A DNA stretch of 64,000 nucleotides from assembly GCF_022174665.1 (NCBI RefSeq), contig NZ_CP076562.1, positions 1 to 64,000 of the forward strand. Reading direction: 5' to 3'. Shown here piece after piece: positions 1-64,000 of the stretch. The notes beneath the pieces were generated by a model. That model was not told where the DNA came from, made no database searches, and was given only the letters and a program-made list of their open reading frames with translations. The stretch is from Eubacterium sp. MSJ-33 (GTDB lineage Bacteria; Bacillota; Clostridia; Lachnospirales; Lachnospiraceae). The translations under genes were made by a program, and so were the position numbers. Positions within the stretch are counted from its first letter, which is position 1; every line of letters starts with the position of its first letter.

Positions 1-159
1 TGCGAATGTCAACACATACAATACGAAGCTTGTTGTATTTCCGAGCAGCATTGTAGCAAACAACATGCATGCGGTAAAGAAACCATTCTTCGAGGCAGAG
101 GAAGCAAAGCGTCAGGATGTGAAGATGAGCTTCTGATCAAAATAAAAATCTTAAAACAA

Positions 160-200
160 AAATCCGGAGCGTTCATGCAAATGAATTCTCCGGATTTTTT
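160..200. terminator. bidirectional rho-independent terminator hairpin (aaTCCGGAG...CTCCGGAtttttt)
   Basis: Perfect 8-bp stem flanked by A-run/T-run, downstream of the minus-strand MATE gene. Confidence 0.5.
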
Positions 201-288
201 ATGGCAACGAGGAAAATGCACGCATTATGCGGTGCATTTGACGATCGTTAATCGAAACGCAGCATGTCTCTGCGGGACTGTATATGTA

Positions 289-1680
289 CTAGGCTGCATC
301 TTGTATCTGACTGTCTCCAAGGCGCCCGTGTTTCTTCATCCATACAAATGCACCCACGCAGATAATAACCGAAAGCATGGATCCGGCAGGAGCCGCAAGC
401 CCCATCGGGAACAGGGTATCTGCGAAGAACTTCGAGGCGAGATACGAACCCGGTACACGCAGGCAGATGATCGCAATCATATTGTGGATGAATCCGATGT
501 AGGATTTGCCGTATGCACAGAAGTATCCGCTGAAACAGAAATGGATACCGGCTAATGCACAGTCGACGATATAGCCACGCAGGTATTGTGAGCCAAGCAC
601 AACAACCGCGGCGTCCTTCGTGAAGATACTGACGATACCTGCGGTAATCAGTTCCCCGATGATTGCAACCATTATCCCATAGGTAAATGTAATCAAGATG
701 GCATAGTTCAGCGTCTTCGATGCACGGTCATGCTTGCCGGCACCGATATTTTGTGCGGCAAGTGCAGAGACGGTTGCAAGCATCGAAGATGGCACGATGA
801 AGAGGGCACTGATCACCTTCTCGACGATACCGACAGCGGCGGCATCATTTAAGCCACGGCTGTTTGCGATAACCGTGATAATGATAAATGCAATCTGGAT
901 ACAGCCATCCTGAATCGCAACTGGGATACCGATTTTTAAGATCTCGCCGAGCACAGCACGGCTTGGGATGAAATCCTGTTTGCAAAGCTTGATGCCAAGC
1001 TTCTTTTTCTTTGTCATGAGCAATGAGATAATAACACTTAACGTCTGAGCGAGTGTCGTGCCAAGTGCGGCTCCGGCAGCACCCATATGGAGAACTCCCA
1101 TAAACATATAGTCGAGCGCGATATTTGCCGCGCAGGCAATCGCGATAAAATACATTGGACTTTTCGAATCACCCATACCACGGAAGATGGAAGCGATGAT
1201 ATTATAAGCTGTAATAAACGGAATTCCGATAAAGCAGATTGTCAGGTACCGGATCGAACCCTCGATTGCTTCGGACGGTGTCTGAATCAGTAACACGATC
1301 GGTCGTACAAGCAGCAACAGAACAATCGTCAATACGATGGAAAGTCCCATGAATAAGGTTACGGAGTTTCCAACTGTTTTTGCAATTTCATCCTTATGCT
1401 TAGCACCGACGGCGCGCCCGATCATGACGGTAGAACCCATCGCCAGACCGACGATCATGACGGTCAGCATGTGCATGACCTGACTGCCGTTTGCGACAGC
1501 GGTCGTGCTTTCCGTTCCGGCAAACTGCCCGATGATGAACAGATCCGCCATACCATATAATGTCTGTAAAAAGTAAGAGAACAGATATGGAAGCGCAAAA
1601 TATAAAATCGTCTTGAACACGCTTCCGGTTGTCAGATTTTTTTCCATAGTAAATAAAGCCTCCTGCGAAGTCTTTTTCAA
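289..1680 (-). CDS. MATE family multidrug/oligosaccharide efflux transporter
   Basis: 463-aa polytopic membrane protein with 12 TM-like segments and MATE-type repeats; RBS-like GGAGG upstream on minus strand. Confidence 0.85.
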   Translation of the reverse strand: MKKTSQEALFTMEKNLTTGSVFKTILYFALPYLFSYFLQTLYGMADLFIIGQFAGTESTTAVANGSQVMHMLTVMIVGLAMGSTVMIGRAVGAKHKDEIAKTVGNSVTLFMGLSIVLTIVLLLLVRPIVLLIQTPSEAIEGSIRYLTICFIGIPFITAYNIIASIFRGMGDSKSPMYFIAIACAANIALDYMFMGVLHMGAAGAALGTTLAQTLSVIISLLMTKKKKLGIKLCKQDFIPSRAVLGEILKIGIPVAIQDGCIQIAFIIITVIANSRGLNDAAAVGIVEKVISALFIVPSSMLATVSALAAQNIGAGKHDRASKTLNYAILITFTYGIMVAIIGELITAGIVSIFTKDAAVVVLGSQYLRGYIVDCALAGIHFCFSGYFCAYGKSYIGFIHNMIAIICLRVPGSYLASKFFADTLFPMGLAAPAGSMLSVIICVGAFVWMKKHGRLGDSQIQDAA

Positions 1681-1867
1681 CCCCGCATCCTATATTAAAC
1701 CCTACAACAATTGTAAGGTCAATGTTTGTTATGCATAAAATTAGAAAAAAATAAGCTCTTTATACATAAAAATGTATTGTATTGCAAAAAAAACGCATCT
1801 TTCGTTGCATTTTTTGCTGTAGGATGCTATATTAAATCGTAAATGTGAAGAAAGGAAGTAAAATATT

Positions 1868-2728
1868 ATGAAACTTAAGAAGTTAGTAGCAATTACATTG
1901 TCCGCAGTTATGTGCATGGCAGCACTGACAGGATGTGGTGGAAAGAGCGATTCTGCAAAGAAAACTGCCAAGGTTATCGAAGTAGATCTGACTGACGAGC
2001 AGTATGCGTTCGGCGTAGATAAGGACCAGCCAGATTTATTAAAGGAAGTAAATCAGTTCGTTGCAGATATGAAGTCTGACGGAACATTTGATGAGATCTG
2101 CAACCGTTATTTTGGTGATGGTACTCCGGTACCTGTGAAGTCTGCTGCTTATGACGAGAGCAAGGATCAGTTAGTAGTAGCAACAAACGCAGCATTTGAG
2201 CCATTTGAGTACATGGATGGCGAGAACTATGTTGGTATTGATATGGAGATCGCAAAGGCACTTGCTGATAAGCTTGGCAAGGAGCTTGTAATCCAGAACA
2301 TGGATTTCGATGCTGTATGTCTCTCTGTTGGTCAGCACAAGTGTGACGTTGCCATGGCAGGTCTTACAATCAAGCCGGACCGTGAGGAGTATGTAGCATT
2401 CTCTGATCCATATTACAGCGCATCACAGAAGCTTATCACATTGTCTACAGATACAGAGTTCGATGATTGCAAGACAGCCGATGACGTAAACAAGATTCTT
2501 GAGGCAAAGGGCTCCGATTTAAAGATCGGTTTCCAGAACGGTACAACCGGTCAGTTCTACTGTGAAGGTGATGATGATTGGGGATTCCCGGGACTGAAGA
2601 TGGAGTCTAAGGGTTACAAGAATGGTTCCCTTGCAGTACAGGATCTGTTAAATGGAAACATCAATTACGTAATCATCGATTCCGCTCCTGCTGAGAGCAT
2701 TACATCATCTATCAATAAGATGCAGTAA
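1868..2728 (+). CDS. amino-acid ABC transporter substrate-binding lipoprotein
   Basis: Lipoprotein signal MKLKKLVAITLSAVMCMAALTGCG; periplasmic binding protein family 3 signature; first gene of SBP-permease-ATPase operon. Confidence 0.8.
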   Translation: MKLKKLVAITLSAVMCMAALTGCGGKSDSAKKTAKVIEVDLTDEQYAFGVDKDQPDLLKEVNQFVADMKSDGTFDEICNRYFGDGTPVPVKSAAYDESKDQLVVATNAAFEPFEYMDGENYVGIDMEIAKALADKLGKELVIQNMDFDAVCLSVGQHKCDVAMAGLTIKPDREEYVAFSDPYYSASQKLITLSTDTEFDDCKTADDVNKILEAKGSDLKIGFQNGTTGQFYCEGDDDWGFPGLKMESKGYKNGSLAVQDLLNGNINYVIIDSAPAESITSSINKMQ

Positions 2729-2751
2729 TTTAAGGAACGAAAGGATATTTC

Positions 2752-3462
2752 ATGGGAGATATAGGAACTAAAATAGACAAATTCATAGAAATATTCATTA
2801 ATAACCGTGGGTATGTAAAAGTATTAGAGGGTTTGAAGAATACGCTGGTGATTGCCATCATCGGTCTCATTATCGGTGTTGTGATCGGTACATTGATCGC
2901 GACAGTACGTGTGATTCCGAAGTATAAGCGTCTGCCGCGTGTCTTGGATGCCATCTGCCGGTTTTACGTCGGATTGTTCCGTGGAACTCCTATGGTTGTA
3001 CAGCTGTTGGTATTTTATTATGTATTGCTGCCTCTGATGGATGCACATATGACAGGCGTGCAGGTATCAATGATGGTATTCGGCTTAAACAGTGGTGCAT
3101 ACATCTCCGAGATCATGCGAAGTGGTATCCTCTCCGTAGATCCGGGACAGATGGAAGGTGGACGTGCGATGGGCTTGAGCTTTGCGACAACGATGCGCAA
3201 GATCGTCATTCCGCAGGCAGTCAAGAATATCCTGCCAACACTTGGAAATGAATTTATATCGTTGATCAAGGAAACTTCCGTAGTCAGCTTTGTAGGTGCC
3301 TCAGATCTGTATGTGGCATTCAACTTTATCGGAAGCAACAGCTACGAGTTCATGATTCCATATCTGGTTATGGCAATCATTTACATCGTACTTGTACTGC
3401 TTATAAGTTTTGGAATTAAAATGATGGAAAGGAGCCTGAGAAAGAGTGATAGAAGTCATTGA
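2752..3462 (+). CDS. amino-acid ABC transporter permease (HisM/GlnP-like)
   Basis: 236-aa polytopic protein, EAA-like loop, 23 bp after SBP gene. Confidence 0.8.
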
Positions 3463-4273
3463 TCTTGAAAAACATTTTGGTGACAATGAAGTCTTGAAAG
3501 GCATCAACGTCACTGTGGACAAGGGCGACATTATGGTTGTCATCGGTCCTTCCGGCTCCGGTAAGAGTACATTTTTGCGCTGCCTGAACTGTATGGAAGA
3601 TCCAACAGGCGGACAGATTATCTTCAATGGTGTCGATATTGCAGATCCAAAGGTCGATATCAATATCCACCGCCGCCGTATGGGAATGGTGTTCCAGCAT
3701 TTTAATCTGTACAATAACAAGACAGTCATCCAGAACATCATGCTTGCACCGGTCTATGTACAGTGCCAGGATCTGAAGAAGGCGAAACGCCACAACCGGT
3801 TCCTGCCGATCACAAACCTGTTCCGCAAGGAAAAACAGGAGAAAATTGAAATCACAACAACCAAGGCAAAGATCGTAGCGGAAGCAAAAGAAAAAGCAGA
3901 AGATCTGCTGAAGAGAATCGGACTGTTAGACAAGGCAGACGTATATCCGTCTACACTTTCCGGCGGACAGAAGCAGCGTGTGGCAATCGTGCGTGCACTT
4001 GCAATGAATCCGGATGTGATCCTGTTCGATGAGCCAACCTCCGCACTTGATCCGGAGATGGTAGGCGAGGTATTGGATTTGATGAAGGCAGTTGCGAAGG
4101 ACGGCATGACGATGATTATCGTTACCCACGAGATGGGATTTGCAAAGGAAGTTGCAAACAAAGTCTTATTCATCGACGACGGTCAGATCTTGGAGTCCGG
4201 CACACCGGAAGAGTTCTTCGGCAATCCAAAGAATCCGAGACTCAAAGAATTCCTGTCGAAGGTGTTGTCGTAA
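3446..4273 (+). CDS. amino-acid ABC transporter ATP-binding protein (GlnQ-like) with ~35-40 aa Lys/Glu-rich insertion
   Basis: Walker [10 protein letters not shown], signature LSGGQKQR, Walker [13 protein letters not shown]-loop; extra segment [14 protein letters not shown]...AEAKEK between Q-loop and signature. Confidence 0.85.
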
Positions 4274-4290
4274 TTATAATTTTAGAAAAA

Positions 4291-4331
4291 ATACATCGAC
4301 ATCGAAAAATAAGATGTCGGTGTATTTTTTT
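4291..4331 (+). terminator. rho-independent terminator
   Basis: atacatcgacatcg / gatgtcggtgtat stem followed by tttttttg just after ATPase stop. Confidence 0.55.
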
Positions 4332-4454
4332 GCTAAAATATATATAGAAGACACATGGTATGTGTATGATAAAGAAAAAAGTAACTATGAAATTGGCTAT
4401 TTACGATATCATATATTTCATATTTGTTTTATGGATATATACGATATGTATGGA

Positions 4455-4600
4455 GCTTAGAAGTTCTTAATGTTCTGTAATTATATCAGCCATGTTTGAA
4501 CACGATGTTCAAACAAGCCGCCACTGAGCCATGGATGGCGAATTGGCGGCGGTGGCGGATGGTGTGAATATGTAAATCAGAACATTTAGAACTTCTTAGC
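4455..4600. mobile_element. MITE-like structured repeat, copy A (~146 bp, ~22-bp terminal inverted repeats, central TGTTTGAAC..GTTCAAACA palindrome)
   Basis: Intergenic, non-coding. TIRs gcttagaagttcttaatgttctg / cagaacatttagaacttcttagc. A 62-bp core is identical to the reverse complement of 12619-12763 except 1 mismatch. Confidence 0.6.
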
Positions 4601-4679
4601 TACAATACATTGTATATATCCATGAAACCAAATTGAAATATATGTAGAGCCAATGCCAATTAGAAAAAGGGGAGAACTT

Positions 4680-5357
4680 ATGTACCAGATACTTTTAGTG
4701 GAGGACGACAAATCCATACGGGAGGTCATCGCCGACTACATCGACGAGAAGGGAAAAGATACGATGCGCCTGACACTCGCCGAGGACGGAAAAGCCTGTG
4801 AGGGCGCACTCGAACGCCAGACATTTGACCTGATCCTGCTCGATGTGATGCTTCCGGATACCGATGGGTTTACGCTCTGCAGGATGATACGAAAAAAGAA
4901 TATGGTTCCGATCGTCTTTCTGACCGCAAAGGGAAGTGAGGAAGATATTCTCTGGGGCTACGGACTTGGCTGCGACGATTATATCGTGAAACCATTTTCG
5001 CTGGCGACACTCTATGTGAAGATGCTGGCGATTCTCCGGCGTACCAAAAAAGAAAATCTGAAAATGATACTTACTTGCGGGAAAATCCGTCTGGATAAGG
5101 AGCGCTGTCAGGTGTTTGTGAAAGACGAGGAGATAAAACTGCAGAATAAGCAATATGAGATTCTGCGGTTCCTGCTGGGACATAAAAATGTTGTATGGTC
5201 GAGGGATGCCCTGCTAAATCACATCTGGGGCTATGATTACATCGGCGTCGACCGCGTGGTGGACAACCAGATCAAGAAGCTTCGAAAAGCACTTGGAGAG
5301 GAAGGAAAACGGATTCAGACGGTGGTAGGCAGGGGATATAAAATATCGGACGTGTAG
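4680..5357 (+). CDS. OmpR-family response regulator
   Basis: MYQILLVEDD receiver with phospho-acceptor Asp (LILLDVMLPD), C-terminal winged-helix trans_reg_C (RLRKKL-like KKLRKAL); RBS aaaaaggggag 8 nt upstream. Confidence 0.85.
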   Translation: MYQILLVEDDKSIREVIADYIDEKGKDTMRLTLAEDGKACEGALERQTFDLILLDVMLPDTDGFTLCRMIRKKNMVPIVFLTAKGSEEDILWGYGLGCDDYIVKPFSLATLYVKMLAILRRTKKENLKMILTCGKIRLDKERCQVFVKDEEIKLQNKQYEILRFLLGHKNVVWSRDALLNHIWGYDYIGVDRVVDNQIKKLRKALGEEGKRIQTVVGRGYKISDV

Positions 5358-5448
5358 CTATGTGTGAAAACAGAAAAATTATAGTTGGTATTATATCTGA
5401 TGTGTGTTCAGGCAAAACAGACGCAGATAAGAAAATGGAGGGATGCAT

Positions 5449-7236
5449 ATGAAGTTTTCGATATTACCGGATTTTGCAGCACGAAAAAAAGAGCGGGTGG
5501 TGCGCAGGCAGAAGCGTACACAGCGAAAAGAGATACGGCAAGGCCGGAAGAACTACCGGTATCTGAAGCGGAAGAAGTTCTGGCAGGTGTGGCTGGAGCG
5601 GTTTGTCCTTGTGTTTCTGATTCTTGGAATGGGTGGTGCATGGTATTTTAGAACCGTGGTGCAGGATACAGAGGATAATGCGGAATTTGAGATGGATCAA
5701 AGTCAGGAAATCATACAGACTTACATCCAAAGGCGGTATGAAGAACTGACTGCGATGGGAATGAAGCCCGGAAAAGAGTTCGACGATCAGATGGGTGCGT
5801 ATATGTACCGTATGATCCCGAGCAGATTGATGGGCGCGTATGGCGTATCTGCAGCGGCAGCGGCAATCTATAATGAAAATGGAGAACTCCTAACCGACAG
5901 CAGTCCACGGTTTTATCTGTACTGTGACCGGTATGAGCCGGTGGGAGACGAGAAAGATCATACGATAAATCTATACCAGTCTTATTATACATGTGCACAG
6001 GAACTGTCGGATGAATTCCTTCAGGATTATAACGACTATTTTCTCTATGGGAATATCGAAAATGGAGAGCGGATGGAATTCGGAGAACTATATGTAGATG
6101 AAGAGAAACGACAGTTTTATTTCAGTACCGTTTCCTGTTTAGAGCAAGGGGAAGTAGTGAAAACCTATGATTTCACACCGGAGCATGTAGAGGGTATGGA
6201 AAAAGTACAGGAAACATATGACTACTGGACGAGAGAAGGAACACGCTGGTACCCGGTTCTTGGAATACGGTCGGCAGAGATTTCGGAGCTTCTGCAGTTT
6301 GCATACGATGTGTATGATGATTACAAGGATGACAAACAGTTAAAAGGTGCCGGTGTGACAGCGGAACGGGGATACTTCGCAAAGACATATGCACAATATA
6401 ATGTGATAGAAATCGGTGATCAAAGTAATGGAAATCCGGAATATACGGTTGTGTTCGCGTATAACTATGATTTCTTTCAGGCAAATCGTGGCTTTGTGGA
6501 GAAGTTCGTAATCTGTTTCATCCTTGCAATCCTGATCATCAGCTTTCTATGGTCGCGGTTTACCTACGTGCGGCTTAAGGCAAGGTATGAGCTTGAAGAT
6601 TATCAGAGAAATCTGACAAATGCAATGGCGCATGATCTGAAAAGTCCATTGATGATCCTTTCCGGCATGGCAGAGAATCTGAAAGAAAATGTACATACGG
6701 AAAAACGGGAATATTACGCAGAGGAAATGCTGAAAAACATTGCGGACATGAACCGTATGATCGAGCAGTCTCTTGGATTCTCGAAGCTTAGCCAGACAGG
6801 CAGGGTTGGCAGGAAGATAGAGGTTGATATGCGTGCACAGACGGATGCATTGATCGGAAAATACAAGGAGCTTGCTGAGTCACGAGGACAGCATATTTCC
6901 GTGACAGGCGAGGGGCAGATGCGCGGAAATGAGGCGATGCTCCGGCAGATGATCGATAATCTGCTGCAAAATGCCATCCTGCACGGAGAAGAAGATGGAC
7001 AGATTGAGATCAACATTGGAAACGGTACATACCGGATTCGAAACACATACACGGGCTCCCTTACGACGGAGGATGCGAAGAAGCTTCTAAAACCATATGC
7101 CAAGGAGGAAGACCGGAAACGGACAGGCGGACATGGGCTGGGACTATCCATTGTGCATGAGATCGTGAAGCTGCATGGAGGAAAGCTGGAGCTGAACGTG
7201 GAGGATGCGGTATTTGAGGTAAGTGTCAGGCTGTAA
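5449..7236 (+). CDS. sensor histidine kinase (two TM segments, large extracytoplasmic domain)
   Basis: H-box AHDLKSPL, N-box/ATP lid (HGGKLEL, GGHGLGLSIV); start chosen at ATG 5449 for GGAGGG spacing (ORF track starts 5443). Confidence 0.8.
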   Translation: MKFSILPDFAARKKERVVRRQKRTQRKEIRQGRKNYRYLKRKKFWQVWLERFVLVFLILGMGGAWYFRTVVQDTEDNAEFEMDQSQEIIQTYIQRRYEELTAMGMKPGKEFDDQMGAYMYRMIPSRLMGAYGVSAAAAAIYNENGELLTDSSPRFYLYCDRYEPVGDEKDHTINLYQSYYTCAQELSDEFLQDYNDYFLYGNIENGERMEFGELYVDEEKRQFYFSTVSCLEQGEVVKTYDFTPEHVEGMEKVQETYDYWTREGTRWYPVLGIRSAEISELLQFAYDVYDDYKDDKQLKGAGVTAERGYFAKTYAQYNVIEIGDQSNGNPEYTVVFAYNYDFFQANRGFVEKFVICFILAILIISFLWSRFTYVRLKARYELEDYQRNLTNAMAHDLKSPLMILSGMAENLKENVHTEKREYYAEEMLKNIADMNRMIEQSLGFSKLSQTGRVGRKIEVDMRAQTDALIGKYKELAESRGQHISVTGEGQMRGNEAMLRQMIDNLLQNAILHGEEDGQIEINIGNGTYRIRNTYTGSLTTEDAKKLLKPYAKEEDRKRTGGHGLGLSIVHEIVKLHGGKLELNVEDAVFEVSVRL

Positions 7237-7390
7237 AGGGAGTGGATTTTTCCAAATCCTGATAAATATTATCATATGAATAACTTTTCATGTATCAAAA
7301 ATGGTGCTATAATCGGCGGTGGTTAGCGAATGCTAACTGTCGCCGATTTTTGGCGTAGTAAAAGAATAAAAAGAGATGGAGGATACATGT

Positions 7391-8110
7391 ATGAGTGACA
7401 CAGGGAAAAAGACGATCGTTGAATTTCAGGATGTCGTAAAAACCTATGGAGAGGGCGAGGCACTGCAGTATGCCAACAACCATGTGAGCTTTACGATCGA
7501 GGAAGGCGAGTTTGTAGTCATTCTCGGTCAGTCCGGTGCCGGAAAATCCACCGTGTTAAATATGCTTGGCGGCATGGATCTGCCGACATCGGGAAAGGTT
7601 CTGATCGATGGGGAGGAAGTATCCGCCATGAACGATAAACAGCTGTCGGATTTCCGGGCACGCAAGATCGGATTTATCTTTCAGTTTTATAATCTGATTC
7701 CAAGCCTGACGGTACGGGAGAATGTTGCACTGACAAAGAGCATCGTAAAGGATGCCGCGGATCCGGATCAGATGCTTTCCGCGGTTGGACTTGCCGATCA
7801 TAAAGATAAGTTCCCTTCCCAGTTATCGGGTGGCGAACAGCAGCGTGTCTCTATCGCGCGGGCACTTTCCAAGAAGCCGCGTATTATCCTTGGAGATGAG
7901 CCGACCGGTGCGTTGGATTCCGAAACCGGTGTGATCGTCTTGTCGTTATTGCAGAAGCAGAGCCGCGAGGGAAAGAATACGGTTATTCTCGTAACGCACA
8001 ATGCAGATATCGCAAAATGCGCCGATAAAGTGATCCGTATGAAGAACGGAAAGATTCGGGAAGTGATTACGAACGAACACCCACTTGCAGTTGAGGAGGT
8101 GGAGTGGTAA
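7391..8110 (+). CDS. ABC transporter ATP-binding protein (MacB/LolD/FtsE-like)
   Basis: Walker A GQSGAGKST, LSGGEQQR, ILGDEPTGALD; start moved to ATG 7391 (GGAGGA 7 nt upstream). Confidence 0.85.
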   Translation: MSDTGKKTIVEFQDVVKTYGEGEALQYANNHVSFTIEEGEFVVILGQSGAGKSTVLNMLGGMDLPTSGKVLIDGEEVSAMNDKQLSDFRARKIGFIFQFYNLIPSLTVRENVALTKSIVKDAADPDQMLSAVGLADHKDKFPSQLSGGEQQRVSIARALSKKPRIILGDEPTGALDSETGVIVLSLLQKQSREGKNTVILVTHNADIAKCADKVIRMKNGKIREVITNEHPLAVEEVEW

Positions 8111-10587
8111 TGCTGTTTCGAAAGATGTTGCGGGAACTCAAATCGAACTTCGGTTCCTTCTTCTCTGTGTTTGTTCTTGCCGTCATCGCGATGATGATGT
8201 TTATCATGATGGAAGGACACGTTGTCTCCCAGAATGCCGCGCGGAGCAAATATCATGATGCCTGCAATCTATCGGATATCTGGATGTACGGCGAAGGATT
8301 TTCCAGTGAGGATTTGGAGACAGTCCGCAATCTGGATTTTGTAAAGCAGGCACAGCTTCGCATGCAGGTGACTGCGAGTGCGCCCGAGCAGTATGGGGCA
8401 CAGGTGGATTTGTTCCTGATGAAAGAAAATGAAGTGAACACACCATATCTGATCGAAGGAGAGGATTTCAACCCGGACGATACGGATGGTGTCTGGATTG
8501 CGAATGCATTTGCCGAAAAACGGAATCTGCATGTTGGCGATGCATTTACGATCGAATACAATGGTGTGACATTTACAAAGACAATCCGCGGACTGGTCGA
8601 GTCCGTAGAATATGAATACAGACAGGCGGACGGAGATGCGGACATGTTTCTGGAGAACATCACGATGGCATATATGTCCTACGATGCGTTTCCAATCCGG
8701 GAGTATATGACACACCTGATCAAGCAGGAGAAGATTACGGCGGCGGATATCAGGAAGCACGCAGATACCTATCAGACAGTGCTCGATAAGCTGGACGAAT
8801 ATGGCATGAATGTGGATGATCTGTCGCAGGATATGCTTCTGACACTGGTTGAGAAGATGAGCGACGAGAAGCTTGTGAAGATGATGCCGTATACACAGAT
8901 GATCATTCAGACGACCGATGGAAAGGCGCTGGCACATGAGAGTGCGATCGCGGAAGCCATCAACCACAAATATTCTGCGATGATCGACCGGAAATCCGTA
9001 CCGGGGCTGGCACGACTTGACAGTGAGCTGGAGCAGCACCAGACATTTTCCTATGCGTTTATGATCATCTTTGTAGGAATTGCAATCCTTGTGATCGCAA
9101 CCTCCATGAAACGTATGGTGGACAGACAGCGGACAGAGATCGGAACGATGAATGCGCTCGGTATGAAGAAGAGGAAGATTTTGTTTCATTACCTTAGCTT
9201 CAGCTTATTCATTTCTCTGCTTGGTGTGATCGTGGGAATCCTGTTGGGCGTATTCTGGGCATGCCCTTGGCTGATTGGTCTGTTTGAAACCTATTATATT
9301 GTGCCGGGGCTGCATTCCATCTTCCATCCGATCTATCTGATCGTCGGGGTTGCAATCGTTGCAGCGTGTGTACTGGCAGATTTTTTAAGCTGTAAGAAGC
9401 TTTTGAAGATCCGTCCGGCGGAGGCACTTCGTCCGGCACCGCCGAAGCAGGGAAAACGATGCCTGTTTGAACACCTGCCGTTTTGGGACAAATTGTCTTT
9501 TCAGGCACAGTACAATCTGCGGGACGTCTCACGTTCGAAGCTGCGTGCTTTCATGTCGATTGTTGGAACCGCGGTTGGTATGCTTTTGATGCTGTATGGT
9601 GTCGGCTGCAACGAGCTTGTGCCGCAGATGGAAGATTTGATGTTTGAGAAATCAACCGTCTCTGAATATCAGGTGAAGCTTTCGGCGGATGCCTCCAAGA
9701 CGGAGGTGGATGCGATGCAGCAGGAACTTGGAGGGGAACTTGTCATGGTCGATCAGATCGAGGTATCGAAGGTGAAAAATCCGACGACAGACGAGAAGAA
9801 GAAACAGACCATTACCGTACTTGAGGGCAAAGGTCTGTACAATATCCTCGATGTGAACAATAAGATCACATCGGTGAAACCGGGGACGGTCAGTGTCAGC
9901 CGTAAGCTTTCAGAGACGATGGATATCCGGGTCGGTGACACGATTTACTGGCATCTGTACAGCAAGAATACATGGTATGAAGCGAAGGTTGGCGCCATCT
10001 ACCGAAGCTCTGAGACGCAGGGAATCGCGTTTTTGAGAGAGGACTATGAGAAGACCGGAGCTTCCTATACACCGACCTTGCTTATGACGGACAACAAAGC
10101 CGCCGAGAGCAAAAAAACACTCGCTTATGTAAGCGGTGTGAACAGTAAATCGGAAATGAAAGCTGCCTATGAGAAGGGCATGGAAGTGATGAGTATTATG
10201 ATTTTTGCCATGATCATATTCTCCGCCGTGCTGGTTGTAACGGTATTGTATAATTCCGGTTCGCTCTCCTTTAACGAGCGTATCAAGGAGTTTGCGACAT
10301 TGAAGGTGCTTGGCATGCAGTCTGCGAAGATTCGCGGCATGCTTTCCAGACAGAACTTCTGGCTGTCAATCATCGGCATCCTGCTTGGCGCACCGCTCGG
10401 AAATCTGACATTAAATGCGATGATAAACAGCAACGGGGAAAACTACGACTACATGCTGAAGGTTCCGGCGATGGATTATATTTTATCCGGTATCTTTGTG
10501 CTGATCATCTCCGTTCTTGTCAGCTTCCTGTTCGCAAAGCGGATCAAGAAGCTTGACATGATCGAAGTATTAAAAGGGGTAGAGTAA
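8110..10587 (+). CDS. ABC transporter permease, FtsX-like (two FtsX/MacB repeats, ~825 aa)
   Basis: N- and C-terminal 4-TM FtsX-type bundles with large extracytoplasmic domains; ATG overlaps stop of ATPase (taATG), GAGGAGG upstream. Confidence 0.8.
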   Translation: MLFRKMLRELKSNFGSFFSVFVLAVIAMMMFIMMEGHVVSQNAARSKYHDACNLSDIWMYGEGFSSEDLETVRNLDFVKQAQLRMQVTASAPEQYGAQVDLFLMKENEVNTPYLIEGEDFNPDDTDGVWIANAFAEKRNLHVGDAFTIEYNGVTFTKTIRGLVESVEYEYRQADGDADMFLENITMAYMSYDAFPIREYMTHLIKQEKITAADIRKHADTYQTVLDKLDEYGMNVDDLSQDMLLTLVEKMSDEKLVKMMPYTQMIIQTTDGKALAHESAIAEAINHKYSAMIDRKSVPGLARLDSELEQHQTFSYAFMIIFVGIAILVIATSMKRMVDRQRTEIGTMNALGMKKRKILFHYLSFSLFISLLGVIVGILLGVFWACPWLIGLFETYYIVPGLHSIFHPIYLIVGVAIVAACVLADFLSCKKLLKIRPAEALRPAPPKQGKRCLFEHLPFWDKLSFQAQYNLRDVSRSKLRAFMSIVGTAVGMLLMLYGVGCNELVPQMEDLMFEKSTVSEYQVKLSADASKTEVDAMQQELGGELVMVDQIEVSKVKNPTTDEKKKQTITVLEGKGLYNILDVNNKITSVKPGTVSVSRKLSETMDIRVGDTIYWHLYSKNTWYEAKVGAIYRSSETQGIAFLREDYEKTGASYTPTLLMTDNKAAESKKTLAYVSGVNSKSEMKAAYEKGMEVMSIMIFAMIIFSAVLVVTVLYNSGSLSFNERIKEFATLKVLGMQSAKIRGMLSRQNFWLSIIGILLGAPLGNLTLNAMINSNGENYDYMLKVPAMDYILSGIFVLIISVLVSFLFAKRIKKLDMIEVLKGVE

Positions 10588-10596
10588 TCCGGCAAT

Positions 10597-12168
10597 CTAA
10601 CCTCTGCCGAAAATCGTATCCATATCCTGCTCCGGCGCTGTAAGTGGCTGGAGCTGGTAGGTATCAACTAAGAATTTGACAACGGTCTCGGACATGAATG
10701 CCGGGAGCGTCGGGCCAAGGTATATCTTTTTGACACCGAGCGAAAGCAGGGTGAGCAGGATGCAGACAGCCTTCTGTTCGTACCACGATAAGACGAGGGT
10801 AAGCGGAAGCTCGTTGATGCTGCACGAAAATGCATCTGCAAGTGCGAGGGCAACCTTGATGGCACTGTAAGAGTCGTTGCATTGCCCCATGTCTAAGATA
10901 CGTGGAATCCCGTCAATTTCCCCAAGATCGATATCGTTAAAACGGTATTTGCCGCAGGCGAGTGTCAGGACGAGGGAATCCATCGGTGTCTGCTTTACAA
11001 ATTCTGTATAATAATTTCGTCCCGGATGGGCACCGTCACAGCCGCCGACAAGAAAGATGTGTTTGATCGCACCACTCTTGATGGCGGCTATGATTTTGTC
11101 TGCGTGGGATAAAACTGCACCATGTGCAAAACCGGTCGTTACAATATGACCGCCGTTAATACCGCTCATGCTGTGGTCGTGCTCATAACCGCCTAAGCGT
11201 TTGGCGTGTGCAATCAATTCGCTGAAATCCTTGTGTCCGTCTTTATCTCCGGTGATGTGCTTCATTCCGGCATAACCGACAACGGATGTCGTGTAAATGC
11301 GGTCAGCGTAGCTTGGACGCGGCGGCATCAGACAGTTTGTCGTGAAAAGCACAGGGGCAGGGATATTCTCGAATTCCGTCTGCTGACTCTGCCAGCTGGT
11401 TCCGAAATTCCCGGCAAGCTGTTTATATTTCGCAAGCTCCGGATAGCCATGTGCCGGAAGCATCTCGCAGTGTGTGTAGACATTGACACCGGTTCCTTCT
11501 GTCTGCGCGAGCAGTTCTGCCATATCTTTTAGGTCATGACCGGACACGACGATAAATGGTCCCTTCCGGATGTCAGTGTGTACGCGTCGCGGCTCCGGAG
11601 TGCCGAAGGATTTTGTATTTGCCGTATCAAGCAATTCCATACATTTGAAATTAATCTGCCCAAATTCCATGATCAGGGTAATCCATTCTTCCACAGTGTG
11701 TTCCCGATTGACCTCGCATAAGCCCTTGTAAAACCATCGGTTGACGTCCTCGTTCTCATAGCTTAAGTTGCGGGCGTGATGCGCGTAGGCGGACATACCC
11801 TTCAGTCCGAAGAGCAGGGTGGAGCGAAGCGATACGATATCGTTTGCACCATCCCACAGAGAGATAACCGGAACAGGTGTGGAACCGATGCGTTCCCGCT
11901 CCGCAATGACACGATGGATAAAATCCCGGATCGCATCGTTATCAAAATTCACATTGGTCAAGGTTGTGAAAAGTCCGTCGATGATCAGACGGCAGGATTC
12001 GGACGTGAAATTCTGCTCCTTCGTAGCTGCCTCGGCCAGCTGGATCAGCTCGCATACGAGCTCGTCTTGCAGATTAGAGGTTTCTGGCTGTTTGCCACAG
12101 ACACCGGTTGTCACACAGGCTTTGTTGCCTGCGGTCTGCTGACATTGAAAACAAAACATTTCTGACAT
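10597..12168 (-). CDS. hcp: hydroxylamine reductase (hybrid-cluster protein)
   Basis: N-terminal MFCFQCQQTAGNKACVTTGVCGK Cys cluster diagnostic of Hcp; 523 aa; RBS aaaggag on minus strand. Confidence 0.9.
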   Translation of the reverse strand: MSEMFCFQCQQTAGNKACVTTGVCGKQPETSNLQDELVCELIQLAEAATKEQNFTSESCRLIIDGLFTTLTNVNFDNDAIRDFIHRVIAERERIGSTPVPVISLWDGANDIVSLRSTLLFGLKGMSAYAHHARNLSYENEDVNRWFYKGLCEVNREHTVEEWITLIMEFGQINFKCMELLDTANTKSFGTPEPRRVHTDIRKGPFIVVSGHDLKDMAELLAQTEGTGVNVYTHCEMLPAHGYPELAKYKQLAGNFGTSWQSQQTEFENIPAPVLFTTNCLMPPRPSYADRIYTTSVVGYAGMKHITGDKDGHKDFSELIAHAKRLGGYEHDHSMSGINGGHIVTTGFAHGAVLSHADKIIAAIKSGAIKHIFLVGGCDGAHPGRNYYTEFVKQTPMDSLVLTLACGKYRFNDIDLGEIDGIPRILDMGQCNDSYSAIKVALALADAFSCSINELPLTLVLSWYEQKAVCILLTLLSLGVKKIYLGPTLPAFMSETVVKFLVDTYQLQPLTAPEQDMDTIFGRG

Positions 12169-12240
12169 GATTGTACTCCTTTGAAAATAGATTCTTACGA
12201 AAGTATGAACCGGAGAATCAAAATTTATTCAAAAATCGGG

Positions 12241-12269
12241 TTGTCAAACAAAAATCCTGTGGTATAATA
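12241..12269 (+). promoter_or_regulatory. sigma-A type promoter (TTGTCA-17-TGgTATAAT)
   Basis: Near-consensus -35/-10 with extended TG, reads into the T-box leader. Confidence 0.5.
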
Positions 12270-12274
12270 CCCAT

Positions 12275-12535
12275 GTATATAGGAAAAAGCATTGACGGAA
12301 AGAGTAGTGCATGGGCACCATCCAGAGAGAACGACATAAGCTGGAAGCCGTTTATGGAAGAAATGTATGAAAACCATTCCCGAGCTGTGCGTAGAAGATG
12401 ACCGGACACCCGGTTGTTGAAGCGTCACCGTAAGGCATGCGTTAAAGCCAAATGAAGTGAAACACTAAGGTGGAACCGTGTGAAAGCACCCTTAGGTACA
12501 AGGTTAAGGCATTGTATCTCAAGGTGCTTTTTTGT
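12275..12535 (+). promoter_or_regulatory. T-box riboswitch leader (probable Thr-specific) with terminator
   Basis: T-box-like cactAAGGTGGAACCGTG at 12463-12480 overlapping the 5' side of terminator gcacc...ggtgcTTTTTT (12486-12533); AGAGAG-containing stem I region; ACC triplet at plausible specifier position; upstream of thrS. Confidence 0.5.
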
Positions 12536-12618
12536 TGGTGATTTATAGGCGTTGTAAATCATGACGTAATTTGTGCATATATGTTGTATCAGATTCTAGT
12601 AATATAAGATGTATTGAA

Positions 12619-12763
12619 ACTAAGAAGTACTAGATGTTCTGATATATGTGTTGTTAATGTACGCAACCGCCGCCAATTCGCCGTCCATGGCTCAGTGGCG
12701 GCTTGTTTGAACATCGTGTTCAAACATTGCTGTGGGGCAACAGAACATCAAGAACTTCTAAGT
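12619..12763. mobile_element. MITE-like structured repeat, copy B (inverted relative to copy A)
   Basis: Reverse complement matches 4455-4600: TIRs conserved, 62-bp core with 1 mismatch, internal variable spacers diverged. Confidence 0.6.
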
Positions 12764-12869
12764 TCCAAACATATTTATATTACTAGAATTTGATACAGAC
12801 ATAAATATACACAAATTACTGTATGATGGACAAAACCTACACAATGTAATAAGAAAAAGGAGAACGAAA

Positions 12870-14633
12870 ATGGTAAATTTCAAAGAAGACGAGCAGTTAA
12901 AAACATTGAACCACTCTTGTGCACATTTGATGGCGCAGGCAATCAAGCACCTGTACCCACAGGCAAAATTCTGGGTAGGACCGGTTGTTGCAGAAGGCTT
13001 CTACTATGACGTAGACCTCGGCGATGACGTAATCCGCGATGAGGATATCGCAGCAATCGAGAAGGAAATGAAGAAGGTTGCAAAGTCCGGCAAGAAGATC
13101 ATCCGCAAGGAGATCTCCAAAGAAGAAGCAATGGAGATGTTCAAGGATGATGAGTACAAGCTGGATCTGATCTCCAATCTGGAAGATGGAACGATTTCCT
13201 GCTATGAGCAGGGCGACTTTACAGACCTCTGCCGTGGACCTCACGTAGATAATGTAAAGCTCTGCCGTAACTTCAAGCTGCTCCGTCACTCTGGCGCTTA
13301 TTGGAAGGGCGACAGTAACAACAAGGTATTGCAGAGAATCTATGGTGTCTGCTTCCCGACAGCAGAAGAGCTGGAGGCACATCTGAAGCTTCTCGAAGAG
13401 GCAAAGGAGAGAGACCACAGAAAGATTGGTAAGGACATGCAGTTGTTCATGGTAGACGATCTCGTTGGACGTGGACTTCCGATGTTCCTTCCAAAGGGCT
13501 ATACAATCTGGCAGGAGCTGGAGAACTACATCAAGGACAAGGAGCGTAAGCTTGGTTACCTGCACGTTATGACACCATGTGTTGGTACGGTAAATCTGTA
13601 CAAAACATCCGGTCACTGGGATCACTACAAGGAAAACATGTTCCCGGCCATGGACGTAGAGGGTGAGTCTTTCGTTCTTCGTCCGATGAACTGCCCACAT
13701 CATATGATGATTTATGCAAACCGTATGCATTCTTATAAAGACCTCCCAATCCGTATTGGTGAGATCGCACACGACTTCCGTTTCGAGGCGAGTGGTACTT
13801 TGAAGGGTATCGAGCGAGGCAGACACTTCTGTCAGAACGATGCGCATTTGTTCGTGACACCGGAGCAGATCGAGGATGAATTCTCAAAGGTTGTTGACCT
13901 GATCTTCAGCACCTATAAGGATTTCGGTATCACAGATTACCGCTGCGTCCTGTCACTGCGTGATCCGGAGAACAAGGTAAAATACCATGATGATGACGAG
14001 ATGTGGAACACAGCTGAAGATGCACTTCGTAAGGTATTGAACGACCTTGGTATCGAGTATACAGAGGAGATCGGTGAGGCTGCTTTCTACGGACCGAAGC
14101 TTGATGTAAATGTAAAGCCGGCTGTCGGAAATGAATATACACTTTCTACCTGCCAGCTTGACTTCTGCCTGCCAGCGAAGTTCCAGCTTACTTATATTGA
14201 CAAGGACGGCGAGAAGAAGACACCGGTTGTATTGCACAGAGCAATCCTCGGTTCTCTGGATCGTTTCATGGCATACATTCTGGAGGAGACAAAGGGTAAC
14301 CTTCCAACATGGTTAGCGCCGGTTCAGGTAAAGGTTATGCCGGTTAAGACAGACAACGAAGAACTGATGGCATATGCACATAAGGTTGTGGATGCACTGG
14401 ATGCAAAGAATGTTCGTGTCGAGTTAGACGACAGAGCAGAGAAGCTTGGCTACCGTATGCGTGAAGGTCAGGTGGAGAAGGTTCCATATCTTCTGGTTCT
14501 TGGATTCAATGAGGTAGAGAATAACACGGTATCTTACAGACTGCATGGTCAGGCAGATACAACTGTTGTTGGTCTGGATGAATTTGTTGCGAAGATTGAG
14601 GAAGAGATCAAGACAAAGGCGAAAAACAGATAA
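12870..14633 (+). CDS. thrS: threonine--tRNA ligase (short form lacking N-terminal TGS/editing extension)
   Basis: HxxxH-like SCAHLMAQA, class II motifs (FRFEASG, GPKLD), C-terminal anticodon-binding domain; RBS aaaaaggag. Confidence 0.9.
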   Translation: MVNFKEDEQLKTLNHSCAHLMAQAIKHLYPQAKFWVGPVVAEGFYYDVDLGDDVIRDEDIAAIEKEMKKVAKSGKKIIRKEISKEEAMEMFKDDEYKLDLISNLEDGTISCYEQGDFTDLCRGPHVDNVKLCRNFKLLRHSGAYWKGDSNNKVLQRIYGVCFPTAEELEAHLKLLEEAKERDHRKIGKDMQLFMVDDLVGRGLPMFLPKGYTIWQELENYIKDKERKLGYLHVMTPCVGTVNLYKTSGHWDHYKENMFPAMDVEGESFVLRPMNCPHHMMIYANRMHSYKDLPIRIGEIAHDFRFEASGTLKGIERGRHFCQNDAHLFVTPEQIEDEFSKVVDLIFSTYKDFGITDYRCVLSLRDPENKVKYHDDDEMWNTAEDALRKVLNDLGIEYTEEIGEAAFYGPKLDVNVKPAVGNEYTLSTCQLDFCLPAKFQLTYIDKDGEKKTPVVLHRAILGSLDRFMAYILEETKGNLPTWLAPVQVKVMPVKTDNEELMAYAHKVVDALDAKNVRVELDDRAEKLGYRMREGQVEKVPYLLVLGFNEVENNTVSYRLHGQADTTVVGLDEFVAKIEEEIKTKAKNR

Positions 14634-14636
14634 TCA

Positions 14637-16070
14637 ATGAGGAAACATCGAGTGCTTAGAGTGATCGGTTGCGTCGTTGGCGCAATCGTGATCATTCTGC
14701 TATATGAAATGATTGGAATATTTGCTGCATACAAGAAGCAGCCGGAGCTCTCGGAAGAGACGAAGCAGAGCCTGCATCCCGAAGATATCTATACGGATGC
14801 AACAGTTGAAGAACGCGCCTGTATTATTGAAGAAAATGGTAATGCGTTATTGCAGCGTGTCCGCCTGATTGAACAGGCGAAGGAAGAAATCGTCTTATCC
14901 ACGTTCGCATTTCACGATGATGACAGCGGACAGATCATGATGGGCGCTTTGCTTCGGGCAGCGGAGCGGAATGTGCACATCCGTATCTTAGTAGATGGAT
15001 TCGAGAGCTGGACGGCGATGGAAGGAAATGCACATTTCTATGCGATGTCGTCGCATCCGAATATCGAGATCAAGGTGTATAACCGTGCGAATCCGTTAAA
15101 ACCTTGGGAGATGATGGGGCGCATGCATGACAAATATCTGATCGCAGATGGGAAGACATATATCCTTGGCGGACGAAATACATACAATTATTTCTTGGGT
15201 GAATTTCCGGGACATAAAAATTACGACCGCGATGTGCTGGTCATCTGCGAGAATCCGCAGGCGGATAGCTCCGTGAACCAGCTGCTTGCTTATTTTGAGA
15301 CGATCTGGAGCCAGAAGGATTGTAAATATTTCCATGACAAAGAGAAGCTTGCCGACCGGAAATCTGTCAAGCAGGCAAAGGAAGATGTGCAGACGGCATT
15401 TGCCAATTATTACGATGCACAAAAAGATACAATCACAGACACGGACTTTGAGAAAGATACGGTTGTAACTGACAAGATCATGTTGATCTCGAATCCAATC
15501 CATACCGGGGCGAAGGAGCCGACAGCATGGTATGAGATGGGTGTCCTGATGAAGCAGGCGAAGAAACGTGTGAAGATCCACACACCGTACATCATTTGCA
15601 ATGATATGATGTATGACACATGGGCGGACGTTGCCGCAAATGTACCGGAATTTACCGTTATGACAAACTCTGTCGCGAATAACGGCAACCCGTTTGGTTC
15701 CGCAGATTATCAGAAGAACCGTGACAAAATCAGTAGTACCGGAGTCACAATCTGGGAGTATGAAGGCGGATATTCATATCATGGAAAGAGTATTTTGATC
15801 GATGATGATATATCCATCATTGGTTCTTTCAATATGGATATGCGCAGTGTCTACTTGGATACAGAGCTGATGCTTGTAATCCGAAGCAAGGAGATCAACG
15901 CTCAGTTGGAATCAGCCATGATGAAATATGAACAGGGCGCAAGACAGGTGCTTGCTGACGGACAGTATGCGAATCCATATCATGTGGAGCCAATCGCATT
16001 CACACCGAAACGCCGCCGTAGAGTATTTGTTGTACGATATCTGCTTGGATGGTTACGGTTTTTGTTTTAG
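14637..16070 (+). CDS. cls: cardiolipin synthase / phospholipase D family protein
   Basis: N-terminal TM, two HKD motifs (HDKYLIADG ; HGKSILIDD). Confidence 0.8.
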   Translation: MRKHRVLRVIGCVVGAIVIILLYEMIGIFAAYKKQPELSEETKQSLHPEDIYTDATVEERACIIEENGNALLQRVRLIEQAKEEIVLSTFAFHDDDSGQIMMGALLRAAERNVHIRILVDGFESWTAMEGNAHFYAMSSHPNIEIKVYNRANPLKPWEMMGRMHDKYLIADGKTYILGGRNTYNYFLGEFPGHKNYDRDVLVICENPQADSSVNQLLAYFETIWSQKDCKYFHDKEKLADRKSVKQAKEDVQTAFANYYDAQKDTITDTDFEKDTVVTDKIMLISNPIHTGAKEPTAWYEMGVLMKQAKKRVKIHTPYIICNDMMYDTWADVAANVPEFTVMTNSVANNGNPFGSADYQKNRDKISSTGVTIWEYEGGYSYHGKSILIDDDISIIGSFNMDMRSVYLDTELMLVIRSKEINAQLESAMMKYEQGARQVLADGQYANPYHVEPIAFTPKRRRRVFVVRYLLGWLRFLF

Positions 16071-16100
16071 AGATTTTTATTCTGTAGTAGGTAATGGATT

Positions 16101-16259
16101 ATGATAATGGAAAATGATGAATTTGTAATTCCAGAACAGTATCGGAAAATGTCCGTTACTGAATTAGATGCAGAAGCAAATAAAATGTTAAAAGAGATAC
16201 AACAAGGGAAACGAATAATTCGAGATAAGAAAAAAGCTGCACAGGGAAGAATGAAATAG
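16101..16259 (+). CDS. hypothetical small protein (52 aa), doubtful
   Basis: ORF MIMENDEFVIPEQYRKMSVTELDAEANKMLKEIQQGKRIIRDKKKAAQGRMK between cls and a terminator; weak RBS. Confidence 0.2.
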   Translation: MIMENDEFVIPEQYRKMSVTELDAEANKMLKEIQQGKRIIRDKKKAAQGRMK

Positions 16260-16272
16260 TTTTCTATGTTGA

Positions 16273-16980
<708 letters not shown>

Positions 16981-16982
16981 AA

Positions 16983-16998
16983 GTGCCATAAAGTATAC
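16983..16998. repeat. 16-bp repeat GTGCCATAAAGTATAC, centred on GTATAC within a 20-bp near-palindrome
   Basis: ccataaagtatactttttgg is 18/20 self-complementary; direct repeat of 17128-17143. Confidence 0.4.
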
Positions 16999-17082
16999 TT
17001 TTTGGTATTTTTGAATCTGGAAAAAATTGTTACATTATGCATTTCGATTTATCAAAATCTTGTCATAAATTGTGTAATTATG

Positions 17083-17111
17083 TTGATAAATATAGATGCA
17101 TATGCTAGAAT
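17083..17111 (+). promoter_or_regulatory. candidate promoter TTGATA-17-TAGAAT for island operon
   Basis: Between the two GTATAC repeats, ~55 nt upstream of RHH gene. Confidence 0.4.
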
Positions 17112-17127
17112 ACAATTGTAATTTTAG

Positions 17128-17143
17128 GTGCCATTAAGTATAC
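17128..17143. repeat. 16-bp repeat GTGCCATTAAGTATAC (second copy, direct)
   Basis: 15/16 identical to 16983-16998; sits just upstream of the RHH gene RBS. Confidence 0.4.
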
Positions 17144-17165
17144 ATTATGAAAAAGGGTGATGAAC

Positions 17166-17357
17166 ATGGCGGAAAAAGTTTTAAGAATCGAGGCGAAAAG
17201 ATATAGAGAGGACTCGGTCGTGATGTCTGCGCGCATACCAAAAGATATGTTACAGGATATTGATTTTGTAGCAAAGGAGTCCGGCAGAACACGGAACGAG
17301 ATTGTAACTATGTTTTTAGACTTCGCATTAAAAAATACAGAGATAATAGAAAAATAA
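17166..17357 (+). CDS. ribbon-helix-helix (CopG/Arc/MetJ-like) DNA-binding protein
   Basis: 63 aa; ...RIPKDMLQDIDFVAKESGRTRNEIV... RHH beta-strand + two helices pattern; start chosen at ATG 17166 for RBS spacing. Confidence 0.6.
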   Translation: MAEKVLRIEAKRYREDSVVMSARIPKDMLQDIDFVAKESGRTRNEIVTMFLDFALKNTEIIEK

Positions 17358-17377
17358 TAAAGGAGAGGTATTGGGGT

Positions 17378-19246
17378 ATGTCAAAATTTGCGATAGCATG
17401 TCCAAACTGTGGAAAAAGTGTAGAAGCAAGTACAAAGTTATTTGCTAAAAAGAAAATAAAGTGCACATGCGGATATAGAATTAATGTTCATACGGACAGA
17501 ATGATGACGACAAAATGTTCACATTGTGGTAATCAGGTTGTATTTGATCAATCAAAAGGAAAAAGAGCAGTTTGCCCAGTATGTAGACAAAAAATTAATA
17601 CGGTAAATGATACAGTTGAGGAGTTCGCATGTGAACAATGTGGCATTCGCCTTATCACAGCAAGGAATGCATCGACCTATGTCTGCCCGGTTTGTGATTA
17701 TGAGAATAACGTGCAGGAGCGCGTGATGGCAGAGAAAATCAAGACAGATGGACTGGCAAGTATCATAAAATACGAGGGCGATAATAACACATTTATCTGG
17801 AAGCATCCAATCGAAGATTTTAATTTCGGTTCCCAGTTGATTGTACATGAGAGTCAGGAGGCAATCTTCTTTAAGGATGGGCAGGCTCTCGATCTGTTCG
17901 GGCCCGGGCGTTATACGTTGGAGACACAGCAGCTTCCACTTTTGGAGAAAGTGTATTCGTTACCGACTGACACACAGGGGACATTTCATTCCGAGGTTTA
18001 TTTCATCAACAAGACCGTCCAGATGTCTATCAAATGGGGAACCCCGGATAAGGTTCGGTTCATTGATCCGTTAACAGGAACGCCGCTTGCACTTGGTGCT
18101 TCTGGTGAGATGAATATTCAGGTGTCAAACTCCAGAAAATTATTGTTGAAATTAATAGGCACTATGAAAGGTATTTCGTGGGAAGAAGGACCGGGATTTA
18201 CGAAGTCCCTGCAGGCGTCCTTCCGTCCGCTGATTGCAAATGCGGTCAAGACCAATCTTTCTTCTGTTATCAAGAATGAAGCGATTGATATTCTGGAAAT
18301 CGATGAGAAGCTGGATTTGATATCGGATAATCTGCGAGAAAAAATCCTTCCGGGATTCGAGGAATATGGTTTGACGATACCGCAGTTTTATGTGACCAGT
18401 GTTGTTCTGCCGGAGGATGATCCGAATTTCAAGCGTATTCGGGAATTGCATACAATCACACTTCAGACACGGGTCATTCAGGCAGAAGCAACTGTGAAAA
18501 CTGCACAAGCACAGAGCGAAACACAATATCGGACTGCACAGGAGCAGAGCAAAGCCGCAATCGAGGTAGCACGACGAGAAGCAGAATTGCAGCGTCAGAC
18601 AACAGAGACAGAAATTGCAAAAAGAGCGGCAGAACGCCGCGTAATCGAAGCGCAGGCAGAAGCACAGGCACAACGGATGGCAGGATTGACGGAAGCTGAA
18701 ATCATGAAGGCAAAAGGCTATTCGCAGAAGGATGTACTTCAGGCAGATGTTCAGAAAGCATATGCCGAAGGCATCGGCAACATGGGACCGGCTATTTCTG
18801 CCGGCGGTGGAAGTGGCGTGTTGGGAGACATGCTTGGTTTAGGTGTTGGTATGGCTGCGGCAAGTGCGATTGCTCCACAGATTGGAGGGATGATGCAGGG
18901 CTTTGCAAATCCATCTATGATGCAGGGAGGTGTAACCAACCAGACGATCACACAGGCAGATGCTGATAATCAGGCAGCTTTCTTGTCAAGAAATACGTGG
19001 GATTGTACATGCGGACAGACAGGGAATACAGGAAACTTTTGCAGCAACTGTGGGGCGAAGAAACCGCAGGCAGAACAACCGGACACATGGGATTGTGCAT
19101 GTGGGAAGACAGGAAATACCGGTAAATTCTGTAGTAATTGTGGAGCAAAAAAAACGGAAGCAGAAACAAGCTGGGATTGCACATGTGGACAGACAGGAAA
19201 TACAGGTAACTTCTGTAATAACTGTGGAAAGAAGCGGGGTGAATAG
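17378..19246 (+). CDS. SPFH/band-7 (COG4260-like) protein with N-terminal triple Zn-ribbons and C-terminal triple Zn-ribbon repeats
   Basis: N-term CPNCG..CTCG, CSHCG..CPVC, CEQCG..CPVCDYEN. Core IKYEGDNNTFIWKHPIEDFNFGSQLIVHESQEAIFFKDGQALDLFGPGRYTLETQQLP typical of COG4260 SPFH proteins. Ala/Gln/Glu coiled coil. Gly/Met-rich linker. 3x TWDC[TA]CG[QK]TGNTG[NK]FC[SN]NCG[AK]KK. Confidence 0.7.
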   Translation: MSKFAIACPNCGKSVEASTKLFAKKKIKCTCGYRINVHTDRMMTTKCSHCGNQVVFDQSKGKRAVCPVCRQKINTVNDTVEEFACEQCGIRLITARNASTYVCPVCDYENNVQERVMAEKIKTDGLASIIKYEGDNNTFIWKHPIEDFNFGSQLIVHESQEAIFFKDGQALDLFGPGRYTLETQQLPLLEKVYSLPTDTQGTFHSEVYFINKTVQMSIKWGTPDKVRFIDPLTGTPLALGASGEMNIQVSNSRKLLLKLIGTMKGISWEEGPGFTKSLQASFRPLIANAVKTNLSSVIKNEAIDILEIDEKLDLISDNLREKILPGFEEYGLTIPQFYVTSVVLPEDDPNFKRIRELHTITLQTRVIQAEATVKTAQAQSETQYRTAQEQSKAAIEVARREAELQRQTTETEIAKRAAERRVIEAQAEAQAQRMAGLTEAEIMKAKGYSQKDVLQADVQKAYAEGIGNMGPAISAGGGSGVLGDMLGLGVGMAAASAIAPQIGGMMQGFANPSMMQGGVTNQTITQADADNQAAFLSRNTWDCTCGQTGNTGNFCSNCGAKKPQAEQPDTWDCACGKTGNTGKFCSNCGAKKTEAETSWDCTCGQTGNTGNFCNNCGKKRGE

Positions 19247-19248
19247 GT

Positions 19249-19938
19249 ATGAACAAAAAAGATCAGAGAGGATACATCGTCCTTGGAATTATATTTGTAG
19301 TATTTACTGTAGTTGCATTTGCAGTACCTTTTTCTAAGAAGGCAGGATTCTGGCTTGGGTATGTATTTGGAATAATAGCGATTGCGTTCCAATTATATAT
19401 TTTCAAAATTTCTTTTGCGCAGGGAGAGGATGTAAAGAGTAAGTTTTACGGATTCCCAATCGCACGTATTGGCGTGATTTATCTGGGTGCACAAATGTTA
19501 TTCAGCATATTGGAGATGGCAACAGCAAAATTCCTTTTACCATGGGTGGCAGTCCTTGTGAATATAGTCATGTTAGCGTTTGCTCTCGTTGGATGCATCG
19601 CTGCAGATATCATGCGGGATGAAATCGTGCGACAGGATGTAAAGCTGGAAAAAGATGTAACCAATATGCGCAGACTCCAATCGTTGTCAGCGTCTCTGGT
19701 AGGACTCTGCCAGGATGAAAATGCAAAGAAAACACTGCAGGATATAGCGGATGAATTCAAGTACAGTGATCCGGTATCATCCGAACAGACAAAGGAAATG
19801 GAAGAGGATATGAAGATGCAGTTAGAGGAACTGCAAAATGCAGTATTGGAAGGGGATGTAAGCAATGTTCTAATGCTATGTGTAAACCTGAAAAATCGCC
19901 TGAATGAGAGAAATCAAATGTGTGCGATGAGTAAGTGA
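19249..19938 (+). CDS. membrane protein, 4 TM + cytoplasmic helical tail (unknown family)
   Basis: Four hydrophobic helices in first 120 aa; 2-bp gap from SPFH gene (translational coupling). Confidence 0.6.
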   Translation: MNKKDQRGYIVLGIIFVVFTVVAFAVPFSKKAGFWLGYVFGIIAIAFQLYIFKISFAQGEDVKSKFYGFPIARIGVIYLGAQMLFSILEMATAKFLLPWVAVLVNIVMLAFALVGCIAADIMRDEIVRQDVKLEKDVTNMRRLQSLSASLVGLCQDENAKKTLQDIADEFKYSDPVSSEQTKEMEEDMKMQLEELQNAVLEGDVSNVLMLCVNLKNRLNERNQMCAMSK

Positions 19939-19982
19939 TTGAAAAAAATGAGAAAAATTTAAGAATGGGAGAGCAATGAATT

Positions 19983-21527
19983 ATGGCACAGATGATAACA
20001 TTTAAATGCAAAATATGTGGAGGTAATCTTACTGTTTCACCGGGTGAGTATTTAGCTGAGTGCGAATATTGTGGAACAACAATGACTATTCCGAATATAG
20101 ACTCTGAAAGAAAAGCACGTATGTTTGATCGTGCAAATCAATATAGAATTAATTGTGAATTTGATAAGGCGTATGAGTCGTTTAAGGTTATTGCGGATGA
20201 GGATGAAACAGAGGCTGAAGCATATTGGGGAATGGTTCTATCAGAGTATGGAATTGAATATGTAGAAGACCCGGAAACACATAGGAGGAAACCGACATGT
20301 CATAGGGCACATTTAGAGTCCATAAAAAAATGCGTTAATTTTCAAATGGCCTGTAAATATGCGGAAAAAGAAAATGTAGTCTGGTATCAAGAAGAAGCGG
20401 AGATAATAGATAATATTTCTAAAAGAATAGCAGGTATCGGAGCAAAGGAAGAACCGTACGATATTTTTATATGTTACAAAGAGACAGATGATATTACAAA
20501 TGAACGAACAGAAGATAGCGTATTGGCTCAATCAATTTATGATGAATTGGTAAAAAGAAACTATCGAGTATTTTTTTCAAGGATATCGTTAGAAGAAAAG
20601 CTGGGTAAAGATTATGAGCCATATATTTATTCTGCATTGGTGAGCGCACCAGTTATGATAGTTGTGACTACTAGCAACGAACATTGTCAGGCTGTTTGGG
20701 TAAAAAATGAGTGGTCAAGATATATTGGATTTATGCATGAGGATGATTCAAAAACCATAATTCCGGTCTACAAGAAAATGTCGCCATATGATTTACCAGA
20801 AGAATTATCAAGATTTCAGGCTCAGGACATGGACAAAATTGGAGCCATCCAGGATTTGGTGCATGCAGTAGAGAAGCTGCTGGGAAATGCAAAAAATAAT
20901 GATTCAGAATCTGTAAAAAATCTTAGAAATGAAATAGAAACACGAAATAGGAAAACAAAGAAAATCATTGTAATTGGTACAATTGCAATCATGTTAGGTG
21001 CTCTTGCTATTGGTATAATTTGGAAAGTTAGAAATAAAAAAATAAACTCAACTACAGACAGCCAGTATGTCATGACTGAACAAGATGAAATAGAGCAGTA
21101 TTATTCAGTAATGCAGGAAGCTTATAAAAATGGAGATTATAACGATGCTGTTTCACAGTGGCTTGAAGCAACGGTTGTTTTGAATGAATATGGGGGAGTT
21201 CAGGGAAAGGAGTATAAGGAGACTAAAGAAATTAAGGAAACAGAAGTGAGATTGTTTGATGAATACATGAAGGAACAGAAAGAAGAATATATGAGTAGAA
21301 ATAGCGATGAGTATTATTACTCTAATTTATATGATGTTTTATATTGTCTATCATACCACAAGCATGTGTTAGACGAATCAGAAATTTTTAATGGTGATGA
21401 AAATGAGAAAAATTTCTATATTAAGATTTTGAAAAAAGCGGCTCAAGAGGAAATTGAAGGTTACAAATATGATTCGCAACAAAGGCAACCATACCAGGAT
21501 ATATATGACTATTTAGACAATATGTAA
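19983..21527 (+). CDS. Zn-ribbon + helical module + TIR domain + single TM + C-terminal extracytoplasmic domain protein
   Basis: N-term FKCKICGG...CEYCG Zn-ribbon. TIR signature at aa 157-285: YDIFICYKETDD..., ...SALVSAPVMIVVTT, ...AVWVKNEWSRY with conserved Glu. TM KIIVIGTIAIMLGALAIGIIWKV at aa 327-349. Confidence 0.7.
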   Translation: MAQMITFKCKICGGNLTVSPGEYLAECEYCGTTMTIPNIDSERKARMFDRANQYRINCEFDKAYESFKVIADEDETEAEAYWGMVLSEYGIEYVEDPETHRRKPTCHRAHLESIKKCVNFQMACKYAEKENVVWYQEEAEIIDNISKRIAGIGAKEEPYDIFICYKETDDITNERTEDSVLAQSIYDELVKRNYRVFFSRISLEEKLGKDYEPYIYSALVSAPVMIVVTTSNEHCQAVWVKNEWSRYIGFMHEDDSKTIIPVYKKMSPYDLPEELSRFQAQDMDKIGAIQDLVHAVEKLLGNAKNNDSESVKNLRNEIETRNRKTKKIIVIGTIAIMLGALAIGIIWKVRNKKINSTTDSQYVMTEQDEIEQYYSVMQEAYKNGDYNDAVSQWLEATVVLNEYGGVQGKEYKETKEIKETEVRLFDEYMKEQKEEYMSRNSDEYYYSNLYDVLYCLSYHKHVLDESEIFNGDENEKNFYIKILKKAAQEEIEGYKYDSQQRQPYQDIYDYLDNM

Positions 21528-21561
21528 TCGATAAAATCATTTCTTTGCGGAGGGGAAAAAC

Positions 21562-23994
21562 ATGGCAAATTATTGTATTTATGAAGTAAAAGTAATTGGA
21601 AGTGAAAAGGCATGTTTAATGGTGTTTGAATCAATGCCATATATGGATTATAACCAGATAGAGACTAAGAATCAGAAGAATGAATTAACAGAGCTTATGT
21701 TTGCAGGCAACTGTAAGTGGTCCGTTAATTTTAAAGTGAGAGATGTATTGTCAAAGGTGGATGTTGATTCTTTTGATGAAACATTAATTCAGGAAAAAGC
21801 TTCTGATTATTACCAATATTCATTAAGAGCAAAGTCTGAAGCATTTGAATGTGAAATATTGGTACATTATTGGTCTGAGGAATCTGGGTTTGATCAGTTT
21901 GACCATTATAAAAATGGAGAAATTATAAAAAAGAGAAAAATAAAATTCAACTCTAAGAAACAAAATCGATTTGACTGGAACAAGACAGAATTCGTCGGAC
22001 ACGAAGGAGAATATGATGAGTCTGTGGATGGTGAGGAACAAGATGAAAAATATGTAAAATTTATAACGGATACTATTAATAAATTGGCTGGAAAGACAGA
22101 TGTGTCAATTGATACAAAAAGAGATAAAAATATGAGTACAGACATGGAAAAAGTAGAAAATGCTATGTATCAATGGACGTTTACACAAGGAAATACAGTG
22201 AACTTGAATGAATGGACGATAGGAATTCCGGATGGATTTATGAAAATAAATTCAGAAGAGATGATACCTACAACACACAAAAAAAGACCATTTGAATTGG
22301 TACCTATCAAAGACAAAGAAAATCCTGAATGTGCGACGGTGCGTATTTTGCCAGGTCTTATGAAAAGCGTAGGAAATATAGGAGTTTCAGATATGTACCA
22401 TCCGCTTGCAAAATTGGGTATTGCAGCAATTGTAGCGTCTAATGGTGCTAAAGACTATTTGAAATCTATGGGTGTTGCTTCAAGAGTATTTTATACAGCT
22501 TGGGATAATTCTTATGCATATATACTTGTTCAAGATGCGTTATTTGATACAGTTGATTATCATTGCACGGTATTGGCAAATGGAAAGATCCAAATCTTGG
22601 GCGTGAGGACAGGCGTTAGCGATGTAGATGATTTTGATGAAGATAGAAAAAAACAGTTAGAGCAGTCAATTATTGAATGGTTACATACAATGCAATCTAA
22701 TAAATGTTCAGTGACTGTTCCAACAGTAAAATTTGAAGATGATGATTGTTTTGATGAGGTTATGAAAGGGAAAAGCCTGAAAAAATTTGAAACTGCTGTA
22801 CAACAAGCGCATGAGGAATATCGTGTAGCAATGTTAGGAAAAATGCATGTTGTAAAGTATGAGTTTGAAAGTGGGGTTGGAGTCGGAAAACAAAATGTAA
22901 AGGAAACGACAAAAGAAGTTCTATTGGAAGGAATGAAGGTACGGGAGTTTTATGCAGAAAAGGCAAATGATTTCGTGCAAAGAATACAGCAAGCGGAGAT
23001 AACGGGGGATACTTTTATAAAAATTCTAAAAAAATTGTTGGAATTAAAGAAGGATGATGAGCTAGCAAAAGTAACAATCGATAATCGTGTGGTTAAGGTG
23101 GATGTTCCAGACAGAGTAAAAGAAATAGAAAAAGAATGGGAGAAGATACTTCGTTCTGAGGAAGAGAAAAAGACAAGGGAACTTCAAAAAAAGAGAGAAA
23201 TAGAGGAAGCGAAAAGAAAAACTGCTTTGGAAAAAGAAGCTGCTGAAAAGAAAGCCAGAATGGAAAAAGAAGTAGCCGCGTGGACGGAAGAGGTTGAGAA
23301 AATAAAGAAAGATCGCGAAGCAAATCGTATAGAGAAAATAGCATCATATGAAGATGTGGCCAAAATTAGAAAGCAACATGCAGAGGAAGTTCGAACAACA
23401 CAACTGGATAGCACAAACGGCATGATTCAGGATTTGAAGAACCGTTTATCTTTGGATACTATAGAACTTGGACAATTGGGAGTGTTAAAGTTTCACAGAA
23501 GAAAAGAATTGCAAAATTCTATTGAACAATTGACAAGAGAATTGCAGGAAAAAGAACATGTCCTTATAACAATTGAAAAGGAATATGAAAAGGAAATAAA
23601 AAATGCTGATGAAGAATACACCCGGAAAGTAAATGGCCTTTCCGCGTATCTGGATGAAAAGTATCAAGTGCCAGAAAGTCCAATGGTGGTTGAAGAAAGA
23701 AAGCAAAGAGAAGAAGAAAAAGAAAAAAAAGAACGAAAAATAAAAGAGGATCCTAATTACGAAATAAAGTTAGAGATAATAGAACTTTTGGAGAGCGGTG
23801 AACCGATGATGTGTACTGAAGTGGCCAAAGAACTTGATATCTCTATAAATAAAGCAGTTGCTCTCATGTCGCAGCTTGCTGGTTCGGCGGATATGGAAAA
23901 ACGAGAACCGGGAAAGATATATCCGCTCATTCGTTTTGCAGATGGAAAGAGGATTAAATTTAAGATTAATCCGGAGTGGGATTCAGAGTTATAA
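21562..23994 (+). CDS. large coiled-coil protein (810 aa) with C-terminal winged-helix
   Basis: ~250-aa Glu/Lys-rich heptad region; C-terminal LEIIELLESGEPMMCTEVAKELDISINKAVALMSQL wHTH-like; unknown N-terminal globular domains. Confidence 0.6.
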   Translation: MANYCIYEVKVIGSEKACLMVFESMPYMDYNQIETKNQKNELTELMFAGNCKWSVNFKVRDVLSKVDVDSFDETLIQEKASDYYQYSLRAKSEAFECEILVHYWSEESGFDQFDHYKNGEIIKKRKIKFNSKKQNRFDWNKTEFVGHEGEYDESVDGEEQDEKYVKFITDTINKLAGKTDVSIDTKRDKNMSTDMEKVENAMYQWTFTQGNTVNLNEWTIGIPDGFMKINSEEMIPTTHKKRPFELVPIKDKENPECATVRILPGLMKSVGNIGVSDMYHPLAKLGIAAIVASNGAKDYLKSMGVASRVFYTAWDNSYAYILVQDALFDTVDYHCTVLANGKIQILGVRTGVSDVDDFDEDRKKQLEQSIIEWLHTMQSNKCSVTVPTVKFEDDDCFDEVMKGKSLKKFETAVQQAHEEYRVAMLGKMHVVKYEFESGVGVGKQNVKETTKEVLLEGMKVREFYAEKANDFVQRIQQAEITGDTFIKILKKLLELKKDDELAKVTIDNRVVKVDVPDRVKEIEKEWEKILRSEEEKKTRELQKKREIEEAKRKTALEKEAAEKKARMEKEVAAWTEEVEKIKKDREANRIEKIASYEDVAKIRKQHAEEVRTTQLDSTNGMIQDLKNRLSLDTIELGQLGVLKFHRRKELQNSIEQLTRELQEKEHVLITIEKEYEKEIKNADEEYTRKVNGLSAYLDEKYQVPESPMVVEERKQREEEKEKKERKIKEDPNYEIKLEIIELLESGEPMMCTEVAKELDISINKAVALMSQLAGSADMEKREPGKIYPLIRFADGKRIKFKINPEWDSEL

Positions 23995-24026
23995 ATATAG
24001 TGAAGGATATGGGAGGCGAAAAGCAA

Positions 24027-24145
24027 TGAGTTGTCCAAGATGTGGTGGAAAAATGGATAGTGGTATTTGCGAGGAATGTGGGTTCCCCATTACTCGTATT
24101 TGGGAACATGAAAATTATTATATGCTTTTATTTAGTGAAATATAA
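24027..24145 (+). CDS. 39-aa zinc-ribbon mini-protein
   Basis: MSCPRCGGKMDSGICEECGFPITRIWEHENYYMLLFSEI; strong RBS gggaggcgaaaagcaATG; the longer 23858 track ORF overlaps the preceding gene. Confidence 0.4.
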
Positions 24146-24165
24146 TTGTACGGGAGAGATTTATT

Positions 24166-27100
24166 ATGAAAATTAGAACGGATTTTGTGACAAATTCAAG
24201 TAGTAGTTCTTTTGTTGTTGAAATTTCTTTTACTTTGAAGGATGGCAGGGTGTTGAGGCGTTGTGAAGTAGGAGGGGAGGATGGAAGAGATTTATATGTG
24301 TGTGCGAGTCCAAGACAACTTGGTCTCTGTAAGAATGTTGAGGAAATGATTACGCTGTTAAATGATAGCGTAAAAGTCGAGGAGCGCTTTGATGACTGTA
24401 ATAGAAAGAAATTTGTTGATACAAATTTTATACAGCAACTTGAGTCAATAAAAGAAATGAGCGAAATTGAAAAAATTACAATTTCGGGAAATGAACTAAA
24501 TTATGAAGAGTATGAGAGAATTTATAGATATAATCTTGATACAGAAGAGTATACCTGCGAAATTTTTGGAGAGGAATTTGAAAGTGAAGGATCAGGAGGA
24601 AATCTGGAATTTTGTGACGGATTTTTGGCAACACGTCAGGATGGATATGATGATGGGGAGTTTTTGCGTGTTGAAGATTTACCAATAATTGTTCCGTTGG
24701 AAGAAAGTAGTGATAAAGAACAGGTAAGTTTATTGGAAAATGTCAGAGAAGGTGAAAAACTTATTCTGAAAAATGAATTTACGGATGATTTATTTGACCC
24801 TGTAAAAATAGGCGTTTTTAATAAAAAAAATCAGCTGCTAGGGTATCTTTGCGAATTGGACTATTCGTTAATAGCAATAGCAAGAGCATTAGAAGATGTT
24901 GATGCTTGTGTCGATTCTGTCGCACCATTATCTGGTAGAAAGAAAAATGAAGAATATTCTTTAATGGATGTGAGAATTACATCAAAGGAAGGAAATAACC
25001 CATTTGCAGAAGGTTATAAAATAAAATTTGATGTAAGTGAATTATCTGAAGATGAGAAAAAGTTATTTAATGAAATGATAGAGCACTGGAGAAATCAGTA
25101 TGACAAAGAAGAAGTAACTATGAGCTGGATTTTTAAAATAAATCCACCAGAGTATTTTGTGACTTGTGATGAATTTGATGAAAAAACAGCAGAAGAAACA
25201 AAAAGATTTTTACAAGAAGCAGGTAGCAGAAGTAGCTTAAAAAAGTTACATGCAACATTTTGGGGAAATCTGAATTTTGAAAAAAGAAAATTTCGGCAGT
25301 ATAACTATCTGCTGGATAGAGGATTCTTAGATTGTGAAAAAACAATAGAAGAAAAGAAAGATGAATGCATTACTAATCAGTCATCTTCGTTGGAAGAAAA
25401 AATAGAAAAAGCAGTCGAGAAAGTGAGCAACTTGAAAAAAATGTCTAATACCATGTTTTATGATAGTAGGCATAGTGTGAATATGGATTTTCAAAAAGGA
25501 AAGATTGTTGAATTTGGTAATTATAGACAAGGAAAAAATGGAGTAGTTAAACCTTTACAATGGGTTGTTTTGGAGCGAAAGGGGAATGGTGCAAAACTTC
25601 TTTCATTAAAAGGAATTGAAACCTTGCCATACAATGTCAAAGATGGAAAAACAAGCTGGGAGAAATGCTTTCTTCGTTCGTGGTTGAACACAGAATTTTA
25701 TAATGCTGCATTTTCTTCTGAAGAGGCAGAAAGCATTATTTTATCGGATGTGGTTGCGGTTAGGCACCCCCAATATTTAACTTCACCAGGAAATGATACG
25801 AAAGATAAAATTTTTCTTTTAAATTATCAGGAGGCTGAGAACGTTGGGAAAAGGTGGAAAAAAACATATTTAACGGAATGGGCAGTTCAAAATGATGACT
25901 TGTTTAAAAAAAATTATGGCATAAATAATTATGCACTGTGGTGGTTGAGAACTCCGGCTAGTGCAACGAAAAGAAGTTGTGTGATGGGAAAATATATTTC
26001 TGGGATAGATGTTCGAGATGTTGATGGTATAGCGGTTAGACCTGCGATTTGGATAAATCTTAATTCAGAATATTTTGGTGGATCATTTGAAGTAATGGTA
26101 AAGGATGCTGAGAAAGAATTGTCTGTTGATGAGGTAATTGAAAAAATAAAAGAAAAATACAATACGAAAACAAAACCGACATCTACAATAGAATTTGATA
26201 TTCAAAATGTAGAATACACTAAGCAATTAAATGAATTAAAAAAGAAATGTGAAAATGAATTAGAAATTACATACAGAAATTATTTAATTCAAATGGGAGT
26301 TTTAGGAGACAAGGTAAAATTAATTGATACATACGATCCGTCAGAAATGATCAAGACCTTAAAAGAAAAATATAACAACAGTGAATTAAAACCGAAAACA
26401 TTTGTTGAGTTGATGGATAAAAATCCGGAATTCCGCGAAGAATTAAATACTTTACGTTCTGTATCTCAAAAAAAGTATGGAGATACAGCTGTTGACTATT
26501 TGAAAAAACAGGGGATAATTGCAACTTCGGAGGAAATAGCAGCTATCAGACAAGAAAAAATTAAAAAAATAGTGGTGGAAACAGCAGAACGGAAAGCAGA
26601 AATAAGAAGAAAGGAACGATTAAGGAAAGTTGATAGGATACAAATACAAGATGCAAAATTGCAAAATAAAGTAGATAAATTAATTTATGGCCTGAATGAA
26701 TTATATCCTGAGCATAAAGTATTTTCTTTGGATAGTTTGGATGGCACTCTGCGGGAAAATTTATCAAAGTATGCAAAACAAATAGGATATTTATCTGCTG
26801 ACGATATGCTTTTGGCATATGATTTTGTGAAGATTGATGCTGATGAGGTTAAAGAAATCCGCCCTAATGTATTACATAAACCGGGAAATGAACCAGAAAT
26901 AATCAAGGGTAAGGTGCAAAGTATATTAAGACGATTAGAAGAATATTATCCGGATAAAAAAATAGAGAGGAGTATTCAGTTGGATCATAAAAAACTAAGC
27001 CAAAGTATTACTGGGGCATATCTTTGGCTTGGATATAACAATCAAGGGGAATTCCTGAAGGCTTACGGATATGAAAATAATATAAAATATAATGAAAATG

Positions 27101-27318
27101 GGCGTGGTGGAGGAAGACCATCTTCGACAAATGTAGAAGAGCTTATTATGGAATTAAAGAAAAGAAGTGGAGGAAATCCATATTCTGGATTTAAGGAATT
27201 AAAAGAGAAGAATCCGGATCTGGCAGGAAAGTTAAAAACTATATCTAACAAAGCAAATAGTTTGTTAGGAATGCCGTTCGTAAAGTATTTAAAGCAAGAG
27301 GGAATCGTGCGTGATTAA
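24166..27318 (+). CDS. 1050-aa protein: Ser-run N-terminal module (MKIRTDFVTNSSSSSF), HIRAN-like segment, DUF6273-like domain, long helical C-terminus
   Basis: DUF6273-like block GKIVEFGNYRQ...PLQWVVLE...LLSLKGIETLPYN...SWEKCFLRSWLNTEFYNAAFSSEE...YALWWLRTPAS...VRPAIWINL; HIRAN-like GEKLILKNEFTDDLFDPVKIGVFNKKNQLLGYL. Confidence 0.65.
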   Translation: MKIRTDFVTNSSSSSFVVEISFTLKDGRVLRRCEVGGEDGRDLYVCASPRQLGLCKNVEEMITLLNDSVKVEERFDDCNRKKFVDTNFIQQLESIKEMSEIEKITISGNELNYEEYERIYRYNLDTEEYTCEIFGEEFESEGSGGNLEFCDGFLATRQDGYDDGEFLRVEDLPIIVPLEESSDKEQVSLLENVREGEKLILKNEFTDDLFDPVKIGVFNKKNQLLGYLCELDYSLIAIARALEDVDACVDSVAPLSGRKKNEEYSLMDVRITSKEGNNPFAEGYKIKFDVSELSEDEKKLFNEMIEHWRNQYDKEEVTMSWIFKINPPEYFVTCDEFDEKTAEETKRFLQEAGSRSSLKKLHATFWGNLNFEKRKFRQYNYLLDRGFLDCEKTIEEKKDECITNQSSSLEEKIEKAVEKVSNLKKMSNTMFYDSRHSVNMDFQKGKIVEFGNYRQGKNGVVKPLQWVVLERKGNGAKLLSLKGIETLPYNVKDGKTSWEKCFLRSWLNTEFYNAAFSSEEAESIILSDVVAVRHPQYLTSPGNDTKDKIFLLNYQEAENVGKRWKKTYLTEWAVQNDDLFKKNYGINNYALWWLRTPASATKRSCVMGKYISGIDVRDVDGIAVRPAIWINLNSEYFGGSFEVMVKDAEKELSVDEVIEKIKEKYNTKTKPTSTIEFDIQNVEYTKQLNELKKKCENELEITYRNYLIQMGVLGDKVKLIDTYDPSEMIKTLKEKYNNSELKPKTFVELMDKNPEFREELNTLRSVSQKKYGDTAVDYLKKQGIIATSEEIAAIRQEKIKKIVVETAERKAEIRRKERLRKVDRIQIQDAKLQNKVDKLIYGLNELYPEHKVFSLDSLDGTLRENLSKYAKQIGYLSADDMLLAYDFVKIDADEVKEIRPNVLHKPGNEPEIIKGKVQSILRRLEEYYPDKKIERSIQLDHKKLSQSITGAYLWLGYNNQGEFLKAYGYENNIKYNENGRGGGRPSSTNVEELIMELKKRSGGNPYSGFKELKEKNPDLAGKLKTISNKANSLLGMPFVKYLKQEGIVRD

Positions 27319-27353
27319 TCGTCTGGAGTTTTGGCAAAGAGAGAGGTAAATGT

Positions 27354-28451
27354 GTGAAATATATAATCAGGGATAAAAAATATCGTTTTAAATCAGCGTT
27401 TGATATGGAAACAGGTGCATATGTAAGAACCGGTATTTTAGATGAAAATGGGGAGGATACAGGGGTAGATCCTTTTATGGCGTCTTTTCCGCATCTTATT
27501 GATGTGGGTGTAATGGGACATTGCACTCATGGAAAAACAGGTTTGTGTGCAAGAGCAGGTATAGGCTGTTATCAGAATGGTTTGTATATCAATCAACCCA
27601 ATATGAGTGTAGAAGATTTCCGATGGATTGCGGAACAGTGTAAGGGTAGATGTAATCAATTAGCGCTTGGGGGACGTGGGGATCCAGACCAACATGAACA
27701 ATTTGAAGAACTACTAATGATTAGTAGAGAAAATATGTTAGTTCCTAATTTTACAACTTCTGGTTATGGAATGACAACACAGATTGCGTCCTTGTGTAAA
27801 AAGTATTGTGGCGCGGTTGCTGTTAGTTGGTATAGGAATGAGTATACAATAGAGGCAATAAATATGTTGTTGGAAGCGGGTGTTAAAACAAATATACATT
27901 ATGTGTTGGGAAATAATAGTATTAACGAGGCAATTGAGAGGTTATCAACTGATGATTTCCCGAAAGGTATTAATGCAGTTATTTTTCTTTTACATAAGCC
28001 CGCAGGGCAGGGAACGAAAGATAACATGTTGGCTGTTGGGGATCCGCGAGTAAAGCGTTTTTTTGAGCAGATTGAAAAAAAACATCCGTTTAAGGTAGGA
28101 ATGGATAGCTGCAATGTGCCGGGAGCAATTAATTTTTGTAATAAAATCATTCCGGAATCGTTAGACACATGCGAGGGAGGCCGATATAGCTGCTATATTG
28201 GTGCAGATATGATTATGGTTCCGTGTAGCTTTGATCAACAGAAAATATATGGGGTGTCTCTAAGAAAAATGGATATAACAGATGCTTGGAATAGCATACA
28301 ATTCAAAAACTTTAGAGACAAAATGAAAAATGTCTGTCCGGACTGCAATAAAAAAGCGTTGTGCATGGGAGGATGTCCCCTTATGCCGGAAATTGTATTT
28401 TGCAACAGAAAGGAAAGAAAATTGTATAAAGGAGAAGACAATGAAAATTAG
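27354..28451 (+). CDS. radical SAM/SPASM-like Fe-S protein with non-canonical N-terminal Cys motif (CX7CX6C)
   Basis: GTG start with RBS agagagg. GHCTHGKTGLCARAGIGC where CX3CX2C is expected. GGRGDP at GGE-motif position. NFTTSGYG at ribose-motif position. C-terminal Cys clusters CNVPG..FCNK..C.GG..C and CPDCNKKALCMGGCP typical of SPASM/twitch. Confidence 0.45.
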   Translation: MKYIIRDKKYRFKSAFDMETGAYVRTGILDENGEDTGVDPFMASFPHLIDVGVMGHCTHGKTGLCARAGIGCYQNGLYINQPNMSVEDFRWIAEQCKGRCNQLALGGRGDPDQHEQFEELLMISRENMLVPNFTTSGYGMTTQIASLCKKYCGAVAVSWYRNEYTIEAINMLLEAGVKTNIHYVLGNNSINEAIERLSTDDFPKGINAVIFLLHKPAGQGTKDNMLAVGDPRVKRFFEQIEKKHPFKVGMDSCNVPGAINFCNKIIPESLDTCEGGRYSCYIGADMIMVPCSFDQQKIYGVSLRKMDITDAWNSIQFKNFRDKMKNVCPDCNKKALCMGGCPLMPEIVFCNRKERKLYKGEDNEN

Positions 28452-28515
28452 AACAGAGTTTGTAACTAATTCAAGTAGTAGCAGTTTTAGTGTTATGCAG
28501 ATGTTGAGGAAGTAG
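28441..28515 (+). CDS. orphan 24-codon ORF duplicating the N-terminal module of the 24166 gene (MKIRTEFVTNSSSSSFSVMQMLRK)
   Basis: Strong RBS aaggagaag; first ~50 nt near-identical to 24166-24215; overlaps the 3' end of the rSAM-like gene by 11 nt; may be a precursor-like peptide or a gene-start remnant. Confidence 0.35.
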   Translation: MKIRTEFVTNSSSSSFSVMQMLRK

Positions 28516-28647
28516 ATATAACTACTAAAAAAATTAGAAATTTTAAAAGGTATTATTTGCAACAAAGGGATATTAGATTTGGTTGGAGCATGGAGTGATC
28601 GTCATATAGAATTATGATTTTGCATAAGGAAAGATGAGGAATGGAAG

Positions 28648-30378
28648 ATGCAGGAAAATTATGAGTTAGTACAACGAGGTTTTCGAAAACTGGTAGTTAC
28701 GTTTTCTGGTTATATTGGAAGGGAATTCAGTAAAAAATATAAAAATGCATGGTGGGACGAAGTGTTAGAGGCATTATCAGACCAGCATGATTTGCCAAGT
28801 GATGGTGAATATGGATATCTGATAGATTCATTAGATATTTTAAATTGTATTCGCTTATTAGAACGCAGGTGGAAAGAAGTTTTTCAAGATGAGTTACCTT
28901 TGAACTGTCGTACATGGGCAAAAGAACTTAAGGGGATTAGGAATAAAGTCGCTCATATTGGTCAGCAGGATTTGGATCAGCCCATAGCAGAACGTGCACT
29001 TGACACGATGCGTTTGCTATGTAAAGAATTGGATTCGGATGATGCGGCAGAAATTGAAAAAATATATGAAGAGGTTAGAAAAAGAGCAAATGATTATCGA
29101 CCGGTGACGCGTATTTTTGAGGGAGTAGAGCAACCGGCTTCAGAATCTAATCGCGGTGAATTGATGAAAGATAGTCTTCTTCAGCTTGTCGGAACGGATG
29201 TGGTTCAGAAAACAACGTTGACAAGGAAGGTAACATATGGAGGGAAAACAGTTATTTACCCGGTGTATCGGATTCGCTTAGACTATCTTTTTTATAATGA
29301 TCAGAATGATCGAATAGCAACCTGGATTACCCGATATCAGGCTGAAAATGGCGAAGATTCTTTGCTTGAGCTAGGGAGAGAAGAATACAATAATGTTATT
29401 GAAACATTTATATATGAAAGCAATCCGGATGCAATATCAAAAACACAAAAAAATATTTTGTTGGTCGGACAACGTGAGCCGGGAGTTACTTTATCAGATG
29501 GGCGTATTGTGGATGGAAACCGAAGATACACTTGTTTGCGAAGAATTCAACGTGAGAAAATAGGACCTGTTTATTTTGAAACAGTAATTATGGATATGGA
29601 TATCCGGGAAGACAAGAAACAGATAAAATTATTGGAACTTGCAATACAGCACGGAGAAGAAAAAAAGGTAGACTATGATTTGATTGATTATGCGATTGGT
29701 ACATATAGGGATATTGTGCAGACAAAGCTGCTTACATTGGACGAATACGCAACAGGGACAAATGAAAAACCGGCAGATGTAAAAAATCGAATTGAAATTG
29801 CAGAAATTATTAGTGAGTTCCTAAAGTATATAAAGCTTCCGGAGCAATATCACATTGCGAGGGAATATCAGGTTTATAGTTTGTTTCAGGAGATGATGGC
29901 TCCGCTTAAAAAGTTGAATGAATCAGAAAAGGCGCAACTAAAGAAAATAACATTTAATAATGCTATGATGAAAGTTATACCTGACCAGAGAAAATTTATA
30001 CGAGATATTAAAGGACTGGTTAAAAATGGCACCTATGAATCATATTTTGAAGAACAAATGAATTGGATTAATGTGATTCGGGACAAGTTTGATATGTGCG
30101 AAGTTCATTCTAAAAGTGATATAGACAAGTTTGCAGAAGAAAATGCGAAGATTGCAGAGGAATTGCAAATATCGATGGAAAGAGCTCTGCAAAAATCCCG
30201 GTCAATAATATTAAAAAATAAACCGGTAGAAAATGTGTCAAAAAGTATTACTCTTTTAACAGAGGTGGATTCCAGACTGTTTGGAAGGTTGGAAGAGGAA
30301 GAGAAAAAGCAATTAAAAGACGAATTGGATGAACTTGCAAGAATTGTAGATGTGTTTCGGGAAAAACTTGTGAGGTAG
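28648..30378 (+). CDS. HEPN (Swt1-like, Rx4H) N-terminal domain fused to ParB/Srx-like (DUF262/DGQHR-type) domain
   Basis: GIRNKVAH at 28939-28956 at the end of a ~110-aa helical domain with conserved W/R pattern; downstream IVDGNRRYTCLRRI matches the ParB/DUF262 DG(Q/N)(Q/H)R motif. Confidence 0.5.
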   Translation: MQENYELVQRGFRKLVVTFSGYIGREFSKKYKNAWWDEVLEALSDQHDLPSDGEYGYLIDSLDILNCIRLLERRWKEVFQDELPLNCRTWAKELKGIRNKVAHIGQQDLDQPIAERALDTMRLLCKELDSDDAAEIEKIYEEVRKRANDYRPVTRIFEGVEQPASESNRGELMKDSLLQLVGTDVVQKTTLTRKVTYGGKTVIYPVYRIRLDYLFYNDQNDRIATWITRYQAENGEDSLLELGREEYNNVIETFIYESNPDAISKTQKNILLVGQREPGVTLSDGRIVDGNRRYTCLRRIQREKIGPVYFETVIMDMDIREDKKQIKLLELAIQHGEEKKVDYDLIDYAIGTYRDIVQTKLLTLDEYATGTNEKPADVKNRIEIAEIISEFLKYIKLPEQYHIAREYQVYSLFQEMMAPLKKLNESEKAQLKKITFNNAMMKVIPDQRKFIRDIKGLVKNGTYESYFEEQMNWINVIRDKFDMCEVHSKSDIDKFAEENAKIAEELQISMERALQKSRSIILKNKPVENVSKSITLLTEVDSRLFGRLEEEEKKQLKDELDELARIVDVFREKLVR

Positions 30379-30383
30379 GGGTT

Positions 30384-33302
30384 ATGAATATAAAAATATT
30401 ATCAATTGATGAAATAGGTTTGTCAAATCGTTCTGTGAATGCACTACATAGGGTGGAAATATATACAGTTGGGGAGATGATAGAATTAAACGAAGAATTT
30501 TTGCATAAGATTAGAAATATTGGAGAAAAATCAATTGAAGAAATTTGTAAGAAAATACAGGAATATAAAATATTGGAAACAAATTCGAATATTGAAGTTC
30601 CGGAAGATTTTGATGAATGGATTTTGGTTGAATCCAACCAGCAATTTGTAATAACGTGGTTAAGAGATAATAAGATAAAAATCGACGAATTAGAATTATT
30701 ATCGGTACGGGCATATAATTTGCTGATATTTTCAGGGTATGAGTATTTGTATCAGGTGGCTTTTCTTACAGAAAAAGATTTGATGCAGATTCCCAGAATG
30801 GACAGCTCATCTGCATTAGAAATTGTTCGGTATGTATCAAGATATATTGCGGAACAACAAGAACAAATTATTGCGTCAATTGTTCAGATGCAGTCTAAGG
30901 AGACACCATTAAATCAGGTGTCAGTTTTTGATATACTTGATAAAATTGAATATCATGATGTGATATTGGACTTTGTGAAATTGCATGATATTTTGCTTGA
31001 TGGAATGAATATTTCCAATCGGGCAAAAAATAGCTTGAGTATAAGCGGGTATTATTATCTTAGTGATATAGTATTTATGACATATACGCAGCTGAAAAAT
31101 ATACCATCTATGGGAGCTGGAACGGCAAAAGAAGTTATAGATAAAATAAATGAATATCTAAGTAAATATGAAGCGAGAATTTTGGCATTCGTTAGTGGTG
31201 ATGTGTCTGGGTTATGGGATGACACAGAAATACAACAGAGGATTTGGAATCAGTTTCGTGATATTGGATTTCAAGGACTTAGTCTGAATGAAATAGTAGA
31301 ACGGATGAAGCTTCCGGAACAAGTGACGATAGAGCGAATAAAGAAAAATATAGGTCAGCTGATTGTTGATAAAAAATTAGAATATGTAGATTATCGATGT
31401 TACCGTGTGTATGCGCGGTTTGCGGATTATTTGGAGCAATGTGATGTTATTGATGAAAGATCAAAAAATATTTTAAGAAAACGATTGCAATCTATGACAT
31501 TAGAAGAGATTGGACAAGAAGAAGGGATAACCAGAGAACGGGTACGTCAAATCCTGAAGAAAGGGATTGTCCAAATTAAAAAAATATATAAGTCAAGGGA
31601 AGGTACCAATTTATTTGATGAGGATTATTATCGATATTTGTATGAAAATTATGATTTTGATAAAAAGGATGGAACGGAATGGCTTGGAATTCCCGTATAC
31701 GTATGGAAATATCTTGAGTTAAATGATGTAAAACAGGGAAAGAAAGAGTTGCAGTCGGCGAGGGAAGATCAACAGGGACTTGATCTTGGAATGCGTTTGA
31801 AAATAAAAAACTATCTTAATAGAAATAAACTTTTTGTGGATGGTAGATGGATTGAAAAGGAGCGTGCGGAATTAGAAAAGGTTGTTATTAGAAAATTTTG
31901 TCAGGAAGATGTATCGTTTGGGAAGTTTTGCCAGATATATAATCAGTTTTTGTTACAGGAAGAAATACCATATGATGAAGATATCTATTATACAGAGACA
32001 GTGTATCGGACAAGAAAAAATCGTATTCGTGATTTAAGATACTTGCTTTGGAAACAGCACGAACAAATAAGATATTATGATATTGATGGACGTGATTATG
32101 ATGAACTTTTGGATACATTAAATCTGGATGCTTATGAGAATATTGAATTGTCGACAGAAAAATTCATGAGAGATTATCCGGAAATTATGAAGAAATATGA
32201 TATCCGGGATAAGTATGAATTACATAATTTATTAAGGAAAATCATACCGGAAGGAAGTTATCATGAGTTTTTCTGTGAACGTACGCCAAATATCAGATTT
32301 GGACACTTTGATCGTGATGCTGCAGTATTGGACATTTTGATTGATAATGCGCCAATAGCTCAGGATGATTTAGCGGATCTAATAAGTGAGGAATATGGAT
32401 TTGATGCGGATGGAATAAAATCTAATTATTTGAAGCCGGTTTCAGAGTATTTACATCAACGTACATATTCGATTGATCAGAAATCCATGTCTGTTGAAAA
32501 TCGAGAATTATTACATGAAGCACTTACAGATGATTTCTATTTTATGGATGAGATTCGACAGATTTATGATAGGTTAATTCCAGGGGCAGATAGAGAAGAG
32601 ATTAATCCGTATAATTTGAAGGTGATGGGATTCCATGTTTATTCAAGATATGCAATTCAAAACCATTCGTCTGTTGATGCGTATTTTGATGACTTATTAA
32701 CGCGGGAAGATATTATAGATATTACAGCGTATAAAAAAAGATATGCATATGTGCAGATGTTTTCGCAGAAGTTGATGGAATTAAAACGAGATTTAACAGT
32801 AATTGAATTTGAAAAAAATCAGATTATTAATTTTAGAAAATTGGAGCAATCAGGTGTTACGAAAAATATGATTCAGGAATTTTGTGATAATGTTTATAAC
32901 TTTATTACAGATGGAACATATTTTAGTATTCAATCCTTGATACAGGATGGCTTTCAGTCTGACTTGCATGAGCTGGGATTTTCTGATTGGTTTTATGCGA
33001 ATTTGTTAATATCTGATGAACGTTTTTCAGCTGCTATGATGTTTGGAAATTTGATTTTTTATAAGGGAAAAGCGTCAATAACGATTAAGATGTTTGAAAA
33101 AGATATTATTTGTAAGTATCAAAGTATGGATACATATGATCTTGTGGATGAACTTACCGATCGGTATGGATGTAAGGTTCCGGATAAATATGATGTTATC
33201 TATAAAGTTCAGGATACAGAGGTGTATTATGATAAAATCTTAGATCGTCTGTATGCCAACATGAATGTATATGATGAAGAATGCGCGAGAGGAGGGTTTT
33301 AA
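30384..33302 (+). CDS. 972-aa protein: 3x RNA-polymerase alpha-CTD-like HhH repeats + sigma-70 region-4-like HTH + ~600-aa unknown C-terminal region
   Basis: LSIDEIGLSNRSVNALHRVEIYTVGEMIELNEEFLHKIRNIGEKSIEEI (alpha-CTD pattern) repeated at aa ~100 and ~200; MTLEEIGQEEGITRERVRQILKKG (sigma r4.2 pattern). Confidence 0.55.
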   Translation: MNIKILSIDEIGLSNRSVNALHRVEIYTVGEMIELNEEFLHKIRNIGEKSIEEICKKIQEYKILETNSNIEVPEDFDEWILVESNQQFVITWLRDNKIKIDELELLSVRAYNLLIFSGYEYLYQVAFLTEKDLMQIPRMDSSSALEIVRYVSRYIAEQQEQIIASIVQMQSKETPLNQVSVFDILDKIEYHDVILDFVKLHDILLDGMNISNRAKNSLSISGYYYLSDIVFMTYTQLKNIPSMGAGTAKEVIDKINEYLSKYEARILAFVSGDVSGLWDDTEIQQRIWNQFRDIGFQGLSLNEIVERMKLPEQVTIERIKKNIGQLIVDKKLEYVDYRCYRVYARFADYLEQCDVIDERSKNILRKRLQSMTLEEIGQEEGITRERVRQILKKGIVQIKKIYKSREGTNLFDEDYYRYLYENYDFDKKDGTEWLGIPVYVWKYLELNDVKQGKKELQSAREDQQGLDLGMRLKIKNYLNRNKLFVDGRWIEKERAELEKVVIRKFCQEDVSFGKFCQIYNQFLLQEEIPYDEDIYYTETVYRTRKNRIRDLRYLLWKQHEQIRYYDIDGRDYDELLDTLNLDAYENIELSTEKFMRDYPEIMKKYDIRDKYELHNLLRKIIPEGSYHEFFCERTPNIRFGHFDRDAAVLDILIDNAPIAQDDLADLISEEYGFDADGIKSNYLKPVSEYLHQRTYSIDQKSMSVENRELLHEALTDDFYFMDEIRQIYDRLIPGADREEINPYNLKVMGFHVYSRYAIQNHSSVDAYFDDLLTREDIIDITAYKKRYAYVQMFSQKLMELKRDLTVIEFEKNQIINFRKLEQSGVTKNMIQEFCDNVYNFITDGTYFSIQSLIQDGFQSDLHELGFSDWFYANLLISDERFSAAMMFGNLIFYKGKASITIKMFEKDIICKYQSMDTYDLVDELTDRYGCKVPDKYDVIYKVQDTEVYYDKILDRLYANMNVYDEECARGGF

Positions 33303-33307
33303 TTATA

Positions 33308-33808
33308 ATGGTTCAGGCAAAAAAACAGTTTCTTGATGAAGTAGAAAAACTTCATGAAAGAAATGAACTATCCAAGAAAGTAGAAGCAACATATTTTGAA
33401 CCGGGAATGATGGAGTATCTGGAACAATCAGAAGGTATATATGAAGAGGGTACAGGGAATGTTATTCTTCGTTTTGAAGTTATGGGAACACGTTATGATG
33501 GTCGGACAGAGCAGATTGAAAAGTTAAAACCGGGGGACTTGATACAAATAGTCAGAGAAAAAGAAAATCCTTACAACTCTAATAATTTTACTTTGCTGAC
33601 AAAACGAGGACAAAATGTGGGGAATATGCCGGCTAATTTATGTAACGCGATTGCACCATTGTATGATGAAGGAAATTTAAAAATCATGGATGCCTCTGTT
33701 AGCTATGTGGAACCTATTTCCAAGAGAAATCGTCATGCCAAGCAAGCTATCTTATTTGTGGAATTAAAGGCAAAACTGAATTCCGCCCTGAATTCCGCCC
33801 CATGCTAG
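33308..33808 (+). CDS. HIRAN domain protein
   Basis: FEVMGTRYDGRTEQIEKLKPGDLIQIVREKENPYNSNNFTLLTKRGQNVGNMPANLCNAIAPLYDEG matches HIRAN (3'-DNA-end binding) pattern; C-terminal 12-bp tandem duplication ctgaattccgcc x2 (LNSALNSA). Confidence 0.55.
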   Translation: MVQAKKQFLDEVEKLHERNELSKKVEATYFEPGMMEYLEQSEGIYEEGTGNVILRFEVMGTRYDGRTEQIEKLKPGDLIQIVREKENPYNSNNFTLLTKRGQNVGNMPANLCNAIAPLYDEGNLKIMDASVSYVEPISKRNRHAKQAILFVELKAKLNSALNSAPC

Positions 33809-33839
33809 CAAATCTTTTTATTTTATGATATGCTAGCAT
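33802..33839. promoter_or_regulatory. operator-like pair of TGCTAGCA palindromes spaced ~20 bp
   Basis: aTGCTAGCAaatctttttattttatgataTGCTAGCAt overlapping stop of HIRAN gene, 27 bp upstream of HipA-like start. Confidence 0.4.
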
Positions 33840-33865
33840 TATCAAAATGAAAGGGCGGACGTAGT

Positions 33866-35002
33866 GTGGGATATATCTTAAAATTATTCGATACAGATCT
33901 TTTGAAGTTTGATGTGATTGAGAACTTGGCAGATCCTGTACTTAAGATAACATGGATGGATGAATCGCGGAAGGCACTGTTTCCACTTGGAATGGAAGTG
34001 TCAGACGACGGAATTGCAAGTTTTATTCGGCATCGTTGTATACCGAAGAACCGGGCATATGTGAATGCGTTTCTGGCAAAAAATGGACTTAGTGCAAATC
34101 GCCCTATGGATGTGATTACGGTATGTAAAGGCCTTTCTCTGAATGATTCGTATTGGATTACAGAAGAGGATTCGGTGCAGAGTTTTGCATCCAGCAACCT
34201 GTACGAGAATCGTTTCAGTCGTTTGCTTGCGTGGACGGCATTTACCGGATATGGCAGTAGTGTGCGGGCAACGTTTTTATCTTCACCGGAATTTACGACG
34301 AATGGTATGCTGCCGAAATGCTGGCGCAGAATGGAGAATAAAATATATCTCTATAAAGGAGCGACTTCCGGTGCAGCCAATACTGGAATGGAACCGTATT
34401 CCGAATTGTATGCGTATGAGATTGGTGCGCATGCCGGATTTTCGGTAATCCCTTATAAAATAAGCGTATGGAAGGGAAATGTATGCTCTGTATGTGAGCT
34501 TTTTACAAGCAAAGATCTGGCATATGTTCCGGCTGGGTATATTATAAAAAAAGGTGGCATGGACGCTGTCCGTAAGTTTTATGGAACATTAGGTGCAGAA
34601 TTTGTGGATGCGTTGGATGAGATGTTGGTATTTGATGCGATTGTCTGCAATACAGATCGCCATTTCGGAAACTTTGGCGTGCTTGTGGACAGTCACACAA
34701 ATCAGATTGCAGCACCGGCGCCATTGTTTGATCATGGCAATGCACTTTTTAATTTGGCGGGTGAAGAAAACTGGGAGAATGAGAACATATTGCAGGCGTA
34801 TATAGACACGTTATTTCCTTGTGTCTATGATGATTTTATGGAGGAAGCGAAGCGTGTGTTGAAACCATCAATTCGGGAAAAGGTAAAAAAGCTTTTAACA
34901 TTCGAAGTGAAAAAGATGGGAAGAACGAATTATGACAGTAAAAAATTGAAGCTTATGACAAAGATTATTCAGAAGCGCGCAAGAGCACTTTTGGAATCAT
35001 AA
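33866..35002 (+). CDS. HipA-like Ser/Thr kinase domain protein (no adjacent HipB-type HTH gene)
   Basis: HipA_C motifs VFDAIVCNTDRHFGNFGVL and APLFDHGNAL; GTG start. Confidence 0.6.
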   Translation: MGYILKLFDTDLLKFDVIENLADPVLKITWMDESRKALFPLGMEVSDDGIASFIRHRCIPKNRAYVNAFLAKNGLSANRPMDVITVCKGLSLNDSYWITEEDSVQSFASSNLYENRFSRLLAWTAFTGYGSSVRATFLSSPEFTTNGMLPKCWRRMENKIYLYKGATSGAANTGMEPYSELYAYEIGAHAGFSVIPYKISVWKGNVCSVCELFTSKDLAYVPAGYIIKKGGMDAVRKFYGTLGAEFVDALDEMLVFDAIVCNTDRHFGNFGVLVDSHTNQIAAPAPLFDHGNALFNLAGEENWENENILQAYIDTLFPCVYDDFMEEAKRVLKPSIREKVKKLLTFEVKKMGRTNYDSKKLKLMTKIIQKRARALLES

Positions 35003-35010
35003 TGAAAAAT

Positions 35011-35050
35011 GACTCTCTGGAATCATAAATGATTTCAGAGAGTTTTTTAT
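35011..35050 (+). terminator. rho-independent terminator, right edge of island
   Basis: gactctctggaatcat / atgatttcagagagtt stem + ttttttat. Confidence 0.5.
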
Positions 35051-35235
35051 AACATGAACAACCTATAAAATCGACACATTCCCCTATAAAAATCCCCTAT
35101 TATCCGATATAATAATATGTGAAAATAATAGTAGTTAATTGTGTGATACAGGAAACGTGTTTACACGTGTGAAGTCACCGGGCGGTGTCCGGTGACTTTC
35201 CTGTAAATGAGCAAAAACGCGAAGGAGAATAATCT

Positions 35236-36540
35236 ATGATTCGAATGGAGATTGCGCTGATACTGATTCTGGCGTTTGTGGCAGGAATCTATTTCTCGGC
35301 GAGGCGGAGACAGACTGCGTTACATAAGACATTTTCGGCACTTTTGATCGTGGTGATCGTGCATCTGATGTTTGATGCTGCGACGATTTATACGGTCAAC
35401 CACCTTGATCGCATACTGCTTGTGTTGAACGATGTTTTGCACCGGCTGTTTGTCGGTACGATGGCATTGGTGTTGTTCTTTTTCTATCAGTACATCGCGA
35501 TACTGGTGGAGGAAGAGACCGGAAAGAAGCGGACACTGGATCTGCCGGCACGGATATTTCTTGTGATTTCAGAAGTCGGGGCGATGATACTCCCGATTAC
35601 TTACACCGAGACACCGGATGGAAATTACTCAGCAGGACTTTACGCATATGTTAGCTATGTCAGTGTGGCGGTGTATCTCATACTTTGTTCATGGCTGCTG
35701 CTTGCGAACTGGAAGAGGATGAACAACAAGAAGAAATTCGCCATCGGTATGGCGCTGATCTTCGAGTTCACTATCTGCTTCCTGCAGGGACTGCATCATA
35801 CATGGCTTATCAGCGGAATGGGAATCACGCTTATGACGCTCGCGTTCTATCTGACGCTGGAGAACCCGGACGCTCTGCGTGCGGAGCTTACGGAACAGAA
35901 GATGTCAATGCTCTATCTGAAAAGTCAGGTCAATCCACATTTCTTATATAATACGCTCGATACGATCCGGATTCAGGCGGAATTGGATGGAGATAAGAAG
36001 GTTGCGAAGCTTCTGATGCGGCTCGTGGATTTCTTTCGGCTGAGTGTCAAGGTCGACCGTTCGATGGTCACGCTCGATGATGAGCTCGAACTTGTGGAAG
36101 CATATATGGAGCTGATGTGTTACCGGTATCCGGAGCTCTTCTGCGATTATGATATCGATCCGGACTTAGGGGCAGTGCAGGTACCGAACTTTATCTTACA
36201 GCCGCTGGTGGAGAACAGTCTGCTGCATGGAATGAAGAACCGCGGATACCGGGGCGAAATCGAGATATCCGTAAAACGCGCAGGCGCAGATATGGAGATC
36301 TGCATCAAAGACAGTGGCAGCGGATTTGAAGAGGGGATGAAAGCGCAGATTGACAAGATGTTACTGCACTACAACAAGCAGGAGGCAAAGCTGGATGGAA
36401 ACAGTATCGGGATCCTGAATGTGCAGAAGCGGATCAAATATCTGTGCGGCAGAAAATATGGACTATCCTATGAGGAAAACAGCGCGGGAGGTGTGACAGC
36501 GCGGTTGCTATTGCCGGTTAGTAAGGAGGAAGCATCATGA
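35236..36540 (+). CDS. sensor histidine kinase, YesM/LytS-type (His_kinase PF06580-like)
   Basis: Polytopic N-terminus, NPHFLYNTLDTI H-box, HATPase C-terminus. Confidence 0.85.
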   Translation: MIRMEIALILILAFVAGIYFSARRRQTALHKTFSALLIVVIVHLMFDAATIYTVNHLDRILLVLNDVLHRLFVGTMALVLFFFYQYIAILVEEETGKKRTLDLPARIFLVISEVGAMILPITYTETPDGNYSAGLYAYVSYVSVAVYLILCSWLLLANWKRMNNKKKFAIGMALIFEFTICFLQGLHHTWLISGMGITLMTLAFYLTLENPDALRAELTEQKMSMLYLKSQVNPHFLYNTLDTIRIQAELDGDKKVAKLLMRLVDFFRLSVKVDRSMVTLDDELELVEAYMELMCYRYPELFCDYDIDPDLGAVQVPNFILQPLVENSLLHGMKNRGYRGEIEISVKRAGADMEICIKDSGSGFEEGMKAQIDKMLLHYNKQEAKLDGNSIGILNVQKRIKYLCGRKYGLSYEENSAGGVTARLLLPVSKEEAS

Positions 36541-37268
36541 GGAAATTACGCGTCGTATTAGTCGACGATGAGATTATGATACGTGAGGGATTCAAGAAAT
36601 TATTTGACTGGGGCGCACATGACTGTGAAGTCGTGGGCGAGGCAGCGGATGGTGTCGAGGCGCTTGGGGTAATCGACAGTCTGGTGCCGGATATCGTGAT
36701 CATGGATATCAATATCCCGATTATGAACGGCCTGAAGGTCATCCAGACCAGCCGCCTGAAATACCCGGATATGGCATTTATCGTTGTATCGGGATACGAT
36801 GATTTTTCTTATTGCAGGGAAGCATTGCGGTTGCAGATTACGGACTACATCCTGAAACCGGTCGACTATGAGGAGTTCGGGAACACGATCGATCATTTGA
36901 AGATATCGATATTCGAGAAGCAGACGAAGGATGTGACACCCGGCAGTGAAGCGTCAACGATTGTTGGAATTGTACGGTATATGCAGGAGCATCTGGCAGA
37001 AGAAATCAGCTTGAATGTTCTCGCGGAAACATTTCATCTGAGCGCACAGTATATCAGCCAGCTCTTCAAGAATGAGATCGGTGTGAATTTCCTTGCTTAT
37101 CTGACGACAATCCGTATGGAGTGTGCGAAGAAGCTGCTCGTCTCGACACAGTTATCCGTTGCGGAGATTTCTGAGCGGTGCGGCTATGCCGATTACCGGG
37201 TGTTTACCAAGGTATTCAAGAAGACGGAGGGCAGTACACCGTCGCAGTATCGCAGAGATTTTTTGTAA
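36537..37268 (+). CDS. response regulator with AraC-type HTH (YesN-like)
   Basis: Receiver MRKLRVVLVDDE...DIVIMDINIP; C-terminal AraC HTH; 4-bp overlap with kinase gene. Confidence 0.85.
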   Translation: MRKLRVVLVDDEIMIREGFKKLFDWGAHDCEVVGEAADGVEALGVIDSLVPDIVIMDINIPIMNGLKVIQTSRLKYPDMAFIVVSGYDDFSYCREALRLQITDYILKPVDYEEFGNTIDHLKISIFEKQTKDVTPGSEASTIVGIVRYMQEHLAEEISLNVLAETFHLSAQYISQLFKNEIGVNFLAYLTTIRMECAKKLLVSTQLSVAEISERCGYADYRVFTKVFKKTEGSTPSQYRRDFL

Positions 37269-37441
37269 AAGATATAAATCTGTAACAAGAATGATGCAGA
37301 AATGATGCATGCCGGATGTATGATTTAGGTTATAAAAAGAAAAACGGAAAATATCTGAAGAATTGACACATTTAGATAGAAAAAAAGCCTATTTTCTTTT
37401 TATATCAATCGTTATAATACAACCGAAAGAAGGAAAGAACT

Positions 37442-37912
37442 ATGAGAAAGAAAGCATGGATTTTATGTACGGCAATGGTAGTGGCTTTGGCGGGATGCAG
37501 CAATGTGAGTGATAATAATACGACCGATATCATCCAGGTGAGCAGCGAGACGGTGACTACAACGGAAGCAGCAACGGAAGTTACGACAACCACCGAAAAT
37601 GAAACTACGACCGAATCTGTTACGGAGAGCAATACCCCGGACAGCACATTACAGTCAGAAGGTTCAAATACAGGGAAGACGGAACCCGCTGCGACAGAAG
37701 CTAAGACGACGGAATCCCAGTCACAGGAAGGCGAGCCATCCGATGATTCGTGGAAGGAAGAATTTGAGAAGACGCTGTATGAGGAGTATGGTGTGGTGCC
37801 GGATCATTACGAATATATCGGAAATGATGTCTATCAGGTCTATGTGAAAATCGATGGGAAGATCGTGCCTTATGTGGCAGTGAATTGGAAGACGGGAGAT
37901 TTCCATGGATAG
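37442..37912 (+). CDS. Thr/Glu-rich lipoprotein
   Basis: Lipobox LAGCS, low-complexity T/E-rich linker. Confidence 0.5.
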   Translation: MRKKAWILCTAMVVALAGCSNVSDNNTTDIIQVSSETVTTTEAATEVTTTTENETTTESVTESNTPDSTLQSEGSNTGKTEPAATEAKTTESQSQEGEPSDDSWKEEFEKTLYEEYGVVPDHYEYIGNDVYQVYVKIDGKIVPYVAVNWKTGDFHG

Positions 37913-37930
37913 AAGAAAGGATAAAGACGG

Positions 37931-38290
37931 GTGAAAGAAATGGGCGATGCAAACAAAATCACAGGATATGGAGAACATAGAGAATTATATCGGATTTCAA
38001 CGGATGAAATCCTGTATTTTGAGGCGGTAGGAGAGAAAGTGTTTGCCTATACGGAACAGGAAATTTATGAGATAAAGAATCGCCTTTACCAGATTGAAGA
38101 GAAGGTAAATGCGTATGATTTTACCCGGGCATCCAAATCCATGCTTGTAAATACAGACAGAATCTCAAGTATTGCTTCGATTTCAGGCAGCCGTGGGAAG
38201 ATTATGATGGATAACGGTGAGGCTGTTATTGCAAGCCGCATGTACTACAAACCATTGCTTTCATCCATGAAATGGAAGAAAATCAGTTAA
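37931..38290 (+). CDS. LytTR-family DNA-binding domain protein (stand-alone)
   Basis: ISTDEILYFEAVGEKVFAYT...YEIKNRLYQIEEKV...FTRASKSMLVNTDRI pattern of LytTR. Confidence 0.55.
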   Translation: MKEMGDANKITGYGEHRELYRISTDEILYFEAVGEKVFAYTEQEIYEIKNRLYQIEEKVNAYDFTRASKSMLVNTDRISSIASISGSRGKIMMDNGEAVIASRMYYKPLLSSMKWKKIS

Positions 38291-38372
38291 TACTTTTTGT
38301 GTTTTTTTCTGACAGAAAATATGCTATGATGAAATGCGAATTGGCATAAAGGTTAGAAAAAGGAGACACAAA

Positions 38373-39197
38373 ATGAGCAAGAAATTACTTTTGATCAACG
38401 ACATGGCTGGCTATGGAAAGGTTGCGTTATCCGCGATGATTCCGGTGCTTTCCCATATGAAATACGAGGTATTTAACCTGCCGACGGCAATCGTATCGAA
38501 CACACTTGATTACGGTAAGTTCGACATCCTGGATACAACCGATTACATGAAAAATGCAATCGCTGTCTGGGAACAGTTGGGCTTTGAATTCGATGCGATC
38601 TCAACCGGATTTATCGTGTCGAAGGAGCAGACCGAGCTTGTGATCGAGTTCTGTAAGGCACGGGCGGAGAAAGGCGTGACGATCTTCACAGATCCGATCA
38701 TGGGAGATGAGGGAAAACTCTATAACGGAATCACAGAGGAGACGATTGATTTGATGCGTGAACTGATTTCGGTTGCGGACTATATCGTACCGAACTATAC
38801 CGAGGCGGCATATCTGACCGAGTTTCCATATAAGGAAGATGGCATGACAGAGGAAGAGTATCATACGATGATCGACAAGCTTCGTGCATTCGGTGCGAAA
38901 TCGATTGTGATCACAAGTGCGAAGATCGCGGGCACAGATTGCAGATCGGTTGTCGGTTACGACCACAAGAAGGAAGAATATTTTAAGGTTGATTTCGAAG
39001 AGATTCCGGTACATTTCCCGGGAACGGGAGATATTTTCTCCGCCGTATTTACCGGAAAGCTTATGAGCGGTAAGGATCTGCAGACGGCAACCGCAGAGGC
39101 GATGGATGCCGTGAAGAGCATGATCGGCAAAAATGCAGATAACGTGGATAAATATAAGGGAATTCCGCTGGAAACCTGTATGGAGGTGCTTGACTGA
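38373..39197 (+). CDS. pdxK: pyridoxal/pyridoxine/pyridoxamine kinase (ribokinase/PfkB superfamily)
   Basis: PdxK/ThiD-like fold markers, GTGDIFSAVFTGKLMSG anion-hole motif. Confidence 0.65.
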   Translation: MSKKLLLINDMAGYGKVALSAMIPVLSHMKYEVFNLPTAIVSNTLDYGKFDILDTTDYMKNAIAVWEQLGFEFDAISTGFIVSKEQTELVIEFCKARAEKGVTIFTDPIMGDEGKLYNGITEETIDLMRELISVADYIVPNYTEAAYLTEFPYKEDGMTEEEYHTMIDKLRAFGAKSIVITSAKIAGTDCRSVVGYDHKKEEYFKVDFEEIPVHFPGTGDIFSAVFTGKLMSGKDLQTATAEAMDAVKSMIGKNADNVDKYKGIPLETCMEVLD

Positions 39198-39460
39198 TGG
39201 CAAGACCGAGGATTCGGATCACACTGATTGATCAGAAGGGTGAAAAGGGATGTCACAGAGGTCATAAGATCGGTGATTCCTATGATTTTGATACGGAGCG
39301 GGGGAAGCTGTGTCCGATGGCAATGCACGTTGCATTTCCGTACGTGGATATCCTGCGGTATGGCGGTGAGATACCGGGACAGGAGAAGGGCACCGCTGTT
39401 TTTGCATGTCCGGATGTGGATACGCTGAATGTATTTAAAATCGAGCGGATAGACAGTTGA
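39197..39460 (+). CDS. small Cys-containing protein (TIGR04076-like)
   Basis: 87 aa, start overlaps pdxK stop (tgATG); CHRGHKIGD...CP...C pattern. Confidence 0.45.
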   Translation: MARPRIRITLIDQKGEKGCHRGHKIGDSYDFDTERGKLCPMAMHVAFPYVDILRYGGEIPGQEKGTAVFACPDVDTLNVFKIERIDS

Positions 39461-39497
39461 TGTACGAAAAGAAAAACAATAAAAACAATAAGGATTA

Positions 39498-39526
39498 TTG
39501 ATTTTATTTGAAACATTTTGTATAAT
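39498..39526 (+). promoter_or_regulatory. promoter TTGATT-17-TGtTATAAT for pflB
   Basis: Near-consensus elements 65 nt upstream of pflB start. Confidence 0.45.
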
Positions 39527-39592
39527 ACAGTCAGAGTTTATATTACATCTAATATAAAACATAATATAAATAATTTGAAAGGAGAAACTATT

Positions 39593-41869
39593 ATGTTACA
39601 GAACCAGGAATGGGAATCATTCACAGGTAGACTCTGGAAGGAAGAGTGCAACGTAAGAGACTTCATCCAGAACAACTACACACCTTATGATGGAGACGAG
39701 AGCTTCCTTGCAGGACCAACAGATGCTACGAACAAGCTCTGGGATAAGCTTCAGGCTCTTCAGAAGGCAGAGAGAGACAACGGTGGTGTATTGAAGGAGG
39801 ACGCAGATGTTGTATCCAGCATTACAGCATATGGTCCTGGTTACATTGATCCAGAGACAAAGGATCTTGAGCAGATCGTAGGTCTTCAGACAGACGAGCC
39901 ACTTAAGAGAGCATTTATGCCTTACGGTGGTATCAAGATGGCAGAGGAAGCACTCGAGATGTACGGATACAAGCCAAACGAGAACTTCCACAAGATCTTC
40001 ACAGATTATCACAAGACACATAATCAGGCAGTATTTGATGCTTATACACCAGAGATGATGGCAGCTCGTCATACACATATCGTAACAGGTTTGCCAGATA
40101 CTTATGGTCGTGGTCGTATCGTTGGTGATTACAGAAGAGTCGCTCTTTACGGTATTGATCAGCTGATCGCTTGGAAGCAGGAAGATAAGGCTAACTGTGG
40201 CGATGGTAATATGTACGATGACGTTATTCGTCAGAGAGAAGAGTTGACAGAGCAGATCAGACGTCTTCAGGAAATGAAGGTTATGGCTCAGTCATACGGC
40301 TATGATATTTCTAAGCCAGCTTCAAGCGCGAAGGAAGCTGTTCAGTGGTTATACTTCGGATACCTTGCAGCTATCAAGACACAGAATGGTGCTGCTATGT
40401 CCGTAGGACGTGTATCTACATTCCTTGATATCTATATCGAGAGAGATATTAAGGCTGGTAAGCTTACAGAGGCTCAGGCTCAGGAGCTTATCGATCACTT
40501 CACAATGAAGCTTCGTATGGTTAAGTTCGCAAGAATTAAGTCATACAACGAGTTGTTCTCAGGTGACCCTGTATGGGCTACACTTGAAGTCGGTGGTATT
40601 GGTATGGACGGACGTTCAATGGTTACAAAGAACGACTACAGATTCCTTCATACTCTTGAGGATATGGGACCTGCTCCAGAGCCAAACCTTACAGTACTTT
40701 ACTCTTCAGCATTGCCTAACAACTTCAAGACATATGCTGCTAAGATCTCTGTAAGAACAAGCTCAATCCAGTACGAGAACGATGATGTAATGAAGCCAAT
40801 CTGGGGCGATGATTACTCAATCTGCTGTTGTGTATCTGCTACACAGACAGGTAAGGAAATGCAGTTCTTCGGAGCTCGTGCAAACCTTGCTAAGTGTCTC
40901 CTGTACGCTATCAACGGTGGTAAGGATGAGAAGTTCCTTGATAAGAAGACAGGTAAGCCAATGCAGGTAGGTCCTGACTACGCTCCTATTACTTCTGAGT
41001 ACCTTGACTATGATGAAGTACTTGCTAAGTACAAGCAGATGCTTGACTGGTTAGCAGGACTTTATGTAAATATCCTGAACCTGATTCAGTACATGCATGA
41101 CAAGTACTACTATGAATCAGCAGAGATGGCATTGATCGATACAGATGTACGTCGTACATTTGCTACAGGTATTGCCGGATTCTCACACGTTATCGATTCC
41201 CTTTCAGCTATCAAGTATGCTAAGGTTAAGGTTATCCGTAACGCAGAGACAGGACTTGCAGAAGACTTCGAGATCGAAGGCGAGTTCCCTAAGTATGGTA
41301 ATGATGATGACAGAGCAGATAATATCGGTGTATGGCTGCTTCATGAGTTCCTTATGGACATCAAGAAGAGACACACATACCGTGATTCAGAGCCTACAAC
41401 ATCTATCCTTACAATCACATCTAACGTAGTATATGGTAAGTTCACAGGTAACCTTCCAGATGGTAGACGTGCTTGGACACCATTTGCTCCAGGTGCTAAC
41501 CCAAGCTACGGTGCTGAGACATCAGGACTTCTTGCATCTCTGAACTCAGTTGCTAAGATTCCTTATGAGTGGTCTTTGGATGGTATCTCAAATACTCAGA
41601 CAATGAACCCATCTGCACTTGGTCATGATGAGGCCGAGAGAGCTGAGAAGCTTGTAAGCGCTATGGATGGTTACTTCGATCAGGGCGCTCACCACTTGAA
41701 CGTAAACGTATTCGGTAAGGATAAGCTCCTGGATGCTATGGAGAACCCAGATAAGCCAGAGTACGCTAACTTCACAATCCGTGTATCTGGATACGCTGTT
41801 AAGTTTATCTCTCTTACACGTGAGCAGCAGCTCGATGTTATCAACAGAACATTCCATGACTCACTTTAA
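39593..41869 (+). CDS. pflB: formate C-acetyltransferase (pyruvate formate-lyase)
   Basis: 758 aa; glycyl-radical motif RVSGYAV near C-terminus; active-site CC (ICCCVSA); RBS aaaggag. Confidence 0.92.
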
Positions 41870-41974
41870 TTAGAAGTTTGTCAAAAATGTTTTTGATAGA
41901 TAAGTAATTCACTGGAGTCCCGGAGATACTATCTCCGGGACTTTTTATAAAAATAAAATTGTTAGAGGTGGAAC

Positions 41975-42823
41975 ATGCCGGAGAAGAAACAGATTTTAGG
42001 TTATATTCATTCAACAGAGAGCTTTGGAGCCGTAGATGGACCAGGTATCCGATTTGTAGTATTTTTGCAAGGCTGTAAGATGCGTTGTAAATACTGTCAT
42101 AACCCGGAGACGTGGAATCTGGTAACCGATTACACAAAGCTCTATGCAGACACAACGGATGATAAAGAACGAGAAGAACTCGAAAAGAAAATTGAAGAGA
42201 ACACAAAACTGCTGCTAGATAAAGGCGTCAAGGTTGAAGCGAGAACTCCGGAAGATCTGCTCAAGCAGGCACTTCGTTATAAGCCTTATTGGAAGGGCGA
42301 TGGAGGAATAACCGTCAGCGGAGGCGAAGCGCTTCTGCAGATGGACTTTTTGATTGAATTCTTCAAGCTTGCAAAAGCACAGGGGATTCACACAACGATT
42401 GATACAGCGGGCAATCCATTTACAAGAGAGGAGCCTTTCTTCTCGAAGTTCAATGAACTGATGGCACTCACTGATTTGTTCCTGCTTGATATCAAGCAGA
42501 TTGAGGACGACAAACACCGGGAGCTGACAGGGTTCTCGAATAAGAATATATTAGACCTGGCACAGTATCTCTCCGATCAGGGAAAGCATATGTGGATTCG
42601 ACATGTCCTTGTGCCGGGCGTAACAACCGACGAAGCAGACTTGAAGAAGACGGCTGAGTTTATCAAGACTTTGAAGACGGTTGACCGTGTGGAGGTATTG
42701 CCATACCATAAGCTTGGAATCCAGGAGTGGGAGCGCCTTGGAATCCCTTATAAGCTGGAAGGAATCGATCCTCCAACGGACGAACAGCAAAAAATTGCAA
42801 GAGAGATTTTGGATGCAAAGTAA
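41975..42823 (+). CDS. pflA: pyruvate formate-lyase activating enzyme (radical SAM) with ~35-aa acidic/Lys insertion
   Basis: CKMRCKYCHNPETW CX3CX2C; GGEALL; insertion DTTDDKEREELEKKIEENTKLLLDKGVKVEARTPEDL. Confidence 0.9.
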   Translation: MPEKKQILGYIHSTESFGAVDGPGIRFVVFLQGCKMRCKYCHNPETWNLVTDYTKLYADTTDDKEREELEKKIEENTKLLLDKGVKVEARTPEDLLKQALRYKPYWKGDGGITVSGGEALLQMDFLIEFFKLAKAQGIHTTIDTAGNPFTREEPFFSKFNELMALTDLFLLDIKQIEDDKHRELTGFSNKNILDLAQYLSDQGKHMWIRHVLVPGVTTDEADLKKTAEFIKTLKTVDRVEVLPYHKLGIQEWERLGIPYKLEGIDPPTDEQQKIAREILDAK

Positions 42824-42866
42824 TTTTGCTTATAGAATCAGAATAAGACAATATAAGAAAACGAAT

Positions 42867-42913
42867 GAGACTGCACAATATTCAGAAAGATGAGTATTGT
42901 GCAGTCTTATTTT
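42867..42913 (+). terminator. rho-independent terminator
   Basis: agactgcacaata / tattgtgcagtct 13-bp stem + T-run. Confidence 0.55.
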
Positions 42914-43028
42914 ATTTTAGAAATGGAATAAAAATAGAGATTTGGAATAGAAAAGTAGGCTGTAACGTGCTATGATTTCATACAGTTAGTCGTGACAAAC
43001 AAACGTTGCATATGGAGAGAATCAAGAT

Positions 43029-44063
43029 ATGAATAAGAGATTACAGACAATTATTAAGCGGAGTAAGTATCTGGAAGCGCTGATAGGAAGAATTCCGCCA
43101 GAGATGTTATCCTTCTTCTTAGACAAATTGCAGATTGAAATATCGGAGCTGTCCAGGGAGGTAACACATTTAAAAATGGGACAAGATGATGAGTATATGA
43201 ATTTTGTCACACCGCTGGAGGGAATTGAGATTCTGGAATACTACATGGCAGGAATGGATCAGGTGCCGGGACATGAACAGGCACAGGCAATGGATAATAC
43301 CACTGTGATTCATTATTGTAACCGGGGACAGGCAGAAATCCGGGTACAGGATGGCAGGTATGCGTATATGAAGCCGGGAGAATTCTGTATTGAGTGGCAC
43401 CAGCAGGTCGGGAAGCAGTTTAATTTCTACAATGAATCCTATGGTGGATTAGAGATTATAATGACGCTGGATGGTATCAGTGATGAGGATGAAGCATTGC
43501 TCCGGCGGTTTGGAATCGATCTGGACTTGATACAGGAAGCGTATGACCGGAATGATGATTACTTTATCGGACGGTGTACGGACAGATTCCAGGCAGCTTT
43601 CGAGGTTTTGGCGGAGAGCATACAGGATGGCAGGAGTGAGAAAAGCACATATCTGATCTCTACACTGTATGTGTTGAATCTGATTCAGACGGAGGCGATT
43701 CCGAAGTTAGAACAACAGTTTTATCTGACGAAGGGACAGCGGAAGATCGTGCAGGAGATCCACGACCGTATCGTGCAGAATCTGGCGGAGGATATCTCTA
43801 TGACAGAGCTTGAAGCGAGTTATCCGGTCAGCACCGTTTCGCTGAACAAATATTTTGAGATCGTATATGGAAGCACAGTCAAACGGTATATGCAGAATCT
43901 CCGGATGCAGGAGGCGGCGAAAAAGCTTGTGACTGGAACAGATTCGATTGCGGATATCGCACTCGCAGTCGGGTATGAGAGCCAGAGCAAATTCGGTACC
44001 GTTTTTAAGCGGAAATATGGACATACACCATTGGAATATAGAAGATTATATGGAGGAAAATAA
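43029..44063 (+). CDS. AraC-family transcriptional regulator
   Basis: C-terminal double HTH (AraC signature), N-terminal sensing domain. Confidence 0.75.
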   Translation: MNKRLQTIIKRSKYLEALIGRIPPEMLSFFLDKLQIEISELSREVTHLKMGQDDEYMNFVTPLEGIEILEYYMAGMDQVPGHEQAQAMDNTTVIHYCNRGQAEIRVQDGRYAYMKPGEFCIEWHQQVGKQFNFYNESYGGLEIIMTLDGISDEDEALLRRFGIDLDLIQEAYDRNDDYFIGRCTDRFQAAFEVLAESIQDGRSEKSTYLISTLYVLNLIQTEAIPKLEQQFYLTKGQRKIVQEIHDRIVQNLAEDISMTELEASYPVSTVSLNKYFEIVYGSTVKRYMQNLRMQEAAKKLVTGTDSIADIALAVGYESQSKFGTVFKRKYGHTPLEYRRLYGGK

Positions 44064-44075
44064 GATGTTTATTCA

Positions 44076-44763
44076 GATGCAGCATGCAAAGAAAAGCTAT
44101 GGAAAGGGAGAAAGGGAAGTACACGCATTGGATGATACGGAGCTTGCTTTAGAGCAGGGCAAGATCTATGTGATCTTAGGACCATCCGGTTCCGGAAAAA
44201 GTACGATGTTAAATATGCTTGGCGGTCTGGATTCGCTCGATTCTGGAAGTATCACTGTGGATGGAAAGGAGATTTCCAAACTGAAATCAGGCGAGCTTAC
44301 GAAGTACCGTCGGTCCGATGTCGGATTTGTATTCCAGTTTTATAATCTGATTCCAGATCTGACAGTGAAGGAAAATATACAGGTCGTATCGGACATCGCA
44401 AAAGAACCATTGCCATTGGACGAAGTGATGCAGGCAGTGGATATCGGGAAATATAAGGATCGTTTTCCAAATGAACTTTCCGGTGGACAGCAGCAGAGAG
44501 TTGCAATCGCACGTGCGATCATCAAGAATCCGAAGCTTCTGCTGTGTGATGAGCTGACCGGAGCACTTGATTCCAAGACATCTAAGAATGTGTTGAAGTT
44601 CGTGGAGAAGGTCAATGCGCAGTTTGGCACGACTGTCGCAATCATCACCCACAATGAGATGATCGCGGGTATGGCAGATGGTGTGATCCGGATCAAGGAT
44701 GGCAAGGTTGTCGCAAACAAAGTAAATGAGACGAAGATTCCAGCAGATAAGCTGGAGCTGTAA
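44076..44763 (+). CDS. ABC transporter ATP-binding protein (MacB/FtsE-like), paralog of 7391-8110
   Basis: [28 protein letters not shown]. Confidence 0.85.
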
Positions 44764-44774
44764 GGGGTGGCGAC

Positions 44775-47051
44775 ATGACATTAAATAAGAGATACATACG
44801 AAATATCAAACAGAATCTGTCCTTTTATATATGCGTGATGCTCCTGACAGCGGCTGCGATTATTTTATATGTTGCATGTAGCGGCGCCAGCCGTGGCGAG
44901 GGTGATTATCTGGACAAATTTTTCGAGGAAAATCACGTGGAGGACGCACAGTTTGCAACATATCAGAGCATTGACAAGGATGCACAGCAGACACTTTCAG
45001 AAAAGTATGATGTGACGATCGAAGAACAATCATACGCAGATTTTGATGTGGATGATCCAGACTGTGATGTGCGGGTTGGAAGTGATATTGCGGAGGAATA
45101 TACGATCCGTGTATTTGATCCTACTGAGAAGATTGATACCTATGAGGTATTAGATGGTAATGACGTGCAGGCGGGGGATGAAATCCTGCTGACACCGAGA
45201 ATGATGTCGTTACGGGGATTTGAGATCGGAGATACGATTGAGCTTGGTGAAAAACGTTATACGATCGTTGGTTCGATGGCACGCCCGGATTATTTATCTC
45301 CATATATAAATAATTCAGATAATATGTTCCAGTTCGATGTATTTGGCTGTGCGATTGTCAGCAAGACGGCATATGAGGAGATAGAGCCGGCAAAGAAAAA
45401 CACCTATTACAGTGTGATCTATGGAGAAAATTCCGACGAGAAAGCATTTCGGAAGGCGGTTCATGAGGACTATTACATTCTCTCATATATAGCAGCCACG
45501 TCCAATATGCGAATCCGGACGTCTAGAAACGAGATCAAGACACTGGATATGTACACAGGCATGATTCTGCCGGTTATGGTGCTGTTCATCGTGCTTTTAA
45601 TCGCAATCGTGCTCGGTAGAAAGATCAAGTCCGAAGCAAAACAGATTGGAGTGCTGAGCGCACTTGGCTATGGCAAAGGACGGCTGGCACTGCATTACGG
45701 AATATTTGGACTGATTCCGGGCGTTGGCGGCGCGTTGCTTGGAAGCCTCTCTGCAATTCCACTTCGGGATGCAATGATAGAAATGATGTTTGGTAACAAG
45801 ATAGAGAAGCTGCCGGTTGATTACAGCTCTTCTATACAGCAGATGATATATGTGTGCCTGATTCCGGTCGTTGCATATGTGCTGGTTGCGATGCTTGCGG
45901 CACTTCGGGTTCTTCGGTTAAAGACGGTGGATCTTCTGCATGGAAATGGCGGTGTGAAGCGGCATAACCGGATGCGCATGGCGAAATCAAAGCTGAAATT
46001 CACGACGAAGTTTAAGCTTCGGGCATTGATTGGAAACTGGTCAAGAAGTCTGGTCGTAATTTTCGGTGTTGCGGTTGGCGGAATCCTGATGATATTCTGT
46101 TATGCATGCGTGGATTCACTGGAGAATTTCTGTGACAAGTCCGTGCATGAAGTCGGAAGCTATGAGTACGAATATTTCCTGACCGATATCCGCACAGAGC
46201 CTGTGACCGATGCGACTCCGATCATGATCGGAAATTTCGGTGTGGAAGGCAGCGAGACAAACATGTTGTATATGGGTATGGATAATAATCCATATATGGG
46301 ACTGAAAAACACGCAGGGCGAGGAGCTGACGCTGATGAAGGGAAAGCATTACATATCGGCGATGGCGTCCATGCTCTATAATGTGACGAAGGGGGAAACA
46401 CTTCGGTTCTACAATCTGGCAACGATGGAGGAATACTCGGTCACGATTGATGATGTGATACAGAATGACTGTCAGAGTATCCTGTATGGAAACTGGGCGG
46501 ATGCCTGTGCATTTATGGATGTTCCAGAGGGAAGCTATAATGCGCTGATGTCAGACAAAAAGCTGGATCTTGAAGAATCCGAATATCTGTCTTGTTTGTC
46601 AAAACAGGCGTTGTCCGATCAGATCAATGAGATCACGGTTAGTATGAAACAGCTTATCAATATCAGTCTTGTCTTTGCTGCCGTGATTATCGTAATCAGT
46701 ATCTATCTGATGGTGAACATGCTGATCAACGAGAACGCATCGTCCATCTCGATGCTGAAGGTGCTTGGATATGAAGACAAGGAAATTAACCGGATGATCA
46801 TTCATATATATCATATTCTGATTCCAATTGGATTTGTGATGAGTGCGGTTGGCGGTGTGGTATTGTGCCGGATGAATTTTGAGGCGAGCGTCAGTGCCTA
46901 CAATACTTATATCGAAACGGTTTACAAACCGCAGGGATTCATAATATTCGCAGTCTTGCTGGTTGCAAGCTATGTTGTATCCCTGTTGTTGCTTGGTCGG
47001 AAAGTGAAGCGGGCGGATATGATCGAGAGTCTGAAGGATAACCGGGAGTAG
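44775..47051 (+). CDS. ABC transporter permease, FtsX-like two-repeat (758 aa), paralog of 8110-10587
   Basis: Two FtsX 4-TM bundles, large extracytoplasmic domains. Confidence 0.8.
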   Translation: MTLNKRYIRNIKQNLSFYICVMLLTAAAIILYVACSGASRGEGDYLDKFFEENHVEDAQFATYQSIDKDAQQTLSEKYDVTIEEQSYADFDVDDPDCDVRVGSDIAEEYTIRVFDPTEKIDTYEVLDGNDVQAGDEILLTPRMMSLRGFEIGDTIELGEKRYTIVGSMARPDYLSPYINNSDNMFQFDVFGCAIVSKTAYEEIEPAKKNTYYSVIYGENSDEKAFRKAVHEDYYILSYIAATSNMRIRTSRNEIKTLDMYTGMILPVMVLFIVLLIAIVLGRKIKSEAKQIGVLSALGYGKGRLALHYGIFGLIPGVGGALLGSLSAIPLRDAMIEMMFGNKIEKLPVDYSSSIQQMIYVCLIPVVAYVLVAMLAALRVLRLKTVDLLHGNGGVKRHNRMRMAKSKLKFTTKFKLRALIGNWSRSLVVIFGVAVGGILMIFCYACVDSLENFCDKSVHEVGSYEYEYFLTDIRTEPVTDATPIMIGNFGVEGSETNMLYMGMDNNPYMGLKNTQGEELTLMKGKHYISAMASMLYNVTKGETLRFYNLATMEEYSVTIDDVIQNDCQSILYGNWADACAFMDVPEGSYNALMSDKKLDLEESEYLSCLSKQALSDQINEITVSMKQLINISLVFAAVIIVISIYLMVNMLINENASSISMLKVLGYEDKEINRMIIHIYHILIPIGFVMSAVGGVVLCRMNFEASVSAYNTYIETVYKPQGFIIFAVLLVASYVVSLLLLGRKVKRADMIESLKDNRE

Positions 47052-47074
47052 GAATATTTTCTATAATTAATTAA

Positions 47075-47108
47075 GAAGCTGTATCTGTAATGGGTGCAGC
47101 TTTTTTGA
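47075..47108 (+). terminator. rho-independent terminator
   Basis: gaagctg...cagctt stem + tttttt. Confidence 0.55.
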
Positions 47109-47158
47109 TATAGGAAAAGATTATAACAAACCATCATTTTTATGTATGACTGTCTGTA

Positions 47159-47187
47159 TTGACATAACAGAGGAAGCACGTTATAAT
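47159..47187 (+). promoter_or_regulatory. consensus sigma-A promoter TTGACA-17-TATAAT for metNIQ
   Basis: Perfect hexamers with 17-bp spacer 83 nt upstream of metN. Confidence 0.55.
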
Positions 47188-47269
47188 CTGAAACCATGAA
47201 AGAGAAACAAATAGAATATCAGATAGGAAAAGTAGGGTATAAAACCTGCGTGGGAAAGGAAGTACGTCT

Positions 47270-48316
47270 ATGGCAATCATCCAGATACAAGATGTATCCA
47301 AAAAATTTCAGACAAAAGACGGCGAGATCGACGCGTTGAAGCATGTGACGCTCGACATTGAAGCCGGAGACATATATGGTATCATCGGTATGTCCGGTGC
47401 AGGAAAGAGTACACTCGTACGATGTATCAACCATATCGAGGTTCCGACTGAGGGAACGGTGATCGTGCAGGATAAGGATCTGAGCAAACTTTCCGAGAAA
47501 GAGCTTCGCAAGCAGCGGGAACATATCGGCATGATCTTCCAGCATTTCAATTTGTTGATGCAGAAGTCCGTATTGGAGAATGTATGCTTCCCATTGTTTA
47601 TTCAGGGGAAGTCGAAGGCAGAGGCAAAGAAGAAAGCTTATGAGCTTCTGGATATCGTAGGTCTGAAGGATCGTGCCAAAGCGTATCCATCTCAGTTATC
47701 CGGTGGGCAGAAACAGCGTGTGGCGATTGCGAGAGCCTTAGCTTCCGATCCTCAGATTCTTCTGTGTGATGAGGCAACGAGTGCGTTAGACCCACAGACA
47801 ACTTCTTCGATTCTCGCTTTGTTGAAGGATATCAATAAAAGGTTTGGTATCACAATCGTTGTGATCACACACCAGATGGCAGTTGTCCGGGAGATTTGTA
47901 ACAGGGTAGCAATTATGAAGGATGGACAGGTGGTCGAGAACGGATGTACTGTAGAGATCTTCAATCATCCAAAGTCAGAGGTGGCAAGAGAGCTGCTCAG
48001 AAAGGACGATGGTGGAGATACCACCGGTGACGATCAGCAGACAGCGAACCAGATTCAGGACGGAACGAAGATACGAATCGTATTTACAGAAAACTCTGCA
48101 TTTGAACCGGTCATTGCAAATATGATACTGACATTTAAGGAGCCAATCAACATCCTGAAAGCTGCAACTAAGAATGTTGGCGGCGTGGCAAAGGGAGAGA
48201 TGATATTAGAGATTCCGAATGGTTCCACGAATGTGAAAGCGATGGAACAGTATCTGATTGACCGGGGACTTGAGATAGAAGAGTTGTCGGAGACAAAGAC
48301 AGGAGGTGCGTTCTAA
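47270..48316 (+). CDS. metN: methionine ABC transporter ATP-binding protein (with C-terminal NIL domain)
   Basis: Walker [19 protein letters not shown]-terminal ~100-aa NIL-type regulatory domain. Confidence 0.85.
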   Translation: MAIIQIQDVSKKFQTKDGEIDALKHVTLDIEAGDIYGIIGMSGAGKSTLVRCINHIEVPTEGTVIVQDKDLSKLSEKELRKQREHIGMIFQHFNLLMQKSVLENVCFPLFIQGKSKAEAKKKAYELLDIVGLKDRAKAYPSQLSGGQKQRVAIARALASDPQILLCDEATSALDPQTTSSILALLKDINKRFGITIVVITHQMAVVREICNRVAIMKDGQVVENGCTVEIFNHPKSEVARELLRKDDGGDTTGDDQQTANQIQDGTKIRIVFTENSAFEPVIANMILTFKEPINILKAATKNVGGVAKGEMILEIPNGSTNVKAMEQYLIDRGLEIEELSETKTGGAF

Positions 48317-48975
48317 TGTGGACAGAACAGGTTTGTTCCATGATTGGAACAGGTATTCTTGAGACGTTATACATGACAGTTGTTTCAACTGTATTTGGAT
48401 ATTTATTTGGACTGCCGATGGGAATTCTCCTCTGCATCACAGATAAAGAGGGATTGAAGCCAAATAAGGTGATATATAAGATTCTGGATGTAATCGCGAA
48501 CATCGTGCGAAGCATACCGTTTTTGATCTTGTTGATCCTGCTGATTCCATTTACAAGATTGTTGCTTGGAAAAAGTTATGGTTCGACTGCAACGATCGTC
48601 CCACTGACGGCAGCGGCGATTCCGTTTATCGCAAGAATGGTAGAGTCTTCACTGAAGGAAGTCGATTACGGAGTCATCGAAGCAGCGAAAGCGATGGGTG
48701 CAAGCAACAGCAGAATCATCTTCAGGGTATTGCTTGTTGAGGCGAGAACTTCCCTGATCACGGGTGCAACGATTGCAATCGGAACGATCCTTGGATATTC
48801 CGCAATGGCAGGTGCAGTCGGCGGTGGCGGACTTGGAGATATCGCAGTCCGTTACGGATATTACCGGTATCAGACAGATATTATGCTTGTTACGGTGGCG
48901 TTACTGATTGTGATTGTACAGGTATTTCAGTCGATTGGTATGTTCGTTGCAAACCGTCTGGATCGTAGAAAATAA
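48316..48975 (+). CDS. metI: methionine ABC transporter permease
   Basis: 5-TM MetI-type permease, start overlaps metN stop. Confidence 0.85.
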   Translation: MWTEQVCSMIGTGILETLYMTVVSTVFGYLFGLPMGILLCITDKEGLKPNKVIYKILDVIANIVRSIPFLILLILLIPFTRLLLGKSYGSTATIVPLTAAAIPFIARMVESSLKEVDYGVIEAAKAMGASNSRIIFRVLLVEARTSLITGATIAIGTILGYSAMAGAVGGGGLGDIAVRYGYYRYQTDIMLVTVALLIVIVQVFQSIGMFVANRLDRRK

Positions 48976-49093
48976 TTTGCAATATATGCGGGAATCGGAA
49001 TGTGCACACCGAAACCTGCTTATATATAAAGTAATGGATCATTGGATAAAAGTTTTCAAGGATCACAAAAACAGGAAAGAGAGGACATGAATT

Positions 49094-49921
49094 ATGAAGA
49101 AATCAATTAAGAAATTACTCGCACTGACACTGACAGGTGCATTTTTGGTAGGAGCACTCACAGGCTGCGGAAAGGGCGGCAAGGACGATAAGACAATCAC
49201 AGTTGCAGCATCTGCAACACCACACGCTGAGATTTTGGAGTATGCAAAGGATAAGCTCAAGGAGCAGGGATATGATCTGCAGGTAACTGTCTTTGATGAC
49301 TATGTAAAGCCAAACGAGGTTGTAGAAAGCGGTGACTTTGATGCCAACTACTTCCAGCATGTACCATATCTGGAAAGCTTCAATGAGGAGAAGGGTACAC
49401 ACCTTGCGGTAGCAGGTAAGATTCACTACGAGCCATTCGGCATCTATCCGGGAACAAAGAAGAGTTTAGATGAGATCGCAGACGGCGATTCTATCGCAGT
49501 ACCAAACGATACAACAAATGAGGCAAGAGCATTGCTTCTTCTTCAGGATAATGGGATCATAACATTGAAGGATGGTGCAGGTATCAACGCAACTGTCAAT
49601 GACATCGCTGAGAATCCTCACAATGTAAAGATTGTTGAGCTTGAGGCTGCACAGGTAGCCAGAGTTGTTGAAGAGACAGCCTTTGTCGTATTGAATGGTA
49701 ACTATGCACTTGCTGCTGGTTTCTCTGTTGGAAAGGATGCACTTGCTTATGAGAAGAGTGATTCTGAAGCTGCCAAGACTTATGTAAATGTAATCGCAGT
49801 AAAGGAAGGAAACGAGGACAGCGCAAAGATCAAGGCACTTGTAGATGTATTGAAGTCTGACGATGTGAAGAAGTACATCAATGATACCTACGATGGAGCG
49901 GTTCTTCCTTACGAGGAGTAA
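49094..49921 (+). CDS. metQ: MetQ/NlpA-family methionine-binding lipoprotein
   Basis: Lipobox LTGCGK; NlpA family pattern. Confidence 0.85.
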   Translation: MKKSIKKLLALTLTGAFLVGALTGCGKGGKDDKTITVAASATPHAEILEYAKDKLKEQGYDLQVTVFDDYVKPNEVVESGDFDANYFQHVPYLESFNEEKGTHLAVAGKIHYEPFGIYPGTKKSLDEIADGDSIAVPNDTTNEARALLLLQDNGIITLKDGAGINATVNDIAENPHNVKIVELEAAQVARVVEETAFVVLNGNYALAAGFSVGKDALAYEKSDSEAAKTYVNVIAVKEGNEDSAKIKALVDVLKSDDVKKYINDTYDGAVLPYEE

Positions 49922-49985
49922 TAGGATTAAGTGGAACCAATAAGAATTTGTTATATACAAAATAAAAACATATAAACCACAGATA

Positions 49986-50030
49986 AACGCTCTGCTGTAT
50001 GGGATGTATTCCATATGGCAGGGCGTTTTG
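49986..50030 (+). terminator. rho-independent terminator
   Basis: acgctctgctgtatgg / ccatatggcagggcgt stem (G-U pairs) + tttt. Confidence 0.5.
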
Positions 50031-50265
50031 TCGCTGCAGGAAGGTATAAATGAAATGAATAGGATATATAATCTGCTATGAACACATGGAAATTGCTAAA
50101 AACAAAAAAATCTAAAGTAAATACCATGAATATAGAGAAAAAATATAGAAAAATATCATTTTAACTCTTGTTTTTTGCGGGAAATGTCTATAGAATAGTA
50201 AACAGACGGTTTAAATGCATGATTTATACAATGCAAATAAATGTGAAAGGTATAAGGTAGCTGAA

Positions 50266-51549
50266 ATGAAGAAATACAAGGATATGAGTAAAGACGAGTT
50301 ATTGACATTAAAAGCCGCTCTTATGGAGGAATACAAGGAAGAACAGGCAAAAGGTCTCAGCCTGAATATGGCAAGAGGAAAACCTGGATTTGCCCAGTTG
50401 GCACTTTCCATGGGGATGTTAGATGAGATTAATAGCAAATCTGATATGCGTACCTTGCTTGGAAATGATACAAGAAACTATGGCGATCTGGATGGTATCG
50501 GAGAGTGCCGTCAGCTTATGGCAGACATGATGGAAGTCAAGAAGGAGAATATCATCGTATATGGTAATTCCAGTCTGAATGTCATGTATGATACCGTTTC
50601 CCGTTCGATGACACATGGTGTCAATGGTTCGACTCCTTGGTGCAAGCTGGATAAGGTTAAGTTCCTCTGCCCGGTACCTGGATATGACAGACATTTTAAG
50701 ATTACAGAGTTCTTCGGTATTGAGATGATCAACATCCCGATGAATTCCGATGGACCGGATATGGATCTGGTTGAGAAATATGTAAATAACGATGCCGCAG
50801 TGAAGGGTATCTGGTGTGTGCCGAAATATTCAAATCCAACCGGAATCGTATATTCCGATGAGGTGGTAAGAAGATTTGCAACATTAAAGCCGGCAGCCGA
50901 AGACTTCCGTATCTTCTGGGATAATGCATACTGCATCCATCATCTGTATAAGGATCAGCAGGCAGAAATCCCGAATATCTTAGAGGAGTGTGAGAAGGCC
51001 GGGAATCCGGACATGGCATATATGTTTGCTTCGACATCGAAGATTACATTCCCTGGTTCCGGTGTTTCTGCAATCGCAACTTCTACAACAAATGTAGAGT
51101 TTATCAAGCAGCAGTTGACTGTACAGACAATCGGTCATGATAAGATCAATCAGCTTCGTCATACAAGATTCTTCAAGAATATTGATGGACTGAAGGCACA
51201 TATGGAGAAACATGCAGATATCTTACGTCCAAAGTTCGAGGCAGTTTTAAATGCATTTGATAAAGAACTTGCGGGCTTGGAGATCGGTTCGTGGGTAAAG
51301 CCGCTCGGTGGATATTTCATTTCTTTTGATGCACTCGAGGGCTGTGCAAAGAAGATCGTAGCAATGTGTAAGGATGCAGGCGTGGTACTGACAGGTGCCG
51401 GTGCAACCTATCCATATGGCAAAGATCCAAAAGACAGCAATATCCGTATTGCTCCTTCGTTCCCATCTGTGGAAGAGATGGAAGCTGCATCGAAGATTTT
51501 TGTGCTTTGCGTAAAGCTTGCAAGTGTTGATAAATATTTAGAGTCATAA
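50266..51549 (+). CDS. class I/II aminotransferase-fold PLP-dependent enzyme
   Basis: SxSK PLP-lysine motif (ASTSKITFPGSG), fold-type-I layout; 427 aa. Confidence 0.7.
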   Translation: MKKYKDMSKDELLTLKAALMEEYKEEQAKGLSLNMARGKPGFAQLALSMGMLDEINSKSDMRTLLGNDTRNYGDLDGIGECRQLMADMMEVKKENIIVYGNSSLNVMYDTVSRSMTHGVNGSTPWCKLDKVKFLCPVPGYDRHFKITEFFGIEMINIPMNSDGPDMDLVEKYVNNDAAVKGIWCVPKYSNPTGIVYSDEVVRRFATLKPAAEDFRIFWDNAYCIHHLYKDQQAEIPNILEECEKAGNPDMAYMFASTSKITFPGSGVSAIATSTTNVEFIKQQLTVQTIGHDKINQLRHTRFFKNIDGLKAHMEKHADILRPKFEAVLNAFDKELAGLEIGSWVKPLGGYFISFDALEGCAKKIVAMCKDAGVVLTGAGATYPYGKDPKDSNIRIAPSFPSVEEMEAASKIFVLCVKLASVDKYLES

Positions 51550-51567
51550 GAGTAAAGGAAGTTAGAA

Positions 51568-52218
51568 ATGCCAAATATTTCGGGAAATTTTGACACATAT
51601 AAGGAAGAAAAAGACTCTGTGCGTTATTTCTTAAAAAAGATGGGGTGTGACATGAACACCGTTTTGGTTGAGAAATATGGTGGAGACAATGTCAGCGATC
51701 GCGCGATGATGGATGAAGCGGACGTGATTGCACGGTTTCCGGATGGAAAAACACTGCTGTTTGAAGTCAAACAGGAATCAACGGCACGGTTTTCAAAATG
51801 GGGTCAGCTTGGATTTGATATGATTTCTCAATTTCAATTTAAAGAAGGAAGAACCTTTGATAAAAGGGTACATCATCCAAGGGACTTTGAAAGGTTTATG
51901 TCTTGCGTGGATAAGGAACGACCGGATTTCAAGTGGGGGAAGGTCAGATATTCCGGGTCTGATATCTGGCTTTTCTATGTCAAGGACGAAGCGGGGCAGT
52001 ATGTTTTTTGCGAAGGTTATGATTTTGCAAAGATGAAAGAAAATACGATTATGGCATATCTGAGTTATAATTGTCCATTTGCGGTCAATAGTAAGAACAG
52101 CAGGCAGATGTCACATGAGGATACCTGGCAGTCTGCAACCTTCTTTGTATATCCAAGACAGATTGAACAGTATAAGATTACACCCGAATCTTTCCTTGAT
52201 TTATTGAATAGAGATTGA
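51568..52218 (+). CDS. putative type II restriction endonuclease (PD-(D/E)xK-like)
   Basis: D...LLFEVKQE motif; immediately upstream and co-directional with a DNA methyltransferase. Confidence 0.4.
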   Translation: MPNISGNFDTYKEEKDSVRYFLKKMGCDMNTVLVEKYGGDNVSDRAMMDEADVIARFPDGKTLLFEVKQESTARFSKWGQLGFDMISQFQFKEGRTFDKRVHHPRDFERFMSCVDKERPDFKWGKVRYSGSDIWLFYVKDEAGQYVFCEGYDFAKMKENTIMAYLSYNCPFAVNSKNSRQMSHEDTWQSATFFVYPRQIEQYKITPESFLDLLNRD

Positions 52219-52235
52219 AAAGGAACCCAATAGAT

Positions 52236-52952
52236 ATGAATACATGTAAGATCTATCAGGCAGATGCTTACGAGAAGATAAATGATTTGATAGAGGCGGG
52301 GATTACCGTAAATCACATTATTACTGATCCACCGTACAATATTTCAAAAGATAACAATTTTTCAACGATGAAGCATCCGCGGGCAGGTGTTGATTTTGGA
52401 AATTGGGATCGTGGAGAATTTGATTTGTACTCCTGGATACCGAAATATGCGAGGATACTTGATAAGAATGGTTCCATGATTATTTTTTGCTCGTACCGGT
52501 TTATCAGCTATATTATTGATGTGCTCGAATCCGAGGATGCAGATATGGTCGTGAAGGATATCCTGGTATGGCAGAAATCAAATCCGATGCCACGTAATAT
52601 CAAACGAAGATATGTACAGGATATGGAGTTTGCAATATGGGCTGTGAAGAAAAAGGCAAAGTGGGTATTCAATAAGCCCGATGACAAACCATATTTGCGT
52701 GGATTTTTTACGACATCTCTTGTGAGTGGAAGTGAGAAGCTCGGTCATCCGACACAAAAGAGTTTGAAGCTTATGGAGGATATTATTTCTATTCACACGA
52801 ATCCCGGAGATTTGATTTTGGATCCATTTATGGGAAGTGGTTCCACCGGGGAAGCAGCTTTGAAACAGGGACGGTGTTTTCTTGGAATTGAATATGATCA
52901 GACGTATTTTAATATAGCAAAAAAACGTCTGGAACTTATGAAAGATAAATAA
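52236..52952 (+). CDS. DNA methyltransferase, beta-class amino-MTase (N4-cytosine or N6-adenine)
   Basis: Motif IV IITDPPYN precedes motif I ILDPFMGSGSTG (beta-group order). Confidence 0.8.
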   Translation: MNTCKIYQADAYEKINDLIEAGITVNHIITDPPYNISKDNNFSTMKHPRAGVDFGNWDRGEFDLYSWIPKYARILDKNGSMIIFCSYRFISYIIDVLESEDADMVVKDILVWQKSNPMPRNIKRRYVQDMEFAIWAVKKKAKWVFNKPDDKPYLRGFFTTSLVSGSEKLGHPTQKSLKLMEDIISIHTNPGDLILDPFMGSGSTGEAALKQGRCFLGIEYDQTYFNIAKKRLELMKDK

Positions 52953-53139
52953 GCGAAACGGGAAATCAGAAAATTTCCCGTTTTTTAATGTGTGTTTTTT
53001 GGGATGATTTATGTTGAAAAAGACATACTAATTCCAGAATGCTGAATCCGAAATACGAGAATAATCAGACATTTGATATACCAGAAATGGCAGAAGTAAT
53101 TCTCGTATTTTTGATTCGTGAATAAATGGAGGAATTCGT

Positions 53140-54354
53140 ATGAAGGATCGAATCGAGACATTGAAGGAATATTTGAAGCGCCTTGGAGATGGAGAGCCGC
53201 TGGAAGCAGTAAGAAAAGACTTCGTGGAAGTATTTAAGGATGTTGATCCTGCGGAAATCATGAAGGCGGAACAGGAGATGCTTGCGGAGGGAACACCGCT
53301 TTCTGATGTGCAGAAGCTGTGTGATGTACATGCCGCACTCTTTCATGGAAAGACGCGGGAGGAACAGATTGCGAATGCGGAAAAGGCAGTGCATGCGTCG
53401 GTGTTACGGGAGGAGCGGGAGACAAAGACGCGGGAGCTGGCACAGACCAAAGGACATCCGCTGTGGCTGTTTGCAAATGAGAATGGTGCTCTTGCTATGC
53501 TATTGGAGCAGGCAGAGGAGAAGATCAAGGATGGCAGTGCGAATAAGAAAACGTTGGAATCATTGCGTGGCCTCTCGATTCACTATGCGAAGAAGGGAGA
53601 TCTCCTGTACCCGGTTTTGAATGTGCGGTATGGGATATCCGGACCGGCAAGTGTGATGTGGACGGTTGATGATGAAATCCGGGATGAAATCTCATTTCTT
53701 GCGAAGATGAATGATAAAGAATCCGAATGGCAGGAGCGGTTTGCAACGGTAGTAGCACGGGCACAGGAGATGATCTACAAAGAGGCAAATATTTTGTTCC
53801 CAAACTGTGCGGCAAATTTCACGGAGGAAGAGTGGATCGGTATCTACCATGACCAGAAGGATTATGCGGTCTGTTTTGGTGTGGAACCGGAGATCTGGCA
53901 GCAGGCGGAAGAATGTAAGTCTGGAACGGAAATTGTGTTATCGGACGCAGAAATCCGCATGCCGGGTGGACATCTGACGATCGAACAGCTAACGGCGATG
54001 TTAAACACGATGCCAATGGAAATTACATTTGTAGATGAGAACAATCTCAACCGGTTCTTCAACGAGGGACCGAAGGATTTCAAACGTCCGGGTATGGCAA
54101 TCGGCAGGGAAGTGTTCTCCTGTCACCCGCCGAAGATTGAAGTAAAAGTGCGTCGCATCATTGAAGAATTCCGTGCGGGAACTCTGGACGAAGTACCGGT
54201 CTGGATGGACAAAAACGGAAAATGTATGCTTGTCAGATACATGGCGGTACGGGATAAAGCGGGAAAGTATCTCGGTACGCTGGAACTGGTACAGGATATG
54301 GGATTTGCAAAGGAATATTTTCAGAAGAAGGAAGAGAAAGCGGAGCTGTGGTAA
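53140..54354 (+). CDS. DUF438/hemerythrin-like domain protein
   Basis: N-terminal DUF438-like MKDRIETLKEYLKRLGDGE...; HHE-type His/Glu positions. Confidence 0.5.
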   Translation: MKDRIETLKEYLKRLGDGEPLEAVRKDFVEVFKDVDPAEIMKAEQEMLAEGTPLSDVQKLCDVHAALFHGKTREEQIANAEKAVHASVLREERETKTRELAQTKGHPLWLFANENGALAMLLEQAEEKIKDGSANKKTLESLRGLSIHYAKKGDLLYPVLNVRYGISGPASVMWTVDDEIRDEISFLAKMNDKESEWQERFATVVARAQEMIYKEANILFPNCAANFTEEEWIGIYHDQKDYAVCFGVEPEIWQQAEECKSGTEIVLSDAEIRMPGGHLTIEQLTAMLNTMPMEITFVDENNLNRFFNEGPKDFKRPGMAIGREVFSCHPPKIEVKVRRIIEEFRAGTLDEVPVWMDKNGKCMLVRYMAVRDKAGKYLGTLELVQDMGFAKEYFQKKEEKAELW

Positions 54355-54382
54355 GTGGAGAAATAGCAGATACAGAGAGTAA

Positions 54383-54416
54383 GATCTCCCGGAAGTTATA
54401 TTCCGGGAGATTTTTG
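54383..54416 (+). terminator. rho-independent terminator
   Basis: atctcccgga...tccgggagat + ttttt. Confidence 0.5.
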
Positions 54417-54572
54417 CATGGGACAGTTATATTCGTAGATGGACTTTTGCCTGCAGATATGGTAATTTAGGGATAAGTTTAGAATAGATATAGCCATTTA
54501 TAAAATGGTACAGCGTAAAATAGAGAAAATATAGTACAGGAAGTTGGAAGACTGACGATGTGAGGCAGACAG

Positions 54573-55370
54573 ATGAACAAGATCGAGGAATATTATAATA
54601 AATTCAATGAGGAAAAACGATTAAATTCAAGACATGGGCAGATCGAGTACCGCATCACGATGAAATATATTCATAAATATCTGGATGTGCGGATGCAAGA
54701 GTTACAGGTTATGAACCGGGAAGATATCAGGATTCTTGATATCGGTGCAGGAACCGGACGTTACAGCGTGGCACTCTGTGAGGAAGGCTACGATGTGACG
54801 GCAGTGGAGCTGGTGAAGCATAATTTAGGTATATTGAAGCAGAAAAACAGCAACGTGCATGCGATGCAGGGAAATGCGCTGCATCTGAAAAAGCTAGAAG
54901 ACAATACCTACGATCTGACGCTTCTCTTCGGACCGATGTATCATCTGATGACGAAGGAGGAGAAGATTCAGGCACTCTCCGAAGCGAAGCGTGTGACGAA
55001 GCCGGGCGGAATTATATTGGTCGCCTATGTAATGAACGAGTATGCCGTGGTCGTATATGGTATTCAGGAGAACCATCTGGAGGAAAGTGTGAAGAATGGA
55101 ACATTGGATGCGTCATATCATACGGTACCTGCGGAGGATAGTCTGTATGCATTTGAACGGATTGAGGACATCGACAGCTACAATGAAGCGGTTGGATTGA
55201 AGCGGGAGAAGATTTTGTCACCGGATGGACCGGCAAATTATATCCGCCCATTTGTGAATCAGTTAAGTGAAGAGAGTTACGAGCTTTTCGTGGCATATCA
55301 GTTGAAGGTATGTGAGCGGCCGGATCTGATTGGCGCAGGGGCACATACGGTGGATATACTGAGGAAGTAG
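54573..55370 (+). CDS. class I SAM-dependent methyltransferase
   Basis: ILDIGAGTGRYS motif I, acidic residue after beta2 (DVTAVE). Confidence 0.7.
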   Translation: MNKIEEYYNKFNEEKRLNSRHGQIEYRITMKYIHKYLDVRMQELQVMNREDIRILDIGAGTGRYSVALCEEGYDVTAVELVKHNLGILKQKNSNVHAMQGNALHLKKLEDNTYDLTLLFGPMYHLMTKEEKIQALSEAKRVTKPGGIILVAYVMNEYAVVVYGIQENHLEESVKNGTLDASYHTVPAEDSLYAFERIEDIDSYNEAVGLKREKILSPDGPANYIRPFVNQLSEESYELFVAYQLKVCERPDLIGAGAHTVDILRK

Positions 55371-55383
55371 AGGAGAAGAAAGA

Positions 55384-56343
55384 ATGGAACAAGGAAGCTT
55401 GCCGGAGCGCTATCTGTCGCGTTCGGTGATTAAACATATACGAAGATTGAATCCGAAGCTTTCGGTATCGGCAGCAGTCGGAAACGATTATGCAAACCTG
55501 CATGGAAATATGAGTGCAGATGGTATCGGCGATACACCGTGGATCGCGTGGGTAAAGGCGATGAATAATTTTGCGTGCTCCGGCGGTCAGATTGAGGGTG
55601 CACGCCTTACGATGCTTTTTCCACAGAATGTAAAGGAGTCATGGATCAAAGGTTATATGGCAGATTTTAATTCCTATGCAGAAGCAAAGGGCATACAGAT
55701 CTTAGGCGGTCATACACAGGTGTCTGAAGTGTTTGCGCGGGCGCAGTTTGTTGTGACAATGCTTGGAACAGCATGCGATTACTGTGCAAATAAAAAGAAG
55801 ATCAAGCCGGGCTATGATATTGTGATGGTCGGGCAGGCAGGCTTGATGGGCGCGGATATAATCCTAAAGGAAAAGCGGGAAGAACTGCATACGCGGTTCC
55901 CGAATTTTTATCTGGATATGGCGTGTGTGGAAGAAAGTATGTATAGTATTACGGATGCAGCTCGCATGATTGTAGATTCTGGCGTGGATATCTGCTATAT
56001 GCACGATGGCTCGTCCGGCGGTGTCTATGGTGCCCTGTGGCAGATGGGTGTCTGGATGGATAAAGGCTTTGAGGTACAGCATGTGGATATACCAATCCGG
56101 CAGGAGACGATTGAAATCTGCGAGTTCTTCAATATCAATCCGTATCTCTTAGATGCAACCGGTTGCCTGTTTGTAGTTGTGGAAGATGGAGAGAAGCTGG
56201 TGGAATATCTGGCAGAGCAGGAAATGGAAGCCGCCGTGATCGGTGTTGTGACAGAGAAAAAAGAGAAGATGATCGTGGTAAATGAACTGGAACACCGGTG
56301 TCTGTCTCCGGTAAATGGAGATGAGATACATAAGGTGGTGTGA
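55384..56343 (+). CDS. AIR-synthase-related (PurM/HypE/ThiL-like) family protein
   Basis: PurM-like N- and C-domain pattern, GGHTQVSE. Confidence 0.55.
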   Translation: MEQGSLPERYLSRSVIKHIRRLNPKLSVSAAVGNDYANLHGNMSADGIGDTPWIAWVKAMNNFACSGGQIEGARLTMLFPQNVKESWIKGYMADFNSYAEAKGIQILGGHTQVSEVFARAQFVVTMLGTACDYCANKKKIKPGYDIVMVGQAGLMGADIILKEKREELHTRFPNFYLDMACVEESMYSITDAARMIVDSGVDICYMHDGSSGGVYGALWQMGVWMDKGFEVQHVDIPIRQETIEICEFFNINPYLLDATGCLFVVVEDGEKLVEYLAEQEMEAAVIGVVTEKKEKMIVVNELEHRCLSPVNGDEIHKVV

Positions 56344-56365
56344 ATGTGAACAGGTGAACTTACAA

Positions 56366-57049
56366 ATGAGTAACAAAAGAGGGAAACAACTGAATAAATA
56401 TGTACCGGACTATGTGCTATTTGATTTGGAGACAACTGGTATTTCTGCAAATTACGATGAAGTAATCGAAATCTCTGCTGTGAAGGTACGTGGCGGTAAA
56501 ATCGTGGATGAATTCAGCACACTTGTCAATCCGGGAAGAACGATTCCGTATGGAGCAAGCGCGGTCAATCACATCTATGATGAGATGGTGGCAGATGCAC
56601 CGGAGTTTGAAGAAGTGTTACCATTGTTCCTTGCATTTATCGGAAATGATATTCTGGTTGGACATAATATTGCGGCGTTTGATATGAAGTTTCTGTATCG
56701 GGACTTCGAGAAATATATGGGAGTGATACTTCCAAATGATTTCGTGGATACATTGCGCCTTGCAAAGATCGTATTCCCGGATTGGAAGCATCGGAGACTG
56801 GGGGATCTTGCGAACTATTATGGCATTTCTACGGTGGGCGCACATCGCGCATTGACAGATTGTAAGATGAACCAGAAGGTATTTGAATTACTTGGAAAAG
56901 AATTGTCCGGGGAAGGAACGATGGATGTATGGCAGAATGTCAAGACATGTCCGAAATGTGGAATGATGATGGTAAAACGAAAAGGAAAATTCGGCGAGTT
57001 CTGGGGGTGCAAGGGATTCCCGGATTGTCGGTATACGGAGAATATCTAA
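56366..57049 (+). CDS. DnaQ-like 3'-5' exonuclease (DEDDh) with C-terminal topoisomerase-type C4 zinc ribbon
   Basis: Exo I FDLETTG, Exo II HNIAAFDMKFL, Exo III HRALTD; C-term CPKCG...CKGFPDC. Confidence 0.7.
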   Translation: MSNKRGKQLNKYVPDYVLFDLETTGISANYDEVIEISAVKVRGGKIVDEFSTLVNPGRTIPYGASAVNHIYDEMVADAPEFEEVLPLFLAFIGNDILVGHNIAAFDMKFLYRDFEKYMGVILPNDFVDTLRLAKIVFPDWKHRRLGDLANYYGISTVGAHRALTDCKMNQKVFELLGKELSGEGTMDVWQNVKTCPKCGMMMVKRKGKFGEFWGCKGFPDCRYTENI

Positions 57050-57128
57050 GGTGCGGATAAGGGGAAACAGCAGGTTGCTTTTATCGTAAGCGGTTGTCTG
57101 CTAAGATAACATCATGGAGGTGAACGTG

Positions 57129-57893
57129 ATGGAAACAAAAAATGTGATTTTGGAACTTCGCACAAAGCGGGGATTATCACAGGATGAATTAGCCGAGAAA
57201 ATCATGGTGACAAGGCAGGCCGTATCGCGCTGGGAGAACGGCGAAACCGTGCCGAATACGGATACATTAAAGCTGCTGTCGAAAGTATTTGATGTATCGA
57301 TCAATACGCTGCTTGGACAACCGAGAAGACTGATCTGTCAGTGCTGTGGCATGCCGCTCGAGGATGAGATTATCGGGCATGACCGGGATGGGGCAATGAA
57401 TGAATCGTATTGCAAATGGTGCTATGCAGATGGCATGTACACATACAGTAATATGGATGATCTGATCGATGTTGCAGTCAAGCACATGGTGACGGATGAA
57501 TTTTCGGAGGAACAGGCGCGCGCTTATATGAAGGATCTGCTTCCGAAGTTAGACTACTGGAAGCGGTACGATGAACTGAGCGATGGCGGACAGTTCGATG
57601 AATTCAAACATCAGTTGATAAAAGAGATTAACGATCTTCGCATCGAAGGATTGCCGAAAGTGGAGAAGCTGAATGCACTCGTCGGTCAGTATGTGAATCT
57701 GGCATATCCACTACCGAGTGGGGAGACAGTAAAATTCTTAGATGACAAAAAAACCTATCTTGGCAATCAGTTGGAATGTGAGTTTGGTGGAGACCGGTAT
57801 TTCGGTGTGCTTGCAGGCATGGATTTCATTTTGGTGAGTACCTATGATGCGAGTGGTGAGAATCCGGAACTGGTCGTATATAAGAAACGGTAA
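57129..57893 (+). CDS. XRE-family HTH transcriptional regulator with Cys-rich middle region
   Basis: LRTKRGLSQDELAEKIMVTRQAVSRWENGETVP HTH_3 pattern. Confidence 0.65.
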   Translation: METKNVILELRTKRGLSQDELAEKIMVTRQAVSRWENGETVPNTDTLKLLSKVFDVSINTLLGQPRRLICQCCGMPLEDEIIGHDRDGAMNESYCKWCYADGMYTYSNMDDLIDVAVKHMVTDEFSEEQARAYMKDLLPKLDYWKRYDELSDGGQFDEFKHQLIKEINDLRIEGLPKVEKLNALVGQYVNLAYPLPSGETVKFLDDKKTYLGNQLECEFGGDRYFGVLAGMDFILVSTYDASGENPELVVYKKR

Positions 57894-57914
57894 TGATGAA
57901 TAGAAGCGTTAGTG

Positions 57915-57940
57915 AAGAGCCGAGTGATCGGCTCTTTTTT
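57915..57940 (+). terminator. rho-independent terminator
   Basis: agagccgag..tcggctct + tttttt. Confidence 0.5.
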
Positions 57941-58098
57941 GCATTTCGTCTGAAAAAGATAGAATTACGATTCAATCCGGTGTATAATTTAAAGATAAAT
58001 AAAATGCAGGAATATGTATGAACATGATACGGGGTAAAAGGCAGATTTCATGCATCCGATATCAGAGAAGCGAATGAAGAATCAGGGAGGGATTACAG

Positions 58099-59340
58099 AT
58101 GAAGAAGAAATTACTGACTGTAATGATGGCTGTGATGATGGCATTTTCGTTATCCGGCTGTGGCAATGACGTCATCGTGGATGTCGTGACGAACGATGTA
58201 GAAAACGGAAGCAATCAGGCAGATACTTCTAACGCAGGAACAGCGCAGGGAGAGCAGACAGCATCGGCACAAGTGGCAGAGACCAATCCGGCAGGGCTTA
58301 AGACGATTCCGTTAGAGGATGTCAAGATCGGTGTGTTGTATATCGGCAGTGCATCAGATACATCGGGATATACGTATGCACACGAGCTTGGAATTCAGGG
58401 TATGGTTTCAAATCTCGGACTTAAGGAAGATCAGGTTGTACGCAAGGAATCGATAGACGATGGCGATGATGTGGCAATCAAAAAAGCATTGGATGAATGT
58501 ATGGATGAAGGCTGCAACATTGTATTTACAACGAGCTGGGGTTACATGGAGGAGACCGCGGCATATGCGGAGAAATATCCGGATGTTTATTTTGCACACG
58601 GAACCGGATATATGAGCAATGGAAGCAATTTTACAAACTATTTCGGAAGAATCTATCAGGCGAGATATCTGTCCGGTCTGGTAGCAGGCATGAAGACAAA
58701 AAGTAATTTGATCGGGTATGTATCTGCGATGGGCAGCGACAACAGTGAGTGTACCGGTGGTATTGATGCATTTGCGATGGGTGTTGAGGAAGTCAATCCG
58801 GATGCGAAGGTGCTGGTGGCAGTGACGAACTCCTGGTTTTCTCCGGAAGACGAGCAGGAGGCTTCCGATGCATTGATTGGCAAGGGCTGCGATGTGCTGG
58901 CACAGCATGTAGATACGACAGCTCCCCAGACTGCATCCGAGGAAAACGGAACATGGGCGATCGGATATAATTCTGATATGAGTAAAGAAACACCGGATGC
59001 GACGCTGACATCGGTTATCTGGAACTGGAGTGCGTATTACACTTCCTATGTAAACAGTATCGTCAATGCGACATATGACGGTTCGAATTATTATGGTGGT
59101 ATGGACGAAAGTCTGGTCGGACTGACAGGATTATCTTCTCTGTGTGAGGATGGAACACAGGAGAAAGTAAATGAGATGCAACAGAAGATTTTGTCCGGCG
59201 AATTCGGCGTGTTTGACGGAGAAATCCTTACCAACGATGGAACTGTGATCGGAGAAGAGGGCAAGACATTGGACGATGCGACGATTACCGGTAAGATCAA
59301 CTGGTATTATCACAATGTGGAAGTCGTAGACTGGAAATAG
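58099..59340 (+). CDS. BMP-family (PnrA/Med-like) ABC transporter substrate-binding lipoprotein
   Basis: Lipobox LSGCGN; BMP family layout. Confidence 0.8.
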
Positions 59341-59351
59341 GGGGGATAGCC

Positions 59352-61067
59352 GTGAAAATATTTCGCAATTTGAAGCTGCAGTACAAGATGCTTATACTGG
59401 CTATCATTCCGGTACTCGTCATGGGTATTGTAGCGATTCTCATTAGTAATACCGTTGTTAAAAATAAATTGCTGGATGATGCGAAGCAGAAACTGAAAGC
59501 GACATCCAACGCGGTGCTTGCGGCGTATGATCAGAATGCCGGAGATTATTTTGTGAATGCGACCGGGGATGTGTGGAAGGGTGCTTACAACGTATCGCTG
59601 TCTACGCCTTTTATCGATGATATTGCTGCAAAAACCGGGATTGCGGTTACATTCTTTTACAACGACACGCGACTTGTGACATCGTTAAAGGATGCGGACG
59701 GGAAGCGGATCCTTGGTTCCAAGGCAGGCGATTTCCTGGTGGAAAATGTCCTGCAGGATGGCAATGAGGTGTTTACCAATCGTGTGCTGGTAGATGGTAC
59801 TTTCTATTTTGGATATTATGTGCCGGTGCACCAGAATAACAGTGATGAGATCATCGGTATGGTTTTCGCCGGAATGCCGGTCAAGGAGATATATGCGAGC
59901 CTGAATTTGATTACCATGATTTTTACAGTTGCGATTGTTGTTATACTGGTAATCGCGGTCATCGGATGTCTGCTTGTTTCCAGGGGAATCGCAAAGAGTA
60001 TCCGGAGCAGTATGGACGTGGTAAAACAGATTTCGGAAGGCAATCTGAATGTTGAGATCGAGCAGAGTATGTTGGATAGAAAAGATGAGGCGGGAGCTTT
60101 GTCATGTAATACGCAGACACTTATCGACAACTTATCTGCGATGATTGGCAAGATCAGCAACAATACCATGACCTTGAATGCATCTTCCGAGGAGATGAAT
60201 GCGGCTGCCGGACAGGCAGGCAATGCGGTTGGAAATATCAACGATGATCTGCACAATATGCTGACCGGAGCTGTCGAGCAGACCGGCAACGCACAGAATA
60301 TCAAGAACAGCATTCACAATATGAATATCCATCTGGAAAAGACGCTCGGGGAAGTGGATCACCTTTCCGATGAGACAAAAGCGATGCTTGACGCCAGAAA
60401 TGATGTGGATAAATCGTTGAACCAGCTTGATGCTTCGAACCAGGATGTTATGACTGAAGTTGAGAACATCCAGAAGCAGACGCAGCAGAATAATGAATCT
60501 GTGGAAAAGATCATTGCTGCAGTCACTTATATTTCCGACATTGCGGCTCAGACAAATCTCTTATCCCTGAATGCGTCGATTGAAGCAGCCAGAGCAGGGG
60601 AAAGCGGCAGAGGTTTTGCTGTAGTAGCGGAAGAAATCGGTAAGCTTGCTAATCAGAGTAACGAAGCATCTACAGAAATATCCGGTCTGGTGAATCTGTT
60701 AAGTTATAATTCCAGTCAGACGATGGAGATTATGGACAGTGTACAGGATGCGATGAATGACCAGACGAAGAAATTAGTTGACACTGCCCAAATTTTCAAG
60801 CAGTTACAGGAGCATGTATCCCATGTTGCAGATGGTGTGGATATCATTCGTGATGCAACGGTACAGTTAGGCAAAGAGACGGACGAGATCGGAAAAGATA
60901 TCAAGAACTTAAGTGATATCGCACAGAGAAATGAGGATACGGTTAAGGGAACGATTTCCTTTAGTGATGAGGTGCTTGGCACAGTAAACAGCGTGACCGA
61001 GATGTCGACGGAAGTCAGCTCATCCGCCAATGATATGGCAGGCGTGGTTTCACATTTCCGTATGTAG
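59352..61067 (+). CDS. methyl-accepting chemotaxis protein (periplasmic Cache-like sensor, HAMP, MCP signalling domain)
   Basis: Two TM segments, highly conserved MCP motif [28 protein letters not shown]; GTG start. Confidence 0.85.
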
Positions 61068-61092
61068 GATTTATATAATAGAAAAAATGAAG

Positions 61093-61128
61093 AAGCGTTG
61101 GTTCAAAATGATGAACCAGCGCTTTTTT
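61093..61128 (+). terminator. rho-independent terminator
   Basis: agcgttggttca / tgaaccagcgct + tttttt. Confidence 0.55.
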
Positions 61129-61401
61129 GTGTGTTGAGCTGGAATGCAGAAATTGTGCTTGCACAGATTTGTATATGATGGCTGATATTCATTGAGATCA
61201 TAAGTGAGATGCCGTAATGAGCTGGAAGAAATTTGACTTAGATTTTACATGGTTTCCACAGAAACATGATAGTAGGGTGTTGTATTCCAATTTTATAATA
61301 GAGCAGAAATTAGAGGGAGCATCAGGAACAATGTGAATGATCCCAAATGCGACCGACACTCTGCCACCGAGTGGCAATATATTCAAAGTGAGGGAAAGAA
61401 T

Positions 61402-62214
61402 ATGCCATCTACGTATGCACATTACCGTATGGGGCAGGAAGTGATGGAACAGGTTTCCAGCCCTGCCCGCAACATCATTATGAAACATAAACAGCTCTAT
61501 GATATAGGTCTGCATGGACCAGATATTCTGTTTTACTATCATCCGTTAGTAACGAATCCAGTCAATGCAATCGGGTATGGGCTGCACGATCATTCTGGAA
61601 AATATTTCTTTGCCAAGGCGGCTGAGATCATAGAGATGGTATCGAATAAGGAAGCAGCACTTGCCTATATCTATGGATTCATCTGTCATTTTGCCTTGGA
61701 TTCCACCTGTCATGGATACATCGACGAGAAGATTGCGCAGAGCGGTGTATCCCATACAGAGATTGAAGTGGAATTTGACCGGAGTCTGATGATTGAAGAT
61801 GGGAAAGATCCGGTTCGTCAGGATCTGACAAAGCACATCATCCCATCCCTAGAAAATGCAGAAGTGATTGCTCCATTCTTTCAAGGAGCCAGTCCCAAAC
61901 AGGTAAAGAAAGCGTTGAAAGGAATGATCTGGTACAATCATTTGCTGCTCGCACCTTCCAAATTAAAAAGATCGCTGATTTATACCATACTTCGGCTGTC
62001 TGGAAATTATAAAGAAATGCATGGATTGCTGGTGAATTTTAAAGCAAATCCGGCATGTGAGGACAGCACAGTGAAGCTGCATCAGTTGTACGCTGTGGCC
62101 AAGAGCCGGGCAGTTACGTTGATTGATGAGTACGTAAAGCATCTGTCGGAGAAAGAGGCGTTGAATGCACTCTATAATTATACATTCAGCGGCAAAGAGA
62201 AGGAGGCACAGTAA
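61402..62214 (+). CDS. zinc-dependent phospholipase C-like family protein
   Basis: N-terminal MPSTYAHY...GLHGPD pattern resembling Firmicute Zn-PLC-like family. Confidence 0.45.
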   Translation: MPSTYAHYRMGQEVMEQVSSPARNIIMKHKQLYDIGLHGPDILFYYHPLVTNPVNAIGYGLHDHSGKYFFAKAAEIIEMVSNKEAALAYIYGFICHFALDSTCHGYIDEKIAQSGVSHTEIEVEFDRSLMIEDGKDPVRQDLTKHIIPSLENAEVIAPFFQGASPKQVKKALKGMIWYNHLLLAPSKLKRSLIYTILRLSGNYKEMHGLLVNFKANPACEDSTVKLHQLYAVAKSRAVTLIDEYVKHLSEKEALNALYNYTFSGKEKEAQ

Positions 62215-62230
62215 CGTGAAGACGAAAATG

Positions 62231-63499
62231 TCAAAGGCTGAGAGAAACTGGGTGTTGTACGACGTGGGAAATTCTGCATTTGTATTGCTTGTGTCAACGA
62301 TCATGCCAATCTATTTTAATTACCTGGCTGGAAATGCAGGACTCTCATCGGTCGATTATCTTGCGTATTGGGGATATGCGACATCGGCGGCAACGATCAT
62401 TGTAGCATTGCTCGGACCGGTATTTGGAACATTAGCAGACACAAAAGGCTTGAAGAAACCAATCTTTACCGCAACGATGCTGATTGGTGGAATCGGATGT
62501 CTGGCACTTGGATTCGCAAGACAGTGGATGGTCTTTCTGCTCATCTATATTATTGCGAAGACTGGATTCTCCGGCAGCCTGATCTTCTATGATTCGATGC
62601 TTGGCGATATCACGACCGAAGACCGGATGGATAATGTATCTTCACAGGGCTATGCCTGGGGCTATATTGGAAGCTGTGTGCCGTTTGTCTTATGTCTGGG
62701 AATTGTGCTCGGTGCAGGGAAGATTGGAATCAGTATGGAGCTTGCGATGATGATTTCATTTGCAATCGTTGCGGTCTGGTGGATCGGCGCGACAATTCCG
62801 CTTCTTAAGATCTATAAGCAGAAACATTATGTGGAACGGCAGCCGAGGGCAATTCGGAACAGCTTCAAGCGCCTCGGTGTCACTCTGAAAAATGTAAGAA
62901 ACGAGAAGAAAATATTTCTGTTCCTGCTGGCATTTTTCTTTTACATTGATGGTGTCTACACGATCATTGATATGGCAACCGCCTATGGAACTGCGCTCGG
63001 ATTTGACAGTACGAAACTGCTTCTGGCACTGCTTGTCACACAGATCGTAGCATTTCCTTTTGCAATCATATTCGGCAGATTATCTACCCGCTATAAAACA
63101 GAACGACTCATTACGATCTGTATTGCCGCGTATCTAGGCATCGCTGTATTCGCAATCTTCCTGAAGGAGCAGTGGCAGTTTTGGATTCTGGCGATTCTGG
63201 TTGGCATGTTCCAGGGCGGAATTCAGGCGTTGTCCAGATCGTATTTCGCCAAGGTCATCCCACCAGAAAAATCGGGCGAATATTTCGGATTGATGGACAT
63301 ATGCGGAAAAGGCGCATCCTTCCTTGGAACAACCGTGATCAGCCTGATCTCACAGGTTACCGGCAAGGTAAATATCGGCGTAGGCGCGATTTCCGTGTTC
63401 TTTGTCCTTGGAATGATCGTGTTCCGAATGGCAACCGCGGAGGAGAAGGGAGAAGTAAGGAACGTGGAGATGAGATTGGGGGAAGATGGGGTGTCTTGA
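62231..63499 (+). CDS. MFS transporter
   Basis: 12 predicted TM segments, MFS-type loop motifs. Confidence 0.65.
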   Translation, partial: SKAERNWVLYDVGNSAFVLLVSTIMPIYFNYLAGNAGLSSVDYLAYWGYATSAATIIVALLGPVFGTLADTKGLKKPIFTATMLIGGIGCLALGFARQWMVFLLIYIIAKTGFSGSLIFYDSMLGDITTEDRMDNVSSQGYAWGYIGSCVPFVLCLGIVLGAGKIGISMELAMMISFAIVAVWWIGATIPLLKIYKQKHYVERQPRAIRNSFKRLGVTLKNVRNEKKIFLFLLAFFFYIDGVYTIIDMATAYGTALGFDSTKLLLALLVTQIVAFPFAIIFGRLSTRYKTERLITICIAAYLGIAVFAIFLKEQWQFWILAILVGMFQGGIQALSRSYFAKVIPPEKSGEYFGLMDICGKGASFLGTTVISLISQVTGKVNIGVGAISVFFVLGMIVFRMATAEEKGEVRNVEMRLGEDGVS

Positions 63500-63641
63500 G
63501 GGGGGAGGGGAAGAGAATATTTTGTAGGGATGGTTACAGGGAGTCGAGAAATCTCACATTATCTAACTTTTTATAATCAATACAAACGTATTGAAACAGT
63601 AATGACATAGCATTATAATAAAGAAAATAAATGGAAGTGAG

Positions 63642-63932
63642 GTGCGGAATATGGCTAGTATAATTCAGGTTAGAGTAGAAGACGAGTTAAAAAGCAAATC
63701 AGATGCTTTGTTTAAAGATTTGGGTACAGATACTACAACAGCAATCAGAATGTTTTTAACACAGGCTGTTGCAACAAACGGATTTCCTTTTGAAATAAAA
63801 AGGCAAACAAATCCATATGCACCGATGACCGAGAAAGAGATGCTTGCAAAGTTGGAAAAGTCAAGAGAGCAGGGAATGTTCAGGGATGCAGATTGTGTGA
63901 TTTCTGATATGAGGGCAAAGTATGGATTATAA
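63642..63932 (+). CDS. RelB/DinJ-family type II antitoxin
   Basis: IQVRVEDELKSKSDALFKDLGTDTTTAIRMFLTQAV RHH-type DinJ pattern. Confidence 0.75.
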   Translation: MRNMASIIQVRVEDELKSKSDALFKDLGTDTTTAIRMFLTQAVATNGFPFEIKRQTNPYAPMTEKEMLAKLEKSREQGMFRDADCVISDMRAKYGL

Positions 63933-64000
63933 GATAGTTTTGATGCGGGATGCAGAGGAAGATCTTGATAGATTCATCACATATCTTTTGTTTGAAAAGA
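63925..64000 (+). CDS. RelE/YafQ/ParE-like toxin, 5' fragment (runs off window)
   Basis: ATG overlaps antitoxin stop (ATGGATTATAA); MDYKIVLMRDAEEDLDRFI typical toxin N-terminus. Confidence 0.4.

Follow-up and report, generated by a model that had tools for sequence, protein, structure and literature searches.

Two long palindromic elements lie in inverted orientation 8 kb apart in the 64,000-nucleotide stretch of Eubacterium sp. MSJ-33 DNA analyzed here (the window). The explanation that we favor, and regard as probable, is that both are TwoAYGGAY palindromic repeats, non-autonomous and mobile or recombining, which occupy two sites independently rather than forming the ends of an 8-kb unit. 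Judged from sequence, the 165-nt motif known as TwoAYGGAY is the conserved tip of a palindromic intergenic repeat of approximately 250–300 bp that is common in gut Lachnospiraceae, which is a new finding.

Structure and family of the two elements

The initial annotation had described two elements that are reverse complements of each other. Self-comparison of the window confirmed this with two arm pairs, 4487–4617 with 12602–12732 (131 nt, 85% complementary) and 4444–4478 with 12740–12774 (35 nt, 91% complementary). The elements are thus real, but the limits given for them were slightly too narrow; the window sequence and the extents of the Rfam matches placed the conserved pair at 4445–4610 (+ strand, copy 1) and 12609–12773 (− strand, copy 2). 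A 30-nt core probe matched exactly at 4493–4522 (+) and 12697–12726 (−), with no match in 100 shuffles. There are four occurrences of the 22-nt arm motif CTTAGAAGTTCTTRATGTTCTG in the window, against none expected by chance; they are the inverted arms, two per element, that had been reported at ~22 bp. The 62-nt core ATGTTTGAAC...GGCGGCGGT is, as claimed, identical in copies 1 and 2 except for one base, which lies in the second loop (GGATGG vs. GGACGG), and the internal spacers have diverged. Both pairing features noted earlier were found in copy 1, the palindrome TGTTTGAAC-ACGAT-GTTCAAACA at 4493–4515 and the GCCGCC...GGCGGC hairpin at 4517–4550.

Self-complementarity extended beyond the conserved motif, to 4404–4648 in copy 1 and 12545–12841 in copy 2, and these were the only long hairpins in the 64-kb window. 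The full copy 1 hairpin (+ strand, ~245 nt) had a folding energy of −110 kcal/mol (z = −13), with outer arms at 4410–4445 and 4609–4644 that are 86% complementary; that of copy 2 (− strand, ~297 nt; arm pairs I2 and I5) had −129 kcal/mol (z = −16). Both elements are small, have inverted terminal repeats, and have no coding capacity.

Searches with the Rfam model RF01731 (168 positions, curated gathering score 43 bits) gave 125.9 bits for copy 1 (model positions 1–168) and 128.4 bits for copy 2 (also full length), with E-values of ~1e-22 to 1e-25. These matches assign both elements to the known TwoAYGGAY family. TwoAYGGAY is an orphan motif first described by Weinberg et al. (2010, Genome Biol 11:R31), who noted that its closing stem P1 is often very large and scored it as not cis-regulatory; its Rfam type label is Cis-reg.

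In copy 1, the 5′ arm of P1 (4456–4477, + strand; CTTAGAAGTTCTTAATGTTCTG) includes the sequence TTAG-N5-CTTA. Because the 3′ arm (4578–4599, + strand; CAGAACATTTAGAACTTCTTAG) also reads TTAG-N5-CTTA on the same strand, the folded stem contains two T-T mismatches. Matches to the arm motif placed the 3′ and 5′ arms of P1 in copy 2 (− strand) at 12620–12641 and 12741–12762, respectively, in + strand coordinates. Among copies, the N5 segments of these 22-bp arms vary and yet remain complementary. The first apical hairpin of copy 1, P2 (4493–4515, + strand), has the loop ACGAU, which lacks the GGA of the consensus AYGGAY and aligned to the model with a one-base deletion; copy 2 has the same loop, likewise one G short. 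Approximately 36 of 95 Lachnospiraceae copies among the matches listed have such an ACGAY-type first loop without GGA. The second apical hairpin, P3 (4517–4550, + strand), carries the canonical loop AUGGAU within GCCAUGGAUGGC in copy 1 and AUGGAC in copy 2.

Location, distribution, and turnover of the repeats

Copy 1 lies just upstream of the ribosome-binding site of an OmpR-type response-regulator gene (4680–5357, + strand), the first gene of a two-component system and ABC transporter operon, in the sense orientation. Its hairpin ends ~30 nt before the start codon at 4680. In the orthologous copy of a related contig (L003) the outer arms have diverged yet still pair (−133 kcal/mol), and the orientation at this site agreed in four of four contigs.

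Copy 2 lies upstream of thrS, the threonyl-tRNA synthetase gene (12870–14633, + strand). A promoter-like site (TTGTCA-16-TATAAT with an upstream TG, 12241–12268) is followed by a T-box leader (12283–12496, + strand; RF00230, 81.1 bits and E = 6.5e-18 over the full length, below the gathering score of 93) and by the T-box terminator hairpin and T-run at ~12470–12525. Copy 2, which runs antisense to thrS, lies in the interval between this terminator and the ribosome-binding site of thrS; its hairpin also ends ~30 nt before the start codon (12870), and the element is inside the predicted thrS transcription unit. No intrinsic terminator of its own was found at either window copy.

The presence of the elements varied between related strains, a check that had been proposed earlier. 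In conspecific metagenome contigs the thrS site held TwoAYGGAY in the sense orientation in 15 cases, in the antisense orientation in two, and a different palindrome in 30; the core was deleted in one, and two sites were short, with almost nothing present. Contigs L001 and L002 lacked the entire copy 2 stretch or had a short site. Flank identity between different alleles reached 100% in the T-box leader and 99.7% in thrS. Instead of being recent insertions, these alternative alleles may be long-standing variants that ordinary homologous recombination has reshuffled.

A scan for further copies, whose pattern required the second-loop sequence, gave at least 120 loci, of which ~100 were true. The copy-number check thus showed several copies per genome in many Lachnospiraceae, with at least eight in one Hespellia MAG, at least seven in CAUAFT01, and at least five each in Eubacterium sp. 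MSJ-21 and Coprococcus hominis; Psychromonas has many copies too. Among the matches listed, the hairpin had a median length of 273 nt in 95 Lachnospiraceae copies, and the TTAG-N5-CTTA sequence was present in both arms of 43 and in at least one arm of 58 of these, and in its opposite-strand form in none. Non-orthologous copies in Roseburia hominis An869 were alike over ~320 nt (85–94% identity), beyond which similarity ended; such alignments define the repeat ends for each subfamily.

The copies are intergenic. Among the matches listed, those between co-directional genes were sense in 31 cases and antisense in 27, and tandem pairs were divergent in 14 cases, convergent in one, and direct in none. 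Many copies beyond the window also finish right before a ribosome-binding site, others adjoin the stop codons of convergent genes, and the neighboring genes are unrelated housekeeping genes. Opposite orientations were found at orthologous sites of related species in three pairs of loci (L028/L120, L024/L058, and L057/L109), and only between species or between different alleles. In L028/L120 the whole interior of the element is inverted, but the single SNP of the terminal 17-bp repeat has remained next to its flank; in the other two pairs the arms are unrelated, which looks like replacement and not inversion.

Because the repeats are dispersed in multiple copies, are present, absent, or replaced at one site, are flipped between orthologues, and form divergent tandem pairs, these comparisons show that, at the level of DNA, they behave as non-autonomous, evolutionarily mobile or recombining units. 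G-U pairs in the arms showed no strand bias (269 vs. 264), which fits inverted repeats acting at the DNA level and equally a hairpin used in both orientations. Conservation is much stronger in the core than in the arms, opposite to the pattern of a typical MITE, and suggests that selection acts on a folded single strand, either RNA or single-stranded DNA.

The earlier reading of the anatomy as a non-autonomous miniature inverted-repeat element or a structured RNA repeat was therefore right in part. The elements are dispersed, hairpin-forming, non-coding repeats, and the structured-RNA label came close to RF01731; the arms, however, are unlike classical transposase-binding terminal repeats, because they covary, are not the same in different copies, and flank an internal core in which conservation is highest. 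Like MITEs, the repeats are small and non-coding with terminal inverted repeats, occur in multiple dispersed copies, and show insertion polymorphism. A target-site duplication does not flank each copy: no consistent direct repeat was seen at the element ends in the copies and sites compared, and TTTAT occurred on both flanks of one copy (L081) while the others lacked such a repeat. No perfectly clean empty site was recovered among the related strains compared, and neither the window nor the 8-kb blocks surrounding the ~100 copies listed yielded an autonomous partner element; the 8-kb blocks also showed no enrichment of a transposase or recombinase family. For want of a target-site duplication, clean empty site, or autonomous partner, MITE in the strict sense is a candidate term only.

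Alternative explanations and a possible mechanism

The initial annotation had regarded the block as a composite-transposon-like or inversion-prone arrangement, in which the inverted copies would jointly end a mobile or invertible 8-kb unit containing the two-component system, the ABC transporter, and hcp. The geometry of two inverted copies 8 kb apart agrees with this, but there is no transposase in or near the block, as had in fact been remarked, and a composite transposon needs two insertion sequences that encode one, which elements devoid of coding capacity do not provide. Related contigs kept gene order and orientation with or without copy 2: L001 and L002, which lack it, retained FtsX-hcp-thrS, and L003, which has copy 1, retained the order ABC ATPase, copy 1, response regulator, kinase. 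The thrS site was filled independently by other elements in other strains, and copies elsewhere, among the matches listed, were single or tightly paired, with no kilobase-spaced brackets. We regard such a unit as extremely improbable; each window copy resides independently at its own intergenic site, the two do not delimit an 8-kb mobile unit, and for annotation of the window the 8-kb block is not a transposon. Inversion of each element by itself, by a site-specific recombinase that flips it between its inverted repeats and alters expression of the downstream gene, would make the two window copies opposite states of one switch. The two copies are oppositely oriented and each stops ~30 nt short of a start codon, family-wide orientation is random, some orthologous sites hold opposite orientations, and the L028/L120 breakpoints fall within the terminal 17-bp inverted repeats. 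That breakpoint evidence, however, comes from a single SNP in one pair, and the arms are unrelated in the remaining flipped pairs; the core has no promoter and no recombinase lies nearby. Both orientations were not seen within one strain or population: the sense-type thrS allele had the same orientation in 15 of 15 contigs, as did the response-regulator site in its four. Flipping must therefore be rare and is not phase variation, and an invertible switch is quite improbable.

Gardner and Eldai (2015) proposed CsrA binding for TwoAYGGAY, with sequestration as by CsrB and RsmZ in gamma-proteobacteria, after RMfam gave strong CsrA-site matches in both family loops. The element would then be a trans-acting small RNA whose two GGA loops bind one dimer and whose many copies titrate the protein. 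The CsrA SELEX consensus is RUACARGGAUGU with GGA in a loop, and the family consensus sequences ACAUGGAUGU and GCCAUGGAUGGC resemble it. The family occurs in Lachnospiraceae and gamma-proteobacteria, both of which carry CsrA. The second-loop sequence GCCAYGGAYGGC was invariant in the copies examined, but because the scan pattern required GCCAYGGAYGGC this is not independent evidence of conservation. Against a CsrB/RsmZ-type sponge, no conserved promoter at a fixed position was found across copies, the window copies have no intrinsic terminator and only one GGA loop each, and many other copies share the ACGAY first loop. Because orientation is random with respect to neighboring transcription, about half of the copies, copy 2 among them, are read as the antisense strand, which lacks the GGA loops; arms of 250–300 nt, divergent pairs, and allele turnover are also left unexplained. 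We consider a sponge unlikely. A dedicated cis-regulatory RNA controlling the gene directly downstream is an explanation for which we see very little chance. The Rfam type label and the many copies that, like both in the window, end right before a ribosome-binding site would suit such a regulator, but the motif was scored otherwise by Weinberg et al. (2010), the neighbors are unrelated housekeeping genes, orientation is random, copies also abut the stop codons of convergent genes, and the thrS position tolerates a sense copy, an antisense copy, another palindrome, or nothing.

As mobile or recombining TwoAYGGAY repeats without a promoter of their own, the window copies would be transcribed only within neighboring messages, where each would form a long double-stranded hairpin that is a likely RNase III substrate and would modify the stability or translation of the mRNA. 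The conserved loops of the hairpins and the pair of U-U mismatches in P1, which together look like a putative site for a dimeric protein, would be displayed in the sense orientation only; candidates for the protein are CsrA or a mobilizing enzyme. A more speculative and rather unlikely possibility is that the core and the mismatched TTAG-N5-CTTA stem are a folded recognition module for a putative recombinase or single-strand transposase encoded elsewhere in the genome, and that cassettes of ~300 bp with short inverted terminal sites could invert in place and exchange between loci, in either orientation, without target duplication. Such a module would account for the strict divergence of paired copies, for the alternative thrS cassettes within one species, and for whole-element flips with breakpoints inside the terminal repeats.

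TwoAYGGAY has been an orphan since 2010, with putative CsrA binding as the sole functional proposal. That it turns over at fixed intergenic sites, and sits in either orientation in essential leaders such as that of T-box-thrS, shifts the question: the motif resembles a mobile structured element more than a small RNA gene. Concrete test cases are offered by the thrS alleles of a single gut species and by the flipped orthologues found in Coprococcus hominis and related organisms.

Comparison with known repeat systems

Correia/NEMIS elements of Neisseria and ERIC elements of enterobacteria are small non-coding intergenic palindromes that are co-transcribed with their neighbors, form long hairpins, vary in presence between strains, and have no linked transposase. 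TwoAYGGAY resembles them as a dispersed, non-coding, strain-variable intergenic palindrome without a linked transposase, but has no sequence relationship to them. In Correia elements the 26-bp terminal repeats are conserved and a TA target site is duplicated, whereas TwoAYGGAY has variable arms, a conserved asymmetric two-hairpin internal core, and no duplication that we could find.

REP/REPIN sequences are intergenic hairpin repeats, often in inverted doublets, in which structure rather than terminal repeats is conserved; they have no target duplication, and their RAYT transposase is encoded elsewhere in single copy. TwoAYGGAY is similar in its intergenic hairpins, inverted pairs, and lack of a detected duplication. 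REPINs, however, are ~100 nt long and composed of two short REPs with a conserved tetranucleotide, whereas TwoAYGGAY is a ~270-nt unit with a complex core.

The window copies share with the TwoAYGGAY motif of Weinberg et al. (2010) a long closing stem, two apical hairpins, and an origin in human-gut Clostridiales; they differ in the first loop, ACGAU instead of AYGGAY, and their hairpins run 40–65 nt per side past the Rfam model. Allele turnover, orientation flips, and divergent pairs are not described in that study, in Gardner and Eldai (2015), or by the Rfam type label. With CsrB and RsmZ the family shares GGA in hairpin loops at a spacing that would suit a CsrA dimer, as hypothesized by Gardner and Eldai (2015). 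Those small RNAs are single genes with many GGA sites and their own regulated promoter and terminator, whereas TwoAYGGAY consists of dozens of promoter-less copies in either orientation, with at most two GGA sites in each and one in each of the window copies.

Identity and setting of the two elements

The initial annotation had described two intergenic elements, at ~4455-4600 and ~12619-12763, as a reverse-complement pair of miniature inverted-repeat elements or structured RNA repeats. Direct comparison of the two stretches bore out the pairing, and both matched the Rfam model for TwoAYGGAY RNA (RF01731) over its full length, scoring 125.9 bits for copy 1 and 128.4 bits for copy 2 against a gathering score of 43. 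The annotated positions were correct but the extents were slightly narrow, the conserved units being 4445-4610 on the plus strand (copy 1) and 12609-12773 on the minus strand (copy 2). TwoAYGGAY was first found through comparative genomics in human gut samples, Clostridiales, and gamma-proteobacteria; it was graded as "probably an RNA" that is not cis-regulatory, with a closing stem that is often very large (Weinberg et al. 2010). The motif is rarely mentioned in the searchable literature, where the only functional proposal is CsrA binding by the two loops that contain GGA, a prediction called untested by its authors (Gardner and Eldai 2015). The observation was correct and concerns ordinary members of a known orphan family; the reading as a repeat or structured RNA was partly right.

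In the window, a 30-nt core probe gave one exact match per strand, where none was expected by chance. A 22-nt arm motif occurred four times, as two inverted arms per element; the 62-nt cores of the two copies differed by a single base, located in the second hairpin loop; and, as annotated, the internal spacers had diverged. The second loop was canonical in both copies (AUGGAU in copy 1, AUGGAC in copy 2), and the first loop was ACGAU in both, lacking GGA. Self-complementarity in both copies reached past the conserved unit, to 4404-4648 and 12545-12841, with outer arms specific to each copy. The folding energies were −110 kcal/mol (z = −13) for copy 1 and −129 kcal/mol (z = −16) for copy 2, and these were the only long hairpins across the 64-kb window.

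The gene content was that given by the initial annotation. An amino-acid ABC transporter is followed by copy 1, a response regulator, a histidine kinase, an ABC ATPase, and an FtsX permease, and then by hcp (minus strand), copy 2, thrS, and a PLD-type enzyme. Copy 1 has its core in the sense orientation relative to the response-regulator gene and ends ~30 nt upstream of its start codon. Copy 2 is within the thrS transcription unit. A promoter search found a strong promoter-like site with a near-consensus extended −10 at 12241-12268 (plus strand), and a T-box leader lies at 12283-12496 (plus strand), with its terminator at ~12470-12525 (plus strand). The T-box leader was a full-length match to RF00230 (81 bits, E = 6.5e-18), but is missed by a default Rfam scan because it falls below the gathering score of 93. 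The 297-nt antisense hairpin of copy 2 follows the terminator, and the thrS ribosome-binding site and start codon (12870) come after it. Each hairpin therefore directly precedes a plus-strand gene, and the two do so in opposite orientations.

Two further features of these intergenic regions were observed. A hairpin with a T-run is present 3' of the ABC ATPase gene at 4286-4330; its arms are 94% complementary and show paired changes in the orthologues L003 and L004, and it was not called by a simple terminator scan. The related contigs L001 and L002 contain an extra 93 nt (2540-2640) in the stretch from the hcp start codon to the thrS promoter, and these are missing from the window (~12215).

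Distribution and architecture of the repeat

A scan of one genome per species, with the second hairpin as the pattern, matched at least 120 loci, of which ~100 were true copies, almost all in Lachnospiraceae; the remainder were chance matches in GC-rich genomes. Among the matches listed, the carriers were Roseburia, Coprococcus, Eubacterium sp. MSJ-21, Wujia, Hespellia, Lachnospira, and Agathobacter. The copy-number check proposed by the initial annotation showed a multi-copy family, with at least 3–8 copies on separate contigs of single assemblies. Phage carriage was considered and rejected: the one family-pattern match in IMG/VR lay in coding DNA of high GC content, formed no hairpin, and was due to chance. 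Many copies from Psychromonas ingrahamii were present in the original alignment (Weinberg et al. 2010). In that alignment the copies from NC_008709 are embedded in other repeated sequence, made of recurring GUAACACGCCGUCAGGGCGGAAGACCAACAA units; TwoAYGGAY is thus a dispersed repeat in that organism too.

When 95 copies were folded with their flanks, the median hairpin length was 273 nt (interquartile range 243-311), indicating that the long arms belong to the family and that only the tip is represented in the Rfam model. An alignment of 28 copies of the window's subfamily was a mosaic, in which an invariant core and conserved arms of the long closing stem P1 were accompanied by two hypervariable internal-loop segments (V1 and V2). 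Outside P1, these 28 copies had conserved islands adjoining the stem and then variable, yet self-complementary, outer stems, and they ended in a terminal motif of roughly ATTGYGRAAC ... GTTYCRCAAT. Other subfamilies had different terminal modules, for example GGATTCGGGTGTCAAAAGG. Non-orthologous copies in Roseburia hominis An869 were 85-94% identical over ~320 nt and dissimilar beyond, which delimits a repeated unit with ends.

Copies were nearly always intergenic, and their orientation was random, since 31 were sense and 27 antisense between co-directional genes. No consistent target-site duplication, another check proposed by the initial annotation, was found at the ends of the copies examined, and no transposase or recombinase family recurred in the 8-kb blocks around copies; the neighbors there were housekeeping genes of ordinary kinds, several aminoacyl-tRNA synthetases among them. 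A comparison of L027, L016, and L100 gave no clean insertion boundary, the loci being too diverged. A short sequence common to the 5' side of many copies was considered as possible tRNA genes; none were found, and the sequence was a second TwoAYGGAY copy. Use of the terminal motifs as the mark of an autonomous element was also abandoned, almost all of their occurrences in the fetched loci falling in known copies.

Pairs, orientation flips, and alternative alleles

An Rfam scan of 18 loci revealed 14 divergent tandem pairs (L016, L018, L034, L042, L048, L072, L090, L093, L100, L112, L113, L005, L017, and L059, vs. L031), 1 convergent pair, and no direct pairs. In the divergent pairs the minus-strand copy comes first and the 5' sides face each other, with the model matches 150-650 nt apart. 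Pair members were not especially alike in their outer arms, and the pairs are therefore not recent local duplications. In L017, from another Lachnospiraceae genome, the divergent pair (1172-1931) occupies a position comparable to that of copy 2, directly after a T-box leader that scored 124 bits against RF00230. Together with the aminoacyl-tRNA synthetase genes beside several other copies, this may reflect a preference for the gap between leader terminator and ribosome-binding site.

Three orthologous sites in related species (L028/L120, L024/L058, and L057/L109) carried the element in opposite orientations. For L028/L120 the element was 92-95% identical and the whole unit was inverted against flanks that were 87-90% identical, and the terminal 17-bp inverted repeat contained a lone SNP, which stayed with the flank. 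At this one site, in one pair, the pattern is that expected for recombination within the terminal repeats.

The initial annotation had proposed a comparison with related strains, and among these the presence of copy 2 varied. In L001 and L002, which encode an identical ThrS protein and have a variant terminator, the whole 297-nt hairpin was absent and only a 39-nt spacer remained. When metagenomes were scanned with a 29-nt probe from the T-box, 96 contigs were obtained, and those with the window's terminator were classified. Thirty contained a different palindrome of ~225 nt that is not in Rfam but has similar terminal motifs; 15 contained TwoAYGGAY in the sense orientation with different arms (L150, Rfam 128 bits); two, the window and L205, had it antisense; and one, L165, had the outer arms of the sense type but no core, owing to a deletion at a 4-nt AGAA microhomology. 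Contigs with different alleles reached 100% identity in the T-box leader and 99.7% in the first 600 nt of thrS. Flank similarity does not follow the alleles, and we conclude that a single species-level population has alternative cassettes at this exact position. The 15 sense-type contigs all had the same orientation, so this is not rapid phase variation. The window allele was also compared with the common sense allele as its possible inverse, and the alignments in both frames were equally poor in the outer arms.

The ~225-nt palindrome occupies the position of copy 2 in L143 (reverse strand, ~75-300 nt past the T-box probe), L129, L130, L144, and 26 others. This element (core ...AGACCGTTGAAGCACGCTGGTAC...) had no Rfam match and was not found in the 64 kb of the window, and it ends in TTGCGAAAC ... 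GTTTCGCAA, similar to the termini of the TwoAYGGAY subfamily in the window. It exists in two variants, with paired changes in the arms, and its core also adjoins TwoAYGGAY copies in L024, L033, and L106. In contigs L153 and L166 the sequence changes to that of another locus exactly within an element core, which could be inter-copy recombination or an assembly chimera at the repeat. In a second species containing the 29-nt T-box probe sequence, the thrS leader is polymorphic too: a ~90-nt AT-rich palindrome unrelated to TwoAYGGAY follows the terminator in 20 contigs (L128, L132, L137, and 17 others) and is absent from 24 (L135, L125, and 22 others).

At the response-regulator site, copy 1 was present in one orientation in all related contigs, with outer arms of ~70% identity that retained pairing. 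Counts of compensatory changes between copy 1 and L003 were limited by alignment register, and were replaced by folding each copy fully alone.

RNA or DNA signals and interpretation

A first count suggested an excess of G-U pairs in the arms, which would have pointed to an RNA; however, a control in which the opposite strand was folded gave an equal number (269 vs. 264), and the argument was dropped. The arms thus look like symmetric inverted repeats, and the stability advantage of the sense strand (66 vs. 29) presumably comes from the core for that reason. One strand-specific signal was found in the arms: TTAG-N5-CTTA was present on the sense strand in both P1 arms of 43 of the 95 copies and in at least one arm of 58, tied to core orientation, and its complementary version occurred in none of the 95. 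When folded, these arms form a helix of two-fold symmetry in which about one turn separates two U-U (or T-T) mismatches, a predicted geometry that suggests a folded single strand recognized by a dimeric protein. Guide-like V1 and V2 loops were considered and rejected, since complementarity or identity of the loops to their own flanks (1.5 kb per side) was no greater than that of other copies' loops (8.15 vs. 7.98 nt).

A search for an element-borne promoter found no positional enrichment of −10/−35 matches in the 95 copies and no significant sites in the window. With no promoter conserved at a fixed position, transcription would depend on neighboring genes, and about half of the copies, including copy 2, would be transcribed as the antisense strand. 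These results bear on the proposal that TwoAYGGAY copies act as a CsrA sponge through the predicted binding of CsrA to two GGA loops. For the window copies that proposal is weakened, because each has one GGA loop, neither has its own promoter, and an essential leader contains copy 2 in antisense. For thrS and the response-regulator operon, we infer that the likeliest effect would be on processing or stability, exerted by a long double-stranded hairpin in the 5' UTR.

The initial annotation had also regarded the inverted copies as bracketing an 8-kb block resembling a composite transposon. This arrangement was not supported: the block has no transposase, related contigs share the gene order both with and without copy 2, and the thrS site has been filled independently by other elements. 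In the best-supported interpretation, TwoAYGGAY forms the conserved tip of a palindromic repeat that is non-autonomous. Over evolutionary timescales, intergenic sites would see such repeats copied, lost, replaced, and flipped. Candidate partners of the conserved core and of repeat movement are CsrA and a mobilizing enzyme. Beside the TwoAYGGAY literature examined, in which they are not described, the long arms, divergent pairs, cassette-like alleles, and flips add features of the family that can be tested.

Follow-up and report, generated by a model that had tools for sequence, protein, structure and literature searches.

What does an SPFH protein that carries cysteine motifs at both of its ends organise, and with which partners? 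The clients of bacterial SPFH/flotillin-like proteins are a long-standing question, and to our knowledge very few of these proteins have a defined client. We followed this question at one locus of Eubacterium sp. MSJ-33, within a stretch of 64,000 nucleotides that is termed the window below. Comparative genomics points to a specific client set for the SPFH protein encoded there, consisting of a four-TM partner, here called TM4, and a family of TIR-sensor proteins.

The SPFH protein and its predicted Zn ribbons

The SPFH gene starts behind a good Shine-Dalgarno sequence, AAAGGAGAGG, located 5' of its ATG. The gene and its parts are as follows.

17378-19246, + strand: SPFH (Band_7_1) protein with predicted Zn-ribbon arrays, 622 aa
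17399-17695, + strand: three predicted N-terminal Zn ribbons (aa 8-31, 47-69 and 85-106), from Cys motifs and AF2 beta-hairpins
17816-18418, + strand: SPFH/Band_7_1 domain (aa 147-347), Pfam PF13421, near-invariant across homologues
18422-18712, + strand: Ala/Glu/Gln-rich long helix (aa 349-445), a single helix in the AF2 model with pLDDT of about 56-79
18809-18904, + strand: Gly-zipper-like hydrophobic segment GDMLGLGVGMAAASAIAPQIGGMMQGF (about aa 478-509), conserved in sequence in the homologue alignment
18998-19234, + strand: three tandem, predicted C-terminal Zn-ribbon repeats (18998-19060, 19088-19150 and 19172-19234), from Cys motifs and TRF

A sequence-only reading of the locus had named the protein an SPFH protein, and the Pfam search bears this out, with residues 147-347 matching Band_7_1 at an E value of 3.7e-35 (121.9 bits against a cutoff of 24). 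No solved relative was found in the PDB by single-sequence or profile search. The AF2 model of the full protein was calculated from 36 homologues among the matches listed, all at least 69% identical; its mean pLDDT was 53, falling below 50 over residues 124-280 because the alignment was shallow. The long helix that follows the SPFH domain is presumed to be an oligomerisation coiled coil, a role taken from other SPFH proteins. An N-terminal membrane anchor is absent, and the sole hydrophobic peak of the protein is the Gly-rich stretch at residues 481-499 within the Gly-zipper-like segment, where KD19 reaches a maximum of 1.64, a borderline value for a TM segment. This region had been described as part of a low-complexity linker. 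The linker splits into the conserved Gly-zipper-like segment and a Q/N/P spacer, and the description holds for the spacer, which is variable, but not for the Gly-zipper-like part.

All 24 cysteines of the protein belong to one of six ribbon-type motif pairs, half of them N-terminal and half C-terminal. The N-terminal motifs are C8xxC11..C29xC31, C47xxC50..C66xxC69 and C85xxC88..C103xxC106. Three N-terminal ribbons had been proposed and are present, but the CxxC..CxC form assigned to all of them applies to the first only. The C-terminal units, WDCxCGxTGNTGxFCxNCGxK, occupy aa 541-561, 571-591 and 599-619 and are spaced by 30 and 28 aa. We regard these motifs as predicted Zn ribbons: they have two Cys knuckles, the 24 Cys are invariant in the 36 homologues, and hairpins were modelled with AF2 at pLDDT 64-81 (64-79 for the N-terminal beta-hairpins). 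The matches of the SPFH protein to specific Pfam ribbon families were all below the family cutoffs.

The three tandem C-terminal repeats were present as claimed, and TRF placed an array of period 90 at 18998-19228, with 2.6 copies, a match rate of 76% and a score of 264. Pairs of copies differ by synonymous changes in 5-12 codons and by nonsynonymous changes in 2-5. Pairwise NG86 estimates gave dN of 0.06-0.13 and dS from 0.87 to saturation, values that are noisy with only 21 codons compared but agree with the earlier view that the copies differ mostly at synonymous positions. In relatives at 93-95% identity, the DNA distance of each repeat was 0.02-0.10 to its positional counterpart versus 0.13-0.25 to non-counterparts. 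Each repeat is thus closest to its counterpart and therefore, in agreement with the earlier reading, the triplication is not a recent slip. Family-wide, sister repeats within a protein are closer (distance 0.21) than positional counterparts between species (0.28), which suggests that over longer times the array turns over or evolves in concert.

The repeats are kept in homologues, so neither of the two outcomes named beforehand as refuting, a core that is not SPFH or repeats that homologues lack, was observed. Among the best 120 homologues, 118 carry three N-terminal ribbons, and the C-terminal copies number 2-5. The wider family, comprising more than 120 full-length homologues and relatives in 251 species genomes, has 0-5 C-terminal ribbons, and the N-terminal triple ribbon is found in about half.

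The closest characterised relative of the protein is YdjI of B. subtilis (pspA-ydjGHI operon, COG4260). YdjI has a low-complexity region and one C-terminal Zn finger (PMC8581546, PMC11237479) and is a soluble SPFH protein brought to the membrane by partner membrane proteins (PMC8581546). Zn ribbons are found in the ydj operon at the N-terminus of YdjG as well (PMC8581546, PMC11237479). The SPFH protein described here resembles YdjI in having a Band_7_1 domain with no N-terminal membrane anchor, then a helical region, a Gly/Met-rich segment and a C-terminal Zn ribbon. It departs from YdjI, which has no N-terminal and one C-terminal ribbon, in having three of each. The multi-ribbon architecture singled out by the sequence-only reading is therefore distinctive against YdjI, but within its own clade it is the norm and not an oddity.

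The constant SPFH-TM4 pair and its variable TIR partners

The SPFH gene is followed on the same strand by the gene for TM4 and then by a region that differs between loci.

19249-19938, + strand: TM4, 229 aa, predicted four TM helices plus cytoplasmic four-helix bundle, separated by 2 nt from the SPFH stop
19937-35048, no strand assigned: hypervariable cargo slot 3' of TM4, 15.1 kb, low GC3
19983-21527, + strand: variable partner with ZnR (aa 9-30), TPR-like helical region, TIR (aa 161-285, Pfam TIR_2), TM (aa 328-346) and C-terminal region

TM4 matched no family in Pfam, NCBIfam, PADLOC or PHROG, and its 422 homologues are all unnamed. The AF2 model (pLDDT 84) consists of eight helices with no beta domain, and a Foldseek comparison with the PDB gave nothing significant (best E 0.28). 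YdjH and NfeD were considered as identities for TM4 and rejected because it has no TPM or OB-fold domain. In the PspA-YdjGHI system, YdjG combines two ZnR with an NTF2-like domain and a TM segment, YdjH has a TPM domain, and PspA is recruited to the membrane under envelope stress; no PspA or TPM match was found among the neighbours in the window and five other contexts. As YdjI relies on separately encoded membrane proteins, so the SPFH protein here may rely on TM4. Unlike the ydj operon, however, the cassette pairs its SPFH protein with an unrelated membrane protein that has four predicted TM helices and a four-helix bundle, its linked genes encode TIR-sensor proteins, and it would be under inverton control. 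The pair also recalls SPFH-NfeD operons and HflK/C-FtsH cages, in that an SPFH protein adjoins and co-diverges with a small membrane protein and would be expected to organise or sequester membrane-associated clients. It differs from these systems in that TM4 is modelled as all-alpha with no OB-fold and has no NfeD Pfam match, the SPFH protein has no N-terminal TM and its presumed clients are TIR proteins, not a protease.

Gene linkage was examined with HMMs built from 36 sequences for SPFH and from 6-7 sequences each for TM4, RHH and TIR, the SPFH-anchored loci being the 80 most similar of 251. SPFH, TM4 and TIR genes occurred together in 5/5 independent contig contexts. In GTDB species genomes, TM4 was directly 3' of SPFH in 58/71 loci, and the two proteins co-diverge, with a Mantel r of 0.77 between their distances. 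A TIR gene lay downstream on the same strand in 45 of the 59 SPFH-anchored loci from these genomes and anywhere in the locus in 56 (95%); 117 TIR ORFs were counted in 1.22 Mb. The linkage is reciprocal. In TIR-anchored metagenome loci of at least 8 kb (n=47), SPFH was found in 39 and SPFH or TM4 in 41 (87%), about 13% having neither. It also holds across unrelated genomic neighbourhoods. The earlier hunch of a link between the SPFH and TIR proteins was right, and the link is much stronger than supposed, although its basis is gene linkage and not the ribbon similarity from which it had been argued.

That similarity, between the N-terminal ribbons of the SPFH protein and the ribbon of the TIR protein, did not reach significance with BLASTP (best E 0.06, 14 aa aligned). 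With hhalign, SPFH ribbon 3 (residues 79-109) aligned to the TIR ribbon with Prob 81% and E 1.2e-5, scoring 30.2 versus 12.4 +/- 2.9 in a control with the Cys columns fixed and the rest shuffled. The resemblance thus exceeds the control but is weak, and the features common to the two appear generic to Zn ribbons. The ribbons are missing from many functional-looking cassettes. A separate gene encoding them was sought where the SPFH protein lacks them, and this idea was rejected when none was found; such SPFH variants still adjoin TM4 and a ZnR-TIR gene. The N-terminal ribbons therefore cannot be the obligatory form of the shared recognition module that had been suggested.

One to four proteins with a ZnR-TPR-TIR-variable sensor arrangement (DUF6273, RCC1 or LRR) follow TM4. 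The product of 19983-21527 matched TIR_2 with an E value of 9.1e-11. Conservation of its N-terminal 300 aa extends to 115 proteins encoded near SPFH genes, of which 113 have the N-terminal ribbon. A PDB profile search with these 300 aa returned no solved TIR, the sole match being one TPR-like unit. Partners share the TIR motif AVWVKNEWSRF at a conservation of 90% or more, and motif resemblance suggests that the TIR Glu is catalytic. The C-termini contain DUF6273 in 35/98, RCC1 in 24/98 and LRR_5 in 3/98 partners. One TM segment is found in 55/115, always before DUF6273 where both occur; half of the partners have the same kinds of sensor domain with no TM segment and would therefore be cytoplasmic.

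Synteny with loci L013 and L014, which come from close relatives, ends at 19936, in the TM4 stop codon, and restarts at 35044-35049. GC3 is 0.25-0.33 in the cargo, 0.41-0.49 in the constant module and 0.53-0.62 in host genes. The TIR cargo is exchanged rapidly, and an identical SPFH protein (P0008) was found with different TIR genes. The Mantel r between SPFH and TIR distances was 0.26, a weak value that fits cargo swapping but also looser functional coupling.

A break in synteny exactly after TM4 resembles the boundary of an integration hotspot, and together with the difference in GC3 between constant module and cargo and the YdjI-like combination of Band_7_1, low-complexity region and C-terminal ZnR it would suit an ordinary YdjI-like membrane-stress protein beside such a hotspot, with SPFH-TM4 maintaining the envelope and the TIR genes as unrelated cargo. 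We consider this highly improbable. The cassette has no PspA, TPM (YdjH) or YdjG-like gene, and the SPFH-TM4 pair is itself mobile, occurring in unrelated neighbourhoods and yet with the same ZnR-TIR family in 95% of loci. When loci were anchored independently on that family, 87% had SPFH or TM4 as well, and minimal three-gene SPFH-TM4-TIR units also sit among housekeeping genes. SPFH and TM4 are constant partners of a mobile cassette in gut Clostridia.

An inverton upstream of the SPFH gene

The region 5' of the SPFH gene contains the following features.

16384-16980, + strand: small serine recombinase (resolvase/invertase, 198 aa), Pfam Resolvase E 1.3e-30
16983-17008, no strand assigned: left recombination site, a pseudo-palindrome with GTATAC core at 16993-16998, at the inversion breakpoint relative to L013/L014
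16999-17137, no strand assigned: invertible segment of 139 bp; the best promoter-like site lies within it and points toward the operon (ON) in the window
17083-17111, + strand: promoter-like site TTGATA-17-TAGAAT with extended -10 TG, 55 nt upstream of the RHH ATG
17128-17153, no strand assigned: right recombination site, a pseudo-palindrome with GTATAC core at 17138-17143, inverted relative to the left site
17157-17357, + strand: RHH/CopG/Arc-like small predicted DNA-binding protein, likely start ATG 17166, 63 aa, Pfam Arc E 0.0033

The invertible segment is reversed in L013, L014 and L096-L100 (92-95% match) and forward in L093 and L095, and the flanks are always forward. The SPFH protein is identical (P0008) in L095, where the segment is ON, and in L096-L100, where it is inverted. 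Both orientations of the predicted promoter segment thus exist in the wild, between fixed flanks in close relatives, and the left and right sites, which agree at 19/30 positions in inverted orientation, are accompanied by an adjacent invertase gene. The ATG of this gene at 16384 is the point where homology to L013 restarts, and the same gene is found 5' of the cassette in L004, L008, L009, L095-L097 and L099; its product is likely the invertase of the adjacent inverton.

The promoter-like site ranks first among 24 consensus matches in 16000-24200 (10/12, TG), an assignment at the level of consensus only; overall, such sites were no more numerous there than expected from shuffled sequence. The site and inverted repeat I1 (17036-17058 / 17080-17102) overlap. 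The RHH protein matched a CopG-like repressor in PHROG (E 1e-5), and its gene is kept directly 5' of SPFH in many loci; on these similarities it is probably the regulator of the operon. The successive gene gaps in the operon are 20, 2, 44 and 34 nt, and no convincing + strand terminator was found between 17157 and 24200. We think it reasonably likely that SPFH and the translationally coupled TM4 form the constant module of an inverton-switched mobile operon, in which the ZnR-TPR-TIR-sensor proteins are the variable module.

The arrangement is like that of Hin/Gin-type gut invertons, with a short segment that bears a promoter, here a predicted one, imperfect inverted sites, a small serine recombinase adjacent and both orientations in nature. 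Unlike those invertons, which control flagellin, fimbriae and capsule genes, the one described here would control an SPFH-TM4-TIR operon, and no description of this particular one was found in the literature. Invertible promoters of gut bacteria usually drive surface-exposed structures, and in about half of the TIR partners one TM precedes DUF6273, or RCC1/LRR-type domains of a sort typical of Firmicute surface proteins. Both points would accord with a non-immune, phase-variable surface-sensing system, in which the TM-bearing TIR proteins, organised by an SPFH-TM4 microdomain, would act as receptors for ligands from the host, the diet or bacteria and would signal through an NAD-derived second messenger instead of causing cell death. 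This we judge quite unlikely, as the other half of the partners have the same sensor domains in what would be cytoplasmic proteins, and fast cargo turnover, multiple paralogues and HEPN, HipA-like and restriction neighbours are hallmarks of conflict systems. The defence-type neighbours in the window are HEPN_Swt1 and HIRAN plus a HipA-like kinase (PADLOC PDC-M03B/A), and those at related loci are LlaJI, DUF4365 and PBECR4.

A possible membrane-organised TIR immune system

The cassette looks like an undescribed membrane-based immune or signalling system. In PADLOC, NCBIfam and PHROGs, the only matches for the cassette, SPFH and TM4 were generic ones of the ribbon, TIR and RHH kinds, and no relevant paper combining SPFH/Band_7 with TIR or defence was found in the literature. 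Present defence-annotation resources miss the cassette entirely.

TIR activation requires higher-order assembly. We propose, as part of the same reasonably likely reading, that the SPFH protein is cytoplasmic and membrane-peripheral, of the YdjI/Band_7_1 type, and that it would oligomerise through its long helix into a ring or cage at the inner membrane face, like other SPFH proteins; its oligomerisation and membrane association are taken from knowledge of the family. TM4 and the Gly-zipper segment of SPFH may keep it at the membrane, as YdjG/YdjH keep YdjI. The resulting platform would concentrate or restrain the TIR proteins, whose NAD-cleaving activity would fire only once their sensor domains, some outside and some inside the cell, detect phage or another threat. 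The Zn-ribbon arrays might provide multivalent docking in an accessory role, with duplication and loss adjusting how many ribbons there are. We tentatively suggest, at somewhat short of an even chance, that SPFH-TM4 and the ZnR-TIR-sensor proteins constitute a new, widespread family of membrane-organised TIR immune systems of gut and rumen Clostridia, in which an SPFH microdomain clusters or gates TIR receptors, expression is phase-variable and sensors are swapped.

The Thoeris systems, with ThsA and one or more ThsB TIRs, likewise have a constant component, a variable number of TIR genes and defence-island-like surroundings, and the combination of a single constant module with one to four variable TIR genes recalls loci in which one thsA is accompanied by several thsB genes. 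On this model the TIR proteins would sense infection and make an NAD-derived signal, and SPFH-TM4 would be a membrane-permeabilising effector, acting through TM4 and/or the Gly-zipper-like hydrophobic segment conserved in SPFH, with the conserved cytoplasmic four-helix bundle of TM4 as a possible ligand sensor. SLOG, Macro, SAVED and CARF domains, however, were not detected in SPFH or TM4 with Pfam, NCBIfam and PADLOC, nor was a ThsA-type SIR2/SLOG or TM-Macro domain found in the window cassette or related loci. The TIR protein scored 27 bits against the NCBIfam ThcB4 (Thoeris TIR) model, which has a cutoff of 220, and had no match to the PADLOC Thoeris models. Unlike Thoeris TIRs, the TIR proteins here are large multidomain sensors (ZnR, TPR, TM, DUF6273/RCC1/LRR) that could be self-contained sensor-effectors, and it is SPFH and TM4 that accompany them as the constant part. 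The SPFH core is very strongly conserved, which fits a scaffold better than a toxin. A Thoeris-like effector is thus an unlikely role for SPFH-TM4, though the best placed of the alternatives to a scaffold.

A flotillin-like SPFH scaffold that clusters or gates TIR receptors, with sensors facing outside or the cytoplasm, would parallel, in bacteria, the raft-organised signalling of Toll-like receptors.

Should the linkage prove functional, it would define a new partner class for TIR-based immunity and a case in which a bacterial TIR is coupled via a membrane span to variable outward-facing sensors of the LRR or propeller type, and it would provide a tractable system for how SPFH assembly controls client activity. 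Clostridia of the human and ruminant gut carry the cassette in abundance, and because it is probably also phase-variable and its sensors are rapidly exchanged, it may shape phage-host dynamics in gut communities. As to carriage by mobile elements, no relatives were found in IMG/VR and only weak partial matches in INPHARED, and one divergent copy is located on a plasmid, in a different context.

Architecture of the SPFH protein and age of its repeats

The open reading frame at 17378..19246 (+) has a good ribosome-binding site upstream and encodes a protein of 622 residues, of which residues 147-347 matched Band_7_1 (PF13421) in Pfam with an E-value of 3.7e-35. All 24 of its cysteines lie within six ribbon-type motif pairs, three at each end, bearing out the sequence-only reading of an SPFH/band-7 protein flanked by Zn-ribbon arrays.

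Ribbons of the SPFH protein, assigned by cysteine motifs
C8xxC11..C29xC31: N-terminal ribbon 1
C47xxC50..C66xxC69: N-terminal ribbon 2
C85xxC88..C103xxC106: N-terminal ribbon 3
Residues 541-561, 571-591 and 599-619: C-terminal ribbon units, WDCxCGxTGNTGxFCxNCGxK

The number of ribbons at both ends was as previously read, but the CxxC..CxC pattern ascribed to the N-terminal ribbons holds for the first and not for the second and third, and the C-terminal units are spaced by 30 and 28 residues rather than by a uniform 28. Tandem Repeats Finder placed a period-90 array at 18998-19228 (76% matches, score 264). The "linker" preceding the repeats comprises a sequence-conserved, Gly-zipper-like hydrophobic segment (about residues 478-509, KD19 maximum 1.64) and a spacer of variable length.

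The repeat copies do differ mostly at synonymous positions, the 5-12 synonymous codon differences matching or exceeding the 2-5 nonsynonymous ones; NG86 estimates were dN 0.06-0.13 and dS from 0.87 to saturated, rough figures from only 21 codons. When compared at the DNA level with relatives of 93-95% identity (loci L001, L013 and L014), each repeat was nearest its positional counterpart, at distances of 0.02-0.10 versus 0.13-0.25 to non-counterparts, so the triplication is older than the splits from these relatives. Across the family, sister repeats within one protein are closer (mean 0.207) than repeats at the same position in different species (0.281), and this, together with the varying copy number, indicates turnover or concerted evolution of the array over longer timescales. 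The earlier proposal of old duplications thus stands for the close relatives and requires amendment for the family as a whole.

Distribution of the ribbon architecture

At least 8,000 scored matches came from a search of 5.8 billion proteins; the best 120 were all full-length, 69-98% identical to the SPFH protein, and carried the single name "SPFH domain-containing protein". Three N-terminal ribbons were present in 118 of these 120, while C-terminal copies ranged from 2 to 5 (three in about 76, four in about 42). When 1.84 billion cluster representatives were searched exhaustively, 467 clusters reached E <= 1e-30; the full-length architecture was retained to as low as about 32% identity, and variants starting at residue ~126 occurred as well. 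Relatives were encoded in the genomes of 251 GTDB species, mostly gut and rumen Lachnospiraceae, Oscillospiraceae, Ruminococcus and Christensenellales, the top match being Eubacterium sp. MSJ-21 (94%). Two relatives of 67% identity were on contigs binned to Bacteroidota (L060, a Paludibacteraceae MAG, and L074, an Alistipes MAG); for an SPFH protein typical of Clostridia, this could reflect horizontal transfer or binning error.

The ribbon architecture is therefore not unusual inside its own clade. In a sample anchored on TIR proteins, and hence free of bias by SPFH similarity, 25 of the 46 SPFH partners had no N-terminal ribbons and 20 had three; most had 2-4 C-terminal ribbons and four had none. 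Because they are absent from many partners and vary in copy number, the ribbons are lineage-variable accessories.

Linkage of the SPFH, TM4 and TIR genes

Across five independent contig contexts, the SPFH gene is followed after 2-4 nt by a gene for TM4 (229-232 residues; 19249..19938 (+) in the window), and then by genes for one or two TIR_2 proteins, whose architectures differ. TM4 matched nothing in any family library searched, none of its 422 homologues is named, and its identification as an NfeD protein was rejected. A confident AF2 model (pLDDT 84) predicts four transmembrane helices and a cytoplasmic four-helix bundle, with no significant match in the PDB.

The 80 best species-genome loci were surveyed from the SPFH anchor using a separate HMM for each component. 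TM4 lay directly downstream of SPFH in 58 of 71 loci. Of 59 loci, 45 had a same-strand TIR downstream and 56 had one at any position (117 TIR ORFs in 1.22 Mb). The reciprocal anchor, a profile of the N-terminal 300 residues of the TIR proteins run on metagenome contigs, matched more than 511 stretches; of the 47 TIR-anchored loci that reached 8 kb, SPFH was present in 39 and SPFH or TM4 in 41. Minimal units, in which an SPFH gene lacking N-terminal ribbons is joined by TM4 and a single ZnR-TIR gene, were found among ordinary housekeeping genes, and no separate ribbon gene was detected in those loci. SPFH and TM4 divergence are tightly correlated (Mantel r 0.77) and the TIR N-terminal module tracks the pair weakly (r 0.26), as expected if SPFH and TM4 form an obligate pair whose TIR partners can be exchanged.

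The suggestion that the N-terminal ribbons resemble that of the TIR protein was weakly supported. Ribbon 3 aligned with the TIR ribbon in hhalign (Prob 81%), above a shuffle control with Cys columns fixed, but BLASTP of the two N-termini gave no significant match and what they share (CxxCG, strand hydrophobics) is common to Zn ribbons in general. Moreover, SPFH proteins without ribbons retain the same TIR neighbours. The functional link between SPFH and TIR proteins is real, and the evidence for it is gene linkage, not ribbon similarity.

Of the 115 TIR partners, 113 have a Zn ribbon at the N-terminus, followed by a single TPR-like unit and a helical region. The strongly conserved TIR domain (about residues 151-300) contains the motif AVWVKNEWSRF, whose Glu we take to be catalytic by reference to the "W..E" motif of plant and bacterial TIR domains. 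TPR repeats come next and then a variable C-terminal sensor, which among 98 proteins was DUF6273 in 35, an RCC1 propeller in 24 and a BspA-type LRR in 3. A single transmembrane segment occurs in 55 of 115; it is always N-terminal to DUF6273 in the 19 proteins having both, and 20 have DUF6273 without it, so this sensor seems to be placed outside the cell in some proteins and inside it in others. The contrast was seen in ZnR-TIR proteins of the set L013-L092, an example being L011:10585-13194 versus L006:10549-13380. At L010-L012 (about 13327-13716), a bAvd gene lies directly 3' of the TIR-DUF6273 gene. bAvd is the accessory variability determinant of diversity-generating retroelements, and one possibility is that DUF6273 is a ligand-binding domain diversified by such an element.

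Mobility, known systems and the surrounding island

The window is collinear with L013 and L014 over thrS, PLD, recombinase, RHH (the small RHH/CopG-like regulator upstream of SPFH), SPFH and TM4. Homology ends at 19936, the TM4 stop codon, and restarts at 35044-35049.

Variable elements in the window
16999-17137: inverton, 139 bp, between the recombinase (16384-16980) and RHH, with pseudo-palindromic sites at both ends
19937-35048: hypervariable cargo slot, bounded by the synteny break versus L013 (Eubacterium sp. MSJ-21) and L014, with low GC3

Cargo length is 15.1 kb in the window, ~4.2 kb for L013 and 8 kb for L014. At 0.25-0.33, cargo GC3 is lower than that of the constant module (0.41-0.49) and of host genes (0.53-0.62). 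Where contigs share the identical SPFH protein P0008, their TIR genes differ. The inverton sites are centred on GTATAC and, with the segment, span 16983-17153; the best promoter-like site of the region lies within the segment. The ON orientation was seen in the window, L093 and L095, the inverted one in L013, L014 and L096-L100. Both orientations occur among contigs with an identical SPFH protein, so the cassette is phase-variable. Searches of phage sequences indicated that the family is not phage-borne, and it was essentially absent from the plasmids searched. On its left the island is delimited by a strong terminator-like hairpin (16312-16345; 14-bp stem and T-run), located after the PLD-family gene (14637-16070) and before the recombinase; L013 homology is interrupted between 16074 and 16384.

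The closest characterised relative is B. subtilis YdjI, which is soluble and combines a Band_7_1 domain with a low-complexity segment and a single Zn finger at the C-terminus; it is recruited to the membrane by YdjG (two Zn ribbons and a transmembrane segment) and YdjH (TPM domain) and is needed for PspA localisation (PMC8581546; PMC11237479). Judged by sequence, the SPFH protein is a genuine, conserved variant of this family; unlike the YdjI system, its cassette lacks PspA, YdjG and YdjH. The locus logic of one constant gene with several TIR genes resembles Thoeris, but a ThsA-type domain is absent and none of the Thoeris models matches. No paper tying SPFH/Band_7 proteins to TIR proteins or phage defence was found in the open-access literature and bioRxiv, and the SPFH-TM4-TIR-sensor cassette appears undescribed so far.

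The SPFH protein is also the constant subunit of this widespread, mobile and phase-variable cassette. The architecture alone is modestly interesting, and membership in the cassette raises that interest. SPFH-TM4 would act as a scaffold or gate for TIR activation, and the linked-cassette statement including this favoured mechanism is, as a whole, fairly likely. An effector model is unlikely, a non-immune sensing model is still more doubtful, and coincidence within a hotspot is very improbable.

The cargo slot also holds other genes.

Other genes of the island
21562-23994: 810-residue coiled-coil protein, upstream of the 1050-residue protein; sole family match a weak C-terminal HTH
24166-27318: 1050-residue protein with central DUF6273 (E 6.5e-23) and no TIR
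27354-28451: radical-SAM/SPASM-like protein of the defence-type island (SPASM E 2.4e-6; weak radical SAM match)
28648-30378: 576-residue protein with N-terminal Swt1-like HEPN domain (E 6e-24)
30384-33302: 972-residue protein with three RNA polymerase alpha-CTD-like repeats and sigma-70 region 4
33281-33808 and 33866-35002: HIRAN-domain protein and HipA-like kinase (PADLOC PDC-M03 B and A, E 2e-11 and 2e-17)

The 1050-residue protein shares its DUF6273 sensor domain with many ZnR-TIR partners, where it is C-terminal. The 972-residue protein weakly resembles segments of MzaA and PglW, and its pairing with the HEPN protein is unusual and matches no known system. The HIRAN and HipA-like genes stand at the island's right end and probably make up a two-gene defence candidate of their own.

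Follow-up and report, generated by a model that had tools for sequence, protein, structure and literature searches.

Does a bacterial TIR protein that carries a membrane helix keep its TIR domain inside the cell and a sensor outside? The question is raised by one gene in the 64,000-nucleotide stretch of Eubacterium sp. MSJ-33 DNA analyzed here, hereafter the window. The 514-aa product is identical (100%) to WP_238298482.1 of this organism, and a preliminary description of the locus had proposed that it mirrors eukaryotic Toll-like receptors, with a sensor on the outside and a TIR domain on the inside. The features of this TIR-TM protein and of its gene cluster are collected in Table 1.

Table 1. 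Coordinates of the TIR-TM gene, its encoded domains and the surrounding cluster in the window.
Feature	Position	Strand	Basis or remark
Sigma-70-like promoter, TTGATA-17-TAGAAT, extended TG	17083..17111	+	Best match upstream of cluster; consensus match alone
66-aa putative RHH/Arc-like regulator	17157..17357	+	First cluster gene; weak Pfam Arc match
622-aa YdjI-like SPFH (Band_7_1) protein	17378..19246	+	Pfam Band_7_1, E 3.7e-35
229-aa polytopic membrane partner	19249..19938	+	4 predicted TMs, then ~110-aa C-terminal helical domain
TIR-TM gene under study, 514-aa product	19983..21527	+	Zn-ribbon, helical domain, TIR, TM, ectodomain
Cys4 Zn-ribbon, aa 5-35	19995..20087	+	C12, C27 and C30 invariant, C9 nearly so
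Helical and beta-hairpin domain, aa 36-155	20088..20447	+	Highly conserved, many invariant columns
TIR domain, aa 157-300	20451..20882	+	Pfam, alignment, structure model
Basic juxtamembrane helix, aa 301-327	20883..20963	+	RNRKTKK at its end
Single TM helix, aa 328-347	20964..21023	+	Kyte-Doolittle mean 2.8
Predicted extracytoplasmic domain, aa 350-514	21030..21524	+	Acidic, Tyr/Glu-rich helical repeat
810-aa coiled-coil protein and 1050-aa DUF6273 protein	21562..27318	+	Downstream, same orientation

The protein was found to contain the flavodoxin-like TIR fold, and residues 161-285 matched Pfam TIR_2 (PF13676) above the gathering score (42.7 bits against a cut-off of 28; E 9.1e-11). The catalytic role of the glutamate in SxWCxxEL-type motifs is established for plant and SARM1 TIRs. 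The corresponding W-x-x-x-E position, whose glutamate marks enzymatic, NAD+-cleaving TIRs, is occupied here by E243 (codon GAG, 20709-20711), which aligned with the glutamate of the plant motif in AtTIR and L6 (3jrn, 3ozi). W239, N242, E243 and W244 were all invariant in an alignment of 72 homologues. Such an invariant glutamate of catalytic type argues for enzymatic rather than adaptor TIRs, and the domain is probably catalytically competent and able to cleave NAD+.

Ahead of the TIR domain, the Zn-ribbon was modeled as four short strands and gave a weak Zn_Ribbon_TF match, which was the only Pfam match to the N-terminal domain at E <= 10; the helical domain that follows had none. This helical domain was modeled with a pLDDT of 88-97, had a dN/dS of 0.02 and contains an invariant T105-C106-H107-R108 motif (nt 20295-20306). 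When the family alignment was run as a profile against the PDB, the sole return was a low-complexity artefact (huntingtin polyQ).

The single TM helix claimed in the preliminary description held up, since, of the 120 best homologues, 119 keep the hydrophobic core (Kyte-Doolittle 2.8) at the same position. The residues RNRKTKK before the helix had been read, by the positive-inside rule, as favoring a cytoplasmic N-terminus. This stood for the family, in which 117 of 119 homologues had more lysine and arginine in the flank before the first TM than in the one after it, with means of 7.3 versus 2.9 in single-TM forms and 5.4 versus 1.6 in polytopic forms; the flanks of the 514-aa protein itself, however, hold 6 versus 4 such residues and barely favor the N-in orientation. 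A polytopic branch of the family carries five TMs, an odd number, in 49 of 55 proteins, followed by SH3_3. Domains of the SH3_3 type usually occur in extracytoplasmic proteins that bind the cell wall, and about 32 of 120 matches had SH3_3 beyond their last TM, paralogue P0101 having it straight after a single TM. The 326-aa part before the helix has no signal peptide, and this, together with the Cys4 Zn-ribbon and a TIR domain expected to use NAD, suggests that it is cytoplasmic. Exported domains in many Firmicutes are expected to be depleted in cysteine; as a marker this showed no difference (1.11% versus 1.19%, p = 0.38), which may reflect a tolerance of the residue in strict anaerobes. DUF6273 was considered as a marker of outside location and then given less weight, as the neighboring 1050-aa DUF6273 protein has no predicted TM. 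The earlier placement of the N-terminus in the cytoplasm and of the C-terminal domain outside is thus upheld as a prediction: hydropathy, the family charge bias and the odd TM count point to a single-pass protein with a cytoplasmic TIR domain and an outer domain, that is, to a type II (N-in, C-out) topology supported mainly at the level of the family.

The C-terminal domain, modeled alone, formed a compact helical bundle (pLDDT 86, pTM 0.82), an alpha-helical repeat of about six main helices with a composition biased toward tyrosine, glutamate and lysine. In one sequence pair its dN/dS was 0.30, compared with 0.02 for the N-domain and 0 for the TIR domain, a value that indicates relaxed purifying selection and does not demonstrate positive selection. 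Within its 90% cluster the ectodomain fell to about 81% identity, and the N-domain and TIR stayed at 98-100%. Model confidence and dN/dS together contradict the alternative of a disordered tail and agree with the separate domain of about 165 residues described before. In an exhaustive phmmer search of 1.84 billion proteins the domain was a sequence orphan; a word-indexed database search with it alone gave no match and did not recover even its own cluster, and Pfam at E <= 10 gave noise. Fold searches matched it to nothing more specific than alpha/alpha repeats (14-3-3, HEAT/ARM and, among TPR proteins, PlcR and Rap), and no LRR or Ig match was found in the ectodomain.

Relatives of the cytoplasmic module numbered at least 7,953, and at least 557 metagenomic loci of the family were confirmed. 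The N-terminal modules of 119 proteins formed one BLAST cluster, and their ectodomains fell into at least 11 unrelated clusters. The paralogues vary chiefly in the part after the TM, which was SH3_3, the C-type-lectin-like DUF6273 (P0014, P0023 and P0071), TPR, an orphan domain or nothing at all, the chain ending right after the last TM in 19 of the 119 homologues; given these, the ectodomain appears dispensable for the core function. Members that could be named or sourced came from Clostridia (Eubacterium sp. MSJ-33, Lachnospiraceae) and human-gut metagenomes. The family is chromosomal and not phage-borne. IMG/VR yielded 3 loci, against the at least 557 in metagenomes, which led us to reject a phage-borne family, and no PHROGs phage family was found for the TIR protein. 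The preliminary description had left out the size of the family, the swapping of its ectodomains and the conserved SPFH operon described below. In the literature searched we found no description of a Zn-ribbon-TIR-TM family; mentions of "Tir" in a paper on the PSP system refer to the CesT/Tir chaperone and were rejected as TIR domains.

How far, then, does the likeness to Toll-like receptors reach? The predicted outside domain and inside TIR of the earlier comparison stand, but the order of the chain does not: Toll-like and IL-1 receptors are type I proteins, and the TIR-TM protein is reversed, a type II protein running from TIR through TM to ectodomain. The LRR or Ig domains of those receptors are without counterpart in it, and unlike Toll-like receptors it has an extra Zn-ribbon and helical domain ahead of the TIR. 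TIR domains of Toll-like receptors act as adaptor scaffolds, whereas the one studied here keeps the catalytic-type glutamate and is probably an enzyme. The resemblance is one of analogy and not of membership, and evidence of common descent does not reach beyond the TIR domain itself.

The gene lies in a cluster whose order is a regulator, a YdjI-like SPFH scaffold, a polytopic partner and then one to six tandem TIR-TM paralogues. This operon was conserved in all eight independent loci reached by exact-protein look-ups. In an unbiased sample of 33 well-flanked metagenomic loci, the SPFH gene adjoined the TIR-TM genes in 30 and the polytopic partner was present in 29, every copy of either lying on the strand of the TIR genes. 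These loci held one to five TIR-TM paralogues, and six were found in locus L015. The position of the 66-aa regulator is taken by a 63-aa RHH_1 gene in L009 and L015/L016, and by an HTH_3 gene in L003 and L019. In the window the SPFH gene and the partner gene are 2 nt apart. The SPFH protein begins with Zn-ribbons, continues through a G/M/Q-rich linker and ends in three Zn-ribbon repeats of the form WDCxCGxTGNTGxFCxNCG; BLASTP against Bacillus stercoris YdjI gave E 2e-14 with the same layout. No TM was found in it, its hydropathy maximum (1.64) lying in the Gly/Met-rich linker. The polytopic partner had no Pfam match.

We then considered whether the locus belongs to a described defense system. 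The TIR-TM gene is situated in a low-GC island (33-38%, versus 44-49% in the flanks) that also holds HEPN_Swt1, HIRAN and HipA-like genes, and AbiH or SIR2_2-like genes accompany other loci of the family; L003, L017 and L019, on the other hand, are surrounded by housekeeping genes and not by defense islands. Six proteins scanned against the models of PADLOC-DB v2.0.0 at E <= 0.01 matched none of its families. As to Thoeris, the neighbors include no ThsA-type effector (SIR2, Macro or SLOG) and there was no PADLOC match; the sole NCBIfam match, to Thoeris ThcB4, reached 27 bits where the cut-off is 220. No cyclase, SAVED, STING or CARF domain of CBASS, Pycsar or type III CRISPR systems was detected by Pfam, NCBIfam or PADLOC in the TIR protein and its neighbors. 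Bacterial TIR defense proteins such as Thoeris ThsB, SpbK, TIR-SAVED and TIR-STING are soluble, whereas the TIR-TM protein is predicted to be integral to the membrane, and instead of ThsA, a cyclase, SAVED or STING it has an SPFH scaffold and a polytopic protein as its partners.

Taking these observations together, we consider it roughly an even call that the type-II TIR-TM protein is the output and specificity subunit of an undescribed membrane system of gut Firmicutes built on an SPFH scaffold. The most likely function of such a system would be envelope surveillance by an NADase. For the living cell we infer the topology, the NADase activity, the interaction with the SPFH protein and its partner, the trigger and the immune role. 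In the resting state, the TIR domains would lie in an SPFH-organized assembly on the inner side of the membrane, inactive or kept from one another. An event at the envelope, for which phage adsorption or injection, cell-wall damage and a foreign surface molecule are candidates, would be registered by the ectodomain, by the membrane partner or by both, and the C-terminal domain may thus serve as the outside sensor that had been proposed for it. The event would bring the TIR domains together, leading to cleavage of NAD+ or to an ADP-ribose-derived signal. TIR NADases require self-association, and clustering would for this reason switch on TIR activity; the output would be growth arrest or abortive infection. 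More tentatively, gut Firmicutes may use such proteins as outside-in TIR receptors that, with swappable ectodomains, an SPFH scaffold and up to six paralogues, recognize phages or other threats at the surface as these enter or before they do.

It is also possible, if in our view somewhat doubtful, that the TM helix and the C-terminal part simply hold or restrain the TIR domain. The ectodomain would then be an anchor or modulator, and sensing would take place inside the cell or in the membrane, through the Zn-ribbon/helical domain, the SPFH scaffold or the polytopic partner, in response to triggers such as loss of membrane potential, entry of phage DNA or holin action. The homologues that stop after the last TM (19 of 119) are in keeping with a tether, as is the N-terminal domain, which is the most conserved (dN/dS 0.02), as would be expected for contact with a conserved partner or signal; SH3_3, being of a wall-binding type, would suit anchoring. 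There is also a precedent in Dictyostelium TirC, a membrane-tethered TIR NADase whose toxicity is restrained by an N-terminal TM helix (PMC13142454), and a TM element is also part of one anti-phage TIR system of E. coli (PMC11350192). Both combine a TIR NADase with a TM segment, as the TIR-TM protein probably does. TirC, however, has its N-terminal helix alone, without an ectodomain, and the descriptions of the TM-containing E. coli systems report neither an SPFH partner nor variable ectodomains. What a tether leaves unexplained is that tandem paralogues of one operon carry different ectodomains (SH3_3, DUF6273, TPR and orphans), and that a folded orphan domain should be under purifying selection.

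An unlikely reading, but one that the SPFH protein brings to mind, is that of a housekeeping module for envelope stress, a variant of PspA-YdjGHI of Bacillus subtilis in which the TIR-TM proteins would link the YdjI-like SPFH protein to the membrane as anchors or adaptors and the TIR would mediate protein interaction or be a metabolic or NAD-linked regulator. Homology of the SPFH protein to YdjI is genuine and includes the layout, with Band_7_1, a linker of low complexity and a Zn-ribbon at the C-terminal end; like YdjI, the protein lacks a TM of its own and is encoded beside membrane proteins. The localization of YdjI depends on membrane proteins (PMC8581546), namely YdjG and YdjH, of which YdjG has its Zn-ribbons first and its TM last (PMC8581546, PMC11237479). 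The TIR-TM protein likewise has its Zn-ribbon first and its TM after a cytoplasmic domain, some family loci lie among housekeeping genes, and PADLOC gave no match. The similarity to YdjG, however, was weak and limited to the Zn-ribbon (E 8e-4 over 58 aa); YdjG consists of two Zn-ribbons, an NTF2-like domain and a TM, whereas the middle domain of the TIR-TM protein is a TIR. The 229-aa partner showed no similarity to YdjH, and neither a PspA/IM30 gene nor the TPM-domain YdjH was found among the scanned genes of the TIR cluster. The idea of homology to these proteins, prompted by a likeness of N-terminal sequence, held for YdjI, for YdjG in the Zn-ribbon alone and for YdjH not at all. The invariant catalytic-type glutamate argues further for enzymatic TIRs, and one to six copies, swapped C-terminal domains (tandem paralogue arrays with variable ectodomains are a feature of the TIR cluster, unlike PspA-YdjGHI), a low-GC island and HEPN or AbiH neighbors are typical of conflict systems.

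That the receptor-like look is an artefact, the segment not spanning the membrane, the TIR being exported as are the secreted TIR effectors of pathogens or the C-terminal part being a disordered tail of low complexity, is very improbable: the Tyr/Glu/Lys bias of the C-terminal domain, the small charge asymmetry of the protein's own flanks and the empty word-indexed search would agree with it, but the 20-residue hydrophobic core keeps its position across the family, the N-terminal part holds a Zn-ribbon and lacks a signal peptide, the C-terminal domain folds confidently with a dN/dS well below the value of ~1, and homologues carry recognized folded domains at the same position.

To our knowledge, the TIR immunity characterized in bacteria detects infection from within the cell. 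A TIR enzyme joined to a variable outer domain, as in the SPFH-scaffolded surveillance system that we favor, would let bacteria register threats at the surface, and among bacterial architectures the TIR-TM-ectodomain protein would come closest to Toll-like receptors. Should outside-in TIR receptors exist, they would constitute a new class of defense, one set off from outside the cell, and the functional equivalent in bacteria of the Toll-like receptor repertoire; the Zn-ribbon-TIR-TM family is absent from both PADLOC-DB v2.0.0 and the literature searched. If ectodomains set specificity, the tandem arrays would offer a model for the diversification of a receptor repertoire by domain swapping. 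A concrete function for the poorly understood flotillin-like scaffolds of bacteria would likewise follow from the consistent pairing with a YdjI-type SPFH protein, which echoes links reported in plants between SPFH proteins and immune cell death.

On the plus strand from the putative promoter to about position 34553, the only terminator-like site was a weak match with a 5-bp stem (19463-19476), inside the gene of the 4-TM partner. The 810-aa and 1050-aa genes downstream of the TIR-TM gene are kept within the species (L001, L010) and lie outside the core of other species, and their membership of the system is uncertain. In L006, DUF6273 is fused to the polytopic partner.

The TIR-TM gene starts with ATG, ends with TAA, is preceded by GGGAG, a ribosome-binding-like motif, and encodes a 514-aa protein that is 100% identical to WP_238298482.1 of Eubacterium sp. 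MSJ-33, whose sole annotation is "TIR domain-containing protein". Pfam returned TIR_2 at aa 161-285 (E 9.1e-11, over the gathering score) and a weak Zn-ribbon match at aa 7-46. The only strong hydropathy peak is IIVIGTIAIMLGALAIGIIW (aa 328-347, Kyte-Doolittle mean 2.8); no other stretch of the protein exceeds 1.6. Tyr (21) and Glu (23) abound in the last 165 residues, which have a strongly acidic character (pI 4.5). The Zn-ribbon, TIR, TM, and Tyr/Glu-rich C-terminal domain were thus all found where the preliminary description had put them. An AlphaFold model, for which 72 homologues were the input, had a mean pLDDT of 83, rising above 90 over aa 1-300, and displayed the domains listed in the table.

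Features of the window cluster and of the modeled TIR-TM protein
Feature	Position	Strand	Source
RHH/Arc-like regulator	17157-17357	+	
622-aa SPFH/Band_7_1 protein, Zn-ribbons at both ends	17378-19246	+	
229-aa four-TM protein	19249-19938	+	
TIR-TM protein	19983-21527	+	
810-aa coiled-coil protein	21562-23994	+	
1050-aa DUF6273 protein	24166-27318	+	
Radical-SAM/SPASM protein	27354-28451	+	
HEPN_Swt1 protein, 576 aa	28648-30378	+	
972-aa protein, three RNAP alpha-CTD copies and sigma-70 region 4	30384-33302	+	
HIRAN protein	33281-33808	+	
HipA-like protein	33866-35002	+	
Four-stranded Zn-ribbon	aa 5-35		AlphaFold model
Helical domain with beta-hairpin	aa 42-155		AlphaFold model
TIR fold	aa 161-300		AlphaFold model
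Single long helix, TM within	aa 310-349		AlphaFold model
All-helical C-domain	from beyond aa 365		AlphaFold model

The family alignment revealed W239, N242, E243, and W244 of the TIR domain as invariant, along with C12, C27, and C30 of the Zn-ribbon (C9 nearly so) and a T105-C106-H107-R108 motif. The alignment partner of E243 is the Glu of the plant SxWCxxEL motif (AtTIR, L6), which performs catalysis in NAD+-cleaving TIRs; SARM1 has a very similar W-V-H-K-E around E642. Because E243 is invariant and aligned with this Glu, the TIR domain would most likely be an enzyme rather than a mere adaptor.

We then sought relatives among 5.8 billion proteins, scoring 8,000 candidates, and obtained at least 7,953 significant relatives, all sharing the first ~330 residues at ~50-63% identity. 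A hydrophobic helix at ~320-420, mostly 325-345, was present in 119 of the 120 best matches. When Lys and Arg were counted in the 15 residues on either side of that helix in 119 homologues, they were more numerous before than after it in 117, with means of 7.3 versus 2.9 in single-TM forms and 5.4 versus 1.6 in polytopic forms. About half of the homologues (best 120 of at least 7,953) have four further TM segments, and 49 of 55 polytopic homologues have five in total, an odd number. Many polytopic homologues then carry SH3_3 domains, and in the single-TM homologue P0101 SH3_3 follows the helix directly; domains of this type are typical of extracytoplasmic cell-wall-binding proteins. The N-terminal part of the TIR-TM protein lacks a signal peptide and bears a Cys4 Zn-ribbon. 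Cysteine depletion, a possible mark of export, gave no signal in either direction.

The charge bias, odd TM count, SH3_3 domains, missing signal peptide, and Cys4 Zn-ribbon, taken together, leave N-in/C-out as the sole sensible orientation, and we regard it as very probable that the protein would lie this way in vivo, with the TIR inside and the C-domain outside as predicted. The family-level evidence weighs most here, and it supports the topology proposed in the preliminary description. That description had relied on the positive-inside rule; RNRKTKK does precede the helix, but KVRNKK after it went uncited, and the protein's own bias is slight (6 versus 4 K/R).

Modeled alone from its single sequence, the C-domain packs into a compact bundle with about six main helices (pLDDT 86, pTM 0.82) and is no disordered tail. 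When 1.84 billion representative proteins were searched exhaustively with phmmer, no relatives emerged beyond its own cluster; the C-domain is a sequence orphan on a cytoplasmic module that ranks among the more widespread. Members of the 90% cluster are 98-100% identical in N-domain and TIR, while C-domain identity falls to ~81%. Compared to the conspecific allele L010, dN/dS was 0.02 for the N-domain, 0 for the TIR, and 0.30 for the C-domain (dN 0.097, dS 0.325), which is therefore constrained, yet over 10 times less tightly than the cytoplasmic part. The N-modules of 119 homologues formed one BLAST cluster; their post-TM domains formed at least 11 unrelated clusters. Recognizable ectodomains among the best 120 of at least 7,953 relatives included SH3_3 (~32), TPR types (~12), and DUF6273 (3), the last reportedly a C-type-lectin-like fold and diversity-generating retroelement target in phage receptor-binding proteins (PMC10743442). 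DUF6273 was also seen fused to the polytopic partner in the related locus L006.

The preliminary description missed the genomic context. GC content drops to 33-38% over an island at ~16-34 kb of the window that includes the TIR-TM gene, versus 44-49% in the flanks. The genes from the RHH/Arc-like gene through the 810-aa gene share a strand and are separated by 20, 2, 44, and 34 nt; from ~17.1 kb to 34.5 kb all genes are on one strand, with no clear terminator. Exact-protein look-ups of seven diverse homologues yielded eight independent loci, and in all eight a Band_7_1 gene and a gene for a polytopic protein unmatched in Pfam accompany a tandem set of one to six TIR_2-TM genes, often with an RHH or HTH gene first. 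L015 has six TIR-TM paralogues and an AbiH/SIR2_2-like gene, and L017 a minimal three-gene version amid housekeeping genes. The polytopic partner is homologous between loci, the 229-aa form matching the membrane and C-terminal half of 431-463-aa forms (E 1e-5 to 1e-18). From at least 557 confirmed metagenomic loci, 80 were sampled without bias, with one to five TIR-TM paralogues per locus. In the 33 whose TIR genes have 3 kb or more of sequence on either side, the SPFH gene was found in 30 and the partner in 29, every copy on the TIR gene's strand. Only three relatives were found in 2.9 million viral contigs, and the family is therefore chromosomal. The TIR-TM protein belongs to a very large, modular, unstudied family in a conserved three-gene membrane system, which makes the finding of greater interest than first described.

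The Bacillus ydjGHI genes, located via a published primer sequence, provided a comparison. YdjI is a genuine homologue of the window SPFH protein (E 2e-14), and both are arranged as an SPFH domain followed by a G/M/Q-rich linker and a Zn-ribbon at the C-terminus. [quoted passage not shown] YdjG has Zn-ribbons and a cytoplasmic domain, then a TM (PMC11237479), but its likeness to the TIR-TM protein is confined to the Zn-ribbon (E 8e-4 over 58 aa); YdjH is unrelated to the four-TM partner, and the PspA gene of the PSP operon is absent from the window cluster. From this combination, the system does not belong to the PSP operon family but would work much as a YdjI-type scaffold with membrane anchors does. 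No PADLOC model matched any of six cluster proteins, the sole NCBIfam match of the TIR-TM protein was Thoeris ThcB4 (27 bits versus a cut-off of 220), and PHROGs held no family for it. The full-text literature covered, with few subscription-journal papers, described no bacterial TIR family linked to SPFH proteins or bearing ectodomains, and a prior description is conceivable. The system belongs with TIR-based immunity or NADase signaling, to which it would add a receptor-like membrane architecture and a new partner set. A survey of E. coli noted that TLR-like membrane features seem absent in bacterial TIR systems (PMC11350192).

These sequences are best read as encoding a TIR NADase system embedded in the membrane. 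Its output would be the conserved cytoplasmic module, the SPFH protein and polytopic partner would organize or restrain it at the membrane, presumably by physical interaction, and the variable outer domains would confer specificity. Self-association activates TIR NADases, and a triggering signal that clusters or releases TM-anchored TIRs might lead to NAD+ cleavage and hence to growth arrest or abortive infection. In the main rival, a tether model, the signal is sensed intracellularly or within the membrane and the outer domain serves only as an anchor, as the 19 of 119 homologues with no post-TM domain would favor and for which amoeba TirC offers a precedent (PMC13142454). We give rather less than even odds to the family being a bacterial repertoire of true outside-in TIR receptors. 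A housekeeping role in envelope stress is less likely because the catalytic Glu is invariant, copy number varies, domains are swapped, and the genes lie in an island. An artefact (no TM, an exported TIR, or a disordered tail) is effectively excluded by the near-universal helix, the missing signal peptide, and the compact, constrained C-domain.

Other features of these loci were observed. The island (~16000-34000) is 97.3% identical to a conspecific contig, and its flanks at most 95.5%. Between a PLD-family gene and the RHH gene, ORF 16381-16980 encodes a serine recombinase (Pfam Resolvase, E 1e-30). In this region (16074-16980 in the window, 6638-6921 in L001), the conspecific contig L001 has only 283 bp in place of 830 bp of the window, and its alignment restarts within the 3' end of the resolvase gene; in L009, a resolvase and RHH gene are also directly upstream of the TIR-TM array. 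These may be signs that the cluster is mobile or controlled by inversion. The SPFH protein ends in three near-identical tandem Zn-ribbon repeats (WDCxCGxTGNTGxFCxNCGxKK; 18990-19246, aa ~538-622) and has several CxxC pairs before the SPFH domain too, far more than Bacillus YdjI. Partners in L003, L009, L015, L017, and L019 are 431-463 aa, about twice the window's, with an N-terminal signal-anchor-like TM and an extra ~225 aa, predicted extracytoplasmic, that the 229-aa version lacks; the partner in most other species may thus carry an outside domain too. L006 (8122-9963) encodes a 613-aa Zn-ribbon-led protein with a TIR-like "DVYICYEE" strand directly after the ribbon and no Pfam TIR match, and L009 (14013-14600) a 195-aa Zn-ribbon protein; Pfam TIR_2 may not capture the whole family.

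Further downstream, the 972-aa protein has an unusual architecture, and its gene starts 5 nt after the HEPN_Swt1 gene and overlaps the HIRAN gene. The radical-SAM/SPASM protein weakly matches peptide and cofactor maturases, and no obvious precursor peptide was identified for it. The 1050-aa DUF6273 protein, whose domain is also the ectodomain of some TIR-TM paralogues, has no predicted TM or signal peptide. Its L001 counterpart (14183-17334) is split between two gene calls, of 224 aa and 820 aa, suggesting a frameshift, stop codon, or assembly difference. Between the 810-aa and 1050-aa genes is a small Zn-ribbon ORF, MSCPRCGGKMDSGICEECG... (24029-24145, within ORF 23858-24145), for which L001 has a 39-aa gene call.

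Follow-up and report, generated by a model that had tools for sequence, protein, structure and literature searches.

Why should the same short coding sequence open two genes on either side of a radical-SAM-like gene, one encoding a protein of 1050 residues and the other a peptide of 24? The question arises in the first 64,000 nucleotides of contig NZ_CP076562.1 of Eubacterium sp. MSJ-33, a stretch referred to here as the window. Alignment of the two copies (24166-24213 and 28441-28488) gives 41 identities in 48 nt (85.4%), in agreement with the roughly 85% over about 50 bp reported in the initial annotation, and 45 of 54 when the stretch around both copies is extended to 54 nt. The copies translate to MKIRTDFVTNSSSSSF in the 1050-aa protein and MKIRTEFVTNSSSSSF in the 24-codon ORF, and a degenerate TNSSSS pattern has exactly two occurrences in the window, where shuffles predict 0.04. 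This shared module is a tag that opens the members of a large protein family, of which the 24-codon ORF is a truncated member. The window probably carries one copy of a widespread two-part module, consisting of a divergent radical-SAM/SPASM enzyme and one or more tagged proteins (Table 1); Pfam, NCBIfam, PHROG and PADLOC give no function for it and we found no paper describing it.

Table 1. Features of the tag-enzyme locus and its downstream neighbours, in window coordinates
Feature	Position	Strand	Support
1050-aa protein: tag, globular N-domain, HIRAN-like segment, DUF6273, repeated C-terminal modules	24166..27318	+	
Canonical tag (with D6) at the N-terminus of the 1050-aa protein, MKIRTDFVTNSSSSSF	24166..24213	+	
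Globular beta-rich N-domain, about residues 17-165	24214..24660	+	
DUF6273 domain, residues 479-631	25600..26058	+	Pfam E = 6.5e-23
rSAM/SPASM-type enzyme, 365 aa, GTG start, presumed tag-modifying maturase	27354..28451	+	
Non-canonical cluster motif C57-x7-C65-x6-C72-Y, where CX3CX2C usually sits	27522..27569	+	
SPASM region: C273, C291, C328-x2-C331-x5-C337-x3-C341, C350	28170..28403	+	Pfam SPASM
Shine-Dalgarno AAGGAG within the enzyme's last codons, 6 nt 5' of the stump ATG	28429..28434	+	
24-codon stump MKIRTEFVTNSSSSSFSVMQMLRK (then stop), apparent remnant of the tagged gene normally found after the enzyme	28441..28515	+	
Lineage-specific 152-bp segment	28444..28595	.	blastn breakpoints and gene tables
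HEPN_Swt1 protein	28648-30378	+	Pfam
RpoA-CTD/sigma-r4 protein	30384-33302	+	Pfam

Counted from Met1, the tag, which is no leader peptide, has the near-invariant consensus M-K-[IVFL]-[RK]-x-D-F-[VI]-T-N-S-S-S-x-x-[FY], as established with 259 unique tag DNAs. An exhaustive HMM search for it returned 3,307 cluster representatives at E<=1e-3, or 576 at the stricter cutoff of E<=1e-10, and in nearly all of the 150 matches listed the match begins at residue 1. In a set of 46 tagged proteins M1-K2-I3-R4-T5-D6-F7-V8-T9-N10-S11-S12 and F16 are invariant, and the mean column identity of the same 46 proteins is 27%. The tag precedes at least 56 sequence clusters unrelated by BLAST, and bacterial tagged proteins range from 99 to 1,834 aa, with C-terminal fusions that include LRR_5, BRCT, HIRAN, TIR and DUF6273. 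By these comparisons the tag is portable, with almost no restriction on what comes after the 16 residues. Across the 259 unique tag DNAs, S11-S13 draw on the full set of six Ser codons and T9 on all four for Thr, which shows that selection acts on the tag as protein and not as DNA. AF2 models residues 1-14 as a low-confidence coil (mean pLDDT 56 for residues 1-10 vs >90 for most of the core), and the tag is thus predicted to be a flexible tail. That unrelated proteins carry it by the dozen, many being phage proteins, is a matter of scale that the initial annotation could not have seen.

In the island of the window the 1050-aa protein is the sole intact tagged protein. Its residues 1-271 align with P0039, which has the tag, the N-domain and a Pfam HIRAN domain, and the DUF6273 domain that had been assigned to it is confirmed. 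The beta-rich N-domain, for which no known fold relative was found, follows the tag in many bacterial members.

The initial annotation had raised the possibility that the motif might be a generic signal unlinked to homologues of the enzyme gene, and a survey of genomes shows instead a strong and specific linkage to them. By tblastn, about 64 of 78 genome loci have the enzyme gene (52-80% identical) next to the tag, and this adjacency is complete (60/60) where the enzyme is at least 70% identical to that of the window. Of 62 bacterial loci, 52 have the start of a tagged gene no more than 60 nt from the stop of the enzyme gene, and 67 of 80 viral-contig loci carry tags, typically as phage arrays of 3-7 small tagged proteins. 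Across loci only two gene families are conserved, that of the tagged proteins and that of the enzyme. In about five loci whose flanks are good (L018, L024, L036, L049 and L074), all of them from incomplete MAGs, the tagged gene lacks an enzyme gene in its vicinity; no tagged neighbours were found beside more distant enzyme clades. Tag and enzyme also co-vary: enzymes at least 44% identical to that of the window are accompanied by R4 in 287/287 tags, and the clade at 30-44% identity by K4 in 83/85 tags, in which positions 14 and 15 are variable. R and K are never mixed in one locus, even though the proteins of an array are unrelated. Common descent, or gene conversion of the tag DNA inside arrays, could account for part of this co-variation.

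What kind of protein is the enzyme? Its description as rSAM/SPASM-like is upheld for the SPASM part. The 365-aa protein passes Pfam SPASM (PF13186; 28.2 bits vs a cutoff of 21.5), and all seven auxiliary-cluster cysteines (C273, C291, C328, C331, C337, C341 and C350) are invariant in the alignment, completing the motif of the SPASM subfamily, C-x9-15-G-x4-C ... C-x2-C-x5-C-x3-C ... C, which has two auxiliary clusters. In the radical-SAM part the protein stays under the gathering threshold of Pfam Radical_SAM (PF04055; 17 bits vs 29.5, E = 0.007) and has CX7CX6C instead of the canonical CX3CX2C. Among 63 aligned sequences (62 homologues and that of the window) neither C57 nor C72 varies and conservation of C65 is 97%, and the motif is probably a spacing variant of the SAM-cluster motif. 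LGGRGDP (a GGE-type motif) and TTSG (the ribose motif T/S-x-G) are likewise invariant, and a partial TIM-barrel with SAM-binding motifs is present in the predicted model, although this AF2 model is weak (pLDDT 65, falling below 50 around the cluster loop). Given the missing CX3CX2C, the sub-threshold Radical_SAM score and the weak model, cleavage of SAM by this enzyme is not assured. A profile search of the PDB matches PqqE, anSME, SkfB and BtrN, and the best Foldseek matches of the model are SuiB, anSME, CteB, PqqE, ChlB and TigE (probability 1.0, TM 0.5-0.6). On the predicted model, then, the solved structures closest in fold are those of SPASM enzymes that modify peptides and proteins (SuiB, anSME, CteB and PqqE).

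Since the enzyme linked to the tag groups structurally with peptide- and protein-modifying rSAM/SPASM enzymes, a protein-modification pair, as the initial annotation had suggested, remains the best reading of the locus. We think it fairly probable that the enzyme modifies the tag on adjoining proteins, with the 1050-aa DUF6273 protein as the one intact substrate candidate in the window and the 24-mer as a stump. That the tag is the substrate we infer, as we do the kind and purpose of the modification. The enzyme would recognise the flexible N-terminal tag, in which the strand recognised is likely to be the alternating K-I-R-T-D-F-V-T and the site of radical modification the invariant F-V-T-N-S-S-S; the change could be, for example, a cross-link, Ser oxidation or epimerisation, and every tagged protein encoded next to the enzyme would receive the same modification. 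The wider proposal, of a tag-and-modify system, common in phages and mobile islands, in which an enzyme with a new CX7CX6C motif modifies a universal 16-residue tag, is quite possible and is put forward more tentatively. If true, accessory proteins of phages and proteins of bacterial islands, unrelated and numbering dozens, would share one fate, for instance activation, covalent capture, stabilisation or virion delivery, and RiPP-type chemistry on whole proteins would constitute a general licensing mechanism in phage-host conflict.

The parallel with anSME, drawn in the initial annotation, survives as an analogy. Like the enzyme described here, anSME is an rSAM/SPASM protein without an RRE, and it ranks high in both the profile search and the fold comparison. 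It acts on full-size proteins, at a Ser or Cys of a short conserved motif close to their N-terminus, as the enzyme would on the tag. However, the tag contains no (C/S)-x-(P/A)-x-R, the target motif of anSME, its cluster motif is unlike CX7CX6C, and anSME substrates are sulfatases and not dozens of unrelated proteins with a tag that includes Met1; NCBIfam likewise gives the enzyme no anSME-level match, all scores being far under the cutoffs. With RiPP clusters (streptide/SuiB, sactipeptides/CteB, ranthipeptides, triceptides and PQQ/PqqE) the module shares an enzyme gene that adjoins one or several substrate genes, a recognition sequence that is conserved while the remainder differs, and the maturase structures that are its nearest solved neighbours. 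In contrast to RiPP precursors, the tagged products are mostly folded and have lengths of about 99 to 1,834 aa, what is conserved is the extreme N-terminal 16 residues, in which there is no Cys, and neither an RRE or PqqD-like domain (by Pfam or NCBIfam) nor a leader protease or exporter is linked to the module. The rSAM/SPASM proteins of RB43-like T4-type phages (e.g. CPTMiller_00165 of Citrobacter phage Miller) are distant homologues (26% identity over 91% of length) with a similarly expanded first Cys spacing (CX7CX2C vs CX7CX6C here), but unlike the module they have no tagged genes adjoining.

The co-variation of tag and enzyme suits binding no less than catalysis, and the tag could instead be a docking peptide that recruits interchangeable sensors or adaptors (LRR, BRCT, HIRAN, TIR and others) to a radical-SAM effector of a defence or counter-defence complex, the target of which would be a small molecule or nucleotide. 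Bacterial tagged proteins do end in binding modules, viperins are returned by Foldseek with similar E-values (about 1e-6), and the island of the window and several other loci resemble defence islands, with TIR, HEPN_Swt1 and PDC-M03-like genes, RM systems, DISARM and WYL genes. The HEPN_Swt1 and RpoA-CTD/sigma-r4 pair directly downstream also adjoins the module in L007, L012, L034 and L054, with the sigma-like protein only in L053; these genes are recurrent neighbours whose membership of the module is uncertain. Nevertheless we regard docking as unlikely. By fold and by profile the enzyme comes closest to SPASM enzymes that act on peptides and proteins, and the two-cluster SPASM motif is conserved in full, whereas viperins are not known to have a SPASM domain. 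PADLOC-DB v2 matches neither the enzyme nor the tagged protein, its matches being limited to the neighbouring PDC-M03-like pair and a PglW-like segment, and phage arrays of small unrelated tagged proteins are hardly readable as sensors.

The tag could also be a sorting signal, for instance for virion packaging or export, to which the radical-SAM gene would be only indirectly related. The tag is short, portable and strictly N-terminal and sits on arrays of unrelated small phage proteins, and in phage L086 the tagged array has accessory genes around it, RNA ligase and polynucleotide kinase for example. The internal proteins of phage T4 are comparable, being unrelated small proteins encoded in arrays with a common short N-terminal capsid-targeting sequence, which is cut off by the prohead protease and is not known to need a radical-SAM enzyme. 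That sequence is unrelated to the tag, however, and the tag goes together with an enzyme and is also found on large chromosomal proteins. Against sorting, the enzyme is the sole universally co-conserved gene, no protease or transporter gene is conserved in module neighbourhoods and no protease, portal, scaffold or transporter gene co-varies, and many carriers are chromosomal islands encoding multidomain proteins of 300-1,800 aa. Sorting in place of modification is accordingly quite improbable, although the two roles are not mutually exclusive.

If the tag is a substrate of the enzyme, what is the 24-codon ORF? Its strong RBS and its start 11 nt before the enzyme's TAG stop (28449-28451), so that the reading frames overlap, are as first described. 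blastn against L001 and L002 shows homology ending exactly at the enzyme's stop and returning 152 bp further on; in place of this segment L001 and L002 have 3.1 kb with a tagless 538-aa gene, or fragments of it (pieces of 48 and 98 aa), and a DUF1351/RNase_T gene. The ORF is absent from these closest other lineages. Sister strains encode MKIRTDFVTNSSSSSFSVMQMLGK followed by a stop, from which the window differs by D6E and G23R, two nonsynonymous changes and no others, and no other tag DNA of the 259 has E6 at this position, where D6 is near-invariant. To judge from these comparisons the ORF is the decayed stump of a second tagged gene in the canonical post-enzyme slot, which supports the suggestion of a displaced paralog's remnant and disposes of an independent peptide gene. 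Recombination or deletion would have taken the rest of the gene and left the RBS and stop overlap in the stump, which, with its strong RBS and nearly intact tag, may still be translated and bound. The RiPP precursor-maturase layout proposed for the pair is not supported, as it calls for a short, conserved, dedicated precursor gene; this ORF is lineage-restricted and drifting, and relatives carry other decayed genes in its slot. That it functions as a minimal substrate, decoy or RiPP-like regulator of the enzyme is very improbable, its RBS, ATG, nearly complete tag, translational coupling to the enzyme and recurrence across at least 13 contigs from a single strain lineage being outweighed by its absence from the closest other lineages, by the two nonsynonymous changes, by the lack of a conserved class of tag-only peptides in 171 loci and by a metagenome scan that returned the same stump only. 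The shortest intact tagged proteins have about 99 aa (one 81-aa ORF left out), and of two very short tagged ORFs one, of 54 aa, is a clear truncation and the other, of 84 aa, lies where its contig ends. In L045 a 54-aa truncated tag ORF precedes a leftover of the enzyme's 3' end, after which comes a fresh tagged gene.

The 1050-aa protein, which contains a DUF6273 domain (Pfam), begins with MKIRTDFVTNSSSSSF, and the 24-codon ORF downstream of it encodes MKIRTEFVTNSSSSSFSVMQMLRK*. Duplication of this N-terminal module had been described in the initial annotation and is real: the two DNA copies encoding the shared 16-residue start (here called the tag) are identical at 41 of 48 nt (85.4%), and the 64 kb contain exactly two matches to a degenerate TNSSSS-core pattern, compared with the 0.04 expected from shuffled sequences. 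The gene layout also proved as described. The ATG of the 24-codon ORF lies 11 nt ahead of the TAG stop of the intervening radical-SAM (rSAM)/SPASM-type enzyme gene and is preceded, 6 nt upstream, by the ribosome-binding site AAGGAG.

Features of the enzyme/tag module and the surrounding island
Feature	Coordinates	Strand	Remarks
Island left border	14637-16980		cardiolipin-synthase-like gene and resolvase
39-aa CxxC...CxxC zinc-ribbon ORF, MSCPRCGGKMDSGICEECGF...	24026-24145	+	flanked by the 810-aa gene and the tagged gene
1050-aa tagged protein	24166-27318		
Enzyme, 365 aa	27354-28451	+	rSAM/SPASM-type
24-codon ORF	28441-28515		
HEPN_Swt1 protein (576 aa) and protein with three RpoA-CTD repeats/sigma-70 region 4 (972 aa)	28648-33302		
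HIRAN-domain protein and HipA-like kinase	33281-35002		PADLOC candidate PDC-M03, B and A components
Island right border	35236-37268		histidine kinase/response regulator pair
Glycyl-radical enzyme (PFL-like and Gly_radical domains)	39518-41869		downstream of the island

The same 16 residues open every homologue of the 1050-aa protein. Beyond the tag these homologues have in common only an N-terminal region of 150-190 aa, and their C-terminal parts differ. With the first 175 residues as query we recovered 78 proteins, many of them stand-alone and about 120-250 aa long; in an alignment of 46 of the 78, residues M1 to S12 and F16 are invariant, with a mean column identity of 27%. When 1.84 billion cluster representatives were searched exhaustively with a profile, 3,307 of them (tagged-protein representatives at 50% identity) matched at E ≤ 1e-3, of which 576 reached E ≤ 1e-10, and in nearly all of the 150 matches listed the alignment starts at residue 1. 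Without their 16-mer, the 295 distinct tagged proteins of the fetched loci form 56 clusters unrelated by BLAST, and the globular N-domain that follows the tag in the 1050-aa protein (about residues 17-165) is present in 58 of 128 tagged proteins of bacterial loci and in none of the 243 from viral contigs. Taken together, these observations indicate that the 16-mer is a portable N-terminal tag rather than the opening strand of any single domain. Its consensus is M-K-[IVFL]-[RK]-x-D-F-[VI]-T-N-S-S-S-x-x-[FY], with G or S at position 6 in rare clades.

Domains recognized behind the tag (n = 51 proteins) include LRR_5 (17), BRCT (9), HIRAN (2), TIR (1) and DUF6273 (1). The tag and the N-domain match no Pfam or NCBIfam family and the window's N-domain has no match in PHROGs; two phage tagged proteins match phrog_7397, a family of unknown function. 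The N-domain and the tag are separable, as in P0292, an 805-aa protein carrying two internal N-domain copies without the tag. The N-terminal region of P0292, roughly 300 residues, reads like a transcriptional regulator.

Relatives of the tagged N-domain numbered 196 in a scan of one genome per species; we fetched 78 loci, mostly from gut and rumen MAGs, representing Clostridia, Bacteroidales, Erysipelotrichaceae, Coriobacteriales, Desulfovibrionaceae, Gastranaerophilales and other taxa. This search of other genomes upheld the proposed linkage of tag and enzyme: about 64 of the 78 contain, by tblastn, a gene 52-80% identical to the window enzyme, and for several seemingly orphan tagged genes contig names reveal that a different fetched locus of the same assembly carries the enzyme. 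A tagged gene starts no more than 60 nt from the end of the enzyme gene in 52 of 62 bacterial loci. Clustering of all ORFs left just two broadly conserved gene families, that of the enzyme, present in 65 loci, and that of the tagged proteins; across 82 bacterial and 80 viral loci, such clustering turned up no third conserved component. The enzyme family comprises 4,320 clusters at 90% identity. IMG/VR viral contigs contribute 229 enzyme relatives, many of them from contigs 45-270 kb long, and here the enzyme is followed by an array of 3-7 small tagged proteins, each 99-198 aa in length.

Position 4 of the tag is arginine in all 287 tags accompanying an enzyme at least 44% identical to that of the window. 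Within the enzyme clade of 30-44% identity it is lysine in 83 of 85 tags, and positions 14 and 15 are variable. Arginine and lysine are never mixed within a locus, despite the unrelated proteins that make up each array. As read from these sequences, tag variant and enzyme clade go together. No tagged neighbours accompany the more distant enzyme clades. In one such tagless clade of viral contigs (L129, L136, L144, L148 and L161; about 40% identity), small membrane proteins with a ...LFDDDDDKEV motif flank the enzyme and may represent another substrate system of this enzyme family. The homologues in RB43-like T4-type phages (26% identity, CX7CX2C motif) gave no functional clue, having no tagged genes beside them and no known function. 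About 170 cultured T4-type phages of Klebsiella, Enterobacter, Cronobacter and Citrobacter encode a distant homologue, for example Citrobacter phage Miller (91374-92528, our locus L163), and these are annotated only as radical SAM or hypothetical.

An alignment of 63 enzyme sequences (62 homologues plus that of the window) revealed a conserved cluster motif, C57-x7-C65-x6-C72-Y, together with the full SPASM set of C273, C291, C328-x2-C331-x5-C337-x3-C341 and C350. LGGRGDP (the GGE motif) and TTSG are invariant, and the canonical CX3CX2C was not found in the alignment. Given the CX7CX2C of the RB43-like relatives, the enzyme looks like a member of a lineage with expanded loop spacing in the cluster motif. 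It scores above the Pfam threshold for SPASM and reaches 17 bits for Radical_SAM, below the cutoff of 29.5; its NCBIfam matches are far below cutoffs, no RRE/PqqD domain was detected with Pfam or NCBIfam, and PADLOC gave no match for either the enzyme or the tagged protein. The homologue in the phage locus L086 belongs with phrog_7293, another family of unknown function. The longer homologues P0094, P0122 and P0137, inspected in a search for natural enzyme-tag fusions, are not fusions. A profile search of PDB sequences gave weak matches to PqqE, anSME, SkfB and BtrN. The best Foldseek matches of an AF2 model of moderate confidence (pLDDT 65) are SuiB, anSME, CteB, PqqE, ChlB, TigE, SkfB and EpeE, all of them peptide- or protein-modifying rSAM enzymes, with viperins next at similar E-values.

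Five observations together argue for a direct interaction between enzyme and tag. The tag sits strictly at residue 1; it is predicted to be flexible; it is nearly invariant on unrelated proteins; it is linked exclusively to, and co-varies with, one enzyme family; and that family is placed among the peptide-modifying SPASM enzymes. Direct interaction is the best explanation of these data, and its most likely form, which we consider fairly probable, is modification of the tag. The idea of a protein-modification pair gains support from the genomic data. The tag contains no Cys, so a thioether within it is excluded. The invariant residues D6, F7, V8, T9, N10, S11-S13 and F/Y16 would presumably allow, by the chemistry of the superfamily, an aromatic-to-C-beta cross-link, oxidation of Ser or epimerisation. 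Alternatively, the tag might be a non-covalent docking element with the enzyme as effector, which we regard as unlikely, or, less likely still, a sorting signal similar to those of T4 internal proteins. A DNA-level repeat or recombination signal was rejected as the cause of tag conservation, since 259 unique tag-coding DNAs use all six Ser codons at S11-S13, AGY and TCN classes included, and all four Thr codons at T9, and such free codon variation places the conservation at the level of the peptide and not of DNA or RNA.

An rSAM/SPASM maturase with substrates encoded beside it is an already known kind of system; new here are the portable N-terminal tag on whole proteins, how often the system occurs in phages, and the CX7CX6C motif. 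No paper on the tag or the enzyme clade was found in sources that largely leave out subscription journals, so that an earlier description is possible, and neither is described by any library annotation (Pfam, NCBIfam and PADLOC; in PHROGs, phage members match only families of unknown function). If the enzyme modifies the tag, the two would represent a large class of radical-SAM protein modification that has gone unrecognised until now, with about 4,300 enzyme clusters (90% identity) and about 3,300 tagged representatives (50% identity) in gut and rumen Clostridia, Bacteroidales, Coriobacteriia, Desulfovibrionaceae and Gastranaerophilales and on many phage contigs of 45-270 kb. Tag modification would extend RiPP-style chemistry to folded proteins by way of a portable 16-residue handle that could double as an engineering tag, and the radical-SAM superfamily would gain a new cluster-motif variant. 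Tag modification would further provide a functional foothold on dozens of hypothetical phage protein families, and likewise on the LRR, BRCT, HIRAN, TIR and DUF6273 proteins of defence islands.

The further proposal that the 24-mer is a RiPP-like precursor was not supported, since close relatives carry other DNA at this place and the substitutions within the ORF are nonsynonymous. The window and the relatives L001 and L002 are 96-98% identical over 21490-28443 and again from about 28596; between these blocks lie 152 bp in the window versus 3.1 kb in L001/L002. The 3.1-kb segment holds a tagless 538-aa gene after the enzyme (L001 14276-15892), or its 48-aa and 98-aa fragments, plus a DUF1351/RNase_T gene. 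The 538-aa protein has C-terminal modules in common with tagged proteins, among them the repeated YPEHKV...PGNEPEI...EEYYPDKKI...WLGY, which has no Pfam match and recurs in the 1050-aa protein and in the proteins P0002 and P0004. A sub-lineage of at least 13 contigs with the window's arrangement encodes MKIRTDFVTNSSSSSFSVMQMLGK*, from which the window's version differs by D6E and G23R, both nonsynonymous, and E6 occurs only once, in the window, among the 259 tag DNAs. The 24-codon ORF lies exactly where the first tagged gene is canonically found, and we read it as what is left of that gene, a stump not maintained by selection and possibly still translated. A search of metagenome contigs for its full-length ancestor with a degenerate 38-nt pattern recovered only the same stump. 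Locus L045 has a comparable truncated tag ORF of 54 aa, behind which lie a leftover piece of the enzyme's 3' end and, next, a fresh tagged gene, and the conserved enzyme-3'/tag-5' junction therefore seems prone to rearrangement.

The module lies inside a variable, probably mobile island of about 19 kb that is of the defence type. Other island genes encode an SPFH protein, a TIR protein and an 810-aa protein with a weak HTH match, and at other loci the module adjoins RM, DISARM, WYL and AAA genes. The HEPN_Swt1/sigma-like pair is also beside the module in L007, L012, L034 and L054 (L053 has the sigma-like protein only), in varying order and orientation; these loci are independent, and the pair may form a two-gene system of its own or serve the module as an accessory. 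A serine recombinase (resolvase) opens the island, and its left part is strain-variable (window 16318-21527 versus L001 5488-7289), with SPFH, 229-aa and TIR proteins in the window and a WYL protein in L001/L002. Gene calls for the zinc-ribbon ORF also exist in L001, L002 and L169. The glycyl-radical enzyme gene downstream appears unrelated. In a sister strain (L164, 1814-4965) the 1050-aa tagged gene is split into ORFs of 778 and 272 aa, so that the island's only intact tagged gene is likewise decaying in some strains.
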